Below, in pieces: positions 1 through 31,424 of a stretch of 31,424 nucleotides of DNA (positions within the stretch are counted from its first letter, which is position 1; the number at the start of each line of letters is the position of its first letter). Position numbers and translations under genes: made by a program. The notes beneath the pieces are model-generated. The model was not told the origin of the DNA. It made no database searches and saw nothing but the letters and a program-made list of their open reading frames with translations. Source of the DNA: a virus; the IMG/VR virus record IMGVR_UViG_3300000133_000001, positions 1 through 31,424 of that record; one strand, 5' to 3'.

Positions 1-199
1 TATAATCGGGGACAGTGCAGACAATGTGCAGTACTTTAGGGGTAAGGGTAGGGTGTTTGCTGGTAAGTATTTAAAAGACTGCACCACAAAATATCAATAC
101 ACAAGAAAGCTATACGAATTATTTAAACAAGAATACAAAGGTAAAGCAAGACAAAAATACACAGAGTGCTATCACCTTTTAAAATTAAGAACACAATGA
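1..199 (+). CDS. 3' fragment of the 5'-3' exonuclease/FEN gene (duplicate of 30702..30900), truncated by the window edge
   Basis: Identical to the C-terminal part of ORF 30187..30900 (..IIGDSADNVQYFRGKGRVFAGKYL..). Stop TGA at 197-199. Confidence 0.8.
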   Translation, partial: IIGDSADNVQYFRGKGRVFAGKYLKDCTTKYQYTRKLYELFKQEYKGKARQKYTECYHLLKLRTQ

Positions 200-372
200 A
201 AGATAAAATAGTAGAAGATTTAAAAAGAGAGTTTGACATAAGAAGTTGTGTAGGGATAGACAAATACAAAACAACCTTACAAGACAATAACAAAGATGAT
301 TTTTTGCAGCACTTAAAAGAAGAACTTATGGATGCAACATTATACATACAAAAACTACAAAGCAATGGATAG
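196..372 (+). CDS. Hypothetical small protein (58 aa), possibly MazG-like all-alpha
   Basis: ATG at 196 overlaps the upstream stop (ATGA). The segment GIDKYKTTLQ..HLKEELMDATLYIQKL loosely recalls small phage MazG-like NTP pyrophosphohydrolase proteins (EExxD..Y). The resemblance is weak. The track start at 166 is an upstream extension inside the previous gene. Confidence 0.55.
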   Translation: MKDKIVEDLKREFDIRSCVGIDKYKTTLQDNNKDDFLQHLKEELMDATLYIQKLQSNG

Positions 373-916
373 CATAAAACTAATTAAAACACCAATACAA
401 GCATATAAATTATTATTAGAAAAAACTGATGTAGATGTATATAAAAAAACTAGGGTACGAGTAGTGATAGAACATCGTGCTTTTTTTTGTTATATATTAA
501 GAAAGAAGTTTAAAATGACATATCACGCAATAGCAATTTTTATGCGTAAACAATCAGAGATAAATTCTTATGATCACGCAACTGCAATACACGCAGTAAG
601 ACAATTTGATATATACAAAAAAGCATCATTTGAATATTTTGATAAACTTGAAAGTCATTTTATTATACCAAAGCATTTTGAATACTCTGAACTTTCTAAA
701 CTATTAACTGTTCAAAAAGATTATACAAAAGCATTACAAAAAATAAATAAATATGAAAAAAAGATATATTCAAATCTTACTGATAATGAAATAGAGTATA
801 GAGATTTAGATGAAGCACAAAAGAAACAATATGATGAAAGGGCAAGTATAGTATTGAAGTCTTTTAGTTGGAAGAAACCAAAAAATGAATATGAAATAAT
901 AAACTGTGGATCGTGA
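365..916 (+). CDS. DnaA domain IV-like helix-turn-helix DNA-binding protein (stand-alone)
   Basis: KKTRVRVVIEHRAFFCYILRKKFKMTYHAIAIFMRKQSEINSYDHATAIHAVRQFD follows the DnaA C-terminal pattern (R..i..aR.iamYl.r.lt..s...IG..f..rDHtTVlHA.rki). ATG at 365 overlaps the upstream stop by 8 nt. 332 is an alternative start. Confidence 0.65.
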   Translation: MDSIKLIKTPIQAYKLLLEKTDVDVYKKTRVRVVIEHRAFFCYILRKKFKMTYHAIAIFMRKQSEINSYDHATAIHAVRQFDIYKKASFEYFDKLESHFIIPKHFEYSELSKLLTVQKDYTKALQKINKYEKKIYSNLTDNEIEYRDLDEAQKKQYDERASIVLKSFSWKKPKNEYEIINCGS

Positions 917-2166
917 TAAAAACGGGAAGTGATTTTAGCGGAGTGGGTGCATTTGACCAAGCCTTAAGAAAGTTAGGTATTGACTATCAAACTGTGTATG
1001 CTTGTGATTGGGATAAATACGCAAGGCAAACCTATATAGAAAACTATGGTGAACCAATGTATTTTCCTAAAGATGTTTATGAGAGAGAAATACCAAAAGA
1101 AAGTTTAGATTTATATATGACATCACCACCTTGTCAAGCATTTAGTCTTGCTGGAAAACGTAAAGGTGAAGATGATGAAAGGGGTATCTTGTTTTACAAC
1201 TCACACGAGTTTATACAAAAGAACAATCCAAGATATTTTATATTTGAAAATGTTAGGGGTTTATTGTCAGATGCAAATGGTTTAACTTTTAAAGTATGGT
1301 TAGATATGTTAGGTGGTAAATCAGTTAACGGTAACCCAGTTTTGTTTCCAAATGAAAAATCAACTCCATATCATATATATTGGCAAGTGCTAAACGCAAA
1401 ACACTATGGTGTTCCACAGAACAGAGAAAGGGTTTTTATTATTGGTATAAGAGATGATGCAGATAACACCTTTAGGTTTCCAAAAACACAACACCTAACA
1501 AAAAAACTAAAAGATGTATTAGAAGATAGTGTAGATGATAAATACTTTTTGAGTGATAAGATGGTAAAATATTTTACAGATAATCAAAAGGGGAAAGGCA
1601 ATGGGAGAGCAACAGAATTTTTAACTGGTGATGAAGATAATACCAATTGTTTGTTATCTTCTTACTGGAGACAACCAAAAGATGGTATATATTTAAAAGT
1701 ACCATCAGCAACAAAAAAAGGTTTTGAAATAGCAACAGATCAAGACAGTATAAACTTTAGTGTACCTAATTCTAAAACAAGGAGAGGCAGAGTTGGAAAA
1801 GGTGTAGCACAAACATTAGATACTGCTTGTAATCAAGGTGTGATAAGCACAAACAACAAAAGAGTAAACCAAAACTATAATAAACATAAAGAAAGTTTAG
1901 AGAAAGGTGATTTTATGGATAGCTACAATCAAACAATACACAAAGAGGTAACACCAACAATAACAACAAGAGTATCAGCAAGCAACTGTAGTCACATATT
2001 TGAAAAAAAACAAATAAGACGTTTAACACCAAGAGAGTGCTTTAGGCTAATGGACTTTCCAGAAGATTTTAAATGGTCAGTATCAGATACACAAGCATAC
2101 AAACAAGCTGGAAACTCAATAGTAGTAAATGTACTTGCAGAAATAATAAACAAACTTAACCTATGA
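913..2166 (+). CDS. DNA (cytosine-5)-methyltransferase
   Basis: Canonical m5C motifs are present: I DFSGVGAF, IV SPPCQAFS, VI FENV, VIII QNRERVFIIG, IX RRLTPRECFRLMDFP, X YKQAGNSIVVNV. GTG start in a GTGA overlap with the upstream stop. About 190 aa lie between motifs VIII and IX. Confidence 0.93.
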   Translation: MIKTGSDFSGVGAFDQALRKLGIDYQTVYACDWDKYARQTYIENYGEPMYFPKDVYEREIPKESLDLYMTSPPCQAFSLAGKRKGEDDERGILFYNSHEFIQKNNPRYFIFENVRGLLSDANGLTFKVWLDMLGGKSVNGNPVLFPNEKSTPYHIYWQVLNAKHYGVPQNRERVFIIGIRDDADNTFRFPKTQHLTKKLKDVLEDSVDDKYFLSDKMVKYFTDNQKGKGNGRATEFLTGDEDNTNCLLSSYWRQPKDGIYLKVPSATKKGFEIATDQDSINFSVPNSKTRRGRVGKGVAQTLDTACNQGVISTNNKRVNQNYNKHKESLEKGDFMDSYNQTIHKEVTPTITTRVSASNCSHIFEKKQIRRLTPRECFRLMDFPEDFKWSVSDTQAYKQAGNSIVVNVLAEIINKLNL

Positions 2167-2399
2167 TTAAAAAAGAATGGCTATTTATGGAAACACCAAA
2201 AGAGAAAGCATACAGCCTACATAAGAAGTTTTACAATGTGGATGGTCAAGACTTTCACAATACAATGAGTAGTAAGATAGCAAAGCAATGTGCTAAAGTA
2301 CATATAAGACTTATACTTGAAAACGAAATACTAAAACCACATAACAAGATAACACTAGAATACTATCAAGAAGTACTAAACGAAATAGAAAAGCTATGA
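2163..2399 (+). CDS. Hypothetical protein (78 aa)
   Basis: ATGA overlaps at both ends indicate translational coupling. No recognisable motif. Confidence 0.6.
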   Translation: MIKKEWLFMETPKEKAYSLHKKFYNVDGQDFHNTMSSKIAKQCAKVHIRLILENEILKPHNKITLEYYQEVLNEIEKL

Positions 2400-3226
2400 A
2401 AGAAAATTTATTAGTTAGCTTTAGCGGTGGAGAAACAAGTGCTTATTTAGCAAAGTGGTTATTAGATAATAAATCAGAAGTTTACAATCTTATTTTTGTT
2501 TTTGCCAATACTGGTGATGAAGAAGAAGAAACTTTGCTCTTTATAGATAAATGCTCAAAAGAATGGAGTATAAATATAGTTTGGGTAGAGGCTGTTGTAC
2601 ATCACAATGAAAGGATTGGAAGCACACACAAAATAGTTAACTTTAAAACCGCATCAAGAAATAGAGAACCTTACAAAGAAGTTATAAAAAAGTATGGCAT
2701 ACCAAACCAGAATTTTCTACATTGTAATAGAGAAATGAAACTCAATCCTATTAAAAGTTATATTAAAAGTTTAGGCTGGAAAAAATATAAAACCGCAATA
2801 GGTATCAGAGTAGATGAATTTGATAGGATGAACAAACATAGAGAAAAACTGGGTTTAATTTATCCTTTTATATCTGATAAACCAACAAGCAAACAAGAAG
2901 TTTCTTATTGGTGGTCAACGCAAAAATTTAGACTGAAACTAAAAAGCTATAATACAAATTGCAAGACTTGCTGGAAAAAATCAGATAAAGTTTTAGCACA
3001 AGTATATAGGGACAATCCAAACTACTTTGATTTTAATAAAGAAATGGAAGATAAATATGGAAAAAATAAATACACATTTTTCAGAAATGGAAGAAGCACA
3101 GAAGAACTAAAAGAAGATTTAAAAAAAATAAACAAAGCACCAAAGGACAAACACGAAGATATAAATTTTCAAACAGATTTATTTTCACAAAGCTGTGACA
3201 TATATTCTATGTGTGGTGATGATTAA
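2396..3226 (+). CDS. PP-loop ATP pyrophosphatase / PAPS-reductase-family protein with a C-terminal 4-Cys cluster
   Basis: N-terminal PP-loop LLVSFSGGETSAYL (SGGxxS). Central ..LHCNREMKLNPIKSYI.. is typical of the PAPS_reduct family. C-terminal CKTCW (CxxC) and SCDIYSMCG (Cx5C) are present, but there is no ECGLH motif of true CysH. Confidence 0.75.
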   Translation: MKENLLVSFSGGETSAYLAKWLLDNKSEVYNLIFVFANTGDEEEETLLFIDKCSKEWSINIVWVEAVVHHNERIGSTHKIVNFKTASRNREPYKEVIKKYGIPNQNFLHCNREMKLNPIKSYIKSLGWKKYKTAIGIRVDEFDRMNKHREKLGLIYPFISDKPTSKQEVSYWWSTQKFRLKLKSYNTNCKTCWKKSDKVLAQVYRDNPNYFDFNKEMEDKYGKNKYTFFRNGRSTEELKEDLKKINKAPKDKHEDINFQTDLFSQSCDIYSMCGDD

Positions 3227-3233
3227 AAAACCT

Positions 3234-3347
3234 ATGAACAGAAAGAAACTAATACAAAAGCTACAACAACTATTAGACAAATTACCAAAGGGTAAAGAAA
3301 GAAAAGCTATAAGAGAAAGACTGTTAAAATTAAAGCTGAATAAATAA
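3234..3347 (+). CDS. Small basic hypothetical ORF (37 aa, MNRKKLIQKLQQLLDKLPKGKERKAIRERLLKLKLNK)
   Basis: Hand-translated and below the track cutoff. It fills the gap between 3226 and the late promoter. Lys/Arg/Leu-rich helix. Confidence 0.35.
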   Translation: MNRKKLIQKLQQLLDKLPKGKERKAIRERLLKLKLNK

Positions 3348-3369
3348 CTTGTTTAATTACGTTATATAA
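3339..3369 (+). promoter_or_regulatory. Putative phage late promoter, copy 1 (AATAAA-N15-CGTTATATAA)
   Basis: CGTTATATAA at 3360-3369 is intergenic, 23 nt upstream of the terS ATG. It aligns without gaps to the four other copies. Confidence 0.6.
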
Positions 3370-3392
3370 TTGAATAAACAAATTTCTATCAA

Positions 3393-3659
3393 ATGGATAA
3401 AAGAAAAAATAACGGTGGTGTAAGGGAAGGTGCTGGCAGACCAAAGAAAGCAGATGAACTAAAACTAATAGAAAAACTTGATAACCTTATAGATAATGAT
3501 GAGGTAATAAAAACACTAGGCAAACAAATACTAAAAGGTGATAGTCGTGCTATGTCGTTGTACTTTGGTTACAGATACGGTAAGCCAAAAGAAAGTGTAG
3601 ACATAACCTCAACAGATGGTTTCAATATTAACTTTAATGATATTATCAAGTTTAAGTGA
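3393..3659 (+). CDS. terS: Terminase small subunit (putative)
   Basis: 88 aa. N-terminal NNGGVREGAGRPKK is the G-x-R-x-GAGRPkk DNA-binding motif common in small terminases. It lies immediately upstream of, and overlaps, terL. Confidence 0.65.
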   Translation: MDKRKNNGGVREGAGRPKKADELKLIEKLDNLIDNDEVIKTLGKQILKGDSRAMSLYFGYRYGKPKESVDITSTDGFNINFNDIIKFK

Positions 3660-4864
3660 TAGAAGTTGATCCAAAGTATAAACCAATCCAAACATCAGAT
3701 GCTAGGTATTATATTGTAACTGGTGGTAGGGGTTCTGGTAAATCGTATTCTATAAACTTACTATTGTTGTTGCTCACTTTTGAAGCTGGGCATACAATCT
3801 TGTTTACTAGGTTTACATTATCATCTGCATACATTTCTATTATACCAGAGTTTATAGACAAGATAGAAACACTTAACTTACAAGATGCTTTTTATATAAC
3901 AAAAGATGAAATACGAAATAAGCTATCTGGTAGCAAGATAATCTTTAAAGGTATCAAGACATCAAGCGGTGACCAAACAGCCAACCTAAAGTCTTTAACT
4001 AATGTTAGCACTTGGGTAATGGATGAAGCAGAAGAACTGCAAGATGAAAACATCTTTGACAAAATAGATTTAAGTGTTAGAAACCTAAACCAAAAGAATA
4101 GGGTAATACTTATTTTAAACCCAGTTACAAAAGAGCATTGGATATACAATAGGTTCTTTGAAGATAAAGGTGTGCAAGCTGGTACAAACACAACCAAAGG
4201 AAATACAACCTACATACACACAACTTATTTAGATAACGTAGAAAACCTATCTAAAAGTTATTTAGAGCAAATAGAAAACATTAAGAAACGCAGACCAGAG
4301 AAATACAAGCACCAAATGCTTGGGGGCTGGTTGGCAAAAGCAGAGGGTGTAATATTCAGTAACTGGCAGATAGGTGAGTTTAAAAAAGTAGGTGTAAGTG
4401 TGTTTGGTCAAGATTATGGTTTTGCATCAGATGAAAATACATTAGTAGAAACTAACATAGATACAAACAACAAGATAATCTATTTAAAGGAGTGCTTTTA
4501 CTTGAAAGGTCTTACCACATCACAAATAGCTGAACTAAACCTTAAACACGCAAAAAACCATCTTATAGTAGGTGATAGTGCTGAACCAAGATTGTTACAC
4601 GAACTGAAAGCAAAAGGTTGCAATGTAGTCAAAGCAATAAAAGGTCAAGGTTCAATTACATACGGCATAGCATTACTACAAGACTATGATCTAGTTGTAG
4701 AAGAAAACAGTATCAACTTAATCAAAGAACTAAACAACTACTCTTGGTTGGAGAAAAAGTCTAAAACACCACAAGACAAATTCAACCACATCATTGATGC
4801 AATCCGTTATAGTGTATCATATCAACTGCAAAACCCAAACAGAGGTAACTACTACATATCTTAA
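3656..4864 (+). CDS. terL: Terminase large subunit (PBSX/XtmB-like)
   Basis: Walker A YYIVTGGRGSGKSYS and Walker B WVMDEAEE. The C-terminal nuclease-type region has conserved Asp residues (VGDSAEP, IIDAIRY). GTG start in a GTGA overlap with terS. Confidence 0.9.
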   Translation: MIEVDPKYKPIQTSDARYYIVTGGRGSGKSYSINLLLLLLTFEAGHTILFTRFTLSSAYISIIPEFIDKIETLNLQDAFYITKDEIRNKLSGSKIIFKGIKTSSGDQTANLKSLTNVSTWVMDEAEELQDENIFDKIDLSVRNLNQKNRVILILNPVTKEHWIYNRFFEDKGVQAGTNTTKGNTTYIHTTYLDNVENLSKSYLEQIENIKKRRPEKYKHQMLGGWLAKAEGVIFSNWQIGEFKKVGVSVFGQDYGFASDENTLVETNIDTNNKIIYLKECFYLKGLTTSQIAELNLKHAKNHLIVGDSAEPRLLHELKAKGCNVVKAIKGQGSITYGIALLQDYDLVVEENSINLIKELNNYSWLEKKSKTPQDKFNHIIDAIRYSVSYQLQNPNRGNYYIS

Positions 4865-4872
4865 ATGTTATG

Positions 4873-4909
4873 CACAATTTTGTTAATAACTAATTTATTT
4901 GTATATTGC
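4873..4909 (+). promoter_or_regulatory. Host-type (Bacteroidota-like) promoter, TTTG-N19-TATATTGC; near-identical copy at 29673..29709
   Basis: TTTG at 4879-4882, a 19-nt spacer, then TATATTGC at 4902-4909. The 19-mer cacaattttgttaataact is identical at 29673-29691. The ATG at 4935 lies 26 nt downstream. Confidence 0.55.
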
Positions 4910-4934
4910 ATTATTATTAACTAACAAAACAGAT

Positions 4935-5129
4935 ATGAAAGAAACAGTAAAATTACCATTAGAAGAATTTAAAAAGCTATATTCTATTAAGATTAGGTTA
5001 GAAACCTACTTTAAGTATATGCAAGATGACAGAGGTGTGTTAAAAGATATTGCACCAACTTTTTTAGATGATGCAAAAGAATACATCAAAGAATACAATG
5101 AACTAACAAATGAAAAATCATATGTATAG
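4935..5129 (+). CDS. Hypothetical protein (64 aa)
   Basis: First ATG after the promoter-like element (MKETVKLPLEEF..). The track start at 4899 would lie inside the promoter element. Confidence 0.55.
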   Translation: MKETVKLPLEEFKKLYSIKIRLETYFKYMQDDRGVLKDIAPTFLDDAKEYIKEYNELTNEKSYV

Positions 5130-5220
5130 TAATTGTTGTGGTGCAGAAGCATCTTATTTAAGTGATGAATTATGTGGTGAGTGTTTAGAACACACTTGCT
5201 TTAACGAAATAGAAGAATAG
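5110..5220 (+). CDS. Small Cys-rich ORF (36 aa; MKNHMYSNCCGAEASYLSDELCGECLEHTCFNEIEE)
   Basis: Hand-translated, below the track cutoff. Five Cys including CxxC. Alternative start at 5122. Confidence 0.4.
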   Translation: MKNHMYSNCCGAEASYLSDELCGECLEHTCFNEIEE

Positions 5221-5222
5221 AT

Positions 5223-5357
5223 ATGAAAAAGATAATAGATAAATTTCTAATTAAAAGAAGCATCAGACCATACAAGATAGTAGCTTTAAGTACTGGTGTA
5301 ATTGTAGAACATTACCGTAATGGTAAATTAAAAACAGAATATTATGGATTGGTATAG
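5223..5357 (+). CDS. Small hypothetical ORF (44 aa; MKKIIDKFLIKRSIRPYKIVALSTGVIVEHYRNGKLKTEYYGLV)
   Basis: Hand-translated. It starts 3 nt after the previous stop and overlaps the next small ORF. Confidence 0.4.
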   Translation: MKKIIDKFLIKRSIRPYKIVALSTGVIVEHYRNGKLKTEYYGLV

Positions 5358-5457
5358 CCCACCAGAGTACAAAGATTATGAATGCACAGAATGTGGTGCA
5401 GATATAGACCACGAGGGTGTGTGTAGTGGCACTTGTCACGAAGCAAGTATGATTTAG
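5344..5457 (+). CDS. Small Cys-rich ORF (37 aa; MDWYSPPEYKDYECTECGADIDHEGVCSGTCHEASMI)
   Basis: Hand-translated. CxxC...CxxxC spacing resembles a zinc ribbon. It is followed by a terminator. Confidence 0.4.
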   Translation: MDWYSPPEYKDYECTECGADIDHEGVCSGTCHEASMI

Positions 5458-5480
5458 TTAAGTTGAGTTAGTTTTGTTTA

Positions 5481-5512
5481 AAAGGTGCATCAGAAATGGT
5501 GTACCTTTTTTT
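5481..5512 (+). terminator. Rho-independent terminator closing the packaging operon
   Basis: aaaggtgca (5481-5489) pairs with tgtaccttt (5500-5508), giving 9 bp with one G-U pair. The loop is 10 nt and a T-run extends to 5512. Confidence 0.7.
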
Positions 5513-5528
5513 ATTATATTTACCTTAC

Positions 5529-5559
5529 TATAAAAAACCATTTTAAAAACGTTATATAA
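5529..5559 (+). promoter_or_regulatory. Putative phage late promoter, copy 2 (TATAAA-N15-CGTTATATAA)
   Basis: CGTTATATAA at 5550-5559 ends 2 nt before the ATG at 5562. It lies just downstream of the 5481-5512 terminator. Confidence 0.65.
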
Positions 5560-5561
5560 GT

Positions 5562-6212
5562 ATGAATATCAATATTACAGTACCAAATGATTTAAGTGAA
5601 ATTACTTTAAGGCAGTATAAGCACTTTCTTAAAATACAGAAAAATGTAGATGATGAGAGTTTTTTAAATGCAAAAATCATTGAAATATTTTGCAAGTTAA
5701 ACCTTGAAGATGTAATGAGGTTGAAGTTTAATGATAGTGAATTAATAGTAAGTACACTTACAGAAATGTTTGAGCAGAAGCCTAACCTAGTTAGAAGTTT
5801 TAAGCTAAACAATATTAACTATGGGTTTCATCCACAACTAGATGATTTAACTTTAGGGGAGTATATAGATTTAGATACCTTTATTGGAGACTGGGAAAAT
5901 ATAGAAAAAGCTATGTCAGTTTTATATAGACCAGTAGTAAACAAGATAAAAGACAAATACACAATAGAAGAATACAAAGTAGGTAAGGATCAAGAGATTT
6001 TAGATATGCCTATGGATGCAGTCTTGTCATCAATTTTTTTTTTGTGGAATTTAGGTCTGGACTTGTCGAAAACTATGATGAATTATTTGGACAAGGATCA
6101 AACACAAGCCTTGACGCAGTATCTAACTTCACAACCAAATGGGGATGGTATAACTCAATTTACGGACTTGCTCAAGGAGACATTACAAGATATGAAAATA
6201 TCACTAAACTAG
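5562..6212 (+). CDS. Structural-module protein, frame-0 product (216 aa); possible tail assembly chaperone-like short form
   Basis: First gene behind late promoter copy 2. It contains the T10 tract at 6034-6043. Its last 56 codons overlap an open -1 frame. Confidence 0.7.
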   Translation: MNINITVPNDLSEITLRQYKHFLKIQKNVDDESFLNAKIIEIFCKLNLEDVMRLKFNDSELIVSTLTEMFEQKPNLVRSFKLNNINYGFHPQLDDLTLGEYIDLDTFIGDWENIEKAMSVLYRPVVNKIKDKYTIEEYKVGKDQEILDMPMDAVLSSIFFLWNLGLDLSKTMMNYLDKDQTQALTQYLTSQPNGDGITQFTDLLKETLQDMKISLN

Positions 6213-6298
6213 GAGTACACGAATGTTTTATGATGCTATCCTTTATGAAAGACAAAGCAGAAGTAGAAGCAAAAAGAATTAAACAAAATTTCAAATGA
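5562..6298 (+). CDS. Putative -1 frameshift or slippage fusion product, join(5562..6041,6041..6298), about 245 aa
   Basis: The -1 frame ORF (..VEFRSGLVENYDELFGQGSN..WGWYNSIYGLAQGDITRYENITKLGVHECFMMLSFMKDKAEVEAKRIKQNFK) ends in an ATGA overlap with the next gene (6295). The frame-0 stop at 6212 leaves an 82-nt gap instead. Confidence 0.45.
6034..6043 (+). other. T10 homopolymer / slippery site (att ttt ttt ttg in frame 0)
   Basis: Ten consecutive T. Frame 0 reads I-F-F-L. The -1 frame is open from 5987 and runs to 6298. Confidence 0.9.
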
Positions 6299-6765
6299 GC
6301 CAACAAGGTATAAGAGGATATTATCAATTAACCTCAACAATAGAAGAACAATTAAGAAGTACTGAATTTACTAATACAGTTTCTATTGGTGACATAAGCA
6401 AAGTGAACCTAAACAAGCAAGACATATTTCCATTAGCACATATGATTGTAAATAGTGTTTCAGCAGAAGAACAAGTGTTGAGGTTTAACATAAGCATCCT
6501 AGCTTGTGATATTGTAGATCAATCAAAGGATATAACAACAGATAGATTTACTGGCAATGATAATGAGCAAGATATTCTAAACACGCAGCTACTAGTCTTA
6601 AACAAGCTAATACAGAAGTTAAGGATGGGTTCATTACATACAGATATGTACCAACTAGATGGCAATCCAAGTTTAACACCATTTAATGATAGGTTTGAAA
6701 ACCAACTTGCTGGATGGAGTGCTACAATGACTATACTAATTTACAATGATATATATATTTGTTAA
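6295..6765 (+). CDS. Hypothetical virion-module protein (156 aa)
   Basis: ATGA-coupled to the -1 frame ORF upstream and TAATG-coupled downstream. No recognisable motif. Confidence 0.7.
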   Translation: MSQQGIRGYYQLTSTIEEQLRSTEFTNTVSIGDISKVNLNKQDIFPLAHMIVNSVSAEEQVLRFNISILACDIVDQSKDITTDRFTGNDNEQDILNTQLLVLNKLIQKLRMGSLHTDMYQLDGNPSLTPFNDRFENQLAGWSATMTILIYNDIYIC

Positions 6766-7295
6766 TGGATTTTAAAAATGTAGATGAGGTTTTAAATGCT
6801 TATGCTGAATATGTAGTAGATAGTGCAAAGAAAAACCTAGTTGATGAAAGAAAAAGTTTAGGTGATTTATATAAATCAGTTAGCTACAAATATGAAAAAA
6901 GCCAAGATCTGTTTTTGTTAGATTTTCTAATGGAAGATTATGGAACTTTTGTAGATAAAGGTGTAAGGGGTAAAACCTCAACCTATCCAGAAACAAGTGC
7001 AGCACTATCACAATTTCAATATGGTAGTGGTAATTTTCCAAAGGGTGGTTTAACAGAGGGTATTAAAGGTTGGTTAGAAAAGAAAAGGTTTCAATGGAGA
7101 GATAAAAAAGGTAAATTTATGAGTTATGATACAATGACTTATTTAATATCAAGATCAATTTACAACAAGGGTTTAAAAGCAAACTTATTCTTTACTACAC
7201 CATTTGAACTAGGTTTACAAAAGTTACCAAAACAATTAACAGATGCTTTTTCACTAGATATAGAAAACGCAATTATACTAGGAACAAAAAAATAA
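6765..7295 (+). CDS. Putative head-tail joining / tail completion protein (HK97 gp10-like)
   Basis: The pattern ..YAEYVVDSAKKNL..GDLYKSV..EDYGTFVDKGVRG.. resembles the HK97 gp10 family (..ak..ap..tG.L..si....ya..vE.G). ATG at 6765 in a TAATG overlap. The track start at 6759 is TTG. Confidence 0.4.
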   Translation: MDFKNVDEVLNAYAEYVVDSAKKNLVDERKSLGDLYKSVSYKYEKSQDLFLLDFLMEDYGTFVDKGVRGKTSTYPETSAALSQFQYGSGNFPKGGLTEGIKGWLEKKRFQWRDKKGKFMSYDTMTYLISRSIYNKGLKANLFFTTPFELGLQKLPKQLTDAFSLDIENAIILGTKK

Positions 7296-7298
7296 GAT

Positions 7299-7442
7299 AT
7301 GGATTGGACATTAGGCATAGCATTTCATTTTCCACATAACAGATTTATGTTAGGTTGGGAGTACATAGCAAAAGATGAAAGGTACACATACACAACAATA
7401 AGACTATATTTATTTATAGCTACACTAACACTAGATTTTTAA
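7299..7442 (+). CDS. Small hypothetical ORF (47 aa; MDWTLGIAFHFPHNRFMLGWEYIAKDERYTYTTIRLYLFIATLTLDF)
   Basis: Hand-translated. It exactly fills the gap between 7295 and 7444. Confidence 0.4.
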   Translation: MDWTLGIAFHFPHNRFMLGWEYIAKDERYTYTTIRLYLFIATLTLDF

Positions 7443-7443
7443 G

Positions 7444-8448
7444 ATGGCATTACAATTAGCATTAAGAAACCCACAGTTTAAATTTATAGTAGCAAGTGCC
7501 GGAGCAAGGTCTGTTGTTTGTACAGTTACTATTGATGGTACATTAAGGTATACACTAACAAAGAATTTACCTTTATCTTTAGTAGCAACTCAAACAGTTA
7601 ATTTTGATATAGCAGAACTTGCAAGAGATTACATAGAGATTACCTACCAAAGTAGTTATGTGCCACAGACTGTTGATATAGAAACAAACCTAAAAAGCTA
7701 TAATGCAATAAATGGTGGTGGTACTGTAATAGATGAACCAGCTACAATAACAGATAGAGGTTTTGAAGCCTATGGAACATTTGAAGAAGAAGTAAATCCA
7801 ACTATACCTTTTGGCAGAACTACACCTACTTACTTAATACCTATAAATGAAGATACAGATACCTTTACAATATTTGCACCTAATAACAGAGCTGGCAAAT
7901 TACCAAGCATAACTGCTTTAAATGGTTTAGTGGTAACACCTTATACAAGCACAGATACAAGTATAACAAATGTTGATGGTGTTGTATGTAACATTAAAAG
8001 GATTGATTGCACAAAGTATGGTGAGGGTAACAAAATTATCTACATAAACAAATATGGTGTGCAACAAGATTTATGGTTCTTTTTAAAAGAAACTAAAAAC
8101 CTAGCACGAACTAATGAGGGTTACAAGTCAAATACAATAACCTATCCAAGTGGTTCAAGTGCTACATATAATGTACAAAATGCACCTAACAAAGTATTCA
8201 ACACACAAGCAAAACAAACACACACATTAAGTAGTGGATATTATCCAGAGTTTGCTAACCAACAATTTGAAGAATTACTATTAAGCGAATACGTTTGGTT
8301 ATCGACTGTTAGAAAAGGAAGTGGGATAATCATACCAGTTAAAGTTAAAACCTCAACAGTAGCCTTTAAAACAAGTGTAAACGATAGATTAATAGAGTAC
8401 ACTATGGAATTTGAAGAAGCCTTTGATTATATAAACAACATTAGATAA
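7444..8448 (+). CDS. Virion structural protein (334 aa), putative tail/baseplate component
   Basis: Thr/Asn/Ser/Val-rich, beta-type composition. It abuts the next gene (TAA then ATG). No enzymatic motif. Confidence 0.6.
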   Translation: MALQLALRNPQFKFIVASAGARSVVCTVTIDGTLRYTLTKNLPLSLVATQTVNFDIAELARDYIEITYQSSYVPQTVDIETNLKSYNAINGGGTVIDEPATITDRGFEAYGTFEEEVNPTIPFGRTTPTYLIPINEDTDTFTIFAPNNRAGKLPSITALNGLVVTPYTSTDTSITNVDGVVCNIKRIDCTKYGEGNKIIYINKYGVQQDLWFFLKETKNLARTNEGYKSNTITYPSGSSATYNVQNAPNKVFNTQAKQTHTLSSGYYPEFANQQFEELLLSEYVWLSTVRKGSGIIIPVKVKTSTVAFKTSVNDRLIEYTMEFEEAFDYINNIR

Positions 8449-10608
8449 ATGCGTAGACTACAGCTATACATAGGTACTGAAAGGGTAGATTTATTTAAGG
8501 ATGAAACAGTTTCACTTACACAAACAATCCAAAATGTAAAGGATATTGCAAAGGTGTTTACCGAGTTTACACAAACATTTGCAGTACCAGCATCTAAAGA
8601 AAACAATATAATATTTCAGCACTATTATAACTTTGATATTGATTTTGGTTTTGATGCAAGAAATAAAGCTGATGCAAGATTAGAGTTAAATGATTTGCCT
8701 TTTAAGAATGGTAAGATAAAACTTAATAGTGTTGATTTAAAAAACAATGTTGCTCATACATATCACATTACTTTCTTTGGTAATACGGTAAACCTTAAAG
8801 ATGTTTTAGGCGATGACTTGTTGAGTAGTTTGGGTGCATTAGATGATAATTCACAAGTATATGCCTACCAAGATATTGTAGATATATTACAAGGATTTCC
8901 AACTGGGAATAATAATATTGTAGTGCCTTTAATCTCACATACAAATAGACTTATTTATAATTCCGGTTCACATACAACATATGACCCAGAAGCAACAACA
9001 AATAATATAAGCCATCACGGTACTGGAACACAAAACCAAAATGGTGTAGATTGGAAGCAATTCAAATATGCTTTAAGAGTACAAGCTATAATTGATGCAA
9101 TAGAAAGTAAATACACTATTGCAAATGGCTATGGTTCAGATATTGTTTTTTCAGATGATTTTTTTAATGATACTACTAATGAAGAATTTGATGATTTATT
9201 TATATGGTTGCATAGAAAAAAAGGTAATGTAGAAACACCAAGCTTCGGAGATGCGAGTTGGACATCAGTAACAGAATTAGGAACAGAAACAACAAGTGGT
9301 GATTATGATGAAATGACACCCGTTGGATTTATTGAATTTGGAAATTTAAATATTGATACATCAAATGGAGATTATAGCCTAGATACACCACAAGTAGATT
9401 TATTATTTACACCTACAAATCTTTTATTAGCTTATGATATTAGAGTAACAGAAACAAACACCGGAACTACGGTAACAGAAAATGGTGTTTCTGGACAATA
9501 TCCTTTTTATACAAATGAACAATTACCCGATGGTACATATACAATAGAAATCAGAAGTGATGTGTTGGTGCAATTTGGAGCGGGTGGTATTAAATGGACA
9601 CTAGATGCAGAAGAAAGAGATGATGAACAACAATCATTAAATGGCTCTGTTGTATTTGAAAATGCTGCAACATTTGGAACTAGTGCGGTATTTGAGTTTA
9701 ATATCACACAACAAATACCTAAAATTAAGACTATAGATTTTTTATCTGGCTTATTTAAAATGTTTAACCTTACTGCCTTTGTGAATGATGTGGGGACAAT
9801 AGTTGTAAGAACTTTGGATAGTTATTATGCAGCGGGTTCACAAACACCAATAAACATAGATAAATATTTAGATACTAAAACATCAAAGGTTGAGGTTGCA
9901 TTGCCTTTTAAAGAAATAAATTTTAGTTATAAAGGTTTAGGTACTTTATTCGCTAAACAATTTGAACAAATATATAATTCCGGTTGGGGTTCTATAAGCT
10001 ATAAATTAAACAATAGAATATATGATGCACCAACAGAAAATTATAAAGTGGAACTGCCTTTTGAGCATATGCAATATGAAAGACTTTATGATATTGACCC
10101 AAGTGGATCTGGAGCATCAACTACAGTACAATATGGTTATTTTGTAGATGATAATTTTGAACCTTACTATGGTGAACCTTTATTATTCTATCCTATCCTA
10201 AACAATGGTACATCAATAAGAATTAGAGATTATGATACCGGAGCTGCACCAGATGATATAACAAGATATTTTATACCATCAAATAGTTTGGCATTGTCTT
10301 GCCCAACAAGTAAAGTAAACATACATTTTCAAAATGAATATAATGAATATACAGTTAGGGAAGTTGGTGACCCAGGTTGTTTTACAGATACTTTATTTGA
10401 AACTAAATACAAGACTTATATTCAAGATGTGTTTAATGAAAAAAGAAGATTAATAAAAGTAACTGCTTTTCTACCTATGAAAGTTTATTATGATCTGGAA
10501 TTAAATGATTTGATAGAGTTGGGACAAGATAGTTACAAAATAAATTCTCTTAAAACAGATTTAACAACCGGTAAAACAGAATTAGAATTATTAAACACAA
10601 TATTATGA
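8449..10608 (+). CDS. Large virion structural protein (719 aa), putative tail tip / baseplate hub
   Basis: Size and position between the 334-aa structural protein and the tape-measure-like gene. No catalytic motif recognised. Confidence 0.6.
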   Translation: MRRLQLYIGTERVDLFKDETVSLTQTIQNVKDIAKVFTEFTQTFAVPASKENNIIFQHYYNFDIDFGFDARNKADARLELNDLPFKNGKIKLNSVDLKNNVAHTYHITFFGNTVNLKDVLGDDLLSSLGALDDNSQVYAYQDIVDILQGFPTGNNNIVVPLISHTNRLIYNSGSHTTYDPEATTNNISHHGTGTQNQNGVDWKQFKYALRVQAIIDAIESKYTIANGYGSDIVFSDDFFNDTTNEEFDDLFIWLHRKKGNVETPSFGDASWTSVTELGTETTSGDYDEMTPVGFIEFGNLNIDTSNGDYSLDTPQVDLLFTPTNLLLAYDIRVTETNTGTTVTENGVSGQYPFYTNEQLPDGTYTIEIRSDVLVQFGAGGIKWTLDAEERDDEQQSLNGSVVFENAATFGTSAVFEFNITQQIPKIKTIDFLSGLFKMFNLTAFVNDVGTIVVRTLDSYYAAGSQTPINIDKYLDTKTSKVEVALPFKEINFSYKGLGTLFAKQFEQIYNSGWGSISYKLNNRIYDAPTENYKVELPFEHMQYERLYDIDPSGSGASTTVQYGYFVDDNFEPYYGEPLLFYPILNNGTSIRIRDYDTGAAPDDITRYFIPSNSLALSCPTSKVNIHFQNEYNEYTVREVGDPGCFTDTLFETKYKTYIQDVFNEKRRLIKVTAFLPMKVYYDLELNDLIELGQDSYKINSLKTDLTTGKTELELLNTIL

Positions 10609-10748
10609 TTAAGAATATAATAGACTTATTGCAAGTTGTTGAGGCTGATACTGAAAACATAAGAATAGCACAAGGAAAATATAAATTAGCAGAAACCTTA
10701 AAAGAGGGTTACAATCAAATTAAAAGAGATTTAAAATGGCAAAAGTAG
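10605..10748 (+). CDS. Small hypothetical ORF (47 aa; MIKNIIDLLQVVEADTENIRIAQGKYKLAETLKEGYNQIKRDLKWQK)
   Basis: Hand-translated. ATGA overlap with 8449..10608 and a 13-nt overlap with the next gene. Confidence 0.4.
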   Translation: MIKNIIDLLQVVEADTENIRIAQGKYKLAETLKEGYNQIKRDLKWQK

Positions 10749-12379
10749 TAGAGGTTCAATTAATTGCTAAAACAGATGATGCAGTTGCTGGGGTTAATAA
10801 GGTAGATCAAGCAGTAAATAAAACTGGTAGGTCAGCTAAAAAGACTAACAAAGAACTTTCAGCCTTTTCAGAGGGTGGTAAACAACTAGTAAGTGCATTA
10901 GATAGACAAACTGGTGGGCTTGCATCTAAATTTGTTGCAGTAGGTAAGGCTGCAAAGTTAAGCGGTAAGGCTATGAAAACGGCTTTAATATCTAGTGGTA
11001 TTGGTTTGGCAGTTGTTGCAGTTGGATTGCTTGTTGAATATTGGGATGAAATAGGTGAAGCATTAGGGTTTATAAATAAAGATTTAGAAAATCAAGCTAT
11101 TGAAATAAATAAATCTATTGAAGCAAGTAATATAAAATTAGCATCATTAAAAAATCAACAAACTATACTTGAATTACAAGATAAAAGCACAACAAATATT
11201 AAAAATTCAATAAAAGAAGAATTGCTTTTGCAAGTACAGAAAAATGTTGAACTTTTAAAAAATCTACAAACACAATTAGAATTAGAAAAAAATAGCCAAA
11301 AAGAAGTAGGCTTTTTAGAAAAGGCTGCGTTTTGGGTTGGTACAAGACTTGGAAGCACAACAGCCCTAGCCTTTGCAGCAAGAGATATAACTAAAGAAAA
11401 CGAAAGACAAGAGGAAATACAAGAACAAATAAACAAAGCAAATACACAAGCAGAAAATCTTGCAATTTCATTGTTACAATTAGATAAAAAAGCTAATGAT
11501 GAAAAACAAAAAGCAGCAGATGAAGCAAACAAAGCAGTAGAAGAAGCAAATAGAAAAGCAAAAGAAGCTGAAAAAGAAAGGGTTGATGCTATTGAAAGAA
11601 TAAGAAAAGGTTTAATAGATACAGAGGCAGAAGAACGTGCAGAAAAATTAAGGCTAATTAAAGAAGATTATAATCAACAAATAGCATTAGCAGCAGAATT
11701 TTATGGAGCAAATTCAATAAAGATACTAGAATTAAAAGCAGCACAAAAAGCAGCAGAAGATCAACAACAAGCAGAATTTGATGAGCAAGATAAAGCAAGG
11801 CAAGATAAACTTGACGAAGAAGAAAAAAAGAGAAAAGAAAAACAATTAGCAGATGACAAGAAAATATCTGATGCAGCTATTAAAATTGCAGAATTAGAAG
11901 AAGAAGCTAAAAGAACATCATTAGAGGGTTATGCTGGTGCTATAAATAGTTTATCAAATACAATAGGTCAAGAAACTGCTGCTGGTAAAGGTTTGGCAGT
12001 TGCATCTTCATTAATAAATACCTATGCTGCTATAACTGGACAATTAAAAACTGCTGCTGGTTCACCGGGTGGTGCTATACCGGGTTATGCTATCGCACAA
12101 GCTATTGCAACGGGTGTTGCTGGTTTTGCTGCTGTTAAAAAGATTGTTGCCGTACAAGTGCCAGGAGGTGGCGGAAGTGGTTCAAGTCAAACTGGTTCGT
12201 TGCCTACAGTACCTACACCACCAGCATTTAATGTAGTAGGAGCAAGTGGAGAAACACAACTAGCAGATGCAATAGGTAGCCAAACACAAAGACCAGCAAG
12301 AGCATACGTTGTATCTAATGATGTAACAACTGCACAAGAAATGGATAGAAACATTATAGAGGGTGCTAGTATAGGCTAA
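10736..12379 (+). CDS. Tape-measure-like protein (547 aa)
   Basis: Hydrophobic segment ALISSGIGLAVVAVGLLV. A long Glu/Lys/Ala/Gln coiled-coil (..KAADEANKAVEEANRKAKEAEKER..). C-terminal Gly/Ala-rich hydrophobic block (AGKGLAVASSLINTYAAITGQL..GVAGFAAVKKIV). Confidence 0.55.
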   Translation: MAKVVEVQLIAKTDDAVAGVNKVDQAVNKTGRSAKKTNKELSAFSEGGKQLVSALDRQTGGLASKFVAVGKAAKLSGKAMKTALISSGIGLAVVAVGLLVEYWDEIGEALGFINKDLENQAIEINKSIEASNIKLASLKNQQTILELQDKSTTNIKNSIKEELLLQVQKNVELLKNLQTQLELEKNSQKEVGFLEKAAFWVGTRLGSTTALAFAARDITKENERQEEIQEQINKANTQAENLAISLLQLDKKANDEKQKAADEANKAVEEANRKAKEAEKERVDAIERIRKGLIDTEAEERAEKLRLIKEDYNQQIALAAEFYGANSIKILELKAAQKAAEDQQQAEFDEQDKARQDKLDEEEKKRKEKQLADDKKISDAAIKIAELEEEAKRTSLEGYAGAINSLSNTIGQETAAGKGLAVASSLINTYAAITGQLKTAAGSPGGAIPGYAIAQAIATGVAGFAAVKKIVAVQVPGGGGSGSSQTGSLPTVPTPPAFNVVGASGETQLADAIGSQTQRPARAYVVSNDVTTAQEMDRNIIEGASIG

Positions 12380-12380
12380 A

Positions 12381-12411
12381 TGCAAAATTAAAAACTAAAC
12401 ACGTTATATAT
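12381..12411 (+). promoter_or_regulatory. Putative phage late promoter, copy 3 (TGCAAA-N15-CGTTATATAT)
   Basis: CGTTATATAT at 12402-12411 ends 2 nt before the ATG at 12414. AAATGCAAAA at 12378-12387 is shared with copy 4 at identical spacing. Confidence 0.65.
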
Positions 12412-12413
12412 TT

Positions 12414-13004
12414 ATGAGGATAATAGAACTTATTTTAGATGAAGAAGATTTGGATGCTGGAGTAGAAGCGATTTCTATCGTAGAAAGCCCAGCCATTGAA
12501 AGTGACTTTGTTGCATTAAAGAACCAAGAAATAAAGTTAGCAGAAGTAGACAAAGAAAAGAAGATATTAATGGGTGCTTTATTAATACCAGACAAGCCTA
12601 TTTACAGAAATGGTTCAGAGGGTGAGTATTACATATTCTTTTCAAAAGATACTATTGTAAAAGCATCTCAAATGTTCTTACAGAATGGAAACCAAAGTAG
12701 ATCAACACTAGAACACGCACAAGCACTTAATGGTTTAACATTAGTTGAAAGCTGGATAGTAGAAGATAAAGCCAAAGACAAGACTGCATTGTATGGTTTA
12801 GATGTACCGGTTGGAACTTGGATGGGATCAGTCAAAGTCAATAATGATGATGTTTGGAATGAGTATGTAAAGACAAACAAGGTAAAAGGATTTTCTATCG
12901 AGGGTTACTTTGCAGATAAAATGGAAGCACCTAAAGAAGCTATAGAAGAACAAATGGCTGAACAATTATTAAACCAAATAAAAACAATAATAACACAAAT
13001 ATAA
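12414..13004 (+). CDS. XkdF-like putative prohead serine protease (Peptidase_S78_2-like)
   Basis: AISIVESPAIESDFVALK, ..ILMGALLIPDKPIY..YYIFFSKDTIVKASQMFL..STLEH..LVESWIV.. and ..VKGFSIEGYF follow the PBSX XkdF-family pattern. The gene sits in the head module. Confidence 0.65.
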   Translation: MRIIELILDEEDLDAGVEAISIVESPAIESDFVALKNQEIKLAEVDKEKKILMGALLIPDKPIYRNGSEGEYYIFFSKDTIVKASQMFLQNGNQSRSTLEHAQALNGLTLVESWIVEDKAKDKTALYGLDVPVGTWMGSVKVNNDDVWNEYVKTNKVKGFSIEGYFADKMEAPKEAIEEQMAEQLLNQIKTIITQI

Positions 13005-13005
13005 A

Positions 13006-13491
13006 ATGAAAAGTAGATTAGAAAAAATTTATAGCAAACTACCAAACCAAAAAGTAGACCTTAAAGCACAAAAGGTAGATTTAAGTTTAATTAGTGAATT
13101 GGAAAGTGCTTTAAGCAATGTACAATCATTTGATAAAGCTGAAAATGACTTTAATGATGTGGTTGAGACTGCCAAAAAATTTAATAGTCTTTTAAATCAA
13201 ATAAGACCAGTTGCAAGAGAGTTTATTAGTGAATATGATAGTCTTAAAAAAGATTATGATGGTTTAGCAAATGCAACAGAAAACTTTAAAGATAGAATAT
13301 TTGAATATCAAATTGGTTTAAGAGAATTAGGATTAGATGATATGTCTGACCAAGTTAAAAACTATTATGATGAATTGTCATATTGGGAAATTTTAGATAG
13401 CAAAATATTTAATTATAACTATCAACAAGAAGAACTTGTGGGAGTAGACTTTACAAGCCTAATGAGTTGGGCAAAAGACATAGAAGAATAA
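13006..13491 (+). CDS. Hypothetical head-module protein (161 aa)
   Basis: Starts 2 nt after the protease stop. Helical, acidic composition. Confidence 0.65.
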   Translation: MKSRLEKIYSKLPNQKVDLKAQKVDLSLISELESALSNVQSFDKAENDFNDVVETAKKFNSLLNQIRPVAREFISEYDSLKKDYDGLANATENFKDRIFEYQIGLRELGLDDMSDQVKNYYDELSYWEILDSKIFNYNYQQEELVGVDFTSLMSWAKDIEE

Positions 13492-13495
13492 ATAA

Positions 13496-13657
13496 ATGCA
13501 AAGAAACAACAAAAATAAAACTTTTATACCTAGTAGAACATCACCTACTGGGGGTGGACGTGCTTGTTTATGTTGGGATACCAACAAGTATTCTATTTCT
13601 TGTTGTGATGGTTCTATGCAAGCACAAGGTATTGGTGTAATAACAAGAACAGATTGA
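13496..13657 (+). CDS. Small Cys-rich ORF (53 aa; MQRNNKNKTFIPSRTSPTGGGRACLCWDTNKYSISCCDGSMQAQGIGVITRTD)
   Basis: Hand-translated, below the track cutoff. It fills most of the 13492-13696 gap on the + strand, where the track shows only an antisense ORF (13459..13665). Confidence 0.45.
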   Translation: MQRNNKNKTFIPSRTSPTGGGRACLCWDTNKYSISCCDGSMQAQGIGVITRTD

Positions 13658-13660
13658 AAA

Positions 13661-13691
13661 TGCAAAAAGTAAATTAATAATCGTTATATAA
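13661..13691 (+). promoter_or_regulatory. Putative phage late promoter, copy 4 (TGCAAA-N15-CGTTATATAA)
   Basis: CGTTATATAA at 13682-13691 ends 5 nt before the ATG at 13697. AAATGCAAAA at 13658-13667. Confidence 0.65.
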
Positions 13692-13696
13692 ATAGT

Positions 13697-14293
13697 ATGG
13701 AAAAAACAAAAATGTTAAATCAAATTAGAACACTTTTAAACATCGAGGTAAAACTTGAAGAAATGAAGTTGGAAAACGGTACTGTAGTAAGTGCTGATAC
13801 ATTTGAAAAAGGAAGTGAAATTTTTATTGTCACAGACGATGAGAAAGTAGCAATGCCAGTAGGGGAATATATCCTTGAAGATGGTAGATTGGTTGTAGTA
13901 TCTGAAGAAGGTATGATTGCAGATGTCAGAGAAGTATCTGATGAAGTACCAGCTAAAGAAGAAACAGAAGATCTTGAAGAAGAAACTGTTGAAACAGAAG
14001 TACCAGCAGAGGTTGCTACAGAAGTTGAAGCAATTATTGAAGCAGTAGTTGAGGTTATTGCCCCAGTACTTGAAGAAGTAAAATCTGAAATTGAAGAACT
14101 TAAAAAAGAGTTTGGAAAAATGAGAAAATACGAAGACGAAAAAGAAGAAGACAAGAAAGAAGAAATGTCTGCTGCTAGAAAACCAATTAAACACAATCCA
14201 GAAGCAAAAGCACCACAAAAAAAACAAATGCAATTTGGTAAAGGACAATTCAACACAACACTAGATAGAGTATTAAATAAATTAAACAAATAA
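13697..14293 (+). CDS. Acidic scaffolding-like protein (198 aa)
   Basis: Immediately upstream of the capsid gene. Long Glu/Val/Ala-rich acidic helical region (EETEDLEEETVETEVPAEVATEVEAIIEAVVEV..) with a basic tail. Confidence 0.55.
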   Translation: MEKTKMLNQIRTLLNIEVKLEEMKLENGTVVSADTFEKGSEIFIVTDDEKVAMPVGEYILEDGRLVVVSEEGMIADVREVSDEVPAKEETEDLEEETVETEVPAEVATEVEAIIEAVVEVIAPVLEEVKSEIEELKKEFGKMRKYEDEKEEDKKEEMSAARKPIKHNPEAKAPQKKQMQFGKGQFNTTLDRVLNKLNK

Positions 14294-14294
14294 A

Positions 14295-15272
14295 ATGAAA
14301 AAAAGAAACGTAAATTTAGCGACAACCACTAACATAACGACTACGTATGCTGGAGAATTTGCTGGTGAGTATATCGCAGCGGCTTTATTATCTGCATCAA
14401 CAATTGATGATGGTGGTTTAACAGTAAAGGCAAACATCGCTTTTAAGGAAGTAATCAAGAAACTAGCTACAAATGCTTTGGTTCAACCAGCAACTTGTGA
14501 TTTTTCACCAACATCTACAATTACACTTACTGAAAGAATAATTACCCCCGTTGAGTTGGGTGTTTCGTTACAACTTTGTAAGTATGATTTTGTGAACGAT
14601 TGGGAGGCGCAATCTATGGGTTATGGTCTTGGTCAAACATTACCTCCAAAGTTTTCTGACTTTATGATTGCACACGTTGCATCTGAAGTAGCACAAAACA
14701 CAGAGTTTTGTATCTGGCAAGGTGATACGGCAGCGGGAACAAACAATTCTTTTGATGGGTTTGAAAAACTAATTGCAGCATCAGCAGCAGCGGGAGATAT
14801 TCCAGCGGCACAACAAGTAGCAGCAGTAGCTGGTGGATTGTTATCTACAAACATCATTGATGAACTTTCTAAAGTAGTTGATGCAATACCAGCAGCACTA
14901 TATGGAAAAGAAGATTTATTCTTATACATCGGAACTAAAGCAGCTAAACTATATGTACAAGCACTAGGTGGTTTTGGAGCAAATGGTTTAGGAGCAAATG
15001 GTGTGGCAAATATGGGAACGCAATGGTGGAACAATGGAAGCCTAACGGTGAATGGTGTAAAAATCTTTGTATGTCCGGGAATGTCTGACAACAAAATGTA
15101 TGCAGCACAACGTTCTAACTTATACTTTGGTACTGGGTTACTAAATTCAACAAACGAAGTAAAAGTACTAGATATGGCAGATTTAGATGGATCAAACAAT
15201 GTACGTATGATTATGAGATTTACATCAGCAGTACAATTCGGAATTTCATCTGATTTAGTAGAGTACGCATAA
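14295..15272 (+). CDS. Major capsid protein (HK97-fold type)
   Basis: 325 aa with a sequence pattern typical of HK97-family capsids (..TYAGEFAGEYI..VELGVSLQLCKYDF..FCIWQGDTAAG..FDGFEKLI..LFLYIGTKAAKLY..MIMRFTSAVQFG). It follows the scaffold-like gene and is followed by a strong terminator. Confidence 0.8.
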   Translation: MKKRNVNLATTTNITTTYAGEFAGEYIAAALLSASTIDDGGLTVKANIAFKEVIKKLATNALVQPATCDFSPTSTITLTERIITPVELGVSLQLCKYDFVNDWEAQSMGYGLGQTLPPKFSDFMIAHVASEVAQNTEFCIWQGDTAAGTNNSFDGFEKLIAASAAAGDIPAAQQVAAVAGGLLSTNIIDELSKVVDAIPAALYGKEDLFLYIGTKAAKLYVQALGGFGANGLGANGVANMGTQWWNNGSLTVNGVKIFVCPGMSDNKMYAAQRSNLYFGTGLLNSTNEVKVLDMADLDGSNNVRMIMRFTSAVQFGISSDLVEYA

Positions 15273-15291
15273 TTAATTAATTAATCAATAG

Positions 15292-15329
15292 AAAGGGGTG
15301 GGTAGGTAATCTGCTCACCCTTTTTTTTT
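15292..15329 (+). terminator. Strong rho-independent terminator after the capsid gene
   Basis: gggtgggtag (15296-15305) pairs with ctgctcaccc (15311-15320), giving 10 bp with two G-U pairs. The loop is gtaat, followed by T9 at 15321-15329. It is preceded by a (TAAT)n run containing stop codons. Confidence 0.85.
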
Positions 15330-15345
15330 AAAACAAATAAAAACA

Positions 15346-15867
15346 ATGGCTTGTACATTAACAACGGGTAGAAAACTACCTTGCAAAAGTGCTTTTGGTG
15401 GCATTAAAAGAGTTTACTTTGCTGATTATGGTGACCTTACTGCAATCACAGTAGATGCTCCAACTGGTGAAGCAACATTTACGGGAACACCAACTTGGTA
15501 TGAATATGATGTAAAAGGTAATTCATCTTTAGAAACTACTGTGACAAGTAGCAGAGAAAATGGAACAACTTTTTATACTCAAACTTTAAACCTTACATTA
15601 ACATATCTAGATGCTTTAACGCAACAACAACTACAAACACTTGCAGTAGCAAGACCATATGTAGTAGTAGAAGATTACTATGGAAATAGCTTCTTATGTG
15701 GCTTTGAGAATGGTATGGAGTGTACGGGTGGTACAGTCGTGACTGGGGCTGCCGCTGGAGACCTCTCGGGCTTTACTTTAACGTTTGAGGGTATGGAAGA
15801 AACTGCACCTTATTTCCTTGCAACAGCAGTAACTGGAGATGCAGCACAGATTGACCCAACTGCATAA
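15346..15867 (+). CDS. Putative major tail (tube) protein (173 aa)
   Basis: N-terminus ..GRKLPCKSAFGGIKRVYFADYGDL.. and C-terminus ..GGTVVTGAAAGDLSGFTLTFEGMEETAPYF.. resemble siphovirus tube-protein patterns. It is flanked by terminators and has no late-promoter box of its own. Confidence 0.45.
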   Translation: MACTLTTGRKLPCKSAFGGIKRVYFADYGDLTAITVDAPTGEATFTGTPTWYEYDVKGNSSLETTVTSSRENGTTFYTQTLNLTLTYLDALTQQQLQTLAVARPYVVVEDYYGNSFLCGFENGMECTGGTVVTGAAAGDLSGFTLTFEGMEETAPYFLATAVTGDAAQIDPTA

Positions 15868-15887
15868 TTAATATTTATTTTAAATTG

Positions 15888-15917
15888 AAAGCATCCTTAA
15901 TCGGGTGCTTTTTTTTT
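15888..15917 (+). terminator. Rho-independent terminator
   Basis: aaagcatcc (15888-15896) pairs with gggtgcttt (15903-15911), giving 9 bp with one G-U pair. The loop is ttaatc and the T-run extends to 15917. Confidence 0.8.
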
Positions 15918-15922
15918 GTTTT

Positions 15923-15953
15923 TACAAATTACTATTTTTTATACGTTATATAA
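15923..15953 (+). promoter_or_regulatory. Putative phage late promoter, copy 5 (TACAAA-N15-CGTTATATAA)
   Basis: CGTTATATAA at 15944-15953 ends 3 nt before the ATG at 15957. It lies directly after the 15888-15917 terminator. Confidence 0.65.
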
Positions 15954-15956
15954 GTA

Positions 15957-16346
15957 ATGATATTATTTAACACAACTGCCACAAATCAATTTACTATAAT
16001 ACCTAGAGATTATGTATCAAATGCATATATGACTATTAGAGATGATAGCACAAATGTAACTGTTGATTATACATTAGTACCTAGAGTTGCTGGTAGTGGT
16101 AATATTGAAATTTCAAATGATACCTACAATGTATATAATGATACCTATTCAAATTTAGTTGAGGGGCATTTTTATGATTTAACTATATATTCAGACATAG
16201 CAAAAACAAATGTAATATATAAGGATAGGATTTTCTGTACTGCACAAAAAGCAGAAATTGATGCAGATAACAATTATTTCTATAAAGTAAATAAAGACCA
16301 ATATACAGAATACGATGGTTTCAATAATGACTATATTGTAATATGA
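15957..16346 (+). CDS. Hypothetical virion-module protein (129 aa)
   Basis: First gene behind late promoter copy 5. ATGA overlap with the portal gene. Confidence 0.65.
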   Translation: MILFNTTATNQFTIIPRDYVSNAYMTIRDDSTNVTVDYTLVPRVAGSGNIEISNDTYNVYNDTYSNLVEGHFYDLTIYSDIAKTNVIYKDRIFCTAQKAEIDADNNYFYKVNKDQYTEYDGFNNDYIVI

Positions 16347-18382
16347 GAAAAAGAAACGAAAAAGGACAATTTAGCAAAACAAAAGTATCAGAGTTTGGCT
16401 TTGTAAATTTAAGTACATACACATCACCAGAGGTAAAAGAAGTTAATGGTGCTGATTGGATTGAATATGGTGCAGATAACAACTATTTTCAATTCCTTAT
16501 CGATAGATATAATGGTTCACCTACAAACAATGCAGCTATAAATGGTATATCACAAGCTATTTATGGTAAAGGTTTAAATGCAACAGATAGCAATAGAAAA
16601 CCAAATGAGTATGCACAGATGATTTCTTTGTTTAGGAAAGATGTTGTACGTAGGGCTTGTTATGATCTTAAACTTATGGGGCAAGCTGCAATACAAGTTA
16701 TCTACTCAAAGGATAGAAGCAAGATTGTTCAACTAGAACATATGCCTATTGAAACATTAAGAGCAGAAAAATGTGATGAAGATGGAAATGTACCAGCTTA
16801 TTACTATTTTAATGATTGGGCTAACATAAAAAAGACTGATGAACCATTAAGAATACCAGCTTTTGGTATGTCTAATGAAGAAATTGAGATATACTACATA
16901 AAACCTTATAAGAGTGGTTTCTATTACTACTCACCCGTAGACTATCAAGGAGGCTTGCAGTACGCAGAACTCGAAGAAGAGGTATCAAACTACCACCTCA
17001 ACAACATTATGAATGGTTTATCGCCATCGATGTTAATTAACTTTAACAACGGTACTCCTAACCAACAAGAAAGACAATTAATAGAAACGAAAATAGCATC
17101 TAAATTTTCGGGAACCAGCAATGCGGGCAAGTTCATACTAGCTTTTAATGACAATAAAGAAAGCCAAGCAGAAATAACACCAGTACAATTAAGTGATGCT
17201 CATAATCAGTATCAATTTTTGTCAGAAGAAAGCACGTCCAAAATCCAAATTGCCCATAGGGTGGTCTCACCTTTTTTATTAGGTATACAAACAAAAAACG
17301 GTTTTTCGTCAAATGCAGATGAAATAAAGACTGCATCTTTGTTAATGGATAACACCGTTATAAGACCATTTCAAGAACTTTTAATTGATAGCTTTGATAA
17401 TATACTAGCTTACAACGAAATCAGCTTAAACCTATACTTTACGACCTTACAGCCACTAGAATTTACAGAGGTAGACCAATCACTTCAAGACAATGAAACT
17501 ATTGAAGAAGAAACTGGTGTTGAAATGGCAGTTAATCTAAAAAAGATAGATGGCAAAGATGTATACAAAACCAAAGAAGAAGCTGAAAAAGTAGCAGATG
17601 AAATGGGTTGTGGTGGATCACACGAACACGAAATAGAGGGTGTTGTTTACTATATGCCTTGTGTATCACACGAAGAACTTAAAGCACCTTGTTGGGATGG
17701 ATATGAGCAAATAGGCACAAAAACAAAAGATGGCAAAGAAGTACCAAATTGTGTACCATTAAAACAAGAACTAACTGATGAAATGGCAACAGCTATTTTA
17801 GAAAACTTAAAGTATGAAACCATAACTGATGAATATGAATTGGTTGAAACTAGAGAGTATTCAGAAGAAAATAAAAGCACAGAAGATTGGGCAAAGTCAC
17901 TTATAAAAAGAAAACTATCAAGAATAAGAAAGTTTGCAGATTTTATAACATCAAAGCCTAATGAAGAAAGCAAGTTAGATAAATCATTTTACAAGATTAG
18001 ATACACATACCAACAAAGGGTTTCACCATCATCTACCAAAACTGGTAAAAGCAGAGATTTTTGCAAAACAATGATGGGCAGAACTAGTAAGGGTGTTGTG
18101 TATAGAAAAGAAGATATAGACAATGCATCTTTTTCTGGTGTGAATAATAACTTTGGTCATAAAGGACAAAATTATTCGCTTTTCCGCTTCAAGGGCGGTA
18201 TATACTGTGGACATTACTGGAGGGAAGAATTGTATAGAATGAAAAGTGAAACTGAAAAATACATATCAAGAGGTAAAGAAGTTAAATCAATACCAAACAA
18301 ATTTCAACCAAAAGGAACACAATACAAAGAAGCTGGTGAAGCACCAACTACTTGGACAGATAGAGGTGCATACCCAAACTAG
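16343..18382 (+). CDS. Portal protein with a C-terminal Cys-rich and MuF-like extension (679 aa)
   Basis: The first ~375 aa look portal-like (..GADWIEYGADNNYFQFLIDRYNGSPTNNAAINGISQAIYGKGL.. and ..SNAGKFILAF..PVQL..). The C-terminal ~300 aa carry GCGGSHEHEIEGVVYYMPCVSHEELKAPCWDGYEQIGTKTKDGKEVPNCVP and then ..KSRDFCKTMMG..VVYRKEDI..FRFKGGIYCGHYW.., which resembles head-morphogenesis (SPP1 gp7/Mu F) domains. Confidence 0.65.
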   Translation: MRKRNEKGQFSKTKVSEFGFVNLSTYTSPEVKEVNGADWIEYGADNNYFQFLIDRYNGSPTNNAAINGISQAIYGKGLNATDSNRKPNEYAQMISLFRKDVVRRACYDLKLMGQAAIQVIYSKDRSKIVQLEHMPIETLRAEKCDEDGNVPAYYYFNDWANIKKTDEPLRIPAFGMSNEEIEIYYIKPYKSGFYYYSPVDYQGGLQYAELEEEVSNYHLNNIMNGLSPSMLINFNNGTPNQQERQLIETKIASKFSGTSNAGKFILAFNDNKESQAEITPVQLSDAHNQYQFLSEESTSKIQIAHRVVSPFLLGIQTKNGFSSNADEIKTASLLMDNTVIRPFQELLIDSFDNILAYNEISLNLYFTTLQPLEFTEVDQSLQDNETIEEETGVEMAVNLKKIDGKDVYKTKEEAEKVADEMGCGGSHEHEIEGVVYYMPCVSHEELKAPCWDGYEQIGTKTKDGKEVPNCVPLKQELTDEMATAILENLKYETITDEYELVETREYSEENKSTEDWAKSLIKRKLSRIRKFADFITSKPNEESKLDKSFYKIRYTYQQRVSPSSTKTGKSRDFCKTMMGRTSKGVVYRKEDIDNASFSGVNNNFGHKGQNYSLFRFKGGIYCGHYWREELYRMKSETEKYISRGKEVKSIPNKFQPKGTQYKEAGEAPTTWTDRGAYPN

Positions 18383-18388
18383 AAAAAT

Positions 18389-18898
18389 ATGGCAACAGTA
18401 TTATTTATAAATAGAACAGATTTAGTAAGAAACTCTATCATTGATGGGAATGTAGATACTGATAAATTTATACAGTTTATTAAGATTGCACAACAGATAG
18501 ACATTCAGCAAATTATAGGTACAAATATGTATACTGGTTTAACTGATGCTATAGTGGGTGGAATTGATTTACCAGCTAATGCAAGATGGAAGTTAATTCT
18601 TGATGAATATATTGTTGAAATGCTTATATGGTATGCACAGAGCAATTATATCCCTTTTGCAGCTTACCAAATTAAAAACGGTGGTGTATATAAACACACA
18701 TCTGAAAATGCACAAACTGTAGATAAGAATGAGGTTGATTTTTTAGTTGAGAAAGCAAGAACCAATGCAGAATGGTATTCAAGACGTTTTATAGACTTTA
18801 TGAGTTTTAACCAAGCTACATATCCAGAGTACACAAATAACGTCAATGATGACATCTATCCGAGTTATGAGGCTACGTTTAATGGATGGGTACTATGA
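18389..18898 (+). CDS. Putative head-tail connector/adaptor (gp6-like)
   Basis: It follows the portal gene. N-terminus FINRTDLVRNSIIDGNVDTDKFIQFIKIAQQIDIQQIIG fits the pattern of gp6-like connector proteins. Confidence 0.45.
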   Translation: MATVLFINRTDLVRNSIIDGNVDTDKFIQFIKIAQQIDIQQIIGTNMYTGLTDAIVGGIDLPANARWKLILDEYIVEMLIWYAQSNYIPFAAYQIKNGGVYKHTSENAQTVDKNEVDFLVEKARTNAEWYSRRFIDFMSFNQATYPEYTNNVNDDIYPSYEATFNGWVL

Positions 18899-18966
18899 GT
18901 TACAAACCAAAGGCAAAGAACATTGAGAAGCTTAAAATCTTTTTAAAGAAAAAAAACAAGAAGTAA
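18895..18966 (+). CDS. Tiny basic ORF (23 aa; MSYKPKAKNIEKLKIFLKKKNKK)
   Basis: Hand-translated. ATGA overlap upstream and TAATG overlap downstream. Confidence 0.3.
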   Translation: MSYKPKAKNIEKLKIFLKKKNKK

Positions 18967-19166
18967 TGGCAAACGAAATATATTATAAAAGTTGGTGGGG
19001 CAGAGGTGTTTGTGATAATACTGTTGGCTGGGGTATTGTGTACAAAATCTATGCGGGTTGTAGTGCAGTACCAGCATTGTTAGAATTACTTAAAGCAAGG
19101 GCAACGTATTATGAAAATGAGGCTTGTACAACCTCAATATTAGATGAATTAGAAATTATACAATAA
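18966..19166 (+). CDS. Hypothetical protein (66 aa, Cys/Trp-containing)
   Basis: Start and stop are coupled to both neighbours (TAATG overlaps). Confidence 0.6.
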   Translation: MANEIYYKSWWGRGVCDNTVGWGIVYKIYAGCSAVPALLELLKARATYYENEACTTSILDELEIIQ

Positions 19167-22100
19167 TGGCAAATAACCTTTTAGATAAAGCAAGTATCAT
19201 ACTAACACCAACCGCGTATGACAATGGCAAAGCACTTTGTGTGAAGCCAAGTGATGGAAGTGGAGACTTTCAATTTAGCAGAAATTCTGCCGCCACGCGC
19301 GTAAATGCTCAAGGTCTAGTTGAAAACGTACAGATACTATCGAGTAACCTAGTGCAAAATCCATCGTTTTCAGAGCAAGGTGCAGAGGAAGTTTCTAACG
19401 GCAGTTTTTCACAAGAGGGGGTGCAGCTTGTTACAAATGGCGATTTTGCTAATGGTTTTACAAATTGGGTAACATACGGAAACACAAGTGTTCTTAATGG
19501 TGTAGCTACAATAGGGGCGAGTGGAAATTCGGGTATTTATCAAAGTATTTTAAGCCAAAACAAAAGCTATAAAGTAACAATAAATGTTACTGATTATAAT
19601 GGGGTTGGTCAAGCACAAGTATCAAATGATTTAGGACAAGTTTTATATACTATTACTGGAGTAGGTGAGCAAACATTTTATTTTAATCATAGTATAACAA
19701 ATTTAAACTTAATTATTAGGGGGTTATCAAATGCACTTTTCTCAATAGACAACGTTTCAGTACGTGAAGTCGGTCAAAATTGGGTGTTGGGTACTGGGAT
19801 TACTATATCTGAAAATCAAGCTAATTTTACTGGCAATCCTAATTCTTTTTTAACACAATCGGGTGTTGTAACATTAAACAAAACTTATAAAGCTACTTTT
19901 ACTATTAGTAATTATATTTCGGGTGCTATTGATATTAATCTTGGAGGCTCTACAAGGCAAGGGAATATAAGTGCTAATGGAACGTATACTTTTTATATAA
20001 CAGTACCAAGTGGAAATATACTTTACTTCCAAGAAGATTTTTCAAGTGGTTTTATAGGCTCTATAACAAACATCTCGGTTAAAGAGGTGGGGCAAAATTG
20101 GACGTTGGGAACGGGATGGTCTATTGGCGATGGTGTAGCTAGTTGTGATGGGGCTGCGAATGGTCGTTACTTAAGTCAGATATCAAATAGTACATTGGTG
20201 TTAGGCAAAACTTATAAAGTAAATTTTGACCTTATCTACACAAGTGGAACTATTTTATTTATGTTAGCGTCAAGTAATCCTCTTACAAATACAAGTGGCA
20301 ATATAACAACGGGAGGCTCAAAAGAATTTTATATAACTATATCAACCTTGTCAGACCAATCAATATATTTTAGGTCGAATAGTTTTATAGGCTCTGTTAC
20401 AAACATATCAGTAATAGAAATAACAGACGATACTAACCTACCGAGAATAAACTACGAGGGGTTTAGTTATCAAGATGCTTTCGGAAGTGAATTGGTTGTA
20501 AATGGAGATTTTGCAAATAATTCTTGGTGGACTTTTGAAAGTGGTGTAAGTGTATCAAACAACAAAGCTAATTTTAACACTGCATTGACTAATTATGGTA
20601 TTTATAAAACTAATTTATTAACATCTAATAAATCTTATCAAGTTCAGTTTGAAATTACAAATTACACAAGTGGAGGTGTGCATTTTAATATTGGAGGTGT
20701 TGTATATGGCTCATATAATTCTGTTGGTGTTAAAACTTTAGTAGTTAATTCTTTAAGTGGAACAAATGTATTTGGCATACAATCAAATTCGGGTGGTGCA
20801 GTTTTATCTATAGACAACGTATCTGTAAAAGAAGTAACGGGGCAATCTGTAGTTCCAGAAAGTGGGTGCGGAAGTTGGTTGTTTGAGCCGCAGAGTACCA
20901 ACCTAATAACACAATCTGAAACATTTAGTGATGCGAGTTGGGTTAAGTTAAACACAACAATTACGGAAAATAACACAACAAGTCCAGATGGAACTTTAAA
21001 TTCTGATAAATTAACACCAAGCAATACAGTTGCATCAATTTTTATGTATAATCAAGTTACTTTTAATGCTTCTAATTATACTTTGTCTTTTTTCATTAAA
21101 TATGATGGTAGACAATATGTTCAATTATTGTTTGGAAGTAACGTATCTTTAGAATATTCTAACTTTGATTTAATTAATAAAACTGTTACATACGGTAATG
21201 GTAATATAGAGGATTATGGTAATGATTGGTATAAAATATCTTTAACTGCAAATGTAACCGCTGCAACATCGGAAGTATATTTATGGTCTATTGACAATCC
21301 TTTATCTTTAAGAGCATCTACATCTACTGGTAATGGGGTTGATGGCTATTACATATACGGAGCTCAAGCAGAACAACAATCCTACGCAACATCTTACATA
21401 CCAACCTCTGGCTCAACAGTTACACGTAATCAAGACGTATGCAACAATGGCGGTACGGGAGCGGGGTTAATAAATAGCACATCGGGGGTTCTATATTTTG
21501 AAGGCAGCTACCCCATAACTGCTGTTGGAAGTGGAAACAAAGTAATAGGAATTAGCGATGGAACAAGCAGTAATAGGGTTGTGTTTGCTGAAGTTGGAAA
21601 TACTGGGTTAGCTGCCTTAATAACATCTCAAGGTGTAAATTCAGCTTATATAACTGGAAGTTTAGACAATTTATCAAATTTTAAAGCTGCGATTTCATAT
21701 AAACAAAATGATTTTGCACTATGGATTAACGGTCTTAAAGTTGCAACAGATACGAGTGGAAATACACCAATAGGATTAAATGAAGTAGCTTTTGATGCGG
21801 GAGACGGCACAAAACCTTTCTACGGCAAAACAAAAGCCGTTGCAGTTTGGAAAGAGGCTTTAAGCGACCAAGAACTTGCAGACCTTACATATCCAACACC
21901 AACATTTCCAACATTTACTTTAGACTTTAATACAATAGCAGAGCAGTTTACATTTGCTAGAGGATCTGAAGCTACATACGTAGATGCACAAGGGTTAATA
22001 CAAAGTACTAATGTGCTAGGTTCGGAGCAGATTACAAATGGCTCGTTTGATACAGATAGTAATTGGACTAAAGAAGTGGGGTGGAATATAAGTAATGGCT

Positions 22101-23356
22101 CTTTAAATGCGTCAGCAACAACAAATCAAGCATATCAACTTAATACTGGAATAGTTACAAATAAAACTTATAAAGTTACCTATACTATATCAAATTATGT
22201 TAGTGGCTCTGTTAGAATAGAATTAGGCTCTTTCAATGTTTCAGTAGGTGCTGAAAGAAGTGCAAACGGGACGTACACCGAATACATAGTAGCACTTGGT
22301 AATGATGCAATACTTTTTGATGGTATTATATCTTTTACTGGCTCAATAGACAATGTATCCGTAAAAGAATACATAACTGCAACTAACACTCCTAGACTAG
22401 ATTACTCAACGGGAGCAGAGGCATTCTTGTTAGAACCGCAGAGTACAAATTTATATTCTTATTCGGAAGATTTCAGCAATGCTGCTTGGAATAAATCCGC
22501 AGCAACAGTAGTTATTACGTCTAATGTTGCACCCGATGGAACAACAAATAACGTATATAATTTAACTGGTACAAATGCTAATTTATATACTGGTGGAACT
22601 GCTGGGGTTGAATATACTGTTTCTGTTTATGCAAAAAGCAATGGTCAAGGAAAAGATAATTTTAAATTAAGATTAGGAAATAGTACATCTTCATCAATTA
22701 CTGTAACAGATGAGTGGGTAAGATATCAATTTACTGCAACACCAACTACAACAGTATTTGGATTGACAGTTGATAGTAGCCCAAATAATGAATGGGATAT
22801 TTTAATTTGGGGCGCGCAATTAGAACAACAATCATACGCAACATCTTACATCCCATCTGAAGGCTCACAAACCACAAGAAATCAAGAAACTTGTAACAAC
22901 GCAACACCAGAGATAAACAGCGAGGAAGGGGTATTGTATGCAGAAATTAGTGCTTTAAATCAAACTGCAAATGTATCTCAATATATTACCATAAGTGATG
23001 GAACATATAACAATAGAGCATCAATTTTATTTTCTAATGGTGGCACAAATACTATAAGAACATTTTTAAGAGTTGGAGGAGTGTCGCAAATAGATGTGAG
23101 TAATGCAGTTAGTGATGTAACAGACTTTAATAAAATAGCCTTTAGTTATAAAGAAAATAATTTTAAAATATATCTTAATGGTGTTCTTGTTTCAACCGAT
23201 ACAAGTGGCTCGGTATGGTCTGCCGATACAATTACAAAATTATCTTTTAGTGAAATAAATACAACCGCGGGAGCTTTCTACGGAAACACTAAAGACGTAC
23301 AAGTTTACACAAAAGCATTATCGGATGCGGAATTAATAAAATTAACAACAATATAA
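19166..23356 (+). CDS. Tail fibre / receptor-binding protein (1396 aa) with internally duplicated modules
   Basis: Largest ORF. It contains five ~106-111-aa beta-sandwich (CBM-like) repeats, two copies of an LEPQSTNL..SPDGT..YI(Y/W)GAQ(A/L)EQQSYATSYIP module, and two LamG/ConA-like modules ending ..FYG(K/N)TK.V.V(W/Y).(E/K)ALSD.EL..LT. Confidence 0.85.
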   Translation: MANNLLDKASIILTPTAYDNGKALCVKPSDGSGDFQFSRNSAATRVNAQGLVENVQILSSNLVQNPSFSEQGAEEVSNGSFSQEGVQLVTNGDFANGFTNWVTYGNTSVLNGVATIGASGNSGIYQSILSQNKSYKVTINVTDYNGVGQAQVSNDLGQVLYTITGVGEQTFYFNHSITNLNLIIRGLSNALFSIDNVSVREVGQNWVLGTGITISENQANFTGNPNSFLTQSGVVTLNKTYKATFTISNYISGAIDINLGGSTRQGNISANGTYTFYITVPSGNILYFQEDFSSGFIGSITNISVKEVGQNWTLGTGWSIGDGVASCDGAANGRYLSQISNSTLVLGKTYKVNFDLIYTSGTILFMLASSNPLTNTSGNITTGGSKEFYITISTLSDQSIYFRSNSFIGSVTNISVIEITDDTNLPRINYEGFSYQDAFGSELVVNGDFANNSWWTFESGVSVSNNKANFNTALTNYGIYKTNLLTSNKSYQVQFEITNYTSGGVHFNIGGVVYGSYNSVGVKTLVVNSLSGTNVFGIQSNSGGAVLSIDNVSVKEVTGQSVVPESGCGSWLFEPQSTNLITQSETFSDASWVKLNTTITENNTTSPDGTLNSDKLTPSNTVASIFMYNQVTFNASNYTLSFFIKYDGRQYVQLLFGSNVSLEYSNFDLINKTVTYGNGNIEDYGNDWYKISLTANVTAATSEVYLWSIDNPLSLRASTSTGNGVDGYYIYGAQAEQQSYATSYIPTSGSTVTRNQDVCNNGGTGAGLINSTSGVLYFEGSYPITAVGSGNKVIGISDGTSSNRVVFAEVGNTGLAALITSQGVNSAYITGSLDNLSNFKAAISYKQNDFALWINGLKVATDTSGNTPIGLNEVAFDAGDGTKPFYGKTKAVAVWKEALSDQELADLTYPTPTFPTFTLDFNTIAEQFTFARGSEATYVDAQGLIQSTNVLGSEQITNGSFDTDSNWTKEVGWNISNGSLNASATTNQAYQLNTGIVTNKTYKVTYTISNYVSGSVRIELGSFNVSVGAERSANGTYTEYIVALGNDAILFDGIISFTGSIDNVSVKEYITATNTPRLDYSTGAEAFLLEPQSTNLYSYSEDFSNAAWNKSAATVVITSNVAPDGTTNNVYNLTGTNANLYTGGTAGVEYTVSVYAKSNGQGKDNFKLRLGNSTSSSITVTDEWVRYQFTATPTTTVFGLTVDSSPNNEWDILIWGAQLEQQSYATSYIPSEGSQTTRNQETCNNATPEINSEEGVLYAEISALNQTANVSQYITISDGTYNNRASILFSNGGTNTIRTFLRVGGVSQIDVSNAVSDVTDFNKIAFSYKENNFKIYLNGVLVSTDTSGSVWSADTITKLSFSEINTTAGAFYGNTKDVQVYTKALSDAELIKLTTI
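19430..20837 (+). repeat. Four tandem diverged CBM-like domain repeats inside the fibre gene
   Basis: Each unit ends with the anchor S-I-(D/T)-N-(V/I)-S-V-(K/R/I)-E at 19742-19771, 20060-20089, 20393-20422 and 20808-20837. Each carries an N/G-K-(S/T)-Y-(K/Q)-(V/A)-x-(F/I/Y)-x-(I/V/L)-x-x-Y motif. Confidence 0.85.
20876..21888 (+). repeat. Fibre distal module, copy A (LEPQSTNL domain plus LamG-like domain)
   Basis: WLFEPQSTNLITQSETFSDASW..SPDGTLNSDKL..YIYGAQAEQQSYATSYIPTSGSTVTRNQDVCNN..GVLYFEG..FALWINGLKVATDTSG..FYGKTKAVAVWKEALSDQELADLT. Confidence 0.8.
22031..22372 (+). repeat. Fifth CBM-like repeat (in the second fibre unit)
   Basis: ITNGSFDTDSNW..NKTYKVTYTISNYVSGS..SIDNVSVKEY. The anchor is at 22343-22372. 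Confidence 0.8.
22424..23353 (+). repeat. Fibre distal module, copy B (paralogue of 20876..21888)
   Basis: FLLEPQSTNLYSYSEDFSNAAW..APDGTTNNVYNL..ILIWGAQLEQQSYATSYIPSEGSQTTRNQETCNN..GVLYAEIS..FKIYLNGVLVSTDTSG..FYGNTKDVQVYTKALSDAELIKLT. Confidence 0.8.
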
Positions 23357-23357
23357 A

Positions 23358-23696
23358 ATGATGCAAATTTATAAGACTGTATTTGATACAGAACAACAAG
23401 GGAAAGATGTGCTAATATCTAAAGGGGTATGGCAAGAGGTAACCGAAGAAGGTGTAACGACTATGCAGTTTATAAATGGAACTGCTGCCGTTGTTTATAT
23501 TGGTAAGGTGGTTAAGATACCAGCAACATATGATAAAGATGGTAACGAACTTACACCACCAATTTATTACGATGGGGTTGCTTATGATATAATGAGCAGC
23601 GATTTACTTGATTTCGGAACTAATGAAGTGTATCCAGCAGATGAAGCTGCACATAGTTTTTACGGTTACCCTAGAAATGCGGAAGTGCCAAAATAA
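23358..23696 (+). CDS. Hypothetical protein (112 aa)
   Basis: Starts 2 nt after the fibre stop. No motif recognised. Confidence 0.65.
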   Translation: MMQIYKTVFDTEQQGKDVLISKGVWQEVTEEGVTTMQFINGTAAVVYIGKVVKIPATYDKDGNELTPPIYYDGVAYDIMSSDLLDFGTNEVYPADEAAHSFYGYPRNAEVPK

Positions 23697-23700
23697 TTTG

Positions 23701-23708
23701 TATATTTG
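23701..23708 (+). promoter_or_regulatory. Isolated TAnnTTTG (-7-like) box upstream of the lysis cassette
   Basis: TATATTTG at 23701-23708 lies 22 nt upstream of the ATG at 23730. No TTTG is present 19-21 nt upstream. Confidence 0.3.
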
Positions 23709-23729
23709 ATTAAATCAAAAAACAATATT

Positions 23730-23966
23730 ATGAAATTATCAAAAAGTGAATTAAAAGAATTTAAAGAGCAAGAACAGAAGAAACAAGCAATCTTACACGA
23801 TTTAGGTTTATTACAAACACAGTCACATACACTATCACATATGTTTGCAGAACTTGCTATGAAGCAAGAAAAGAACAAGAAGGATTTGGAAGCAAAGTAT
23901 GGTAACATAGAAGTAAACCTAGAAGATGGAACTTTTAAATTAATCACAGATGAAAAGAATAAGTAA
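23730..23966 (+). CDS. Hypothetical coiled-coil protein (78 aa)
   Basis: First ATG (MKLSKSELKEFKEQEQKK..). The track start at 23706 is TTG and lies inside the -7-like box. Confidence 0.55.
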   Translation: MKLSKSELKEFKEQEQKKQAILHDLGLLQTQSHTLSHMFAELAMKQEKNKKDLEAKYGNIEVNLEDGTFKLITDEKNK

Positions 23967-24405
23967 ACACATTTCTTACAAAGAAGCAGTTGGTTCTAAT
24001 TATGCAAAACAAAAAGGCATATCAAACAAACCAAATGAAGAACAAGTTGAGAATATGAAACTATTAGCTGAAGAAGTATTTGAACCATTAAGAGAGTGGG
24101 TAGGGTGTCCAATTAGGGTTAATAGTATGTTTAGGTCTTTGGAACTTAATACTGCCTTAAAAGGCTCTAAAACGTCATCTCATATGAAAGGTGAAGCAAT
24201 GGACATTACAAGAATGGCTTGTGGTAAAGAAAATTGTAAATCTAACCTAGATATGTTTCATTGGATAAAAGATAATTTAGATTTTGACCAGTTGATTTGG
24301 GAATTTGGAAAAGAACCAAAATGGTTACACGTTTCTTATAACAAAGACAACAATAGAAAACAAGTTTTAGTAACAAAAAAAAGAGGTGTGTATTACACTT
24401 ATTAA
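23950..24405 (+). CDS. Endolysin, peptidase M15 (VanY / D-Ala-D-Ala carboxypeptidase-like zinc peptidase)
   Basis: ..PIRVNSMFRSLELNTALKGSKTSSHMKGEAMDIT.. gives the SxHxxGxAxD zinc-binding motif, and ..PKWLHVSY.. supplies the third His ligand. Confidence 0.85.
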   Translation: MKRISKHISYKEAVGSNYAKQKGISNKPNEEQVENMKLLAEEVFEPLREWVGCPIRVNSMFRSLELNTALKGSKTSSHMKGEAMDITRMACGKENCKSNLDMFHWIKDNLDFDQLIWEFGKEPKWLHVSYNKDNNRKQVLVTKKRGVYYTY

Positions 24406-24406
24406 T

Positions 24407-24565
24407 ATGGTAACAGACTACAAAACACTTTTAATTAATCTAGGCACATTTATTTTTTCAATGTCAAACGTTGATGTATTTTTAAAGATCACACTTTTAC
24501 TTTTAACTATTGGGTATACCTCGCACAAGTGGTACTTAATGAATAAGAACAATGGAAAAAAGTAA
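24407..24565 (+). CDS. Small membrane protein (52 aa), holin candidate
   Basis: Hand-translated MVTDYKTLLINLGTFIFSMSNVDVFLKITLLLLTIGYTSHKWYLMNKNNGKK. It has two hydrophobic stretches and a basic C-terminus. It starts 2 nt after the endolysin stop. Confidence 0.5.
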   Translation: MVTDYKTLLINLGTFIFSMSNVDVFLKITLLLLTIGYTSHKWYLMNKNNGKK

Positions 24566-25013
24566 AAAAAAGTTTAAAGATACTAGGGTAGGTAAATTTC
24601 TTACTAAAGCTGCACCAAACATTCTTAAAGGTGTTAGTGATGTTGTGCCAGATGCTGGTATTTTAAAGCTGATAGGCGGTCTTATAAGTAAAGATGATGC
24701 ACTTACACCTAAAGACAAAGAAGAAGCCTTAAAGCTGCTTGAAATGGATATTATAGAAATGCAAGAAGTTTCTAAAAGGTGGGTTTCAGATATGTCAAGC
24801 GATAGTTGGTTGTCAAAGAATGTACGTCCAATGATGTTAATCTTTCTTACCATATCAACTTGGTTATTAATTCTTATGGATAGCCTTAATATTGAATTTG
24901 CTGTAGGTATTGAGTGGATAGATTTACTTAAATCACTTTTAATTGTTGTATATGTTTCATATTTTGGCTCAAGGGGTATTGAAAAATACAAATACATTTC
25001 TCAAAACAAATAG
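24552..25013 (+). CDS. Membrane protein (153 aa), holin/lysis-accessory candidate
   Basis: Two predicted transmembrane segments near the C-terminus (VRPMMLIFLTISTWLLILM and LLKSLLIVVYVSYFG). It overlaps the 52-aa ORF by 14 nt and is the last gene of the late cluster. Confidence 0.6.
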   Translation: MEKSKKKFKDTRVGKFLTKAAPNILKGVSDVVPDAGILKLIGGLISKDDALTPKDKEEALKLLEMDIIEMQEVSKRWVSDMSSDSWLSKNVRPMMLIFLTISTWLLILMDSLNIEFAVGIEWIDLLKSLLIVVYVSYFGSRGIEKYKYISQNK

Positions 25014-25030
25014 AATACTTTTCCTAAATC

Positions 25031-25120
25031 ATTATCTTTTAAGTATATTATTATTTTTTTTAATATATATTTTTAGATTTATATTTATATATATATTTCT
25101 AATTATTTATTTTATATATT
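25031..25120. other. Extreme AT tract (4 G/C in 90 nt) at the late/early boundary
   Basis: Counted directly. Reiterated (A)TATATTT units, and a TATATTTG (-7-like) box immediately downstream at 25115-25122. Confidence 0.8.
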
Positions 25121-25122
25121 TG

Positions 25123-25160
25123 AAGTAATAAAAAAGTGTAAAGTTATTACTTATATTTTT
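25123..25160 (+). terminator. Weak AT-rich hairpin plus T-run (possible terminator)
   Basis: aagtaataa (25123-25131) pairs with ttattactt (25144-25152). The loop is 12 nt, followed by atattttt. The stem has only one G-C pair. Confidence 0.3.
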
Positions 25161-25176
25161 AAAAAACAAATAAAAG

Positions 25177-25305
25177 ATGGAAAACACAAAATGTATTCAA
25201 GTAAGAAAAGATTATTACTTACTAATTGTAGATGATAAATCACTAGGTGAGTTTGAAAGAAGTGAGTTAAGACATATTTTAGAAGTTATAGATAATGCCA
25301 TCTAA
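25177..25305 (+). CDS. Small hypothetical ORF (42 aa; MENTKCIQVRKDYYLLIVDDKSLGEFERSELRHILEVIDNAI)
   Basis: Hand-translated. It overlaps the NinG-like start by 11 nt. Confidence 0.4.
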   Translation: MENTKCIQVRKDYYLLIVDDKSLGEFERSELRHILEVIDNAI

Positions 25306-25690
25306 ACCAAGCAGAAGCAAAATAGTAAAAAAACTAGATGCTATATTTAGCCAGTACATAAGGTTAAAGGATGCAGATCATAATGGTGATGTAAAGTGCT
25401 TTACTTGTGGTAAGGTATCACACTTTAAAAAAGGTATGCAATGTGGTCACTTTCAATCAAGAAAACACTATGCAACCAGATGGCTGGAAAAAAACGTAGC
25501 GGTGCAGTGTGTTGGTTGTAATATGTTTAAAGCCGGTGAACAATTCTTGTTTGGTAAGTACTTGGATCAAAAGTATGGTGATGGTACTGCTGAAGAATTA
25601 TATATAAAATCAAAAGAAACTGTAAAGTATTCTAATGATGAACTACAAGATATGATAAAACACTATAAAGATTTGGTAGACAGTATGTAA
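25295..25690 (+). CDS. ninG: NinG/Rap-family recombination endonuclease-like protein
   Basis: KKLDAIFSQYIRLKDADHNGDVKCFTCGK..MQCGHFQSRKHYATRWLEKNVAVQCVGCNMFKAGEQ matches the lambda NinG pattern (lD.lfS.yIRlr.....G...C.tCg.....l.aGHf.sR.....Rf.e.Nv..QC..CN). Confidence 0.8.
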   Translation: MPSKPSRSKIVKKLDAIFSQYIRLKDADHNGDVKCFTCGKVSHFKKGMQCGHFQSRKHYATRWLEKNVAVQCVGCNMFKAGEQFLFGKYLDQKYGDGTAEELYIKSKETVKYSNDELQDMIKHYKDLVDSM

Positions 25691-25734
25691 TTCGTTACAT
25701 TTGACTATTCTGTTTTGTTAAGGGAAAGGGGTTT

Positions 25735-25759
25735 GGCTTTATGTCAAGCCTTTTTTTTT
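25735..25759 (+). terminator. Rho-independent terminator (short stem, T9)
   Basis: ggctt (25735-25739) pairs with aagcc (25746-25750). The loop is tatgtc, followed by T9 at 25751-25759. Confidence 0.55.
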
Positions 25760-25768
25760 GCTTTATGG

Positions 25769-25799
25769 TTTGAGTTATTAACAATTTTGTTTATATTTG
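25769..25799 (+). promoter_or_regulatory. Canonical Bacteroidota-type promoter TTTG-N19-TATATTTG
   Basis: TTTG at 25769-25772, an exact 19-nt spacer, then TATATTTG at 25792-25799 (a perfect TAnnTTTG). The ATG at 25826 is 27 nt downstream, and the element sits directly after a terminator. Confidence 0.7.
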
Positions 25800-25825
25800 G
25801 GTATTATTAATTTAAACTTAACAGA

Positions 25826-25975
25826 ATGAGAACACAGAAACACGATTTAAAACAAGAGATTAAAGACTTGGAAAACCAATTAAGGTTTGCGGTCATTAAC
25901 CTAGATGCCTTTACCCAATTATCTATCAATAAAAGATTAGATGTTGCAAAATCAACCTTAATAAATATTCAGTAA
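25826..25975 (+). CDS. Small hypothetical ORF (49 aa; MRTQKHDLKQEIKDLENQLRFAVINLDAFTQLSINKRLDVAKSTLINIQ)
   Basis: Hand-translated. It is the first ORF after the promoter and has a TAATG overlap with the next ORF. Confidence 0.5.
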   Translation: MRTQKHDLKQEIKDLENQLRFAVINLDAFTQLSINKRLDVAKSTLINIQ

Positions 25976-26100
25976 TGGGATTTTCAGAAGAAACTGCCCA
26001 GACTAAATTTGACGAGTATACATATAGAATAGAAGCCTTATGTAATAAGATAGAAGAACTAAAAGCAAAAATAGAAGTATCACAAATATTTAAACAATAA
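25975..26100 (+). CDS. Small hypothetical ORF (41 aa; MGFSEETAQTKFDEYTYRIEALCNKIEELKAKIEVSQIFKQ)
   Basis: Hand-translated and coupled to the upstream ORF. Confidence 0.45.
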   Translation: MGFSEETAQTKFDEYTYRIEALCNKIEELKAKIEVSQIFKQ

Positions 26101-26104
26101 CAAA

Positions 26105-26308
26105 ATGGAAGAAACAAAAACAGAATTAAAAAGAAAAAACATTAGTGAAATATTAACTTGGCATAGTATTGAAACAACTGTAAAAGATATGGGTTTTGAT
26201 AGAGTAACAATGCTTGAAGCAACACCAAAAAATATGCATAGGTTGATGTTGAAAATAAACGAACTTATTGAAGTTGTTAATGAATTAAAAAACAAACAAA
26301 ATGGATAG
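26105..26308 (+). CDS. Hypothetical protein (67 aa)
   Basis: ATG start. It overlaps the next gene by 8 nt. Confidence 0.6.
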   Translation: MEETKTELKRKNISEILTWHSIETTVKDMGFDRVTMLEATPKNMHRLMLKINELIEVVNELKNKQNG

Positions 26309-26687
26309 AGAAAAATTATTAGATTTGTACAAGAAGTATGAACTTGAAAAAACCGATGTATATAAACATCAACACTATGTCATAATCACACGACAAGGTA
26401 TCGAGAAGATTGCAGCAAAAGAAAACATAGCTATTAGTTATGAGGTTGTAAAATGTGATCCAAACTTTGCAGTTGTGAAAGCATATGCAAAAAAAGAAGA
26501 AGTACAAATTGAAACATTTGGAAGTGCATTAAAAGGTGCAAGTTATAAAGACGGAAATTGTAATAGTTGGTATGTAATGGAAATGGCAGAGAAACGTGCA
26601 TTGTCAAGAAGTGTTTTAAAACTAACTGGCTTTTATCAACTTGGTGTTTACTCGGAAGATGAAAGTGATGATTTTAAAAGAAAATAA
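26301..26687 (+). CDS. Hypothetical protein (128 aa), immediately upstream of the SSB-like gene
   Basis: ..ETFGSALKGASYKDGNCNSWYVMEMAEKRALSRSVLKLTG.. has no secure family assignment. Its position suggests a recombination or replication accessory role. Confidence 0.6.
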   Translation: MDREKLLDLYKKYELEKTDVYKHQHYVIITRQGIEKIAAKENIAISYEVVKCDPNFAVVKAYAKKEEVQIETFGSALKGASYKDGNCNSWYVMEMAEKRALSRSVLKLTGFYQLGVYSEDESDDFKRK

Positions 26688-26736
26688 AACACGAGGTATT
26701 GCGTGTAATGACAATACCAAATTTAAACTATATATT

Positions 26737-27039
26737 ATGAGTGCAATTATCAACGGAAGTATTAGAGTAGATAGACTACCTAAAGAGAAATTTATTAAAG
26801 GAAAAGATGGTGCGGTGTACTACAATTTCACAATAGCGGTACAAGATGAAACCAGATACGGAAACAACGTAGCTTTTATGGATAGCCAAACCAAAGAAGA
26901 ACGTGAAGCAAAGGTTGCTAAAACCTATCTTGGAAACGGTAAGGTGGTATGGATGTCACCAGATGGTGTAACGGTTGCAGAAAGAGATGACCAACCACAA
27001 GCGGTTGCAGAACCAGCAAGTGATGATTTACCATTTTAA
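26737..27039 (+). CDS. ssb: Single-stranded DNA-binding-like protein (100 aa) with an acidic DDLPF tail
   Basis: The C-terminus ..EPASDDLPF matches the bacterial/phage SSB partner-recruitment tip (D-D-D-I-P-F type). The preceding ~85 aa have beta-rich, OB-like composition. The track start at 26641 is an extension into the previous gene. Confidence 0.55.
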   Translation: MSAIINGSIRVDRLPKEKFIKGKDGAVYYNFTIAVQDETRYGNNVAFMDSQTKEEREAKVAKTYLGNGKVVWMSPDGVTVAERDDQPQAVAEPASDDLPF

Positions 27040-27044
27040 TTAAT

Positions 27045-27079
27045 AAAGGGTGTAGGTTTTTAACTTGCACCTTTTTTTT
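27045..27079 (+). terminator. Rho-independent terminator
   Basis: aaagggtgtagg (27045-27056) pairs with cttgcacctttt (27064-27075), giving 12 bp with three G-U pairs. The loop is tttttaa and the T-run extends to 27079. Confidence 0.65.
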
Positions 27080-27092
27080 ATACATTTAACAA

Positions 27093-27929
27093 ATGACAGA
27101 AAAAGAAACAGAACAGAATATGTTAATGGAATTTATTGCAGATACTTGCAAGATAGACATTAACGAAAAATTAGAATATCCACCAGTATGTTTAAGCTAT
27201 GGTGAAAAGGTTATACAATCAGATAAAGGTGATAGTATCATACCAATCGCTCTTGGGACATTTGGCAATCTTTCAGTAATTACTGCACCACCAAAGACAA
27301 GAAAAAGTTTTTTTTGCTCTTTACTTGCAAGTGCTTATTTAAGTGGTTCTAATATTTATGGTGGAAAAATAAAAGGGCATAGAGGTAATGGAGATTTAAT
27401 TTATATAGATACAGAACAAGGAAGCTGGCACGCATCTAAAGTATTTAAACGTCCATTAGATATGGATAGCAACATACCTAAAGACAAATATCACACGTTT
27501 GCATTGCGTACAATAGCTTTTAAGGAACGTTTAGAGTTTATTGAATACTATTTAAAGGAACACATAAAAGAACCATCTCTGCTTATTATAGATGGTGTAG
27601 CAGATTTATGTGCAGATGTAAACAACATAGAGAAAAGTAATGAATTAGTAAGTGCATTAATGAGAATAAGCCAACAGCAAAACGTACATATAATAAATGT
27701 GATACATCAAAACTTTGGTAGTGCTAAACTCGGAACTGGGCATTTAGGTTCTGCATTAGAAAAGAAAGCAGAAACAGTAATAAGTTTGGAAGCAAACACA
27801 GTAAACAAAGATTGGACAACGGTTAAGTGTGGTAGAAGTAGGGGTTACTCTTTTGAAACATTTAGCTTTGAAGTAAACGAAAAAGGATTGCCAACAATAG
27901 TAAATGATTTATATGATCCGTTAAAATGA
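27093..27929 (+). CDS. RecA-fold ATPase (AAA_25 / RepA / DnaB-C-terminal-like), putative replicative helicase
   Basis: Walker A-like ITAPPKTRKSFF, then LIYIDTEQGS, Walker B LLIIDGVADL, and ..VHIINVIHQN.., which is typical of RepA/AAA_25 proteins. Confidence 0.6.
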   Translation: MTEKETEQNMLMEFIADTCKIDINEKLEYPPVCLSYGEKVIQSDKGDSIIPIALGTFGNLSVITAPPKTRKSFFCSLLASAYLSGSNIYGGKIKGHRGNGDLIYIDTEQGSWHASKVFKRPLDMDSNIPKDKYHTFALRTIAFKERLEFIEYYLKEHIKEPSLLIIDGVADLCADVNNIEKSNELVSALMRISQQQNVHIINVIHQNFGSAKLGTGHLGSALEKKAETVISLEANTVNKDWTTVKCGRSRGYSFETFSFEVNEKGLPTIVNDLYDPLK

Positions 27930-27930
27930 T

Positions 27931-28407
27931 ATGGTACAAAAAACAATGATTATAGTTGCTGCAAAGCATAAAGAGTGGGTAGAAATAGTTTTATCTTTTG
28001 GGTGCAAACAAGAAACTGCTGAAGATATTGTACAAGAAATGTATTACAAGATACAACTGAAACTTGAAAAGGGTTTAGATATAATGTACAATGAAGAAGA
28101 AATAAACTACTACTATATTTTTAAGACTTTAAGAACATTGTTTTACGATTTAAAAAGAAAAGGTAAAAACATCACAATGGTTTCTATGGATGACATACAC
28201 TTAACCACATCAGATGTAAACTACCAAGAACCATATGATAAAATACAAGAAGAACTATCAAAGATGTTTTGGTATGATAGAAAAGTATTTGAAATAATAA
28301 ATGATGGTGAAAGCATTGCAGAATTTTCTAGGAAAAGTTTAATACATTACTATTCACTTTACAACACATACAACAAAGTAAAAAGCAAACTAAAAAAACT
28401 ATTATGA
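27931..28407 (+). CDS. Sigma-70-family (ECF-like) sigma factor or late transcription regulator
   Basis: Region-2-like ..ETAEDIVQEMYYKIQLKL..YYYIFKTLRTLFYDLKRKGK (compare AeDlvQe.f.kl...wl..ia.N...D..Rk). Region-4-like HTH ..WYDRKVFEIINDGESIAEFSRKSLIHYYSLYNTYNKVKSKLKKLL. At 158 aa the size fits a two-domain sigma factor. Confidence 0.6.
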   Translation: MVQKTMIIVAAKHKEWVEIVLSFGCKQETAEDIVQEMYYKIQLKLEKGLDIMYNEEEINYYYIFKTLRTLFYDLKRKGKNITMVSMDDIHLTTSDVNYQEPYDKIQEELSKMFWYDRKVFEIINDGESIAEFSRKSLIHYYSLYNTYNKVKSKLKKLL

Positions 28408-28922
28408 TTTTAAAAATCGATAATGATTTAAAAATTAAATGTTGGAAATATTTGGCAGAAAATAATCTGGGAAATAGACATTCTGCGAATGGAAATAAAG
28501 AACAACAGTTTGTAGGTTTAATTGGTGAAATTATAACAAAGAAATATTTTGGTATAGAACATAAATGGTTAAAAGGTTTTGATGGTGGTTATGATTTTAT
28601 TTATAACAATAAAAAAATAGATGTTAAAACTATGGGAAGAAATGTAACACCTAAAGATTTTTATGTAAATAATTTTATTTCATTTCAAAAAGATTTTGAT
28701 TGTGATTATTACATATTCACATCATTAAATAAAAAAACTAATGAGTTATTTATTTGCGGATATTTATCTAAAACAGAATTATTAGATAAAGCAATATTAT
28801 ATAAAAAAGGTGCGATAAGACATAGAGAAAACGGAACTACCTTTAAAATGAAAGCAGATACATTTGAAATTAAAAATAGCTTACTTAATCAAATAAAAAA
28901 TTTAAAATATGAAACTAGGTAA
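28404..28922 (+). CDS. PD-(D/E)xK nuclease-like protein (172 aa)
   Basis: ..VGLIGEIITKKYFG..GYDFIYNNKKIDVKTMG.. gives an E ... D ... (D)xK arrangement typical of the restriction-endonuclease fold. Confidence 0.45.
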   Translation: MILKIDNDLKIKCWKYLAENNLGNRHSANGNKEQQFVGLIGEIITKKYFGIEHKWLKGFDGGYDFIYNNKKIDVKTMGRNVTPKDFYVNNFISFQKDFDCDYYIFTSLNKKTNELFICGYLSKTELLDKAILYKKGAIRHRENGTTFKMKADTFEIKNSLLNQIKNLKYETR

Positions 28923-29055
28923 CATTATTTATTACATCACAAAATATACTGGTATTAAATACCTAGTAGATAAATACCACAAATTAAGAGGTACTAAATG
29001 TGACTGTAACAACAGAAGAAAAAAGTTAAACGAAATAAAAATTGATAGATGGTAA
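28909..29055 (+). CDS. Small hypothetical ORF (48 aa; MKLGNIIYYITKYTGIKYLVDKYHKLRGTKCDCNNRRKKLNEIKIDRW)
   Basis: Hand-translated. It bridges 28922 and 29049, overlapping both neighbours (ATGGTAA at its 3' end). Confidence 0.45.
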   Translation: MKLGNIIYYITKYTGIKYLVDKYHKLRGTKCDCNNRRKKLNEIKIDRW

Positions 29056-29258
29056 AATTTAATAAACAAGATTTTGAAAGCTGGAGTGATTTCAGATCAG
29101 AACCAAAGAACACTTTACAACCTAATGAGTTTGAACTAATATGCCAGTTACACGCAAAGTACTATAATCATAAATACCATAAACCGTGCACTTGTAACCC
29201 AAAGAAAATAAAGTTATGGATAAAACAACTTAACTTAATTTGGAACAATGGGAATTAA
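29049..29258 (+). CDS. Hypothetical protein (69 aa)
   Basis: Coupled to both neighbours. It contains HKYHKPCTCNPKK. Confidence 0.6.
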   Translation: MVKFNKQDFESWSDFRSEPKNTLQPNEFELICQLHAKYYNHKYHKPCTCNPKKIKLWIKQLNLIWNNGN

Positions 29259-29667
29259 AAAAATTAATGAGTGGGAAAAGGCAGTAGTGTTTTTATTAAA
29301 TCTTGATGGTTGGGAGTTAGAACATTGTGGTGATGGTTATTCTAGGTATGATGCAAAAGGTAAAACACCAAAGGGAATGGATTGCGTTATAGAGATGAAA
29401 TTTAGAAACAAGTACTATGAAGATAAGATGCTTGAAAAAGACAAGTATGATGCTCTAATGGTTTTAGATGATGTTGTAAAGATATTCTTTGTCAATGATC
29501 CTAAAGGAAACTTTATGTATTACCTCAACACTTTAGAGATGCCAACACCAGTTAAAAAGTACTGCCCAGATACAACAATGTGGACAAAGAAAAGACTTTT
29601 AAAAGATGTGTACTTGCTTAAAGAAAATGAAGCAGTAAGAATAAATATAAATATAGAACCAAATTAG
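29248..29667 (+). CDS. Second PD-(D/E)xK-like protein (139 aa), possibly Hjc/VRR-Nuc-type
   Basis: ..WEKAVVFLLNLDGWEL..YDAKGKTPKGMDCVIEMKFR.. gives E ... D ... E-x-K spacing similar to archaeal-type Holliday junction resolvases. Confidence 0.4.
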   Translation: MGIKKINEWEKAVVFLLNLDGWELEHCGDGYSRYDAKGKTPKGMDCVIEMKFRNKYYEDKMLEKDKYDALMVLDDVVKIFFVNDPKGNFMYYLNTLEMPTPVKKYCPDTTMWTKKRLLKDVYLLKENEAVRININIEPN

Positions 29668-29672
29668 TTGTA

Positions 29673-29709
29673 CACAATTTTGTTAATAACTCAATTATAG
29701 TTATATTGC
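29673..29709 (+). promoter_or_regulatory. Host-type promoter TTTG-N19-TATATTGC (near-identical copy of 4873..4909)
   Basis: TTTG at 29679-29682, a 19-nt spacer, then TATATTGC at 29702-29709. The ATG at 29730 is downstream. The 19-mer is identical to 4873-4891. Confidence 0.6.
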
Positions 29710-29729
29710 ATAAACTAAAACAGAATATA

Positions 29730-29900
29730 ATGAAAGTAAATGATGCAGCTTGGGAAAAGTTAAGAAAGCAAATAGAATATCATACTGAACAAGATAGTGA
29801 GATAACTGATGTACATATTAACTACCAAGTAAAACAAGGAAAAAAGAATTATTTAAAACTAAACATAACAATAGACAAATGGGCAACGATAACAGAGTAG
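29730..29900 (+). CDS. Hypothetical protein (56 aa)
   Basis: First ATG after the promoter (MKVNDAAWEKLRKQ..). The track start at 29706 lies inside the promoter box. Confidence 0.55.
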   Translation: MKVNDAAWEKLRKQIEYHTEQDSEITDVHINYQVKQGKKNYLKLNITIDKWATITE

Positions 29901-30190
29901 ACAGACTACAAGCAAAAGTAGAAGAACAACAAGAACTAATTGCATTACTTTACAAGCAGTTAGATGAAAAAGACAATCATACATATGTAGGCGAAACACA
30001 CACACTACATTGTTCTGATGGTGAACTTGTAATAGGGTATGGTAGCATAGATGAAGATAAAACACTTGTAATGGATGCAGACCAGCTTTTTAGAGACTTA
30101 CCAAGTATTATTAGTATGGTGTGCAAAGAGCAAAAGAAGATACAACAGATGCACCTAGAAATGATTAAAATAGCACAAGCAGAATTATGA
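29879..30190 (+). CDS. Hypothetical protein (103 aa)
   Basis: ATG start and an ATGA overlap with the exonuclease gene. Confidence 0.6.
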   Translation: MGNDNRVDRLQAKVEEQQELIALLYKQLDEKDNHTYVGETHTLHCSDGELVIGYGSIDEDKTLVMDADQLFRDLPSIISMVCKEQKKIQQMHLEMIKIAQAEL

Positions 30191-30900
30191 TACTATTGAT
30201 AGATGCAGATAGTTTAATATTTGCTAGTTGTTACAGAAAAAGAGAAACACCAGATGATGAACTATACTATACAGATATAGAAGATAGTAGAAACAAGTTT
30301 GACCAACAGTTTATGAAAATTGTAAATGACTTGGAAGATAAATACCCAATAGATAAAGTACTTACATTTAGTGGTTCAAAGGGAAATTTTAGAAAACTGA
30401 TAACAAAGAAGTACAAAGCCAACAGAAAGAAACAAGAACTGCCACCTTTATTAGATGAGATGCACCAATTTGTAAAAGACCACTATGATAGTATATGGGG
30501 TTACGGTTTAGAAACAGATGATATGGTTGCTAGGTACTGGAAGCAAATTAGTGATGATATTGGCAGAGATGAAGTAATGATTGTTTCAATAGACAAAGAC
30601 TATAAACAGTTTCCTTGCTTGATGTACAACTATCACTACAAGCATAAAGAGATATTAGATATATCAGAAGAAGAAGCTATGTACAATTTTTATGAGCAAT
30701 TTATAATCGGGGACAGTGCAGACAATGTGCAGTACTTTAGGGGTAAGGGTAGGGTGTTTGCTGGTAAGTATTTAAAAGACTGCACCACAAAATATCAATA
30801 CACAAGAAAGCTATACGAATTATTTAAACAAGAATACAAAGGTAAAGCAAGACAAAAATACACAGAGTGCTATCACCTTTTAAAATTAAGAACACAATGA
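30187..30900 (+). CDS. 5'-3' exonuclease / flap endonuclease (PIN-like, T4 RNase H / Pol I 5'-exo family)
   Basis: MILLIDADSLIFASCY.., ..FRKLITKKYKANRKK..PPLL.., ..GYGLETDDMVA.., ..IVSIDKDYKQF.. and ..IIGDSADNVQYFRGKGRVFAGKYL match the conserved acidic blocks and H3TH region of FEN-family nucleases. Confidence 0.8.
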   Translation: MILLIDADSLIFASCYRKRETPDDELYYTDIEDSRNKFDQQFMKIVNDLEDKYPIDKVLTFSGSKGNFRKLITKKYKANRKKQELPPLLDEMHQFVKDHYDSIWGYGLETDDMVARYWKQISDDIGRDEVMIVSIDKDYKQFPCLMYNYHYKHKEILDISEEEAMYNFYEQFIIGDSADNVQYFRGKGRVFAGKYLKDCTTKYQYTRKLYELFKQEYKGKARQKYTECYHLLKLRTQ

Positions 30901-31073
30901 AAGATAAAATAGTAGAAGATTTAAAAAGAGAGTTTGACATAAGAAGTTGTGTAGGGATAGACAAATACAAAACAACCTTACAAGACAATAACAAAGATGA
31001 TTTTTTGCAGCACTTAAAAGAAGAACTTATGGATGCAACATTATACATACAAAAACTACAAAGCAATGGATAG
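30897..31073 (+). CDS. Duplicate of 196..372 (within the terminal repeat)
   Basis: Identical sequence at offset 30701. Confidence 0.55.
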   Translation: MKDKIVEDLKREFDIRSCVGIDKYKTTLQDNNKDDFLQHLKEELMDATLYIQKLQSNG

Positions 31074-31424
31074 CATAAAACTAATTAAAACACCAATACA
31101 AGCATATAAATTATTATTAGAAAAAACTGATGTAGATGTATATAAAAAAACTAGGGTACGAGTAGTGATAGAACATCGTGCTTTTTTTTGTTATATATTA
31201 AGAAAGAAGTTTAAAATGACATATCACGCAATAGCAATTTTTATGCGTAAACAATCAGAGATAAATTCTTATGATCACGCAACTGCAATACACGCAGTAA
31301 GACAATTTGATATATACAAAAAAGCATCATTTGAATATTTTGATAAACTTGAAAGTCATTTTATTATACCAAAGCATTTTGAATACTCTGAACTTTCTAA
31401 ACTATTAACTGTTCAAAAAGATTA
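31066..31424 (+). CDS. 5' part of the DnaA-IV-like gene (duplicate of 365..723), truncated by the window end
   Basis: Identical sequence at offset 30701. Confidence 0.6.
   Translation, partial: MDSIKLIKTPIQAYKLLLEKTDVDVYKKTRVRVVIEHRAFFCYILRKKFKMTYHAIAIFMRKQSEINSYDHATAIHAVRQFDIYKKASFEYFDKLESHFIIPKHFEYSELSKLLTVQKD

Follow-up and report, generated by a model that had tools for sequence, protein, structure and literature searches.

The window, a 31,424-nt stretch of DNA, holds the complete 30.7-kb genome of a marine siphophage of Flavobacteriia, with a G+C content of 32%. Its closest cultured relatives are the Nonlabens/Persicivirga phages P12024S and P12024L (genus Inhavirus), which share its one-directional gene layout. 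P12024S is a distant relative, with 36% portal identity.

Five predicted late promoters, P1 to P5, lie on the plus strand, each with an upstream hexamer (positions -21 to -16 relative to the box), a 15-nt spacer, and a 10-nt box. P1 (3339-3369; AATAAA at 3339-3344, CGTTATATAA at 3360-3369) precedes a terS-like gene with its ATG at 3393 and, downstream of that, the TerL gene (3656-4864; PHROGs). P2 (5529-5559; TATAAA at 5529-5534, CGTTATATAA at 5550-5559) precedes an operon of structural or tail-like genes (5562-12379), among them one for a tape-measure-like protein. P3 (12381-12411; TGCAAA at 12381-12386, CGTTATATAT at 12402-12411) is followed by the gene for an XkdF-type prohead protease (12414-13004; Pfam Peptidase_S78_2, 5.7e-14). 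P4 (13661-13691; TGCAAA at 13661-13666, CGTTATATAA at 13682-13691) precedes genes at 13697-14293 and 14295-15272, the latter a probable capsid gene. P5 (15923-15953; TACAAA at 15923-15928, CGTTATATAA at 15944-15953) precedes a gene at 15957-16346, the portal gene (16343-18382), and tail, endolysin, and holin genes, up to about 25013.

Copies 2 and 5 had been described as standing right after terminators. We found intrinsic-terminator-like hairpins with T runs just upstream of both, on the plus strand: one of 13 pairs (hairpin at 5480-5509, whole element 5480-5519) closes the P1 and moron block just before P2, and one of 10 pairs (hairpin at 15887-15912, whole element 15887-15922) closes the P4 operon just before P5. 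Re-initiation at P2 and P5 would therefore be necessary. A host-type Bacteroidota σA promoter, TTTG-N19-TATATTTG, lies at 25769-25799 on the plus strand, directly preceded by a terminator (25721-25759), and follows the TTTG/TAnnTTTG consensus described previously (PMC9723704). It is probably an early promoter and contrasts with the late boxes, which the initial annotation had rightly set apart from host-type promoters. The early/middle region also contains, at 27931-28407 on the plus strand, a gene for a divergent ECF-type sigma factor of 158 amino acids with σ2 and σ4 domains.

A bipartite motif occurs five times in the genome

The initial annotation had reported a five-copy box, intergenic and on the plus strand, with a second block exactly 15 nt upstream. 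Both points were borne out. We found exactly five matches to CGTTATATAW (3360, 5550, 12402, 13682, and 15944), all on the plus strand and all intergenic; in the shuffled-background check that had been proposed, 0.17 matches were expected and none of 100 shuffles reached five. The bipartite form, YAAA-N15-CGTTATATA, has five matches versus 0.00 expected, with YAAA at the same spacing in 5 of 5 copies, and the AAA block carries limited information in this A-rich genome. The checkable points of the initial interpretation were all confirmed, with one refinement to the TRYAAA consensus proposed for the upstream block: the conserved core is YAAA, within TRCAAA at sites 3 to 5 and within WATAAA at sites 1 and 2, which are without the C that sites 3 to 5 keep almost invariantly. 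Copies 3 and 4 have AAATGCAAAA in common. One-mismatch copies of the 10-mer alone were not enriched (13 found versus 7.7 expected).

We also scanned both strands with a matrix built from relatives. The five sites scored 22 to 39 bits, with P5 the highest at 39 bits, and no sixth site came near these scores: the next best position scored -1.7 bits, a gap of more than 24 bits. The earlier statement that the window has no further copy thus stands. At sites 2 to 5, the boxes end 2, 2, 5, and 3 nt upstream of the ATG, as claimed for four copies (2 to 5 nt); at site 1, the gap is 23 nt.

The motif and its distance to the start codon are conserved in relatives

We compared about 240 related IMG/VR contigs, anchored on portal or TerL loci. 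Both blocks of the motif are conserved, and the spacer sequence is not. In a footprint alignment of 123 unique sites, from relatives with 63 to 90% portal identity, C occupies position -19 in 120 sites and AAA positions -18 to -16 in about 121, and spacer positions -13 to -9 carry about 0 to 0.2 bits; many of these sites are orthologous to each other, and their counts are not counts of independent events. CGTTATA is strand biased in the relatives, with 189 plus-strand and 37 minus-strand occurrences (184 versus 29 in a second set of loci). At least 120 IMG/VR stretches carry CAAA-N15-CGTTATATA-N3-ATG.

The box stands before the same five orthologous genes as in the window. It is kept before orthologues of the gene at 3393 (P1) in 75 of 80 TerL-anchored loci, of the gene at 5562 (P2) in 54 loci, of the P3 gene in 29, of the P4 gene in 42, and of the P5 gene in 72 of 80 portal-anchored loci. 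The placement of the boxes at late-gene starts and the search of relatives suggested to verify it were both upheld, as the same genes are preceded by the box in hundreds of relatives. The C of CGTT also lies at a fixed distance from the ATG: 12 to 16 nt at four of the sites (always 12 nt for P2, 12 to 13 nt for P3, 12 to 16 nt for P4, and 12 to 15 nt for P5) and 33 to 37 nt for the terS-like gene.

Among sites with the ATG at an offset other than 12 from this C, we found T at offset 11 in 120 of 141 and a purine at offset 12 in 134 of 141. From the alignment, this T-purine step is the predicted pyrimidine-purine signature of -1/+1. In ECF promoters, the start of transcription lies about 10 nt from the -10 base that is flipped out (PMC7776599), and the conserved step falls where this geometry places the start site. 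Where the ATG lies at offset 12, there is no room for another core promoter downstream of the box. From codon 2 on, after the box-adjacent ATG, entropy is highest at codon position 3, lower at position 1, and lowest at position 2, and by this measure coding starts at that ATG. The earlier suggestion that late mRNAs would be leaderless or nearly so is strengthened by the fixed distance, the T-purine step, and the adjacent coding start.

The product of ORF 27931-28407 is a divergent ECF-type sigma factor

Homologues of this ORF, which the initial annotation had put forward as a candidate, carry the JGI annotation "sigma24 family." An AlphaFold2 model of the protein (pLDDT, 80.6) was compared with the PDB by Foldseek, and the roughly 25 top matches were ECF sigmas, with modest E-values (2e-3) and low TM scores (about 0.35 to 0.44). 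A low TM score is to be expected when two domains are joined by a flexible link. The family profile matches SigR, SigL, SigE, and SigW in the PDB. Among the 65 family members, 25 match Pfam Sigma70_r2 and 61 match TIGR02937 (sigma70-ECF). Searched alone, the protein had no match in Pfam; in NCBIfam it matched eight sigma models, all below the curated cutoffs. We concluded from fold, family profile, and NCBIfam that this protein is a divergent ECF-type sigma factor. There is no convincing box upstream of its own gene, and thus it lacks the autoregulation that ECF sigmas usually have.

A sister motif and a sigma homologue occur in P12024S

In P12024S, gp33 is a sigma homologue annotated with PF04542 and 24% identical to the window sigma (E = 1e-9). 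This genome contains ACAA-N13-18-CGTTAMTA five times, versus 0.14 expected. Its motif reads ACAAA-N13/14-CGTTAATA, and seven CGTTA boxes lie 11 to 13 nt before late-gene ATGs. It differs from the window motif in the -10 variant (CGTTAATA versus CGTTATATA) and in the spacer (13 to 14 versus 15 nt). We found no description of these motifs in P12024S/L in the searchable literature, which did not cover the genome announcement. In contigs whose sigmas are 22 to 31% identical to that of the window, CGTTATAT still lies 12 to 16 nt before ATGs; in several of the most distant sigma-bearing contigs, the 20 kb examined contained no CGT box. The motif and the phage sigma occur together in every reasonably complete relative examined, P12024S included.

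A phage sigma factor probably directs late transcription

We consider it likely that the five boxes are late promoters that depend on the phage ECF-type sigma, with +1 at offset 12. According to this model, host RNA polymerase with host σA would use host-type promoters, such as the one at 25769-25799, to read the early/middle region, and this transcription would include ORF 27931-28407 and so yield the phage sigma. The phage sigma would then guide the core RNA polymerase of the host to P1 to P5, where its σ4 domain would read T-R-Y-A-A-A and its σ2 domain CGTTAT, a CGT-type -10 element typical of ECF sigmas. CGTTAT would lie at -12 to -7 and YAAA at -31 to -28.

Transcripts are predicted to start at the A of the ATG at P2 (5562) and P3 (12414), and these mRNAs would therefore be leaderless. 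The predicted +1 lies 1 nt upstream of the ATG at P5 (A15956), 3 nt upstream at P4 (A13694), and 21 nt upstream at P1 (G3372). In four of the five late operons, the mRNA would thus begin with no leader or almost none, and we infer that such mRNAs would be translated without any upstream ribosome-binding region. Shine-Dalgarno pairing is not used in the host phylum. This link between promoter and start codon is unusual and can be tested. Leaderless mRNAs are uncommon in flavobacteria (5.5%; PMC9723704), which counts against this model. In Actinobacteria, some ECF promoters are known to yield leaderless mRNAs whose first nucleotide is A (PMC7776599). The -35-like YAAA is not the canonical ECF GGAAC/AAC, which also counts against the model. 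The 15-nt spacer is shorter than the usually quoted 16 to 18 nt, a figure that depends on how the elements are delimited.

Alternatively, a host ECF sigma might read these ECF-type core promoters, the phage ORF having another role, e.g., as a middle-gene sigma, a decoy, or the target of an anti-sigma. The number of ECF sigmas in flavobacteria ranges from several to dozens, and a CGT -10 box is a generic feature of such sigmas. F. psychrophilum has a motif class of the CGT type, SM6 (PMC9723704). Moreover, the phage family is nearest to Bacteroidota ECF models (NF058625 GFO_1088/PG0214, 57 of 65 members; TIGR02985, 51 of 65), and the motif is nearly unchanged between phage lineages whose sigmas are so divergent. 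We nevertheless find this unlikely, given the co-occurrence of motif and phage sigma in relatives. Anti-sigmas normally keep ECF sigmas inactive, and dependence on a host stress sigma for every structural gene would leave a lytic phage fragile. It is quite improbable that the element works chiefly at the level of RNA or translation, with transcription beginning further upstream and CGUUAUAUAA by the AUG serving as an initiation enhancer or as the operator of a RegA-type translational regulator. The tight coupling to the ATG at four sites across deep divergence would fit a translational signal, as would the need of Bacteroidota initiation for A/U-rich unstructured leaders (PMC6847099). However, a second block 15 nt upstream, across a spacer of fixed length and nonconserved sequence, is a DNA/sigma signature, and site 1 retains the full motif 33 nt from its ATG. 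Sites 2 and 5 follow strong terminators by 20 to 40 nt, and no other promoter-like element lies in the interval. The phage has a sigma gene, whereas we identified no RNA-binding regulator, and an Rfam search gave no match.

Many phages use late-gene activators, and the TATATAA half of the box is A/T rich, like a -10 or -7 region; the box might thus be a late activator or repressor site working with the host σA holoenzyme, for example a class II-like activator site overlapping a weak host promoter. We regard this as very unlikely. TTTG/TAnnTTTG is absent in and near the boxes but present at other intergenic sites of the genome. Where the ATG is at offset 12, the -10 function must lie in CGTTAT itself; at sites 2 and 3, TATATA as the -10 hexamer would put the start site within the start codon or past it. 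That the repeats are nonfunctional, as recombination or module-boundary remnants or chance A/T-rich similarity, is extremely unlikely, even though the genome is low in G+C, the 10-mer is A/T rich except for CG, and one-mismatch variants are not enriched. The counts of exact and bipartite copies already weigh strongly against it, as do the strict strand bias, the sister motif of P12024S, and the many IMG/VR stretches with the full arrangement up to the ATG. Conservation is limited to the two blocks and the T-purine step, and the flanks drift.

Relation to known sigma systems

In the cascades of T4 (gp55/gp33) and SPO1 (gp28, gp33/34), a phage sigma replaces the host sigma and turns on the late genes. 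At T4 late promoters, there is no -35 element and activation requires the sliding clamp; gp55 itself is a truncated σ2-like protein. In contrast, the window phage has a -35-like block and a σ4 domain, and we identified no analogue of the clamp or of gp33 in it. Its -10 motif is A/T rich, rather like the T4 late promoter TATAAATA.

By role and motif, the system resembles that of coliphage phiEco32 (and phage 7-11), where the phage-encoded sigma gp36 serves middle/late promoters specific to the phage. In both, a small phage protein of the sigma-70 family redirects, or would redirect, host core RNA polymerase to a short phage-specific motif that recurs upstream of structural-gene operons. The phiEco32 motif can be found by alignment of intergenic regions (PMC4331800). 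It consists of one -10-like element, tAATGTAtA, and lacks a -35 block; the host of phiEco32 is a proteobacterium. In contrast, the window phage has the bipartite YAAA-N15-CGTTATATA, its promoter abuts the start codon, and its host σA uses TTTG/TAnnTTTG.

We also compared cellular ECF (group 4) sigmas and their promoters, for example, B. subtilis SigW and SigM, E. coli σE, M. tuberculosis SigL and SigH, and the Flavobacterium SM6 motif. The sigmas share the two-domain σ2-σ4 fold, and their promoters are likewise bipartite, the spacer being fixed and the -10 region containing a conserved CGT (PMC9723704). ECF sigmas require near-consensus promoters (PMC7776599). The window sigma differs in being phage borne, with no anti-sigma recognized and no clear autoregulatory promoter. 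Its proposed -35 block is YAAA/TRCAAA rather than GGAAC, -10 conservation runs through TATATA, and its proposed regulon would be the whole phage late region.

Genome layout and the five boxes of the late region

Practically all genes lie on the + strand, and the G+C content is 32%. The first 300 bases of the window recur exactly at 30702-31001, and the overlap runs on to 31424, where the window ends. Because the start is repeated at the end, the window holds a complete genome (30,701 bp), not a fragment; this genome is either circularly permuted or terminally redundant. Using PHROGs and Pfam, we assigned to the late region a terS-like gene (3393), TerL (3656-4864), a structural or tail-like block including a tape-measure-like protein (5562-12379), an XkdF-type prohead protease (12414), a probable capsid gene (14295-15272), the portal (16343-18382), a 1396-aa tail protein (19166-23356), an endolysin (23950), and a holin (24552). 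The early/middle region runs from ~25.3 kb across the genome end to 3.2 kb and encodes NinG, an AAA ATPase, nuclease-like ORFs, a 5'-3' exonuclease, a DNA methyltransferase, and a PAPS-reductase-like gene.

The initial annotation proposed that five + strand boxes, at 3360, 5550, 12402, 13682, and 15944, are phage-specific late promoters (here P1 to P5) with a second block 15 nt upstream. We found that CGTTATATAW occurs exactly five times in the window, at these positions, against 0.17 expected from shuffled sequence. YAAA-N15-CGTTATATA likewise occurs five times, against 0.00 expected, and the upstream hexamers are as it described them. CGT is invariant and the spacer between the blocks is 15 nt at all five sites. 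Copies 3 and 4 do share AAATGCAAAA, and the gaps of 2 to 5 nt between box and ATG were confirmed, as was the placement of boxes 2 and 5 behind terminators: in each case there is a terminator-like hairpin with a T run, ending 40 nt upstream of box 2 and 30 nt upstream of box 5. No further copy had been found by eye. A position matrix built from relatives gave the five sites 22 to 39 bits and all other positions, on either strand, at most -1.7; a sixth copy is therefore absent.

The boxes were also said to differ from host-type promoters. Consistent with this, TAnnTTTG (-7) and TTTG (-33) are missing from all five, whereas other places in the genome have perfect examples, and we rejected the Bacteroidota sigmaA promoter (TTTG-N19-TAnnTTTG) as their identity on these grounds. 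Late promoters of the T4 type (gp55) lack a -35 element and consist of TATAAATA at -10 alone; this identity was rejected as well, given the upstream block at fixed spacing and the sigma4 domain of the phage's putative sigma. Scanning the window for the E. coli-type sigma-70 consensus was uninformative (85 found, 82 expected).

The boxes are conserved before orthologous genes in related phages

We collected ~240 related IMG/VR contigs, comprising 80 loci from a portal search and 80 from a TerL search (each out of >590 relatives) and 80, partly overlapping, from a search with the putative sigma factor described below. CGTTATA was found 189 times on the coding strand and 37 times on the opposite strand in the portal set, and 184 and 29 times in the TerL set, a 5- to 6-fold bias. 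The box is conserved before the orthologues of all five window genes that follow P1 to P5, as would be expected if the initial annotation were right: it precedes the gene starting at 3393 in 75 loci, 5562 in 54, 12414 in 29, 13697 in 42, and 15957 in 72.

Among 123 unique sites, the first block reads T-R-C-A-A-A at -21 to -16 (C in 120/123 and each A in ~121/123), the second block is CGTTATATA, and the spacer columns carry ~0 to 0.2 bits. In the window and its relatives, sites 1 and 2 consistently have TAAA and sites 3 to 5 have CAAA, so the conserved core is YAAA, which keeps its register in 226 of the 235 unique sites from relatives. At least 120 IMG/VR stretches contain an exact CAAA-N15-CGTTATATA-N3-ATG. 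This pattern also occurs on IMGVR_UViG_3300028591_000138, a contig of 100,721 bp as against ~30 kb for the phages studied here; another type of phage may share the promoter, or the match may be due to chance.

The predicted transcription start lies at or close to the start codon at four of five sites

We counted offsets from the C of CGTT. At site 2, the A of the ATG lies 12 nt from this C in 54/54 loci. The distance in relatives is 12 to 13 nt at site 3, 12 to 16 nt at site 4, 12 to 15 nt at site 5, and 33 to 37 nt at site 1. At 141 unique sites the ATG begins elsewhere than at offset 12; of these, 120 have T at offset 11 and 134 have a purine at offset 12, the pyrimidine-purine step that would be expected at -1/+1. 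From sigmaE-type structures, we take the flipped-out base of the -10 element to be among the T's of CGTT. The T-purine step coincides with the start expected from ECF-sigma geometry, which lies ~10 positions past the flipped-out base (PMC7776599).

A +1 at offset 12 would place CGT at -12 to -10, CGTTAT at -12 to -7, and YAAA at -31 to -28. Since the ATG itself is at offset 12 at sites 2 and 3, the start cannot lie further downstream, and this limit assigns the -10 function to CGTTAT and not to the TATATA half of the box. From codon 2 on, variation among relatives is greatest at codon position 3, followed by position 1 and then position 2, which argues that the box-adjacent ATG is the real start.

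The predicted leaders are 0 nt for P2 and P3, 1 nt for P5, 3 nt for P4, and 21 nt for P1. Four of the five late operons should open with leaderless or near-leaderless mRNAs. This would stand out, since Shine-Dalgarno initiation is lacking in flavobacteria and few of their mRNAs are leaderless (~5.5% in F. psychrophilum) (PMC9723704). ECF-driven leaderless transcripts that begin with A are known in Actinobacteria (PMC7776599). We tentatively propose, at slightly below an even chance, that late promoter and start codon are fused into a single expression cassette throughout a very large clade of siphophages of marine Flavobacteriia. The phage ECF-type sigma would set +1 on the A of the AUG or 1 to 3 nt from it, and the leading gene of almost all late operons would be translated from a leaderless mRNA, in a phylum without Shine-Dalgarno initiation that otherwise rarely has such mRNAs. 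If so, late phage messages may gain a separate, possibly privileged, route to the ribosome, and the arrangement would provide a compact orthogonal module of sigma, promoter, and leaderless start for Bacteroidota genetics.

ORF 27931-28407 encodes a putative divergent ECF-type sigma factor

The candidate reader of P1 to P5 is the 158-aa product of ORF 27931-28407. Its AlphaFold2 model (pLDDT, 80.6) has two helical bundles joined by a low-confidence linker (residues 83 to 96). As modeled, this is a sigma2 and a sigma4 domain with a linker and no sigma1.1 or sigma3, the architecture of ECF (group 4) sigmas, which are ~150 to 200 aa long. In a Foldseek search of the PDB, the top ~25 matches were all ECF sigmas, among them RpoE-NepR, SigL, SigH, AlgU, SigW, sigmaE, SigK, and BldN (150 to 170 aligned columns; E values from 2e-3); TM scores were low, as expected for a flexible two-domain protein.

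Searched alone, the protein has no match in Pfam and no sigma match in PHROGs, and in NCBIfam it matched eight models, all of them sigma models, with E values of 4.6e-6 to 1e-2 that all fall under the curated cutoffs. The family gives a clearer signal. An exhaustive profile search returned 821 representative homologues, and several that are 85 to 90% identical carry the JGI label "sigma24 family." In a 65-member alignment of these homologues, TIGR02937 (sigma70-ECF) matched 61 members, NF058625 (Bacteroidota ECF) 57, and TIGR02985 51; with Pfam, Sigma70_r2 matched 25/65 and Sigma70_r4_2 12/65. The profile of the 65-member alignment found SigR region 2 and full-length SigL, SigE, and SigW in the PDB (E values of 7e-4 to 4e-3). 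This wide profile was needed, as one built from close homologues returned Dmd alone, a spurious match (E = 0.34). Support for membership in the ECF group thus comes from the fold and the family profiles, while the single sequence stays under the curated thresholds. We concluded from the profiles and the model that ORF 27931-28407 most probably encodes a divergent ECF-type sigma factor.

The gene lies in the early/middle region, 3' of a terminator at 27045-27075, and a perfect host-type promoter, TTTG-N19-TATATTTG, is found upstream of it on the + strand (25769-25799). Co-encoded anti-sigma factors and autoregulated sigma promoters are common, though not universal, in ECF systems. No anti-sigma match was found among the neighboring ORFs. 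The matrix scan found no box 5' of the sigma gene besides a weak look-alike, CGTTAAAATGATATG at 27919-27933, with CGTTA 12 nt before the ATG and GTAAA 14 nt upstream. We rejected autoregulation through this site: it scores -4.1 bits, lies partly in the coding end of the upstream gene, and has no counterpart before the P12024S homologue.

The sigma factor and the motif co-occur in P12024S and in distant lineages

The sole cultured relatives are the Nonlabens (Persicivirga) phages P12024S and P12024L (portal identity, 36%). gp33 of P12024S (NC_018271) is annotated with Sigma-70 region 2 and aligns to the window's sigma over its full length (24% identity; E = 1e-9). We reached it solely through the portal match and the record's annotation; tblastn with the window's sigma had no match among 50,697 GenBank phages. 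Seven late genes of P12024S (gp01, 05, 08, 35, 41, 44, and 45) have AAAACAAA-N13/14-CGTTA(A/C)TA upstream, with 11 to 13 nt from C to ATG. These boxes lie at 167, 3019, 5400, 21269, 23949, 25189, and 26790, and the record does not annotate them. ACAA-N13-18-CGTTAMTA occurs five times in P12024S, always on the + strand, against 0.14 expected.

The window shares CGTTA with P12024S and other lineages. The -10 variant of P12024S is CGTTAATA, and the spacer is 13 to 14 nt in P12024S and in some further lineages. On contigs whose sigmas are 22 to 31% identical to the window's, CGTTATAT or CGTTTTAT lies 12 to 16 nt before ATGs. The CGT box was not seen in several of ten sigma-profile loci on contigs of Bacteroidota metagenome-assembled genomes (MAGs), searched within 20 kb each. 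For covariation between sigma and motif in distant lineages, one query returned no loci and another returned one locus. Because the recovered distant lineages keep nearly the same CGTTATAT box, co-occurrence alone is demonstrable, not covariation. As judged from these contigs, the co-occurrence of sigma and motif is broad.

Interpretation of the boxes and comparison with known systems

The comparative evidence supports the initial interpretation of the boxes as phage-specific late promoters. Four other readings were weighed: a host ECF sigma might read the boxes, they might be activator sites working with sigmaA, they might be translational operators next to the start codons, or they might be a repeat with no function. 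None of these accounts jointly for the T-purine step, the co-occurring sigma, and the bipartite footprint with a fixed spacer. It is most economical to take the boxes for late promoters that the phage's own ECF-type sigma recognizes, and their form agrees with this, as CGT lies in the putative -10 region and the rigid spacer varies freely in sequence. ECF promoters have a GGAAC-like -35; in the -35-like block T-R-Y-A-A-A, C and AAA are conserved and AAC is not, while AAAACAAA of P12024S contains AAC. P1 would drive packaging, P2 the tail and structural genes, P3 and P4 the head genes, and P5 the portal, tail, and lysis genes. The terminators before P2 and P5 mean that transcription must reinitiate at both.

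Phage-encoded sigmas that turn on late genes are textbook biology, and T4 gp55 and the SPO1 sigma cascade are the same functional kind of switch. So is phiEco32 gp36, whose motif is tAATGTAtA (PMC4331800). In contrast to all three, the system described here has a true two-block ECF-like promoter, belongs to another host phylum, and has its promoter locked to the start codon. A phage sigma with a late-promoter regulon is of a known kind. The conserved coupling of promoter and start codon is unusual. We found no prior description of the motif, or of a sigma regulon in flavobacterial phages, in the searchable literature.

Marine Flavobacteriia are major degraders of algal-bloom carbon, and to our knowledge almost nothing is known about transcription control in their phages. 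The proposal supplies a concrete candidate sigma-promoter pair common to hundreds of uncultured phage contigs and the cultured P12024S. Under it, leaderless expression would be systematic in a phylum with unusual translation initiation. For annotation of these phages, the motif would flag late-operon starts and true start codons. Standard genetic tools perform poorly in Bacteroidota, for which a short orthogonal promoter and its sigma could be offered.

Host and other features of the genome

Sigma homologues in bacterial assemblies are nearly all on phage-sized contigs of Bacteroidota MAGs (Flavobacteriaceae, Crocinitomicaceae, and Flavobacterium). Together with the relatives, this points to a host in the Flavobacteriia or, more cautiously, in the Bacteroidota. 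None of 50,697 GenBank phages matched the late region by megablast, and Rfam and tRNA scans of the window were empty.

A 45-nt direct repeat (84% identical) is intergenic at 4867-4911 and 29667-29711. It corresponds to a host-type promoter, TTTG-N19-TATATTGC, of the TAnnTTGY type, at 4879-4909 and 29679-29709; this variant is motif SM5 in F. psychrophilum. One copy directly follows TerL, and the other lies in the early/middle region before 29706/29879. The first serves as the own promoter of a moron-like cassette between the P1 operon and P2 (4865-5520), which has small ORFs, including Cys-rich peptides (CxxC type, ~5140-5460), and a strong terminator at 5480-5509. These ORFs have no family match.

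A terminator-like hairpin (15296-15316) lies directly 3' of the probable capsid gene. The gene at 15346-15867 has no box and would rely on read-through past this hairpin; a hairpin after the capsid gene is a usual attenuator layout that favors capsid mRNA over the transcripts of the genes that follow. At the junction of late and early regions, the 281-nt intergenic stretch that separates the holin gene from NinG (25014-25294) is very A/T rich, with TATATA runs and T tracts; it might hold a replication origin, serve in packaging, or be regulatory. Within the gene for the 1396-aa tail protein there are several direct repeats, such as 21359-21447 with 22811-22899, and others at 19558, 19876, and 22159, which suggests duplicated receptor-binding or fiber modules.

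Follow-up and report, generated by a model that had tools for sequence, protein, structure and literature searches.

The gene that opens at position 5562 raises a simple question: is the run of ten T inside it a mistake that breaks the reading frame, or does it allow one gene to encode two proteins? The window analysed here is the whole 31,424-nt stretch of IMG/VR virus record IMGVR_UViG_3300000133_000001, and this run (6034-6043) is the only homopolymer of at least nine nucleotides inside its long ORFs. The original prediction described the T10 tract, the frame-0 ORF 5562..6212, an overlapping -1 frame open over 5987-6298 and an ATGA overlap with the next gene, and it named three possible explanations: a programmed -1 frameshift, slippage during transcription, or an error in the homopolymer. 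All of these features were found on the sequence, and its figures (160 residues in common, C-terminal tails of 56 or 85 aa, a -1 frame coupled to the next gene by ATGA) were correct. In frame 0 the tract is read as ATT TTT TTT TTG (I F F L, codons 158-161), while the -1 frame follows a TAA at 5984-5986 and runs from 5987 to a TGA at 6296-6298, which overlaps the ATG of ORF 6295..6765 as ATGA. The predicted product of a shift in the run is 245 aa (160 shared + 85) and that of frame 0 is 216 aa (160 + 56), with both frames open together over 6044-6212 (169 nt). Our preferred reading, to which we assign a probability of roughly 0.55, is that the gene specifies two proteins from one start and that the run is mainly a transcriptional slippage site, with ribosomal slippage contributing. 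The features on which this reading draws are as follows.

5480 to 5519, plus strand: intrinsic-terminator-like hairpin upstream of the gene, with a 13-pair stem and then a T tail, TTTATTATAT
5562 to 6212, plus strand: frame-0 ORF for the putative short isoform (216 aa), made up of the N-domain (residues 1-160) and a 56-aa tail (IFFLWNLGLDLSK...KISLN, then stop); matches phrog_32199
5562 to 6043, plus strand: shared N-terminal domain of about 160 aa, with a predicted alpha/beta fold and the wobble-dominated variation of frame-0 coding
6034 to 6043, plus strand: putative T10 recoding (slip) site, containing T_TTT_TTT (6035-6041) and T_TTT_TTG (6038-6044); invariant in 74/76 close loci
6041 to 6298, plus strand: -1 frame extension, the putative 85-aa C-terminal domain of the long isoform (FVEFRSGLVENYDELFG...KWGWYNSIYGLAQGDITRYENITKLGVHECFMMLSFMKDK...NFK, then stop); conserved in the -1 frame in every subfamily
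6044 to 6212, plus strand: dual-coding overlap of 169 nt, with both frames kept open, low nucleotide entropy and stop avoidance
6049 to 6054, plus strand: invariant TTTAGG, read as L-G in frame 0 and F-R in the -1 frame, and giving a TAG stop (6052-6054) in the +1 frame
6295 to 6765, plus strand: downstream gene (156 aa), whose ATG overlaps the long-isoform stop as ATGA

Relatives were where the original prediction proposed to look for the tract and both frames, and all three are kept in about 280 unique genes, with identities as low as about 26%. A family-wide count of run lengths, covering 277 unique homologous genes from five subfamilies in IMG/VR contigs, placed T9 at the homologous codon in 209 genes, T10 in 65 and T5-T8 in none. 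The frame-broken T10 allele itself is carried by 74/76 close IMG/VR loci, and at least 24 independent short-read assemblies, produced by the SPAdes, MEGAHIT, JGI and Logan pipelines, contain the exact 216-aa protein. Given the residues I-F-F-L, T10 would be expected from codon usage in only 18% of cases, yet it was invariant in 63 unique relatives. The family as a whole numbers 2975 clusters at 50% identity, and the unannotated poly-T device recurs in hundreds of marine and freshwater phage genomes. Because the tract and both frames are conserved, the homopolymer-error option is rejected and recoding is supported, and these comparisons indicate that the T10 run is a deeply conserved recoding signal, not a sequencing error.

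Single-ORF versions of the protein do exist in databases, accounting for about 30 of the top 120 matches at 245 aa and including T11 in one MEGAHIT contig and in locus L001. They would be expected if the true gene were one 245-aa ORF with T11 and the window carried a sequencing or assembly error or a recent pseudogene, an explanation whose probability we consider negligible. Frame-broken T9 or T10 tracts are present in about 274 of the 277 unique genes, which span many samples, assemblers and habitats, and occur in two isolate genomes as well; moreover, selection keeps frame 0 open, as described below. We also rejected the single-ORF matches as the ancestral state, since their DNA shows either T(n+1) variants or compensating indels elsewhere, several come from low-coverage assemblies (two contigs are long-read-style assemblies at 1.75x and 3.27x coverage), and the alternative frame is still open in them.

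The same variants could be taken as signs of phase variation at the DNA level, in which replication slippage converts T10 genomes (short form) to T11 genomes (long form) and back, and a mixed phage population supplies both proteins. Runs this long are mutable, and rare T11, T12 and T8-type alleles (L001, L060, P0001) exist alongside truncated proteins of 159-165 aa. These proteins, which end in VFFII or VFFTI before the stop, are +1-frame variants: the TAG at 6052-6054 sits three codons past the run, so a shift in the opposite direction would yield a truncated product of about 163 aa. Phase variation is nevertheless very unlikely, in that the variant alleles are a small minority, several of them from low-coverage assemblies, and exact run length has been fixed over deep divergence, which is unexpected for a hypervariable switch. 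Furthermore, a lytic phage requiring both isoforms could not depend on co-infection.

Patterns of nucleotide variation bear on whether each frame is used. Beyond the frame-0 stop, the -1 wobble position varies most (0.48 versus 0.10 and 0.19), a pattern that recurs independently in subfamily 2, and the C-terminal domain (KWGWY...GD...) lies in the -1 frame in all subfamilies. The ATGA overlap of the -1 stop with the next gene is found in 193/287 unique genes. Together, these comparisons indicate that the -1 frame is under purifying selection and hence translated. In the dual-coding overlap, nucleotide entropy falls to 0.31 (0.53 in the N-domain) and variation is about equal in both wobble classes; in the frame-0 tail of subfamily 2, the second codon position is the most variable.

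Frame 0 appears to be held open by selection as well (P about 0.001-0.004, conditional on the -1 protein). When the -1 protein was fixed and synonymous codons were resampled from window usage, the window's frame 0 stayed open for at least 55 codons in 0.085% of trials (P=0.00085; median 6 codons), and off-frame open runs in 20 window genes had a mean of 8.4 codons. Over 286 unique genes the median P of this stop-avoidance test was 0.004, with 92% of values below 0.05. A conserved frame-0 motif, NG.GI..F, was considered as an independent sign of a functional short tail and was rejected, because KWGW in the -1 frame dictates NG.G, the motif being forced by KWGWY. Since the -1 frame forces part of the conservation of the short tail, the case for a functional tail rests mainly on stop avoidance.

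Selection on both frames could also reflect two separate genes, the -1 ORF being translated from its own start (GTG 6044 in the window). The cultured phages P12024S and P12024L have a separate 55-aa ORF annotated in GenBank (gp39 in P12024S), consistent with such an arrangement, and a GTG directly follows the run in the window's subfamily. However, 158/287 unique genes have no ATG, GTG or TTG in the -1 ORF between the upstream stop and 15 codons past the run, and an ATG is available in only 4/287. Conservation of the -1 peptide (F-R-x-R..Y..LFG) sets in with the codon directly following the run, and the ATG assigned to P12024S gp39 lies downstream of that point; a separate start is thus highly unlikely. 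Production of two isoforms with 160 N-terminal residues in common is instead suggested by selection, because the -1 frame is selected, frame 0 is kept open and most genes have no separate -1 start codon.

The mechanism we favor for making these two isoforms begins with ordinary decoding from one start codon, which would give the 216-aa short isoform; a -1 change of frame in T10 (6034-6043) would give the 245-aa long isoform, with the same N-domain and the other, conserved 85-aa C-domain. Host RNA polymerase may insert one extra U in some transcripts, the 9-10-nt homopolymer filling the RNA:DNA hybrid, and normal translation of the extra-U transcripts would then produce the long form. Ribosomal -1 slippage at the in-phase U_UUU_UUU or U_UUU_UUG probably adds to this output and appears to be the sole route in one lineage. 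The tract, the two frames with their conservation and selection, and the lack of a start codon for a separate -1 product are direct findings of the sequence comparisons; at which molecular level the shift occurs, in what ratio the isoforms are made and what they do are inferences.

Run length is maintained whichever of the three codon phases the run falls in. T9 reads gTT TTT TTT Tnn in phase 1 (residues V/I/L-FF-Y/W/C/S), nnn TTT TTT TTT CTn in phase 0 (Q/E/M-FFF-L(CTN)) and nnT TTT TTT TTr in phase 2 (S/G/Y-FF-L(TTR)), and the long-form residue after FF varies with phase (S, L or V). A scan for relatives with P0182 returned a single locus, and one with P0164 returned only V-F-F-Y-type relatives; the Y-F-F-F-V type that was sought was not found. 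Leucine after FFF is always encoded by CTN, which holds the run at exactly 9. Among 50%-identity representatives, neighboring codons compensate for one another: where the preceding codon is limited to one final T, Leu (TTR) comes next in 6/7 cases, compared with 17/108 otherwise (Fisher p=2e-4). These sequence comparisons indicate that run length itself is under selection, independent of codon phase and of the encoded residues. Such compensation speaks for slippage on the full run, because a 7-nt heptamer would not require it.

Bacterial RNA polymerase holds an RNA:DNA hybrid of 9-10 bp, and A or T runs of this length, with 9 nucleotides, are efficient slippage sites in vivo (PMC5009743). No stimulatory RNA structure, upstream or downstream, was conserved or unusually stable in the five subfamilies and the heptamer lineage described below, where RNAalifold energies were 0 to -2 kcal/mol and MFE z-scores ranged from -0.9 to +0.65; an Rfam search gave no match and a terminator scan found no hairpin adjoining the T10 run. 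RNA-polymerase slippage is favored because T9 is kept in three phases with different residues, no RNA structure is present and nine nucleotides match the hybrid length.

Alternatively, the shift may be purely translational, with the ribosome slipping -1 on U_UUU_UUU (or U_UUU_UUG) at low efficiency and with no stimulator, as in lambda G/GT, and the two extra T's being incidental or aiding slipperiness. We regard this as possible but somewhat doubtful. The heptamers named in the original prediction are indeed in phase in the window, as AT(T TTT TTT) at 6035-6041 and TT(T TTT TTG) at 6038-6044; an in-phase X_XXY_YYZ heptamer accompanies every T9 and T10 variant and could alone explain expression, and a strong stimulatory structure is also absent at lambda G/GT (PMC5009743). 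Ribosomal -1 frameshifting is further favored because one lineage (loci L245-L247, 80-97% mutually identical) has swapped the run for a canonical heptamer: it has no homopolymer and carries the in-phase GT(A AAT TTT)AT instead, with the -1 C-domain intact and ATGA coupling to the next gene retained. This classic A_AAT_TTT site is hard to square with polymerase slippage. On the other hand, ribosomal slippage alone leaves unexplained the complete lack of T7 and T8 among 277 unique genes, the three codon-phase solutions for T9 with their compensating neighbor codons, and the invariable CTN leucine after FFF, and 9-10 T would be expected to slip under a bacterial polymerase anyway. The recoding option of the original prediction is supported, and the comparative evidence on its mechanism points both ways.

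Programmed transcriptional slippage at nine or more A/T is described for Thermus thermophilus dnaX, for Shigella mxiE, spa13, spa33 and mxiA, and for many IS elements (PMC5009743). The T9-T10 tract resembles these sites in that 9-10 T equals the length of the RNA:DNA hybrid and needs no accessory structure, and in that one added nucleotide opens the -1 frame and lengthens the product at its C-terminus; the extension ends in an overlap with the beginning of the following gene, as in spa13/spa32. Unlike the known systems, the present one lies in a phage virion-assembly operon and includes a lineage with a canonical ribosomal heptamer. Literature searches on flavobacterial phages with such recoding, and on phage T9 slip sites, returned nothing relevant. 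We know of no described productive polymerase slippage in a phage virion-assembly operon.

The closest cultured relatives are the Nonlabens (Persicivirga) phages P12024S and P12024L of the genus Inhavirus (gp38+gp39 and gp40+gp41). A megablast search of the INPHARED phages with 5300-6800 matched nothing, and these relatives were found there by tblastn alone; their portal is 36% identical to that of the window and their homologue of gene 5562 about 26% identical. As in the window, the gene follows the terminase, has its T run (here T9) at the same codon and has a -1 frame open into the annotated 'next' ORF (gp39/gp41), and in P12024S the gene order between this gene and the tape-measure-like gene is the same. 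Unlike in the window, the run is T9 in phase 1 (CTT TTT TTT TAT), the frame-0 product has a shorter tail and is 175 aa in total, and the next gene is not coupled by an ATGA overlap. The length of P12024S gp38 (175 aa) is that of the phrog_32199 profile. In the deposited annotations, the two frames are entered as separate hypothetical proteins.

Gene 5562 is the first after the gene for the large terminase subunit (TerL) and a putative terminator, and from this terminator-like hairpin at 5480..5519 it appears to begin a new transcription unit after the terminase gene. Between it and the tape-measure-like ORF 10736-12379 lie ORFs of 156, 178, 47, 334, 719 and 47 aa, in agreement with the original prediction that the gene is not adjacent to the tape-measure-like gene. 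The 156-aa protein encoded immediately downstream was modeled with an AF2 pLDDT of 44 from a shallow alignment (>=88% identity), and its model gave recurrent weak Foldseek matches to lambda gpU and phage connector proteins, a weak hint that it is possibly a tail-terminator or neck-like protein.

The protein itself matches the phrog_32199 profile, whose function is unknown (E=6.7e-17; residues 4-172 versus profile positions 2-161 of 175). AF2 pLDDT is 80-94 across residues 1-170, and the N-domain is confidently predicted to adopt an alpha/beta fold without a relative among solved structures. Pfam searches with both isoforms gave 0 matches at E<=1, a PDB sequence-profile search returned nothing below E=0.06, and Foldseek against the PDB found no fold match (best E 0.8). 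Foldseek against BFVD recovered 41 uncharacterised phage proteins at E<=1e-3, among them P12024S gp38 (UniProt I6R9M9). The only leads toward a chaperone or tail protein were weak, namely phrog_166 'tail protein' (E=0.025) and one BFVD protein named chaperone (E=0.06), and judging from these sequence and model searches the protein does not appear to be a recognisable tail assembly chaperone.

Tail assembly chaperones of tailed phages share a conserved -1 frameshift, typified by lambda gpG/gpGT (Levin, Hendrix and Casjens 1993; Xu, Hendrix and Duda 2004, 2013, 2014, as summarised in PMC5009743). Chaperones of this type are characterised by far more short than long form, by the absence of both from virions, and by binding to the tape measure and major tail proteins. 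Of the likeness to G/GT that had been proposed, the logic of the system stands: one start gives two products with a common N-terminal part, the longer via a -1 shift into an overlapping frame, no strong RNA stimulator is present, the arrangement is conserved despite sequence divergence, and the gene belongs to a morphogenesis operon in a siphovirus-like genome. A sequence or fold relationship to the chaperones, in contrast, was not found in the searches. Gene 5562 also differs from G/GT in being first after TerL rather than between the major tail and tape measure genes, in its larger shared part (160 aa, alpha/beta), in a site that is a T9-T10 homopolymer and not a 7-nt heptamer, and in the extensive frame overlap, with the zero-frame product of its family running 56-90 codons past the site. 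By analogy with G/GT, the isoforms, present in a fixed ratio, may serve as a factor in the assembly of the neck or tail encoded by the genes downstream.

In thousands of environmental phage contigs, as well as in two isolate genomes, gene calling and GenBank annotation have left this gene split or truncated, and recognising the slip site gives a conserved 85-92-aa domain back to its protein. More generally, assembly polishing should not automatically 'correct' a long homopolymer that lies in a phage ORF. The occurrence of T9 in all three phases, together with the heptamer lineage, amounts to a natural experiment separating transcriptional from translational recoding. Tentatively, and at a little under even odds, we propose that a very large clade of aquatic siphovirus-like phages (about 3000 clusters at 50% identity) relies on programmed RNA-polymerase slippage at a hybrid-tuned T9-T10 for the long isoform of an undescribed morphogenesis protein. 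If true, this would be, to our knowledge, the first case in which transcriptional slippage is productive in a gene for phage virion assembly, and it would reveal natural interconversion with a canonical ribosomal heptamer (A_AAT_TTT) inside one gene family. Whichever the mechanism, the making of two isoforms by -1 recoding, a strategy of tail assembly chaperones, would extend to a protein family that is unrelated to them and encoded elsewhere in the genome, which suggests that the isoform-by-recoding strategy arose more than once in phage morphogenesis.

The gene at 5562..6212 appears to carry a programmed -1 recoding site, and the coordinates, sizes and ATGA overlap on which the original prediction was built all proved correct when the window was re-read:

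6034-6043, + strand: run of ten consecutive T (T10)
5562..6212, + strand: frame-0 ORF, short form of 216 aa, with the run decoded ATT TTT TTT TTG
5987-6298, + strand: -1 frame, open from 5987 to its TGA at 6296-6298, with an upstream TAA at 5984-5986
6295..6765, + strand: next ORF, whose ATG overlaps the TGA of the -1 frame as ATGA

A -1 shift within the run gives 245 aa (160 shared N-domain residues plus 85 new), while the unshifted product is 160 + 56 aa. Off-frame stop codons are frequent in the window because its G+C is only 31.9%, and off-frame open runs in 20 window genes averaged 8.4 codons (maximum 62). With the -1 protein held fixed and synonymous codons resampled using the window's own codon usage, frame 0 remained open for at least 55 codons in 0.085% of trials, and in the reciprocal test the figure was 0.9%. 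The T10 run is also the sole homopolymer of nine or more within a long ORF of the window. Three T9 runs (15321-15329, 15909-15917 and 25751-25759) are intergenic, come after ORFs ending at 15272, 15867 and 25690, respectively, and are probably terminator tails, not recoding sites.

Sequencing error, initially entertained for the tract alongside frameshifting and transcriptional slippage, was rejected as the cause of the frame break, since T10 and the frame-0 ORF recur across independent assemblies and loci. When the fused 245-aa sequence was used as a protein query, 2619 relatives were recovered in which the 216-aa frame-0 form predominates, one sequence (P0024) being identical in at least 24 independent assemblies (SPAdes, MEGAHIT, JGI and Logan). 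In 74 of the 76 IMG/VR loci covering the site (57-99% protein identity), the run is exactly T10 and leads into an invariant GTGGAATTTAGG; the frame-0 ORF in those 74 was 216 aa, save for 215 aa in two. The top-ranked 245-aa single-ORF entries were T11 variants or carried compensating indels elsewhere; the names of two such contigs inspected from ENA give 1.75x and 3.27x coverage, and in both the alternative frame was open and conserved. One MEGAHIT contig had a T11 allele; loci L001 (T11) and L060 (T12) both belong to a single JGI sample series (3300037031 and 3300037034). The rare length variants, L001 and L060 together with L339 (protein P0001, T11), L083 (T11) and L082 (T10 where T9 is expected), include two from the contigs labelled 1.75x and 3.27x. 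Such variants either bring the long form into frame or disrupt the gene in the opposite sense, and may be errors, natural alleles or transcript-derived sequence.

The arrangement extends well beyond these close relatives. A profile search of 1.84 billion cluster representatives returned 2975 clusters at E<=1e-3, most of them 214-250 aa with the match ending near residue 170, as in the short-form architecture. DNA was taken for four further subfamilies, found in viromes of marine and freshwater origin, whose proteins share 30-45% identity with that of the window. Of the 277 unique genes that pair an N-domain in one frame with a KWGWY-type C-domain in the -1 frame, 209 had T9, 65 had T10 and none had T5-T8. 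The tract and both frames are thus conserved in relatives, including the nearest cultured ones, the Nonlabens (Persicivirga) siphoviruses P12024S and P12024L (genus Inhavirus; portal 36% identical). Both phages have T9 at the same codon (CTT TTT TTT TAT), and their -1 frame runs unbroken from the tract into the separately annotated gp39 and gp41. GenBank/RefSeq enters the two frames as separate hypothetical proteins, gp38 and gp39 in P12024S (L081:9001-9695, equal to NC_018271 23136-23830) and gp40 and gp41 in P12024L (L337:401-1095; NC_018272); the T9 tract and the unbroken -1 frame show that each pair is one recoded gene.

Patterns of codon variation indicate that both frames are in use. For the subfamily to which the window belongs, N-domain variation was highest at the frame-0 wobble position (0.95 bits versus 0.38 and 0.26), whereas past the frame-0 stop it was highest at the -1 wobble position (0.48 versus 0.10 and 0.19); across the 169-nt overlap, total variation was lowered to 0.31 and the two wobble classes were about equal. 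The -1 coding signature appeared independently in subfamily 2, supporting translation of this frame, and conservation of the -1 peptide starts with the very first codon past the run (F-R-x-R...Y..LFG). Separate initiation of the -1 ORF is excluded as a general mechanism because 158 of 287 unique genes have no ATG, GTG or TTG from which it could start. Frame 0, in turn, is open for 50-90 codons beyond the site in every gene (median P = 0.004 given the -1 protein; P < 0.05 in 92% of 286 genes). Some of the conservation that the short tail seems to show is imposed by the -1 frame: its NG.G motif is an automatic consequence of KWGW. Since, in addition, the frame-0 tail of subfamily 2 varies most at the second codon position, the short tail is less constrained than the long one.

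The T9 run is kept in all three codon phases, each by different amino acids, and the long-form residue directly past it is L, S or V according to phase:

Type 1: V/I/L-F-F-Y/W/C/S, gTT TTT TTT Tnn
Type 2: Q/E/M-F-F-F-L, nnn TTT TTT TTT CTn, with Leu always CTN
Type 3: S/G/Y-F-F-L, nnT TTT TTT TTr

Where the preceding codon could give only one T, Leu (two T's) came next in 6 of 7 cases, versus 17 of 108 otherwise (p=2e-4; 50% cluster representatives), and under window codon usage T10 would be expected for I-F-F-L only 18% of the time. Nine T's are explained neither by the protein nor by a 7-nt heptamer. The bacterial RNA:DNA hybrid is 9-10 bp, slippage in vivo is efficient on runs of 9 A or T, and such runs support productive slippage in Thermus dnaX and Shigella type III secretion genes (PMC5009743). 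The strictly length-conserved run therefore points to transcriptional slippage. On the same side, the RNA flanking the run shows neither a conserved structure nor unusual stability in any of the subfamilies, and an Rfam search gave zero matches. Ribosomal frameshifting is supported by an in-phase X_XXY_YYZ heptamer, which is present in every variant. The ribosomal route also draws support from a GC-richer lineage (L245:1651-1700, L246 and L247; IMG/VR 3300020043_004103, 3300033064_002639 and 3300020043_005376) in which GT(A AAT TTT)AT replaces the run, providing a canonical A_AAT_TTT with no homopolymer (context GCC GTA AAT TTT ATA TAC); the -1 C-domain remains whole, its stop still overlapping the start of the following gene as ATGA, and no stimulatory structure is evident near the heptamer. 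In the T9/T10 majority, the balance tips modestly towards polymerase slippage as the main selected mechanism, with ribosomal slippage contributing alongside. Both routes yield an identical protein, and the recoding itself is secure.

PHROG matches place the gene after genes for a DNA methyltransferase, a PAPS-reductase-like protein and the large terminase subunit; four unknown proteins (156, 178, 334 and 719 aa) separate it from the tape-measure-like gene, in keeping with its predicted distance from that gene, and a protease, probable scaffold and capsid genes, portal, a 1396-aa tail protein and endolysin follow.

3656-4864: large terminase subunit (PHROG match)
5480-5519: strong terminator-like hairpin (5480-5509, 13 pairs) with T tail, lying past the terminase region and ahead of the recoded gene
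10736-12379: tape-measure-like protein (PHROG match)
16343-18382: portal (PHROG match)

In every case the gene stands first after terminase, with the same small genes downstream; the hairpin implies that the block from 5562 is transcribed as a unit of its own. The methyltransferase (417 aa) and PAPS-reductase-like protein (276 aa) are encoded at 913-3226, shortly before the terminase genes, and may together make up a DNA-modification module. Two 47-aa ORFs (7299-7442 and 10605-10748) are squeezed between larger structural genes, and at least the one before the tape-measure-like gene is probably real, as a 58%-identical relative has a 48-aa counterpart at the matching spot (L082:5429-5575). Opposite-strand mirror ORFs, unusual at such length in 32% G+C, occur at 13697-14325 (13697..14293(+), 198 aa; 13720..14325(-), 201 aa) and 24536-25013 (24552..25013(+) and 24536..24997(-), both 153 aa). 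Most related contigs stop at 28-34 kb, about the window's size, and close homologues of the downstream 156-aa gene (P0317 and P0325) lie on contigs of 84,970 and 40,263 bp. The window has no terminal direct repeat. A megablast search of 5300-6800 against INPHARED phages gave no DNA-level match.

The N-domain was confidently modeled as an alpha/beta domain (pLDDT 80-94) and the -1 domain as low-confidence helices. The protein has no Pfam family and no PDB relative by sequence or fold; it matches phrog_32199 (function unknown) and no PHROG of known function. In BFVD, 41 phage proteins, all uncharacterised, matched at E<=1e-3, and a protein named tail assembly chaperone matched weakly (E=0.06). 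The 156-aa product of 6295-6765 gave a poor AF2 model (pLDDT 44; beta-hairpin, long helix, beta-hairpin) with repeated weak matches (E 0.04-0.3) to the lambda tail terminator gpU, Bxb1, Douge and Mycofy1 connector proteins and the monocin cap. The suggested resemblance to the lambda G/GT chaperones may thus hold for how the gene works, with one domain common to two isoforms made in a set ratio, but not for family membership, given its position first after terminase and the lack of sequence or fold similarity.

Taken together, these comparative sequence data indicate a real and ancient programmed -1 recoding site, missing from current annotation, in a phage protein family that is both new and very abundant. 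Its distinguishing feature is a T9/T10 run of strictly conserved length, for which one lineage of the family uses a canonical heptamer instead.

Follow-up and report, generated by a model that had tools for sequence, protein, structure and literature searches.

A phage-encoded ECF-type sigma factor as the probable reader of five nearly identical late promoters in a marine phage

Which specificity factor switches on the late genes of a tailed phage in whose DNA no RNA polymerase gene is found, and does the phage itself provide it? The question is raised by a small gene at 27931-28407 (+ strand) of the viral DNA analysed here (the window, 31,424 nucleotides), for which a first-pass annotation had suggested an ECF-like sigma factor that would read a short box repeated in front of the structural operons. 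The window, with 31.9% G+C, corresponds to a tailed-phage genome where every recognisable gene lies on the + strand, and no tRNA gene, Rfam family or RNA polymerase gene was found in it. It is probably not quite a full genome, and another regulator could be missed for that reason. From left to right we find genes for a DNA methyltransferase (417 aa, 913-2166) and a PAPS-reductase-like protein (276 aa, 2396-3226), followed by a packaging segment (3393-4864) with an 88-aa gene at 3393 in the small-terminase position and TerL at 3656. The structural genes include tape-measure-like, head-protease-like and capsid-like genes, the portal (16343-18382) and a 1396-aa tail protein, whereas lysis is represented by an endolysin (23950) and a holin (24552). 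An early/replication block encodes NinG, an SSB-like protein, an AAA_25 ATPase, the sigma candidate and a 5'-3' exonuclease. The segment 913-3226, which ends shortly before the first late promoter, has the aspect of a variable cargo slot, with a different gene of the DNA_methylase type at the same position in one relative (L001).

The only cultured relatives that we found are the Nonlabens (Persicivirga) phages P12024S and P12024L, siphophages of a marine flavobacterium, with a portal 36% identical to that of the window. A single-protein scan of GTDB contigs revealed close homologues of the sigma candidate on three MAG contigs only (L204, L205 and L206, of 13-29 kb; 81%, 74% and 47% identical), binned as Wocania, Saprospiraceae and Flavobacteriales, all of them Bacteroidota, and the three contigs probably come from phages that were binned together with their Bacteroidota hosts. 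Together, the portal relatives, the Bacteroidota bins, the Bacteroidota ECF models matched by the protein family and the Bacteroidota-type early promoters described below indicate that the host is likely a flavobacterium.

The sigma candidate is an ATG-to-TGA ORF of 158 aa, and the region-2-like and region-4-like peptide blocks quoted by the first-pass annotation are all present, residue by residue, in its translation. Its ATG lies 1 nt past the stop of the AAA_25-type ATPase gene (27093-27929) and its stop overlaps the ATG of the next gene (ATGA, 28404-28407), which places it within a tightly packed operon of the + strand. The gene that follows (28404-28922, 172 aa) is translationally coupled to it and syntenic in close relatives, where it encodes 132-134 aa. 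Co-transcription with an anti-sigma factor is typical of group-4 sigma factors, albeit not obligatory. The product of this coupled gene was considered for such a role and dropped, as its matches are only weak ones to DUF6998 (E 0.046) and to phrog_28936, a PHROG of unknown function, and the Pfam and PHROG searches recognised no anti-sigma signature in the genes adjoining the sigma gene. No autoregulatory box was found upstream of the sigma gene either.

Taken as a single sequence, the protein is hardly recognisable. It gives no Pfam sigma match and no phmmer match in the PDB; megablast and tblastn searches against 50,697 phage records found nothing, tblastn with a second family member (P0236) was equally negative, and in annotated phage records no relative of the sigma factor occurs outside the Nonlabens phages. 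Ten of its 12 NCBIfam matches are sigma factors, sub-threshold and collinear (region 2 N-terminal, region 4 C-terminal), and its sole PHROG match is phrog_31712, labelled 'unknown function'. No curated Pfam or NCBIfam cut-off is passed (the best NCBIfam match scores 27 bits against a cut-off of 171), and its assignment is therefore based on family-level profiles and on the fold.

The family is a large one: clustering at 90% identity yields 1292 clusters, and 554 representatives are left when the level is lowered to 50%, mostly from marine/Tara metagenomes, some of them labelled 'sigma24 family' by JGI. An alignment of 59 diverse full-length members (A1), 28-51% identical to the query, reveals a sigma2 pattern (AEDIVQEMYLK ... 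Y.TLRN...D..R), with a nearly invariant region 2.2-like DIVQEMY block, and, after a variable linker, a sigma4 pattern (WYD.K.F...SIR.LS..T.IS..SI.NT.K..K..I). The profile built from this alignment finds in the PDB the sigma2 domain of Streptomyces coelicolor SigR (1h3l, E 1.8e-4) and Mycobacterium tuberculosis SigL over residues 6-154 (E 0.006), as well as SigH and SigE. When the 59 relatives are scanned individually, Sigma70_r2 (PF04542) is matched by 21 and Sigma70_r4_2 (PF08281) by 12, whereas the ECF model TIGR02937 is matched by 53 (best E 2.3e-16), the GFO_1088/PG0214 ECF family by 46 and the Bacteroidetes model Sig70_bacteroi1 by 39. The lack of any sigma-70-family signal in a Sigma70_r2/r4 profile search, which the first-pass annotation had named as the outcome that would speak against a sigma factor, is thus not what was found: at the family level, the sigma-70/ECF signal is clear. 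RinA/ArpU had been listed for the same search, and families of the RinA/ArpU/LtrC type are absent from the top 25 Pfam families of the 59 members.

The AlphaFold2 model built with this alignment (mean pLDDT 95.4) has two sets of four helices, one on each side of a 19-residue linker that is modelled with lower confidence. Residues 1-79 (nt 27931-28167) form sigma2 and residues 99-158 (nt 28225-28404) form sigma4, residues 80-98 being the linker, and there is no region 1.1 and no sigma3 in the 158 aa. A long loop between helices 3 and 4 of sigma2 (residues ~47-59) is specific to the family. The best ~27 Foldseek matches in the PDB are all ECF sigma factors (SigE, SigL, SigH, RpoE, AlgU, SigW, SigK, BldN), and the model helices 99-157 match the sigma4 domain of these proteins; the TM-scores of just 0.35-0.40 are those expected for two domains joined by a flexible linker. 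Altogether, the family profiles, the PDB matches and Foldseek bear out the ECF-like assignment, and we propose with high confidence, on the basis of profiles and model, that the protein belongs to the sigma-70 family with a group-4 (ECF-type) architecture. Its sequence makes it a divergent offshoot of the Bacteroidota ECF sigma factors.

A protein with the fold of a sigma factor could nevertheless act as a DNA-binding activator, or serve as a decoy by titrating either the core polymerase or an anti-sigma factor of the host, without initiating transcription itself. The scores below every curated cut-off would fit such a role, and some phage late activators are indeed sigma-like (PMC3753634). 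We regard it as very unlikely, however, since sigma2 and sigma4 are both complete, the DIVQEMY block is hardly ever changed, no RinA/ArpU-type match appears in the 59 members and the promoters that look cognate, as described next, have both a -35 and a -10 element.

The box itself, CGTTATATAA, occurs in four exact copies (3360, 5550, 13682 and 15944) where shuffled sequences give 0.07, and a fifth site at 12402, CGTTATATAT, departs from it in the last base alone. All five lie on the + strand, in intergenic positions and with AAA exactly 15 nt upstream of CGT. In the whole window, the + strand has five copies of AAA-N15-CGTTA, confined to the structural module, and the - strand has a single one. 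Every late module is headed by one of these candidate promoters. For packaging, P-L1 (3339..3369, +; aataaa-N15-CGTTATATAA) precedes ATG 3393 of the 88-aa gene and then TerL at 3656. The tail/structural module is headed by P-L2 (5529..5559, +; tataaa-N15-CGTTATATAA), with ATG 5562 at an offset of 12 nt from the C of CGT. Two serve the head genes: P-L3 (12381..12411, +; tgcaaa-N15-CGTTATATAT; ATG 12414, offset 12) in front of the head-maturation-protease-like gene, and P-L4 (13661..13691, +; tgcaaa-N15-CGTTATATAA; ATG 13697, offset 15) in front of the scaffold-like and capsid-like genes. Finally, P-L5 (15923..15953, +; tacaaa-N15-CGTTATATAA; ATG 15957, offset 13) precedes the block of portal, tail, endolysin and holin genes. 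Terminator-like hairpins directly 5' of P-L2 (5480-5509) and of P-L5 (15887-15912) leave no room for any other promoter at 5550 and 15944.

The promoters of ECF sigma factors generally combine an AAC -35 with a CGT -10 element (PMC5758882), and a CGT -10 box is also found in flavobacterial ECF promoters (PMC9723704). In the window, the invariant CGTTAT and the fixed spacing are accompanied by an A-rich -35 element, [T/A]A[C/T]AAA, without the canonical AAC. The boxes that had been tied to the sigma factor are real, as judged by their excess over shuffles, and look like ECF-type late promoters.

A wider view was offered by 83 related loci that, together with the window, comprise 857 kb. The core AAA-N15-CGTTAT is found 74 times on the strand of the sigma gene versus 5 on the other, and 23 of the 26 loci that extend 8 kb or more downstream from the sigma gene carry it, these being related phages and not phylogenetically independent cases. 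The tail of the box drifts in the relatives (CGTTATAATA, -ATCA, -ACTA, -GTTA), CGTTAT, AAA and their spacing are kept, and the sequence of the 15-nt spacer is not conserved. About 14 CGTTATA matches in the relatives were discounted as coding coincidences, corresponding either to S-L-Y-N in the sigma gene or to Y-T-G-I-R-Y in a small downstream ORF. In several relatives, an exact box forms part of the 3'-terminal coding sequence of the sigma gene (L010:3346, L046:4357, L058:2598, L059:3834, L060:2050, L064:1292, L067:4855 and L068:1708), where TCG-TTA-TAT-AAT provides the codons for S-L-Y-N; lacking the upstream AAA, these boxes look like coincidences of coding, and the sigma gene of the window uses different codons at that position. 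Of 80 viral contigs picked by the box pattern, only nine have the sigma gene within the ~7 kb covered to either side of a box, the gene usually lying further off.

Measured from the C of CGT to the ATG, an offset of 12 is the modal one (25 of 62 scorable sites) and 39 of the 62 sites fall between 10 and 16, with a second class of 33-42 in front of the small ORF preceding the terminase. Such a fixed distance to the AUG, in a phylum that makes no use of Shine-Dalgarno sequences (PMC9723704), could also be that of an element acting at the RNA level, either a ribosome-recruitment site or a translational operator, unrelated to the sigma factor. This we consider highly improbable. The motif has a bipartite layout, where an unconserved 15-nt spacer follows a conserved AAA, it fits the -35/-10 geometry of ECF promoters (PMC6411747), it recurs with the ATG 33-42 nt away, and it stands immediately behind terminators that leave no space for a promoter other than the box.

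The phage P12024S offers an independent view of the same arrangement. Its gp33 (159 aa, L084:20595-21074), deposited as 'hypothetical protein, containing Sigma-70 region 2', is only 24% identical to the sigma factor of the window, and the alignment of both profiles (hhalign probability 98.7%, E 3.5e-16) places it in the same family as a distant homologue, of nearly the same size and encoded at a similar genome position near the terminase. The exact box of the window is absent from P12024S. In its place, seven intergenic sites follow the pattern aaaAC-N17-CGTTAATA(T/A)A-NN-ATG. They precede positions 179, 3031, 5412, 21280, 23961, 25201 and 26802 (L084) and lie upstream of gp01, gp05, gp08, gp35, gp41, gp44 and gp45, and six of the seven show the offset of 12 from C to ATG. 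Compared with the window, these promoters have a canonical AAC -35, a spacer 1 nt shorter and a tail AATA instead of TATA. In the promoter of M. tuberculosis sigmaH, the -35 GGAAYA spans -34..-29 and the -10 element is formed by G-11, T-10 and T-9 (PMC6411747); placed on this frame, the AAC of P12024S occupies -32..-30, its canonical position.

Both lineages thus share a sigma factor of one family and CGTTA-type sites immediately 5' of intergenic gene starts, a co-occurrence that we take as the strongest in-silico support for a pairing of sigma factor and box, which we infer from these comparisons of sequences. On the other hand, the new specificity claimed by the first-pass annotation was overstated, since the -10 element is the classical CGT(T) of ECF promoters, the -35 is an A-rich variant, and the canonical AAC in P12024S makes of it a variation on the ECF theme. 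We found no published analysis of the promoters or motif of P12024S, nor of this sigma family and its promoters.

It is at this point that a host factor has to be weighed, as an ECF (or other) sigma factor of the host could read the boxes, leaving the phage protein with a regulon elsewhere, either in host genes or in unrecognised middle promoters. Flavobacteria have ~7 ECF sigma factors and a class of CGT-type ECF promoters (PMC9723704), and the models closest to the phage protein are Bacteroidota ECF families, so that host paralogues may share its specificity. Against this, the sigma gene and the box are kept together across phages whose sigma factors are only 24-50% identical, near-identical copies of high consensus are typical of the promoters of phage sigma factors (PMC4331800), and it would be a fragile strategy to make all late genes rely on a stress-induced host factor gated by an anti-sigma. 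Reading of the boxes by a host ECF factor is therefore unlikely in our opinion, and the phage's own sigma factor is preferred as their reader.

The early region, where the sigma gene lies, has promoters of a different type. Pairs of -35/-10 elements of the E. coli type are no more frequent than in shuffled sequences, neither among the early genes nor among the late ones, and such matches were consequently dropped as a criterion. The consensus of flavobacterial sigmaA is characterized by a -7 box, TAnnTTTG (PMC9723704), and promoters of this kind are found in the early region. One of them (25769..25799, +; TTTG-N19-TATATTTG) is followed, after 27 nt, by the ORF that opens the early/replication block (ATG 25826), a second one (25672..25703, +; TTTG-N20-TACATTTG), which is conserved, is found ~2.26 kb upstream of the sigma gene, and a variant (29679..29708, +; TTTG-N19-TATATTG) occurs downstream of the sigma operon. 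The promoters at 25769 and 29679 had been described as host-type, which holds in the sense that they are of the Bacteroidota sigmaA type, and not of the TTGACA/TATAAT type. Among the relatives, the pattern favours the sigma strand by 60:20, with 19 sites located 2-3 kb upstream of the sigma gene and 16 sites 1-2 kb downstream. The existence of two distinct promoter classes divides the genome into an early and a late part.

Other features of the early region deserve a mention. The promoter at 25672 overlaps the 3' end of the NinG ORF and is followed by a conserved segment of ~55 nt (ttctgtt..gtt..aaagggg) ending in a strong terminator-like hairpin with a T9 run (25721..25759, +), with the second early promoter directly after it. 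This segment (25672-25768; MFE of the hairpin with T9 -18.8 kcal/mol, z -3.6) has no Rfam match and may represent a small phage RNA or an attenuator. Another terminator-like hairpin with a T-run (27045..27075, +) follows the SSB-like gene, ~18 nt before the ATPase-sigma operon, which it separates from the best early promoter (25769). No recognisable promoter was found between this hairpin and the operon, and the hairpin may delay or attenuate the expression of the sigma factor.

The early promoters also bear on whether the host primary sigma factor could read the late boxes, taking their TATATAA part as an ordinary -10. The boxes are TATA-rich, and an E. coli-type match (TTGAAA-16-AATAAT) ends at 13681, abutting the box at 13682. 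Matches of this type, however, are no commoner than in shuffles, the likely host sigma reads TAnnTTTG, which is absent from the boxes (PMC9723704), and a -10 at TATATA or TATAAN would, in the modal class, move the start into the ORF by 3-5 nt. Moreover, the invariant part of the box is CGTTAT, whereas the TATAA tail varies in the relatives. Of all the readings considered here, we deem this one the most improbable.

The model that we regard as probable is then a cascade in which the host sigmaA would transcribe the early region, including the sigma gene, and the phage sigma factor would subsequently take the host core polymerase to the five late promoters. Infection would start with host RNA polymerase and Bacteroidota sigmaA at the TTTG-N19-TAnnTTTG promoters of the replication region, where the sigma gene lies. 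Its product is predicted to bind the host core polymerase, with sigma4 reading the A-rich -35 ([T/A]A[C/T]AAA) and sigma2 reading and melting the -10 CGTTAT. The five near-consensus promoters would be activated in this way, and with them the packaging, tail, head and portal-to-lysis operons. The succession from host sigmaA to phage sigma is well supported in silico.

With the C of CGT at about -12, the predicted transcription start falls on the start codon or a few nucleotides away from it. On the frame of sigmaH, the CGTT of the phage has its C at -12 and the nucleotide at offset 12 becomes +1. A C at -12 combined with a modal ATG offset of 12 predicts a start on the ATG and, in consequence, leaderless late mRNAs. 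By this geometry, most late operons would have a first gene that is translated from an mRNA with little or no leader. Among the mRNAs of Flavobacterium psychrophilum, just 5.5% are leaderless (PMC9723704). A broader proposal, which we put forward as a tentative one with somewhat less than even chances, is that marine siphophages of Bacteroidota, an abundant lineage with hardly any cultured member, run their whole late programme from an ECF-type sigma factor of their own, through promoters fused to start codons and with leaderless first genes in most late operons, a coupling shared with P12024S.

How does this compare with known systems? The sigma factors of coliphage phiEco32 (gp36) and of phage 7-11 direct the host core RNA polymerase to middle/late promoters (PMC12276001, PMC8948821, PMC4331800). 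As in the window, gp36 is a small phage sigma of two domains, with a sigma2-like N-terminal and a sigma4-like C-terminal domain, and a few highly conserved bipartite promoters precede the late clusters, whereas early genes depend on the host primary sigma. The host phylum and the promoter sequence differ, and there is no detectable sequence relation between both proteins, the gp36 complex (9m7y_F) ranking 30 in the Foldseek search (E 0.079). Moreover, the helices of gp36 are atypical and its activity requires gp79, the protein that displaces sigma70, and no gp79-like partner was identified in the window. By analogy, we propose that the sigma factor of the window may work like gp36 from outside the gp36 family.

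The cellular ECF sigma factors (SigH, SigL and SigE of M. tuberculosis, SigW of Bacillus subtilis, GFO_1088/PG0214, Sig70_bacteroi1) share with the phage protein the fold, the domains and the size, and their promoters have, like the boxes, a CGT(T) -10, an A-rich or AAC -35 and a rigid spacer (PMC6411747, PMC5758882). Unlike them, the protein studied here is phage-borne, with no anti-sigma-like neighbour, no autoregulatory box and the long loop at 47-59. The classical cases of T4 gp55 and of SPO1 gp28/gp34 are late/middle sigma factors that replace the host sigma (PMC2988020, PMC9429907). Both domains and both promoter elements are present in the system of the window, in contrast to T4 gp55. 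The T4 protein is not known to have a sigma4 domain for reading the -35, and depends on the sliding clamp.

A late sigma factor encoded by the phage is, therefore, an established strategy. In the window, which represents an abundant lineage of marine phages, it most likely takes the form of an ECF-type protein that brings the polymerase of the host to five late promoters of nearly identical sequence. Its main points of interest are how abundant the lineage is, a clean two-tier promoter code and the leaderless prediction. For this very abundant and essentially uncultured phage group, the analysis offers a concrete and testable programme, host sigmaA first and then the phage ECF sigma, and a defined, putative sigma/promoter pair to which P12024S and Nonlabens provide a direct experimental route. 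It also suggests that both phrog_31712 and gp33 of P12024S could be annotated as ECF-type sigma factors. If the leaderless prediction is true, these phages would have a translation strategy of their own in the Bacteroidota, a phylum without Shine-Dalgarno-based initiation, and the pair would constitute a compact orthogonal module for gene expression in a group where genetic tools are scarce.
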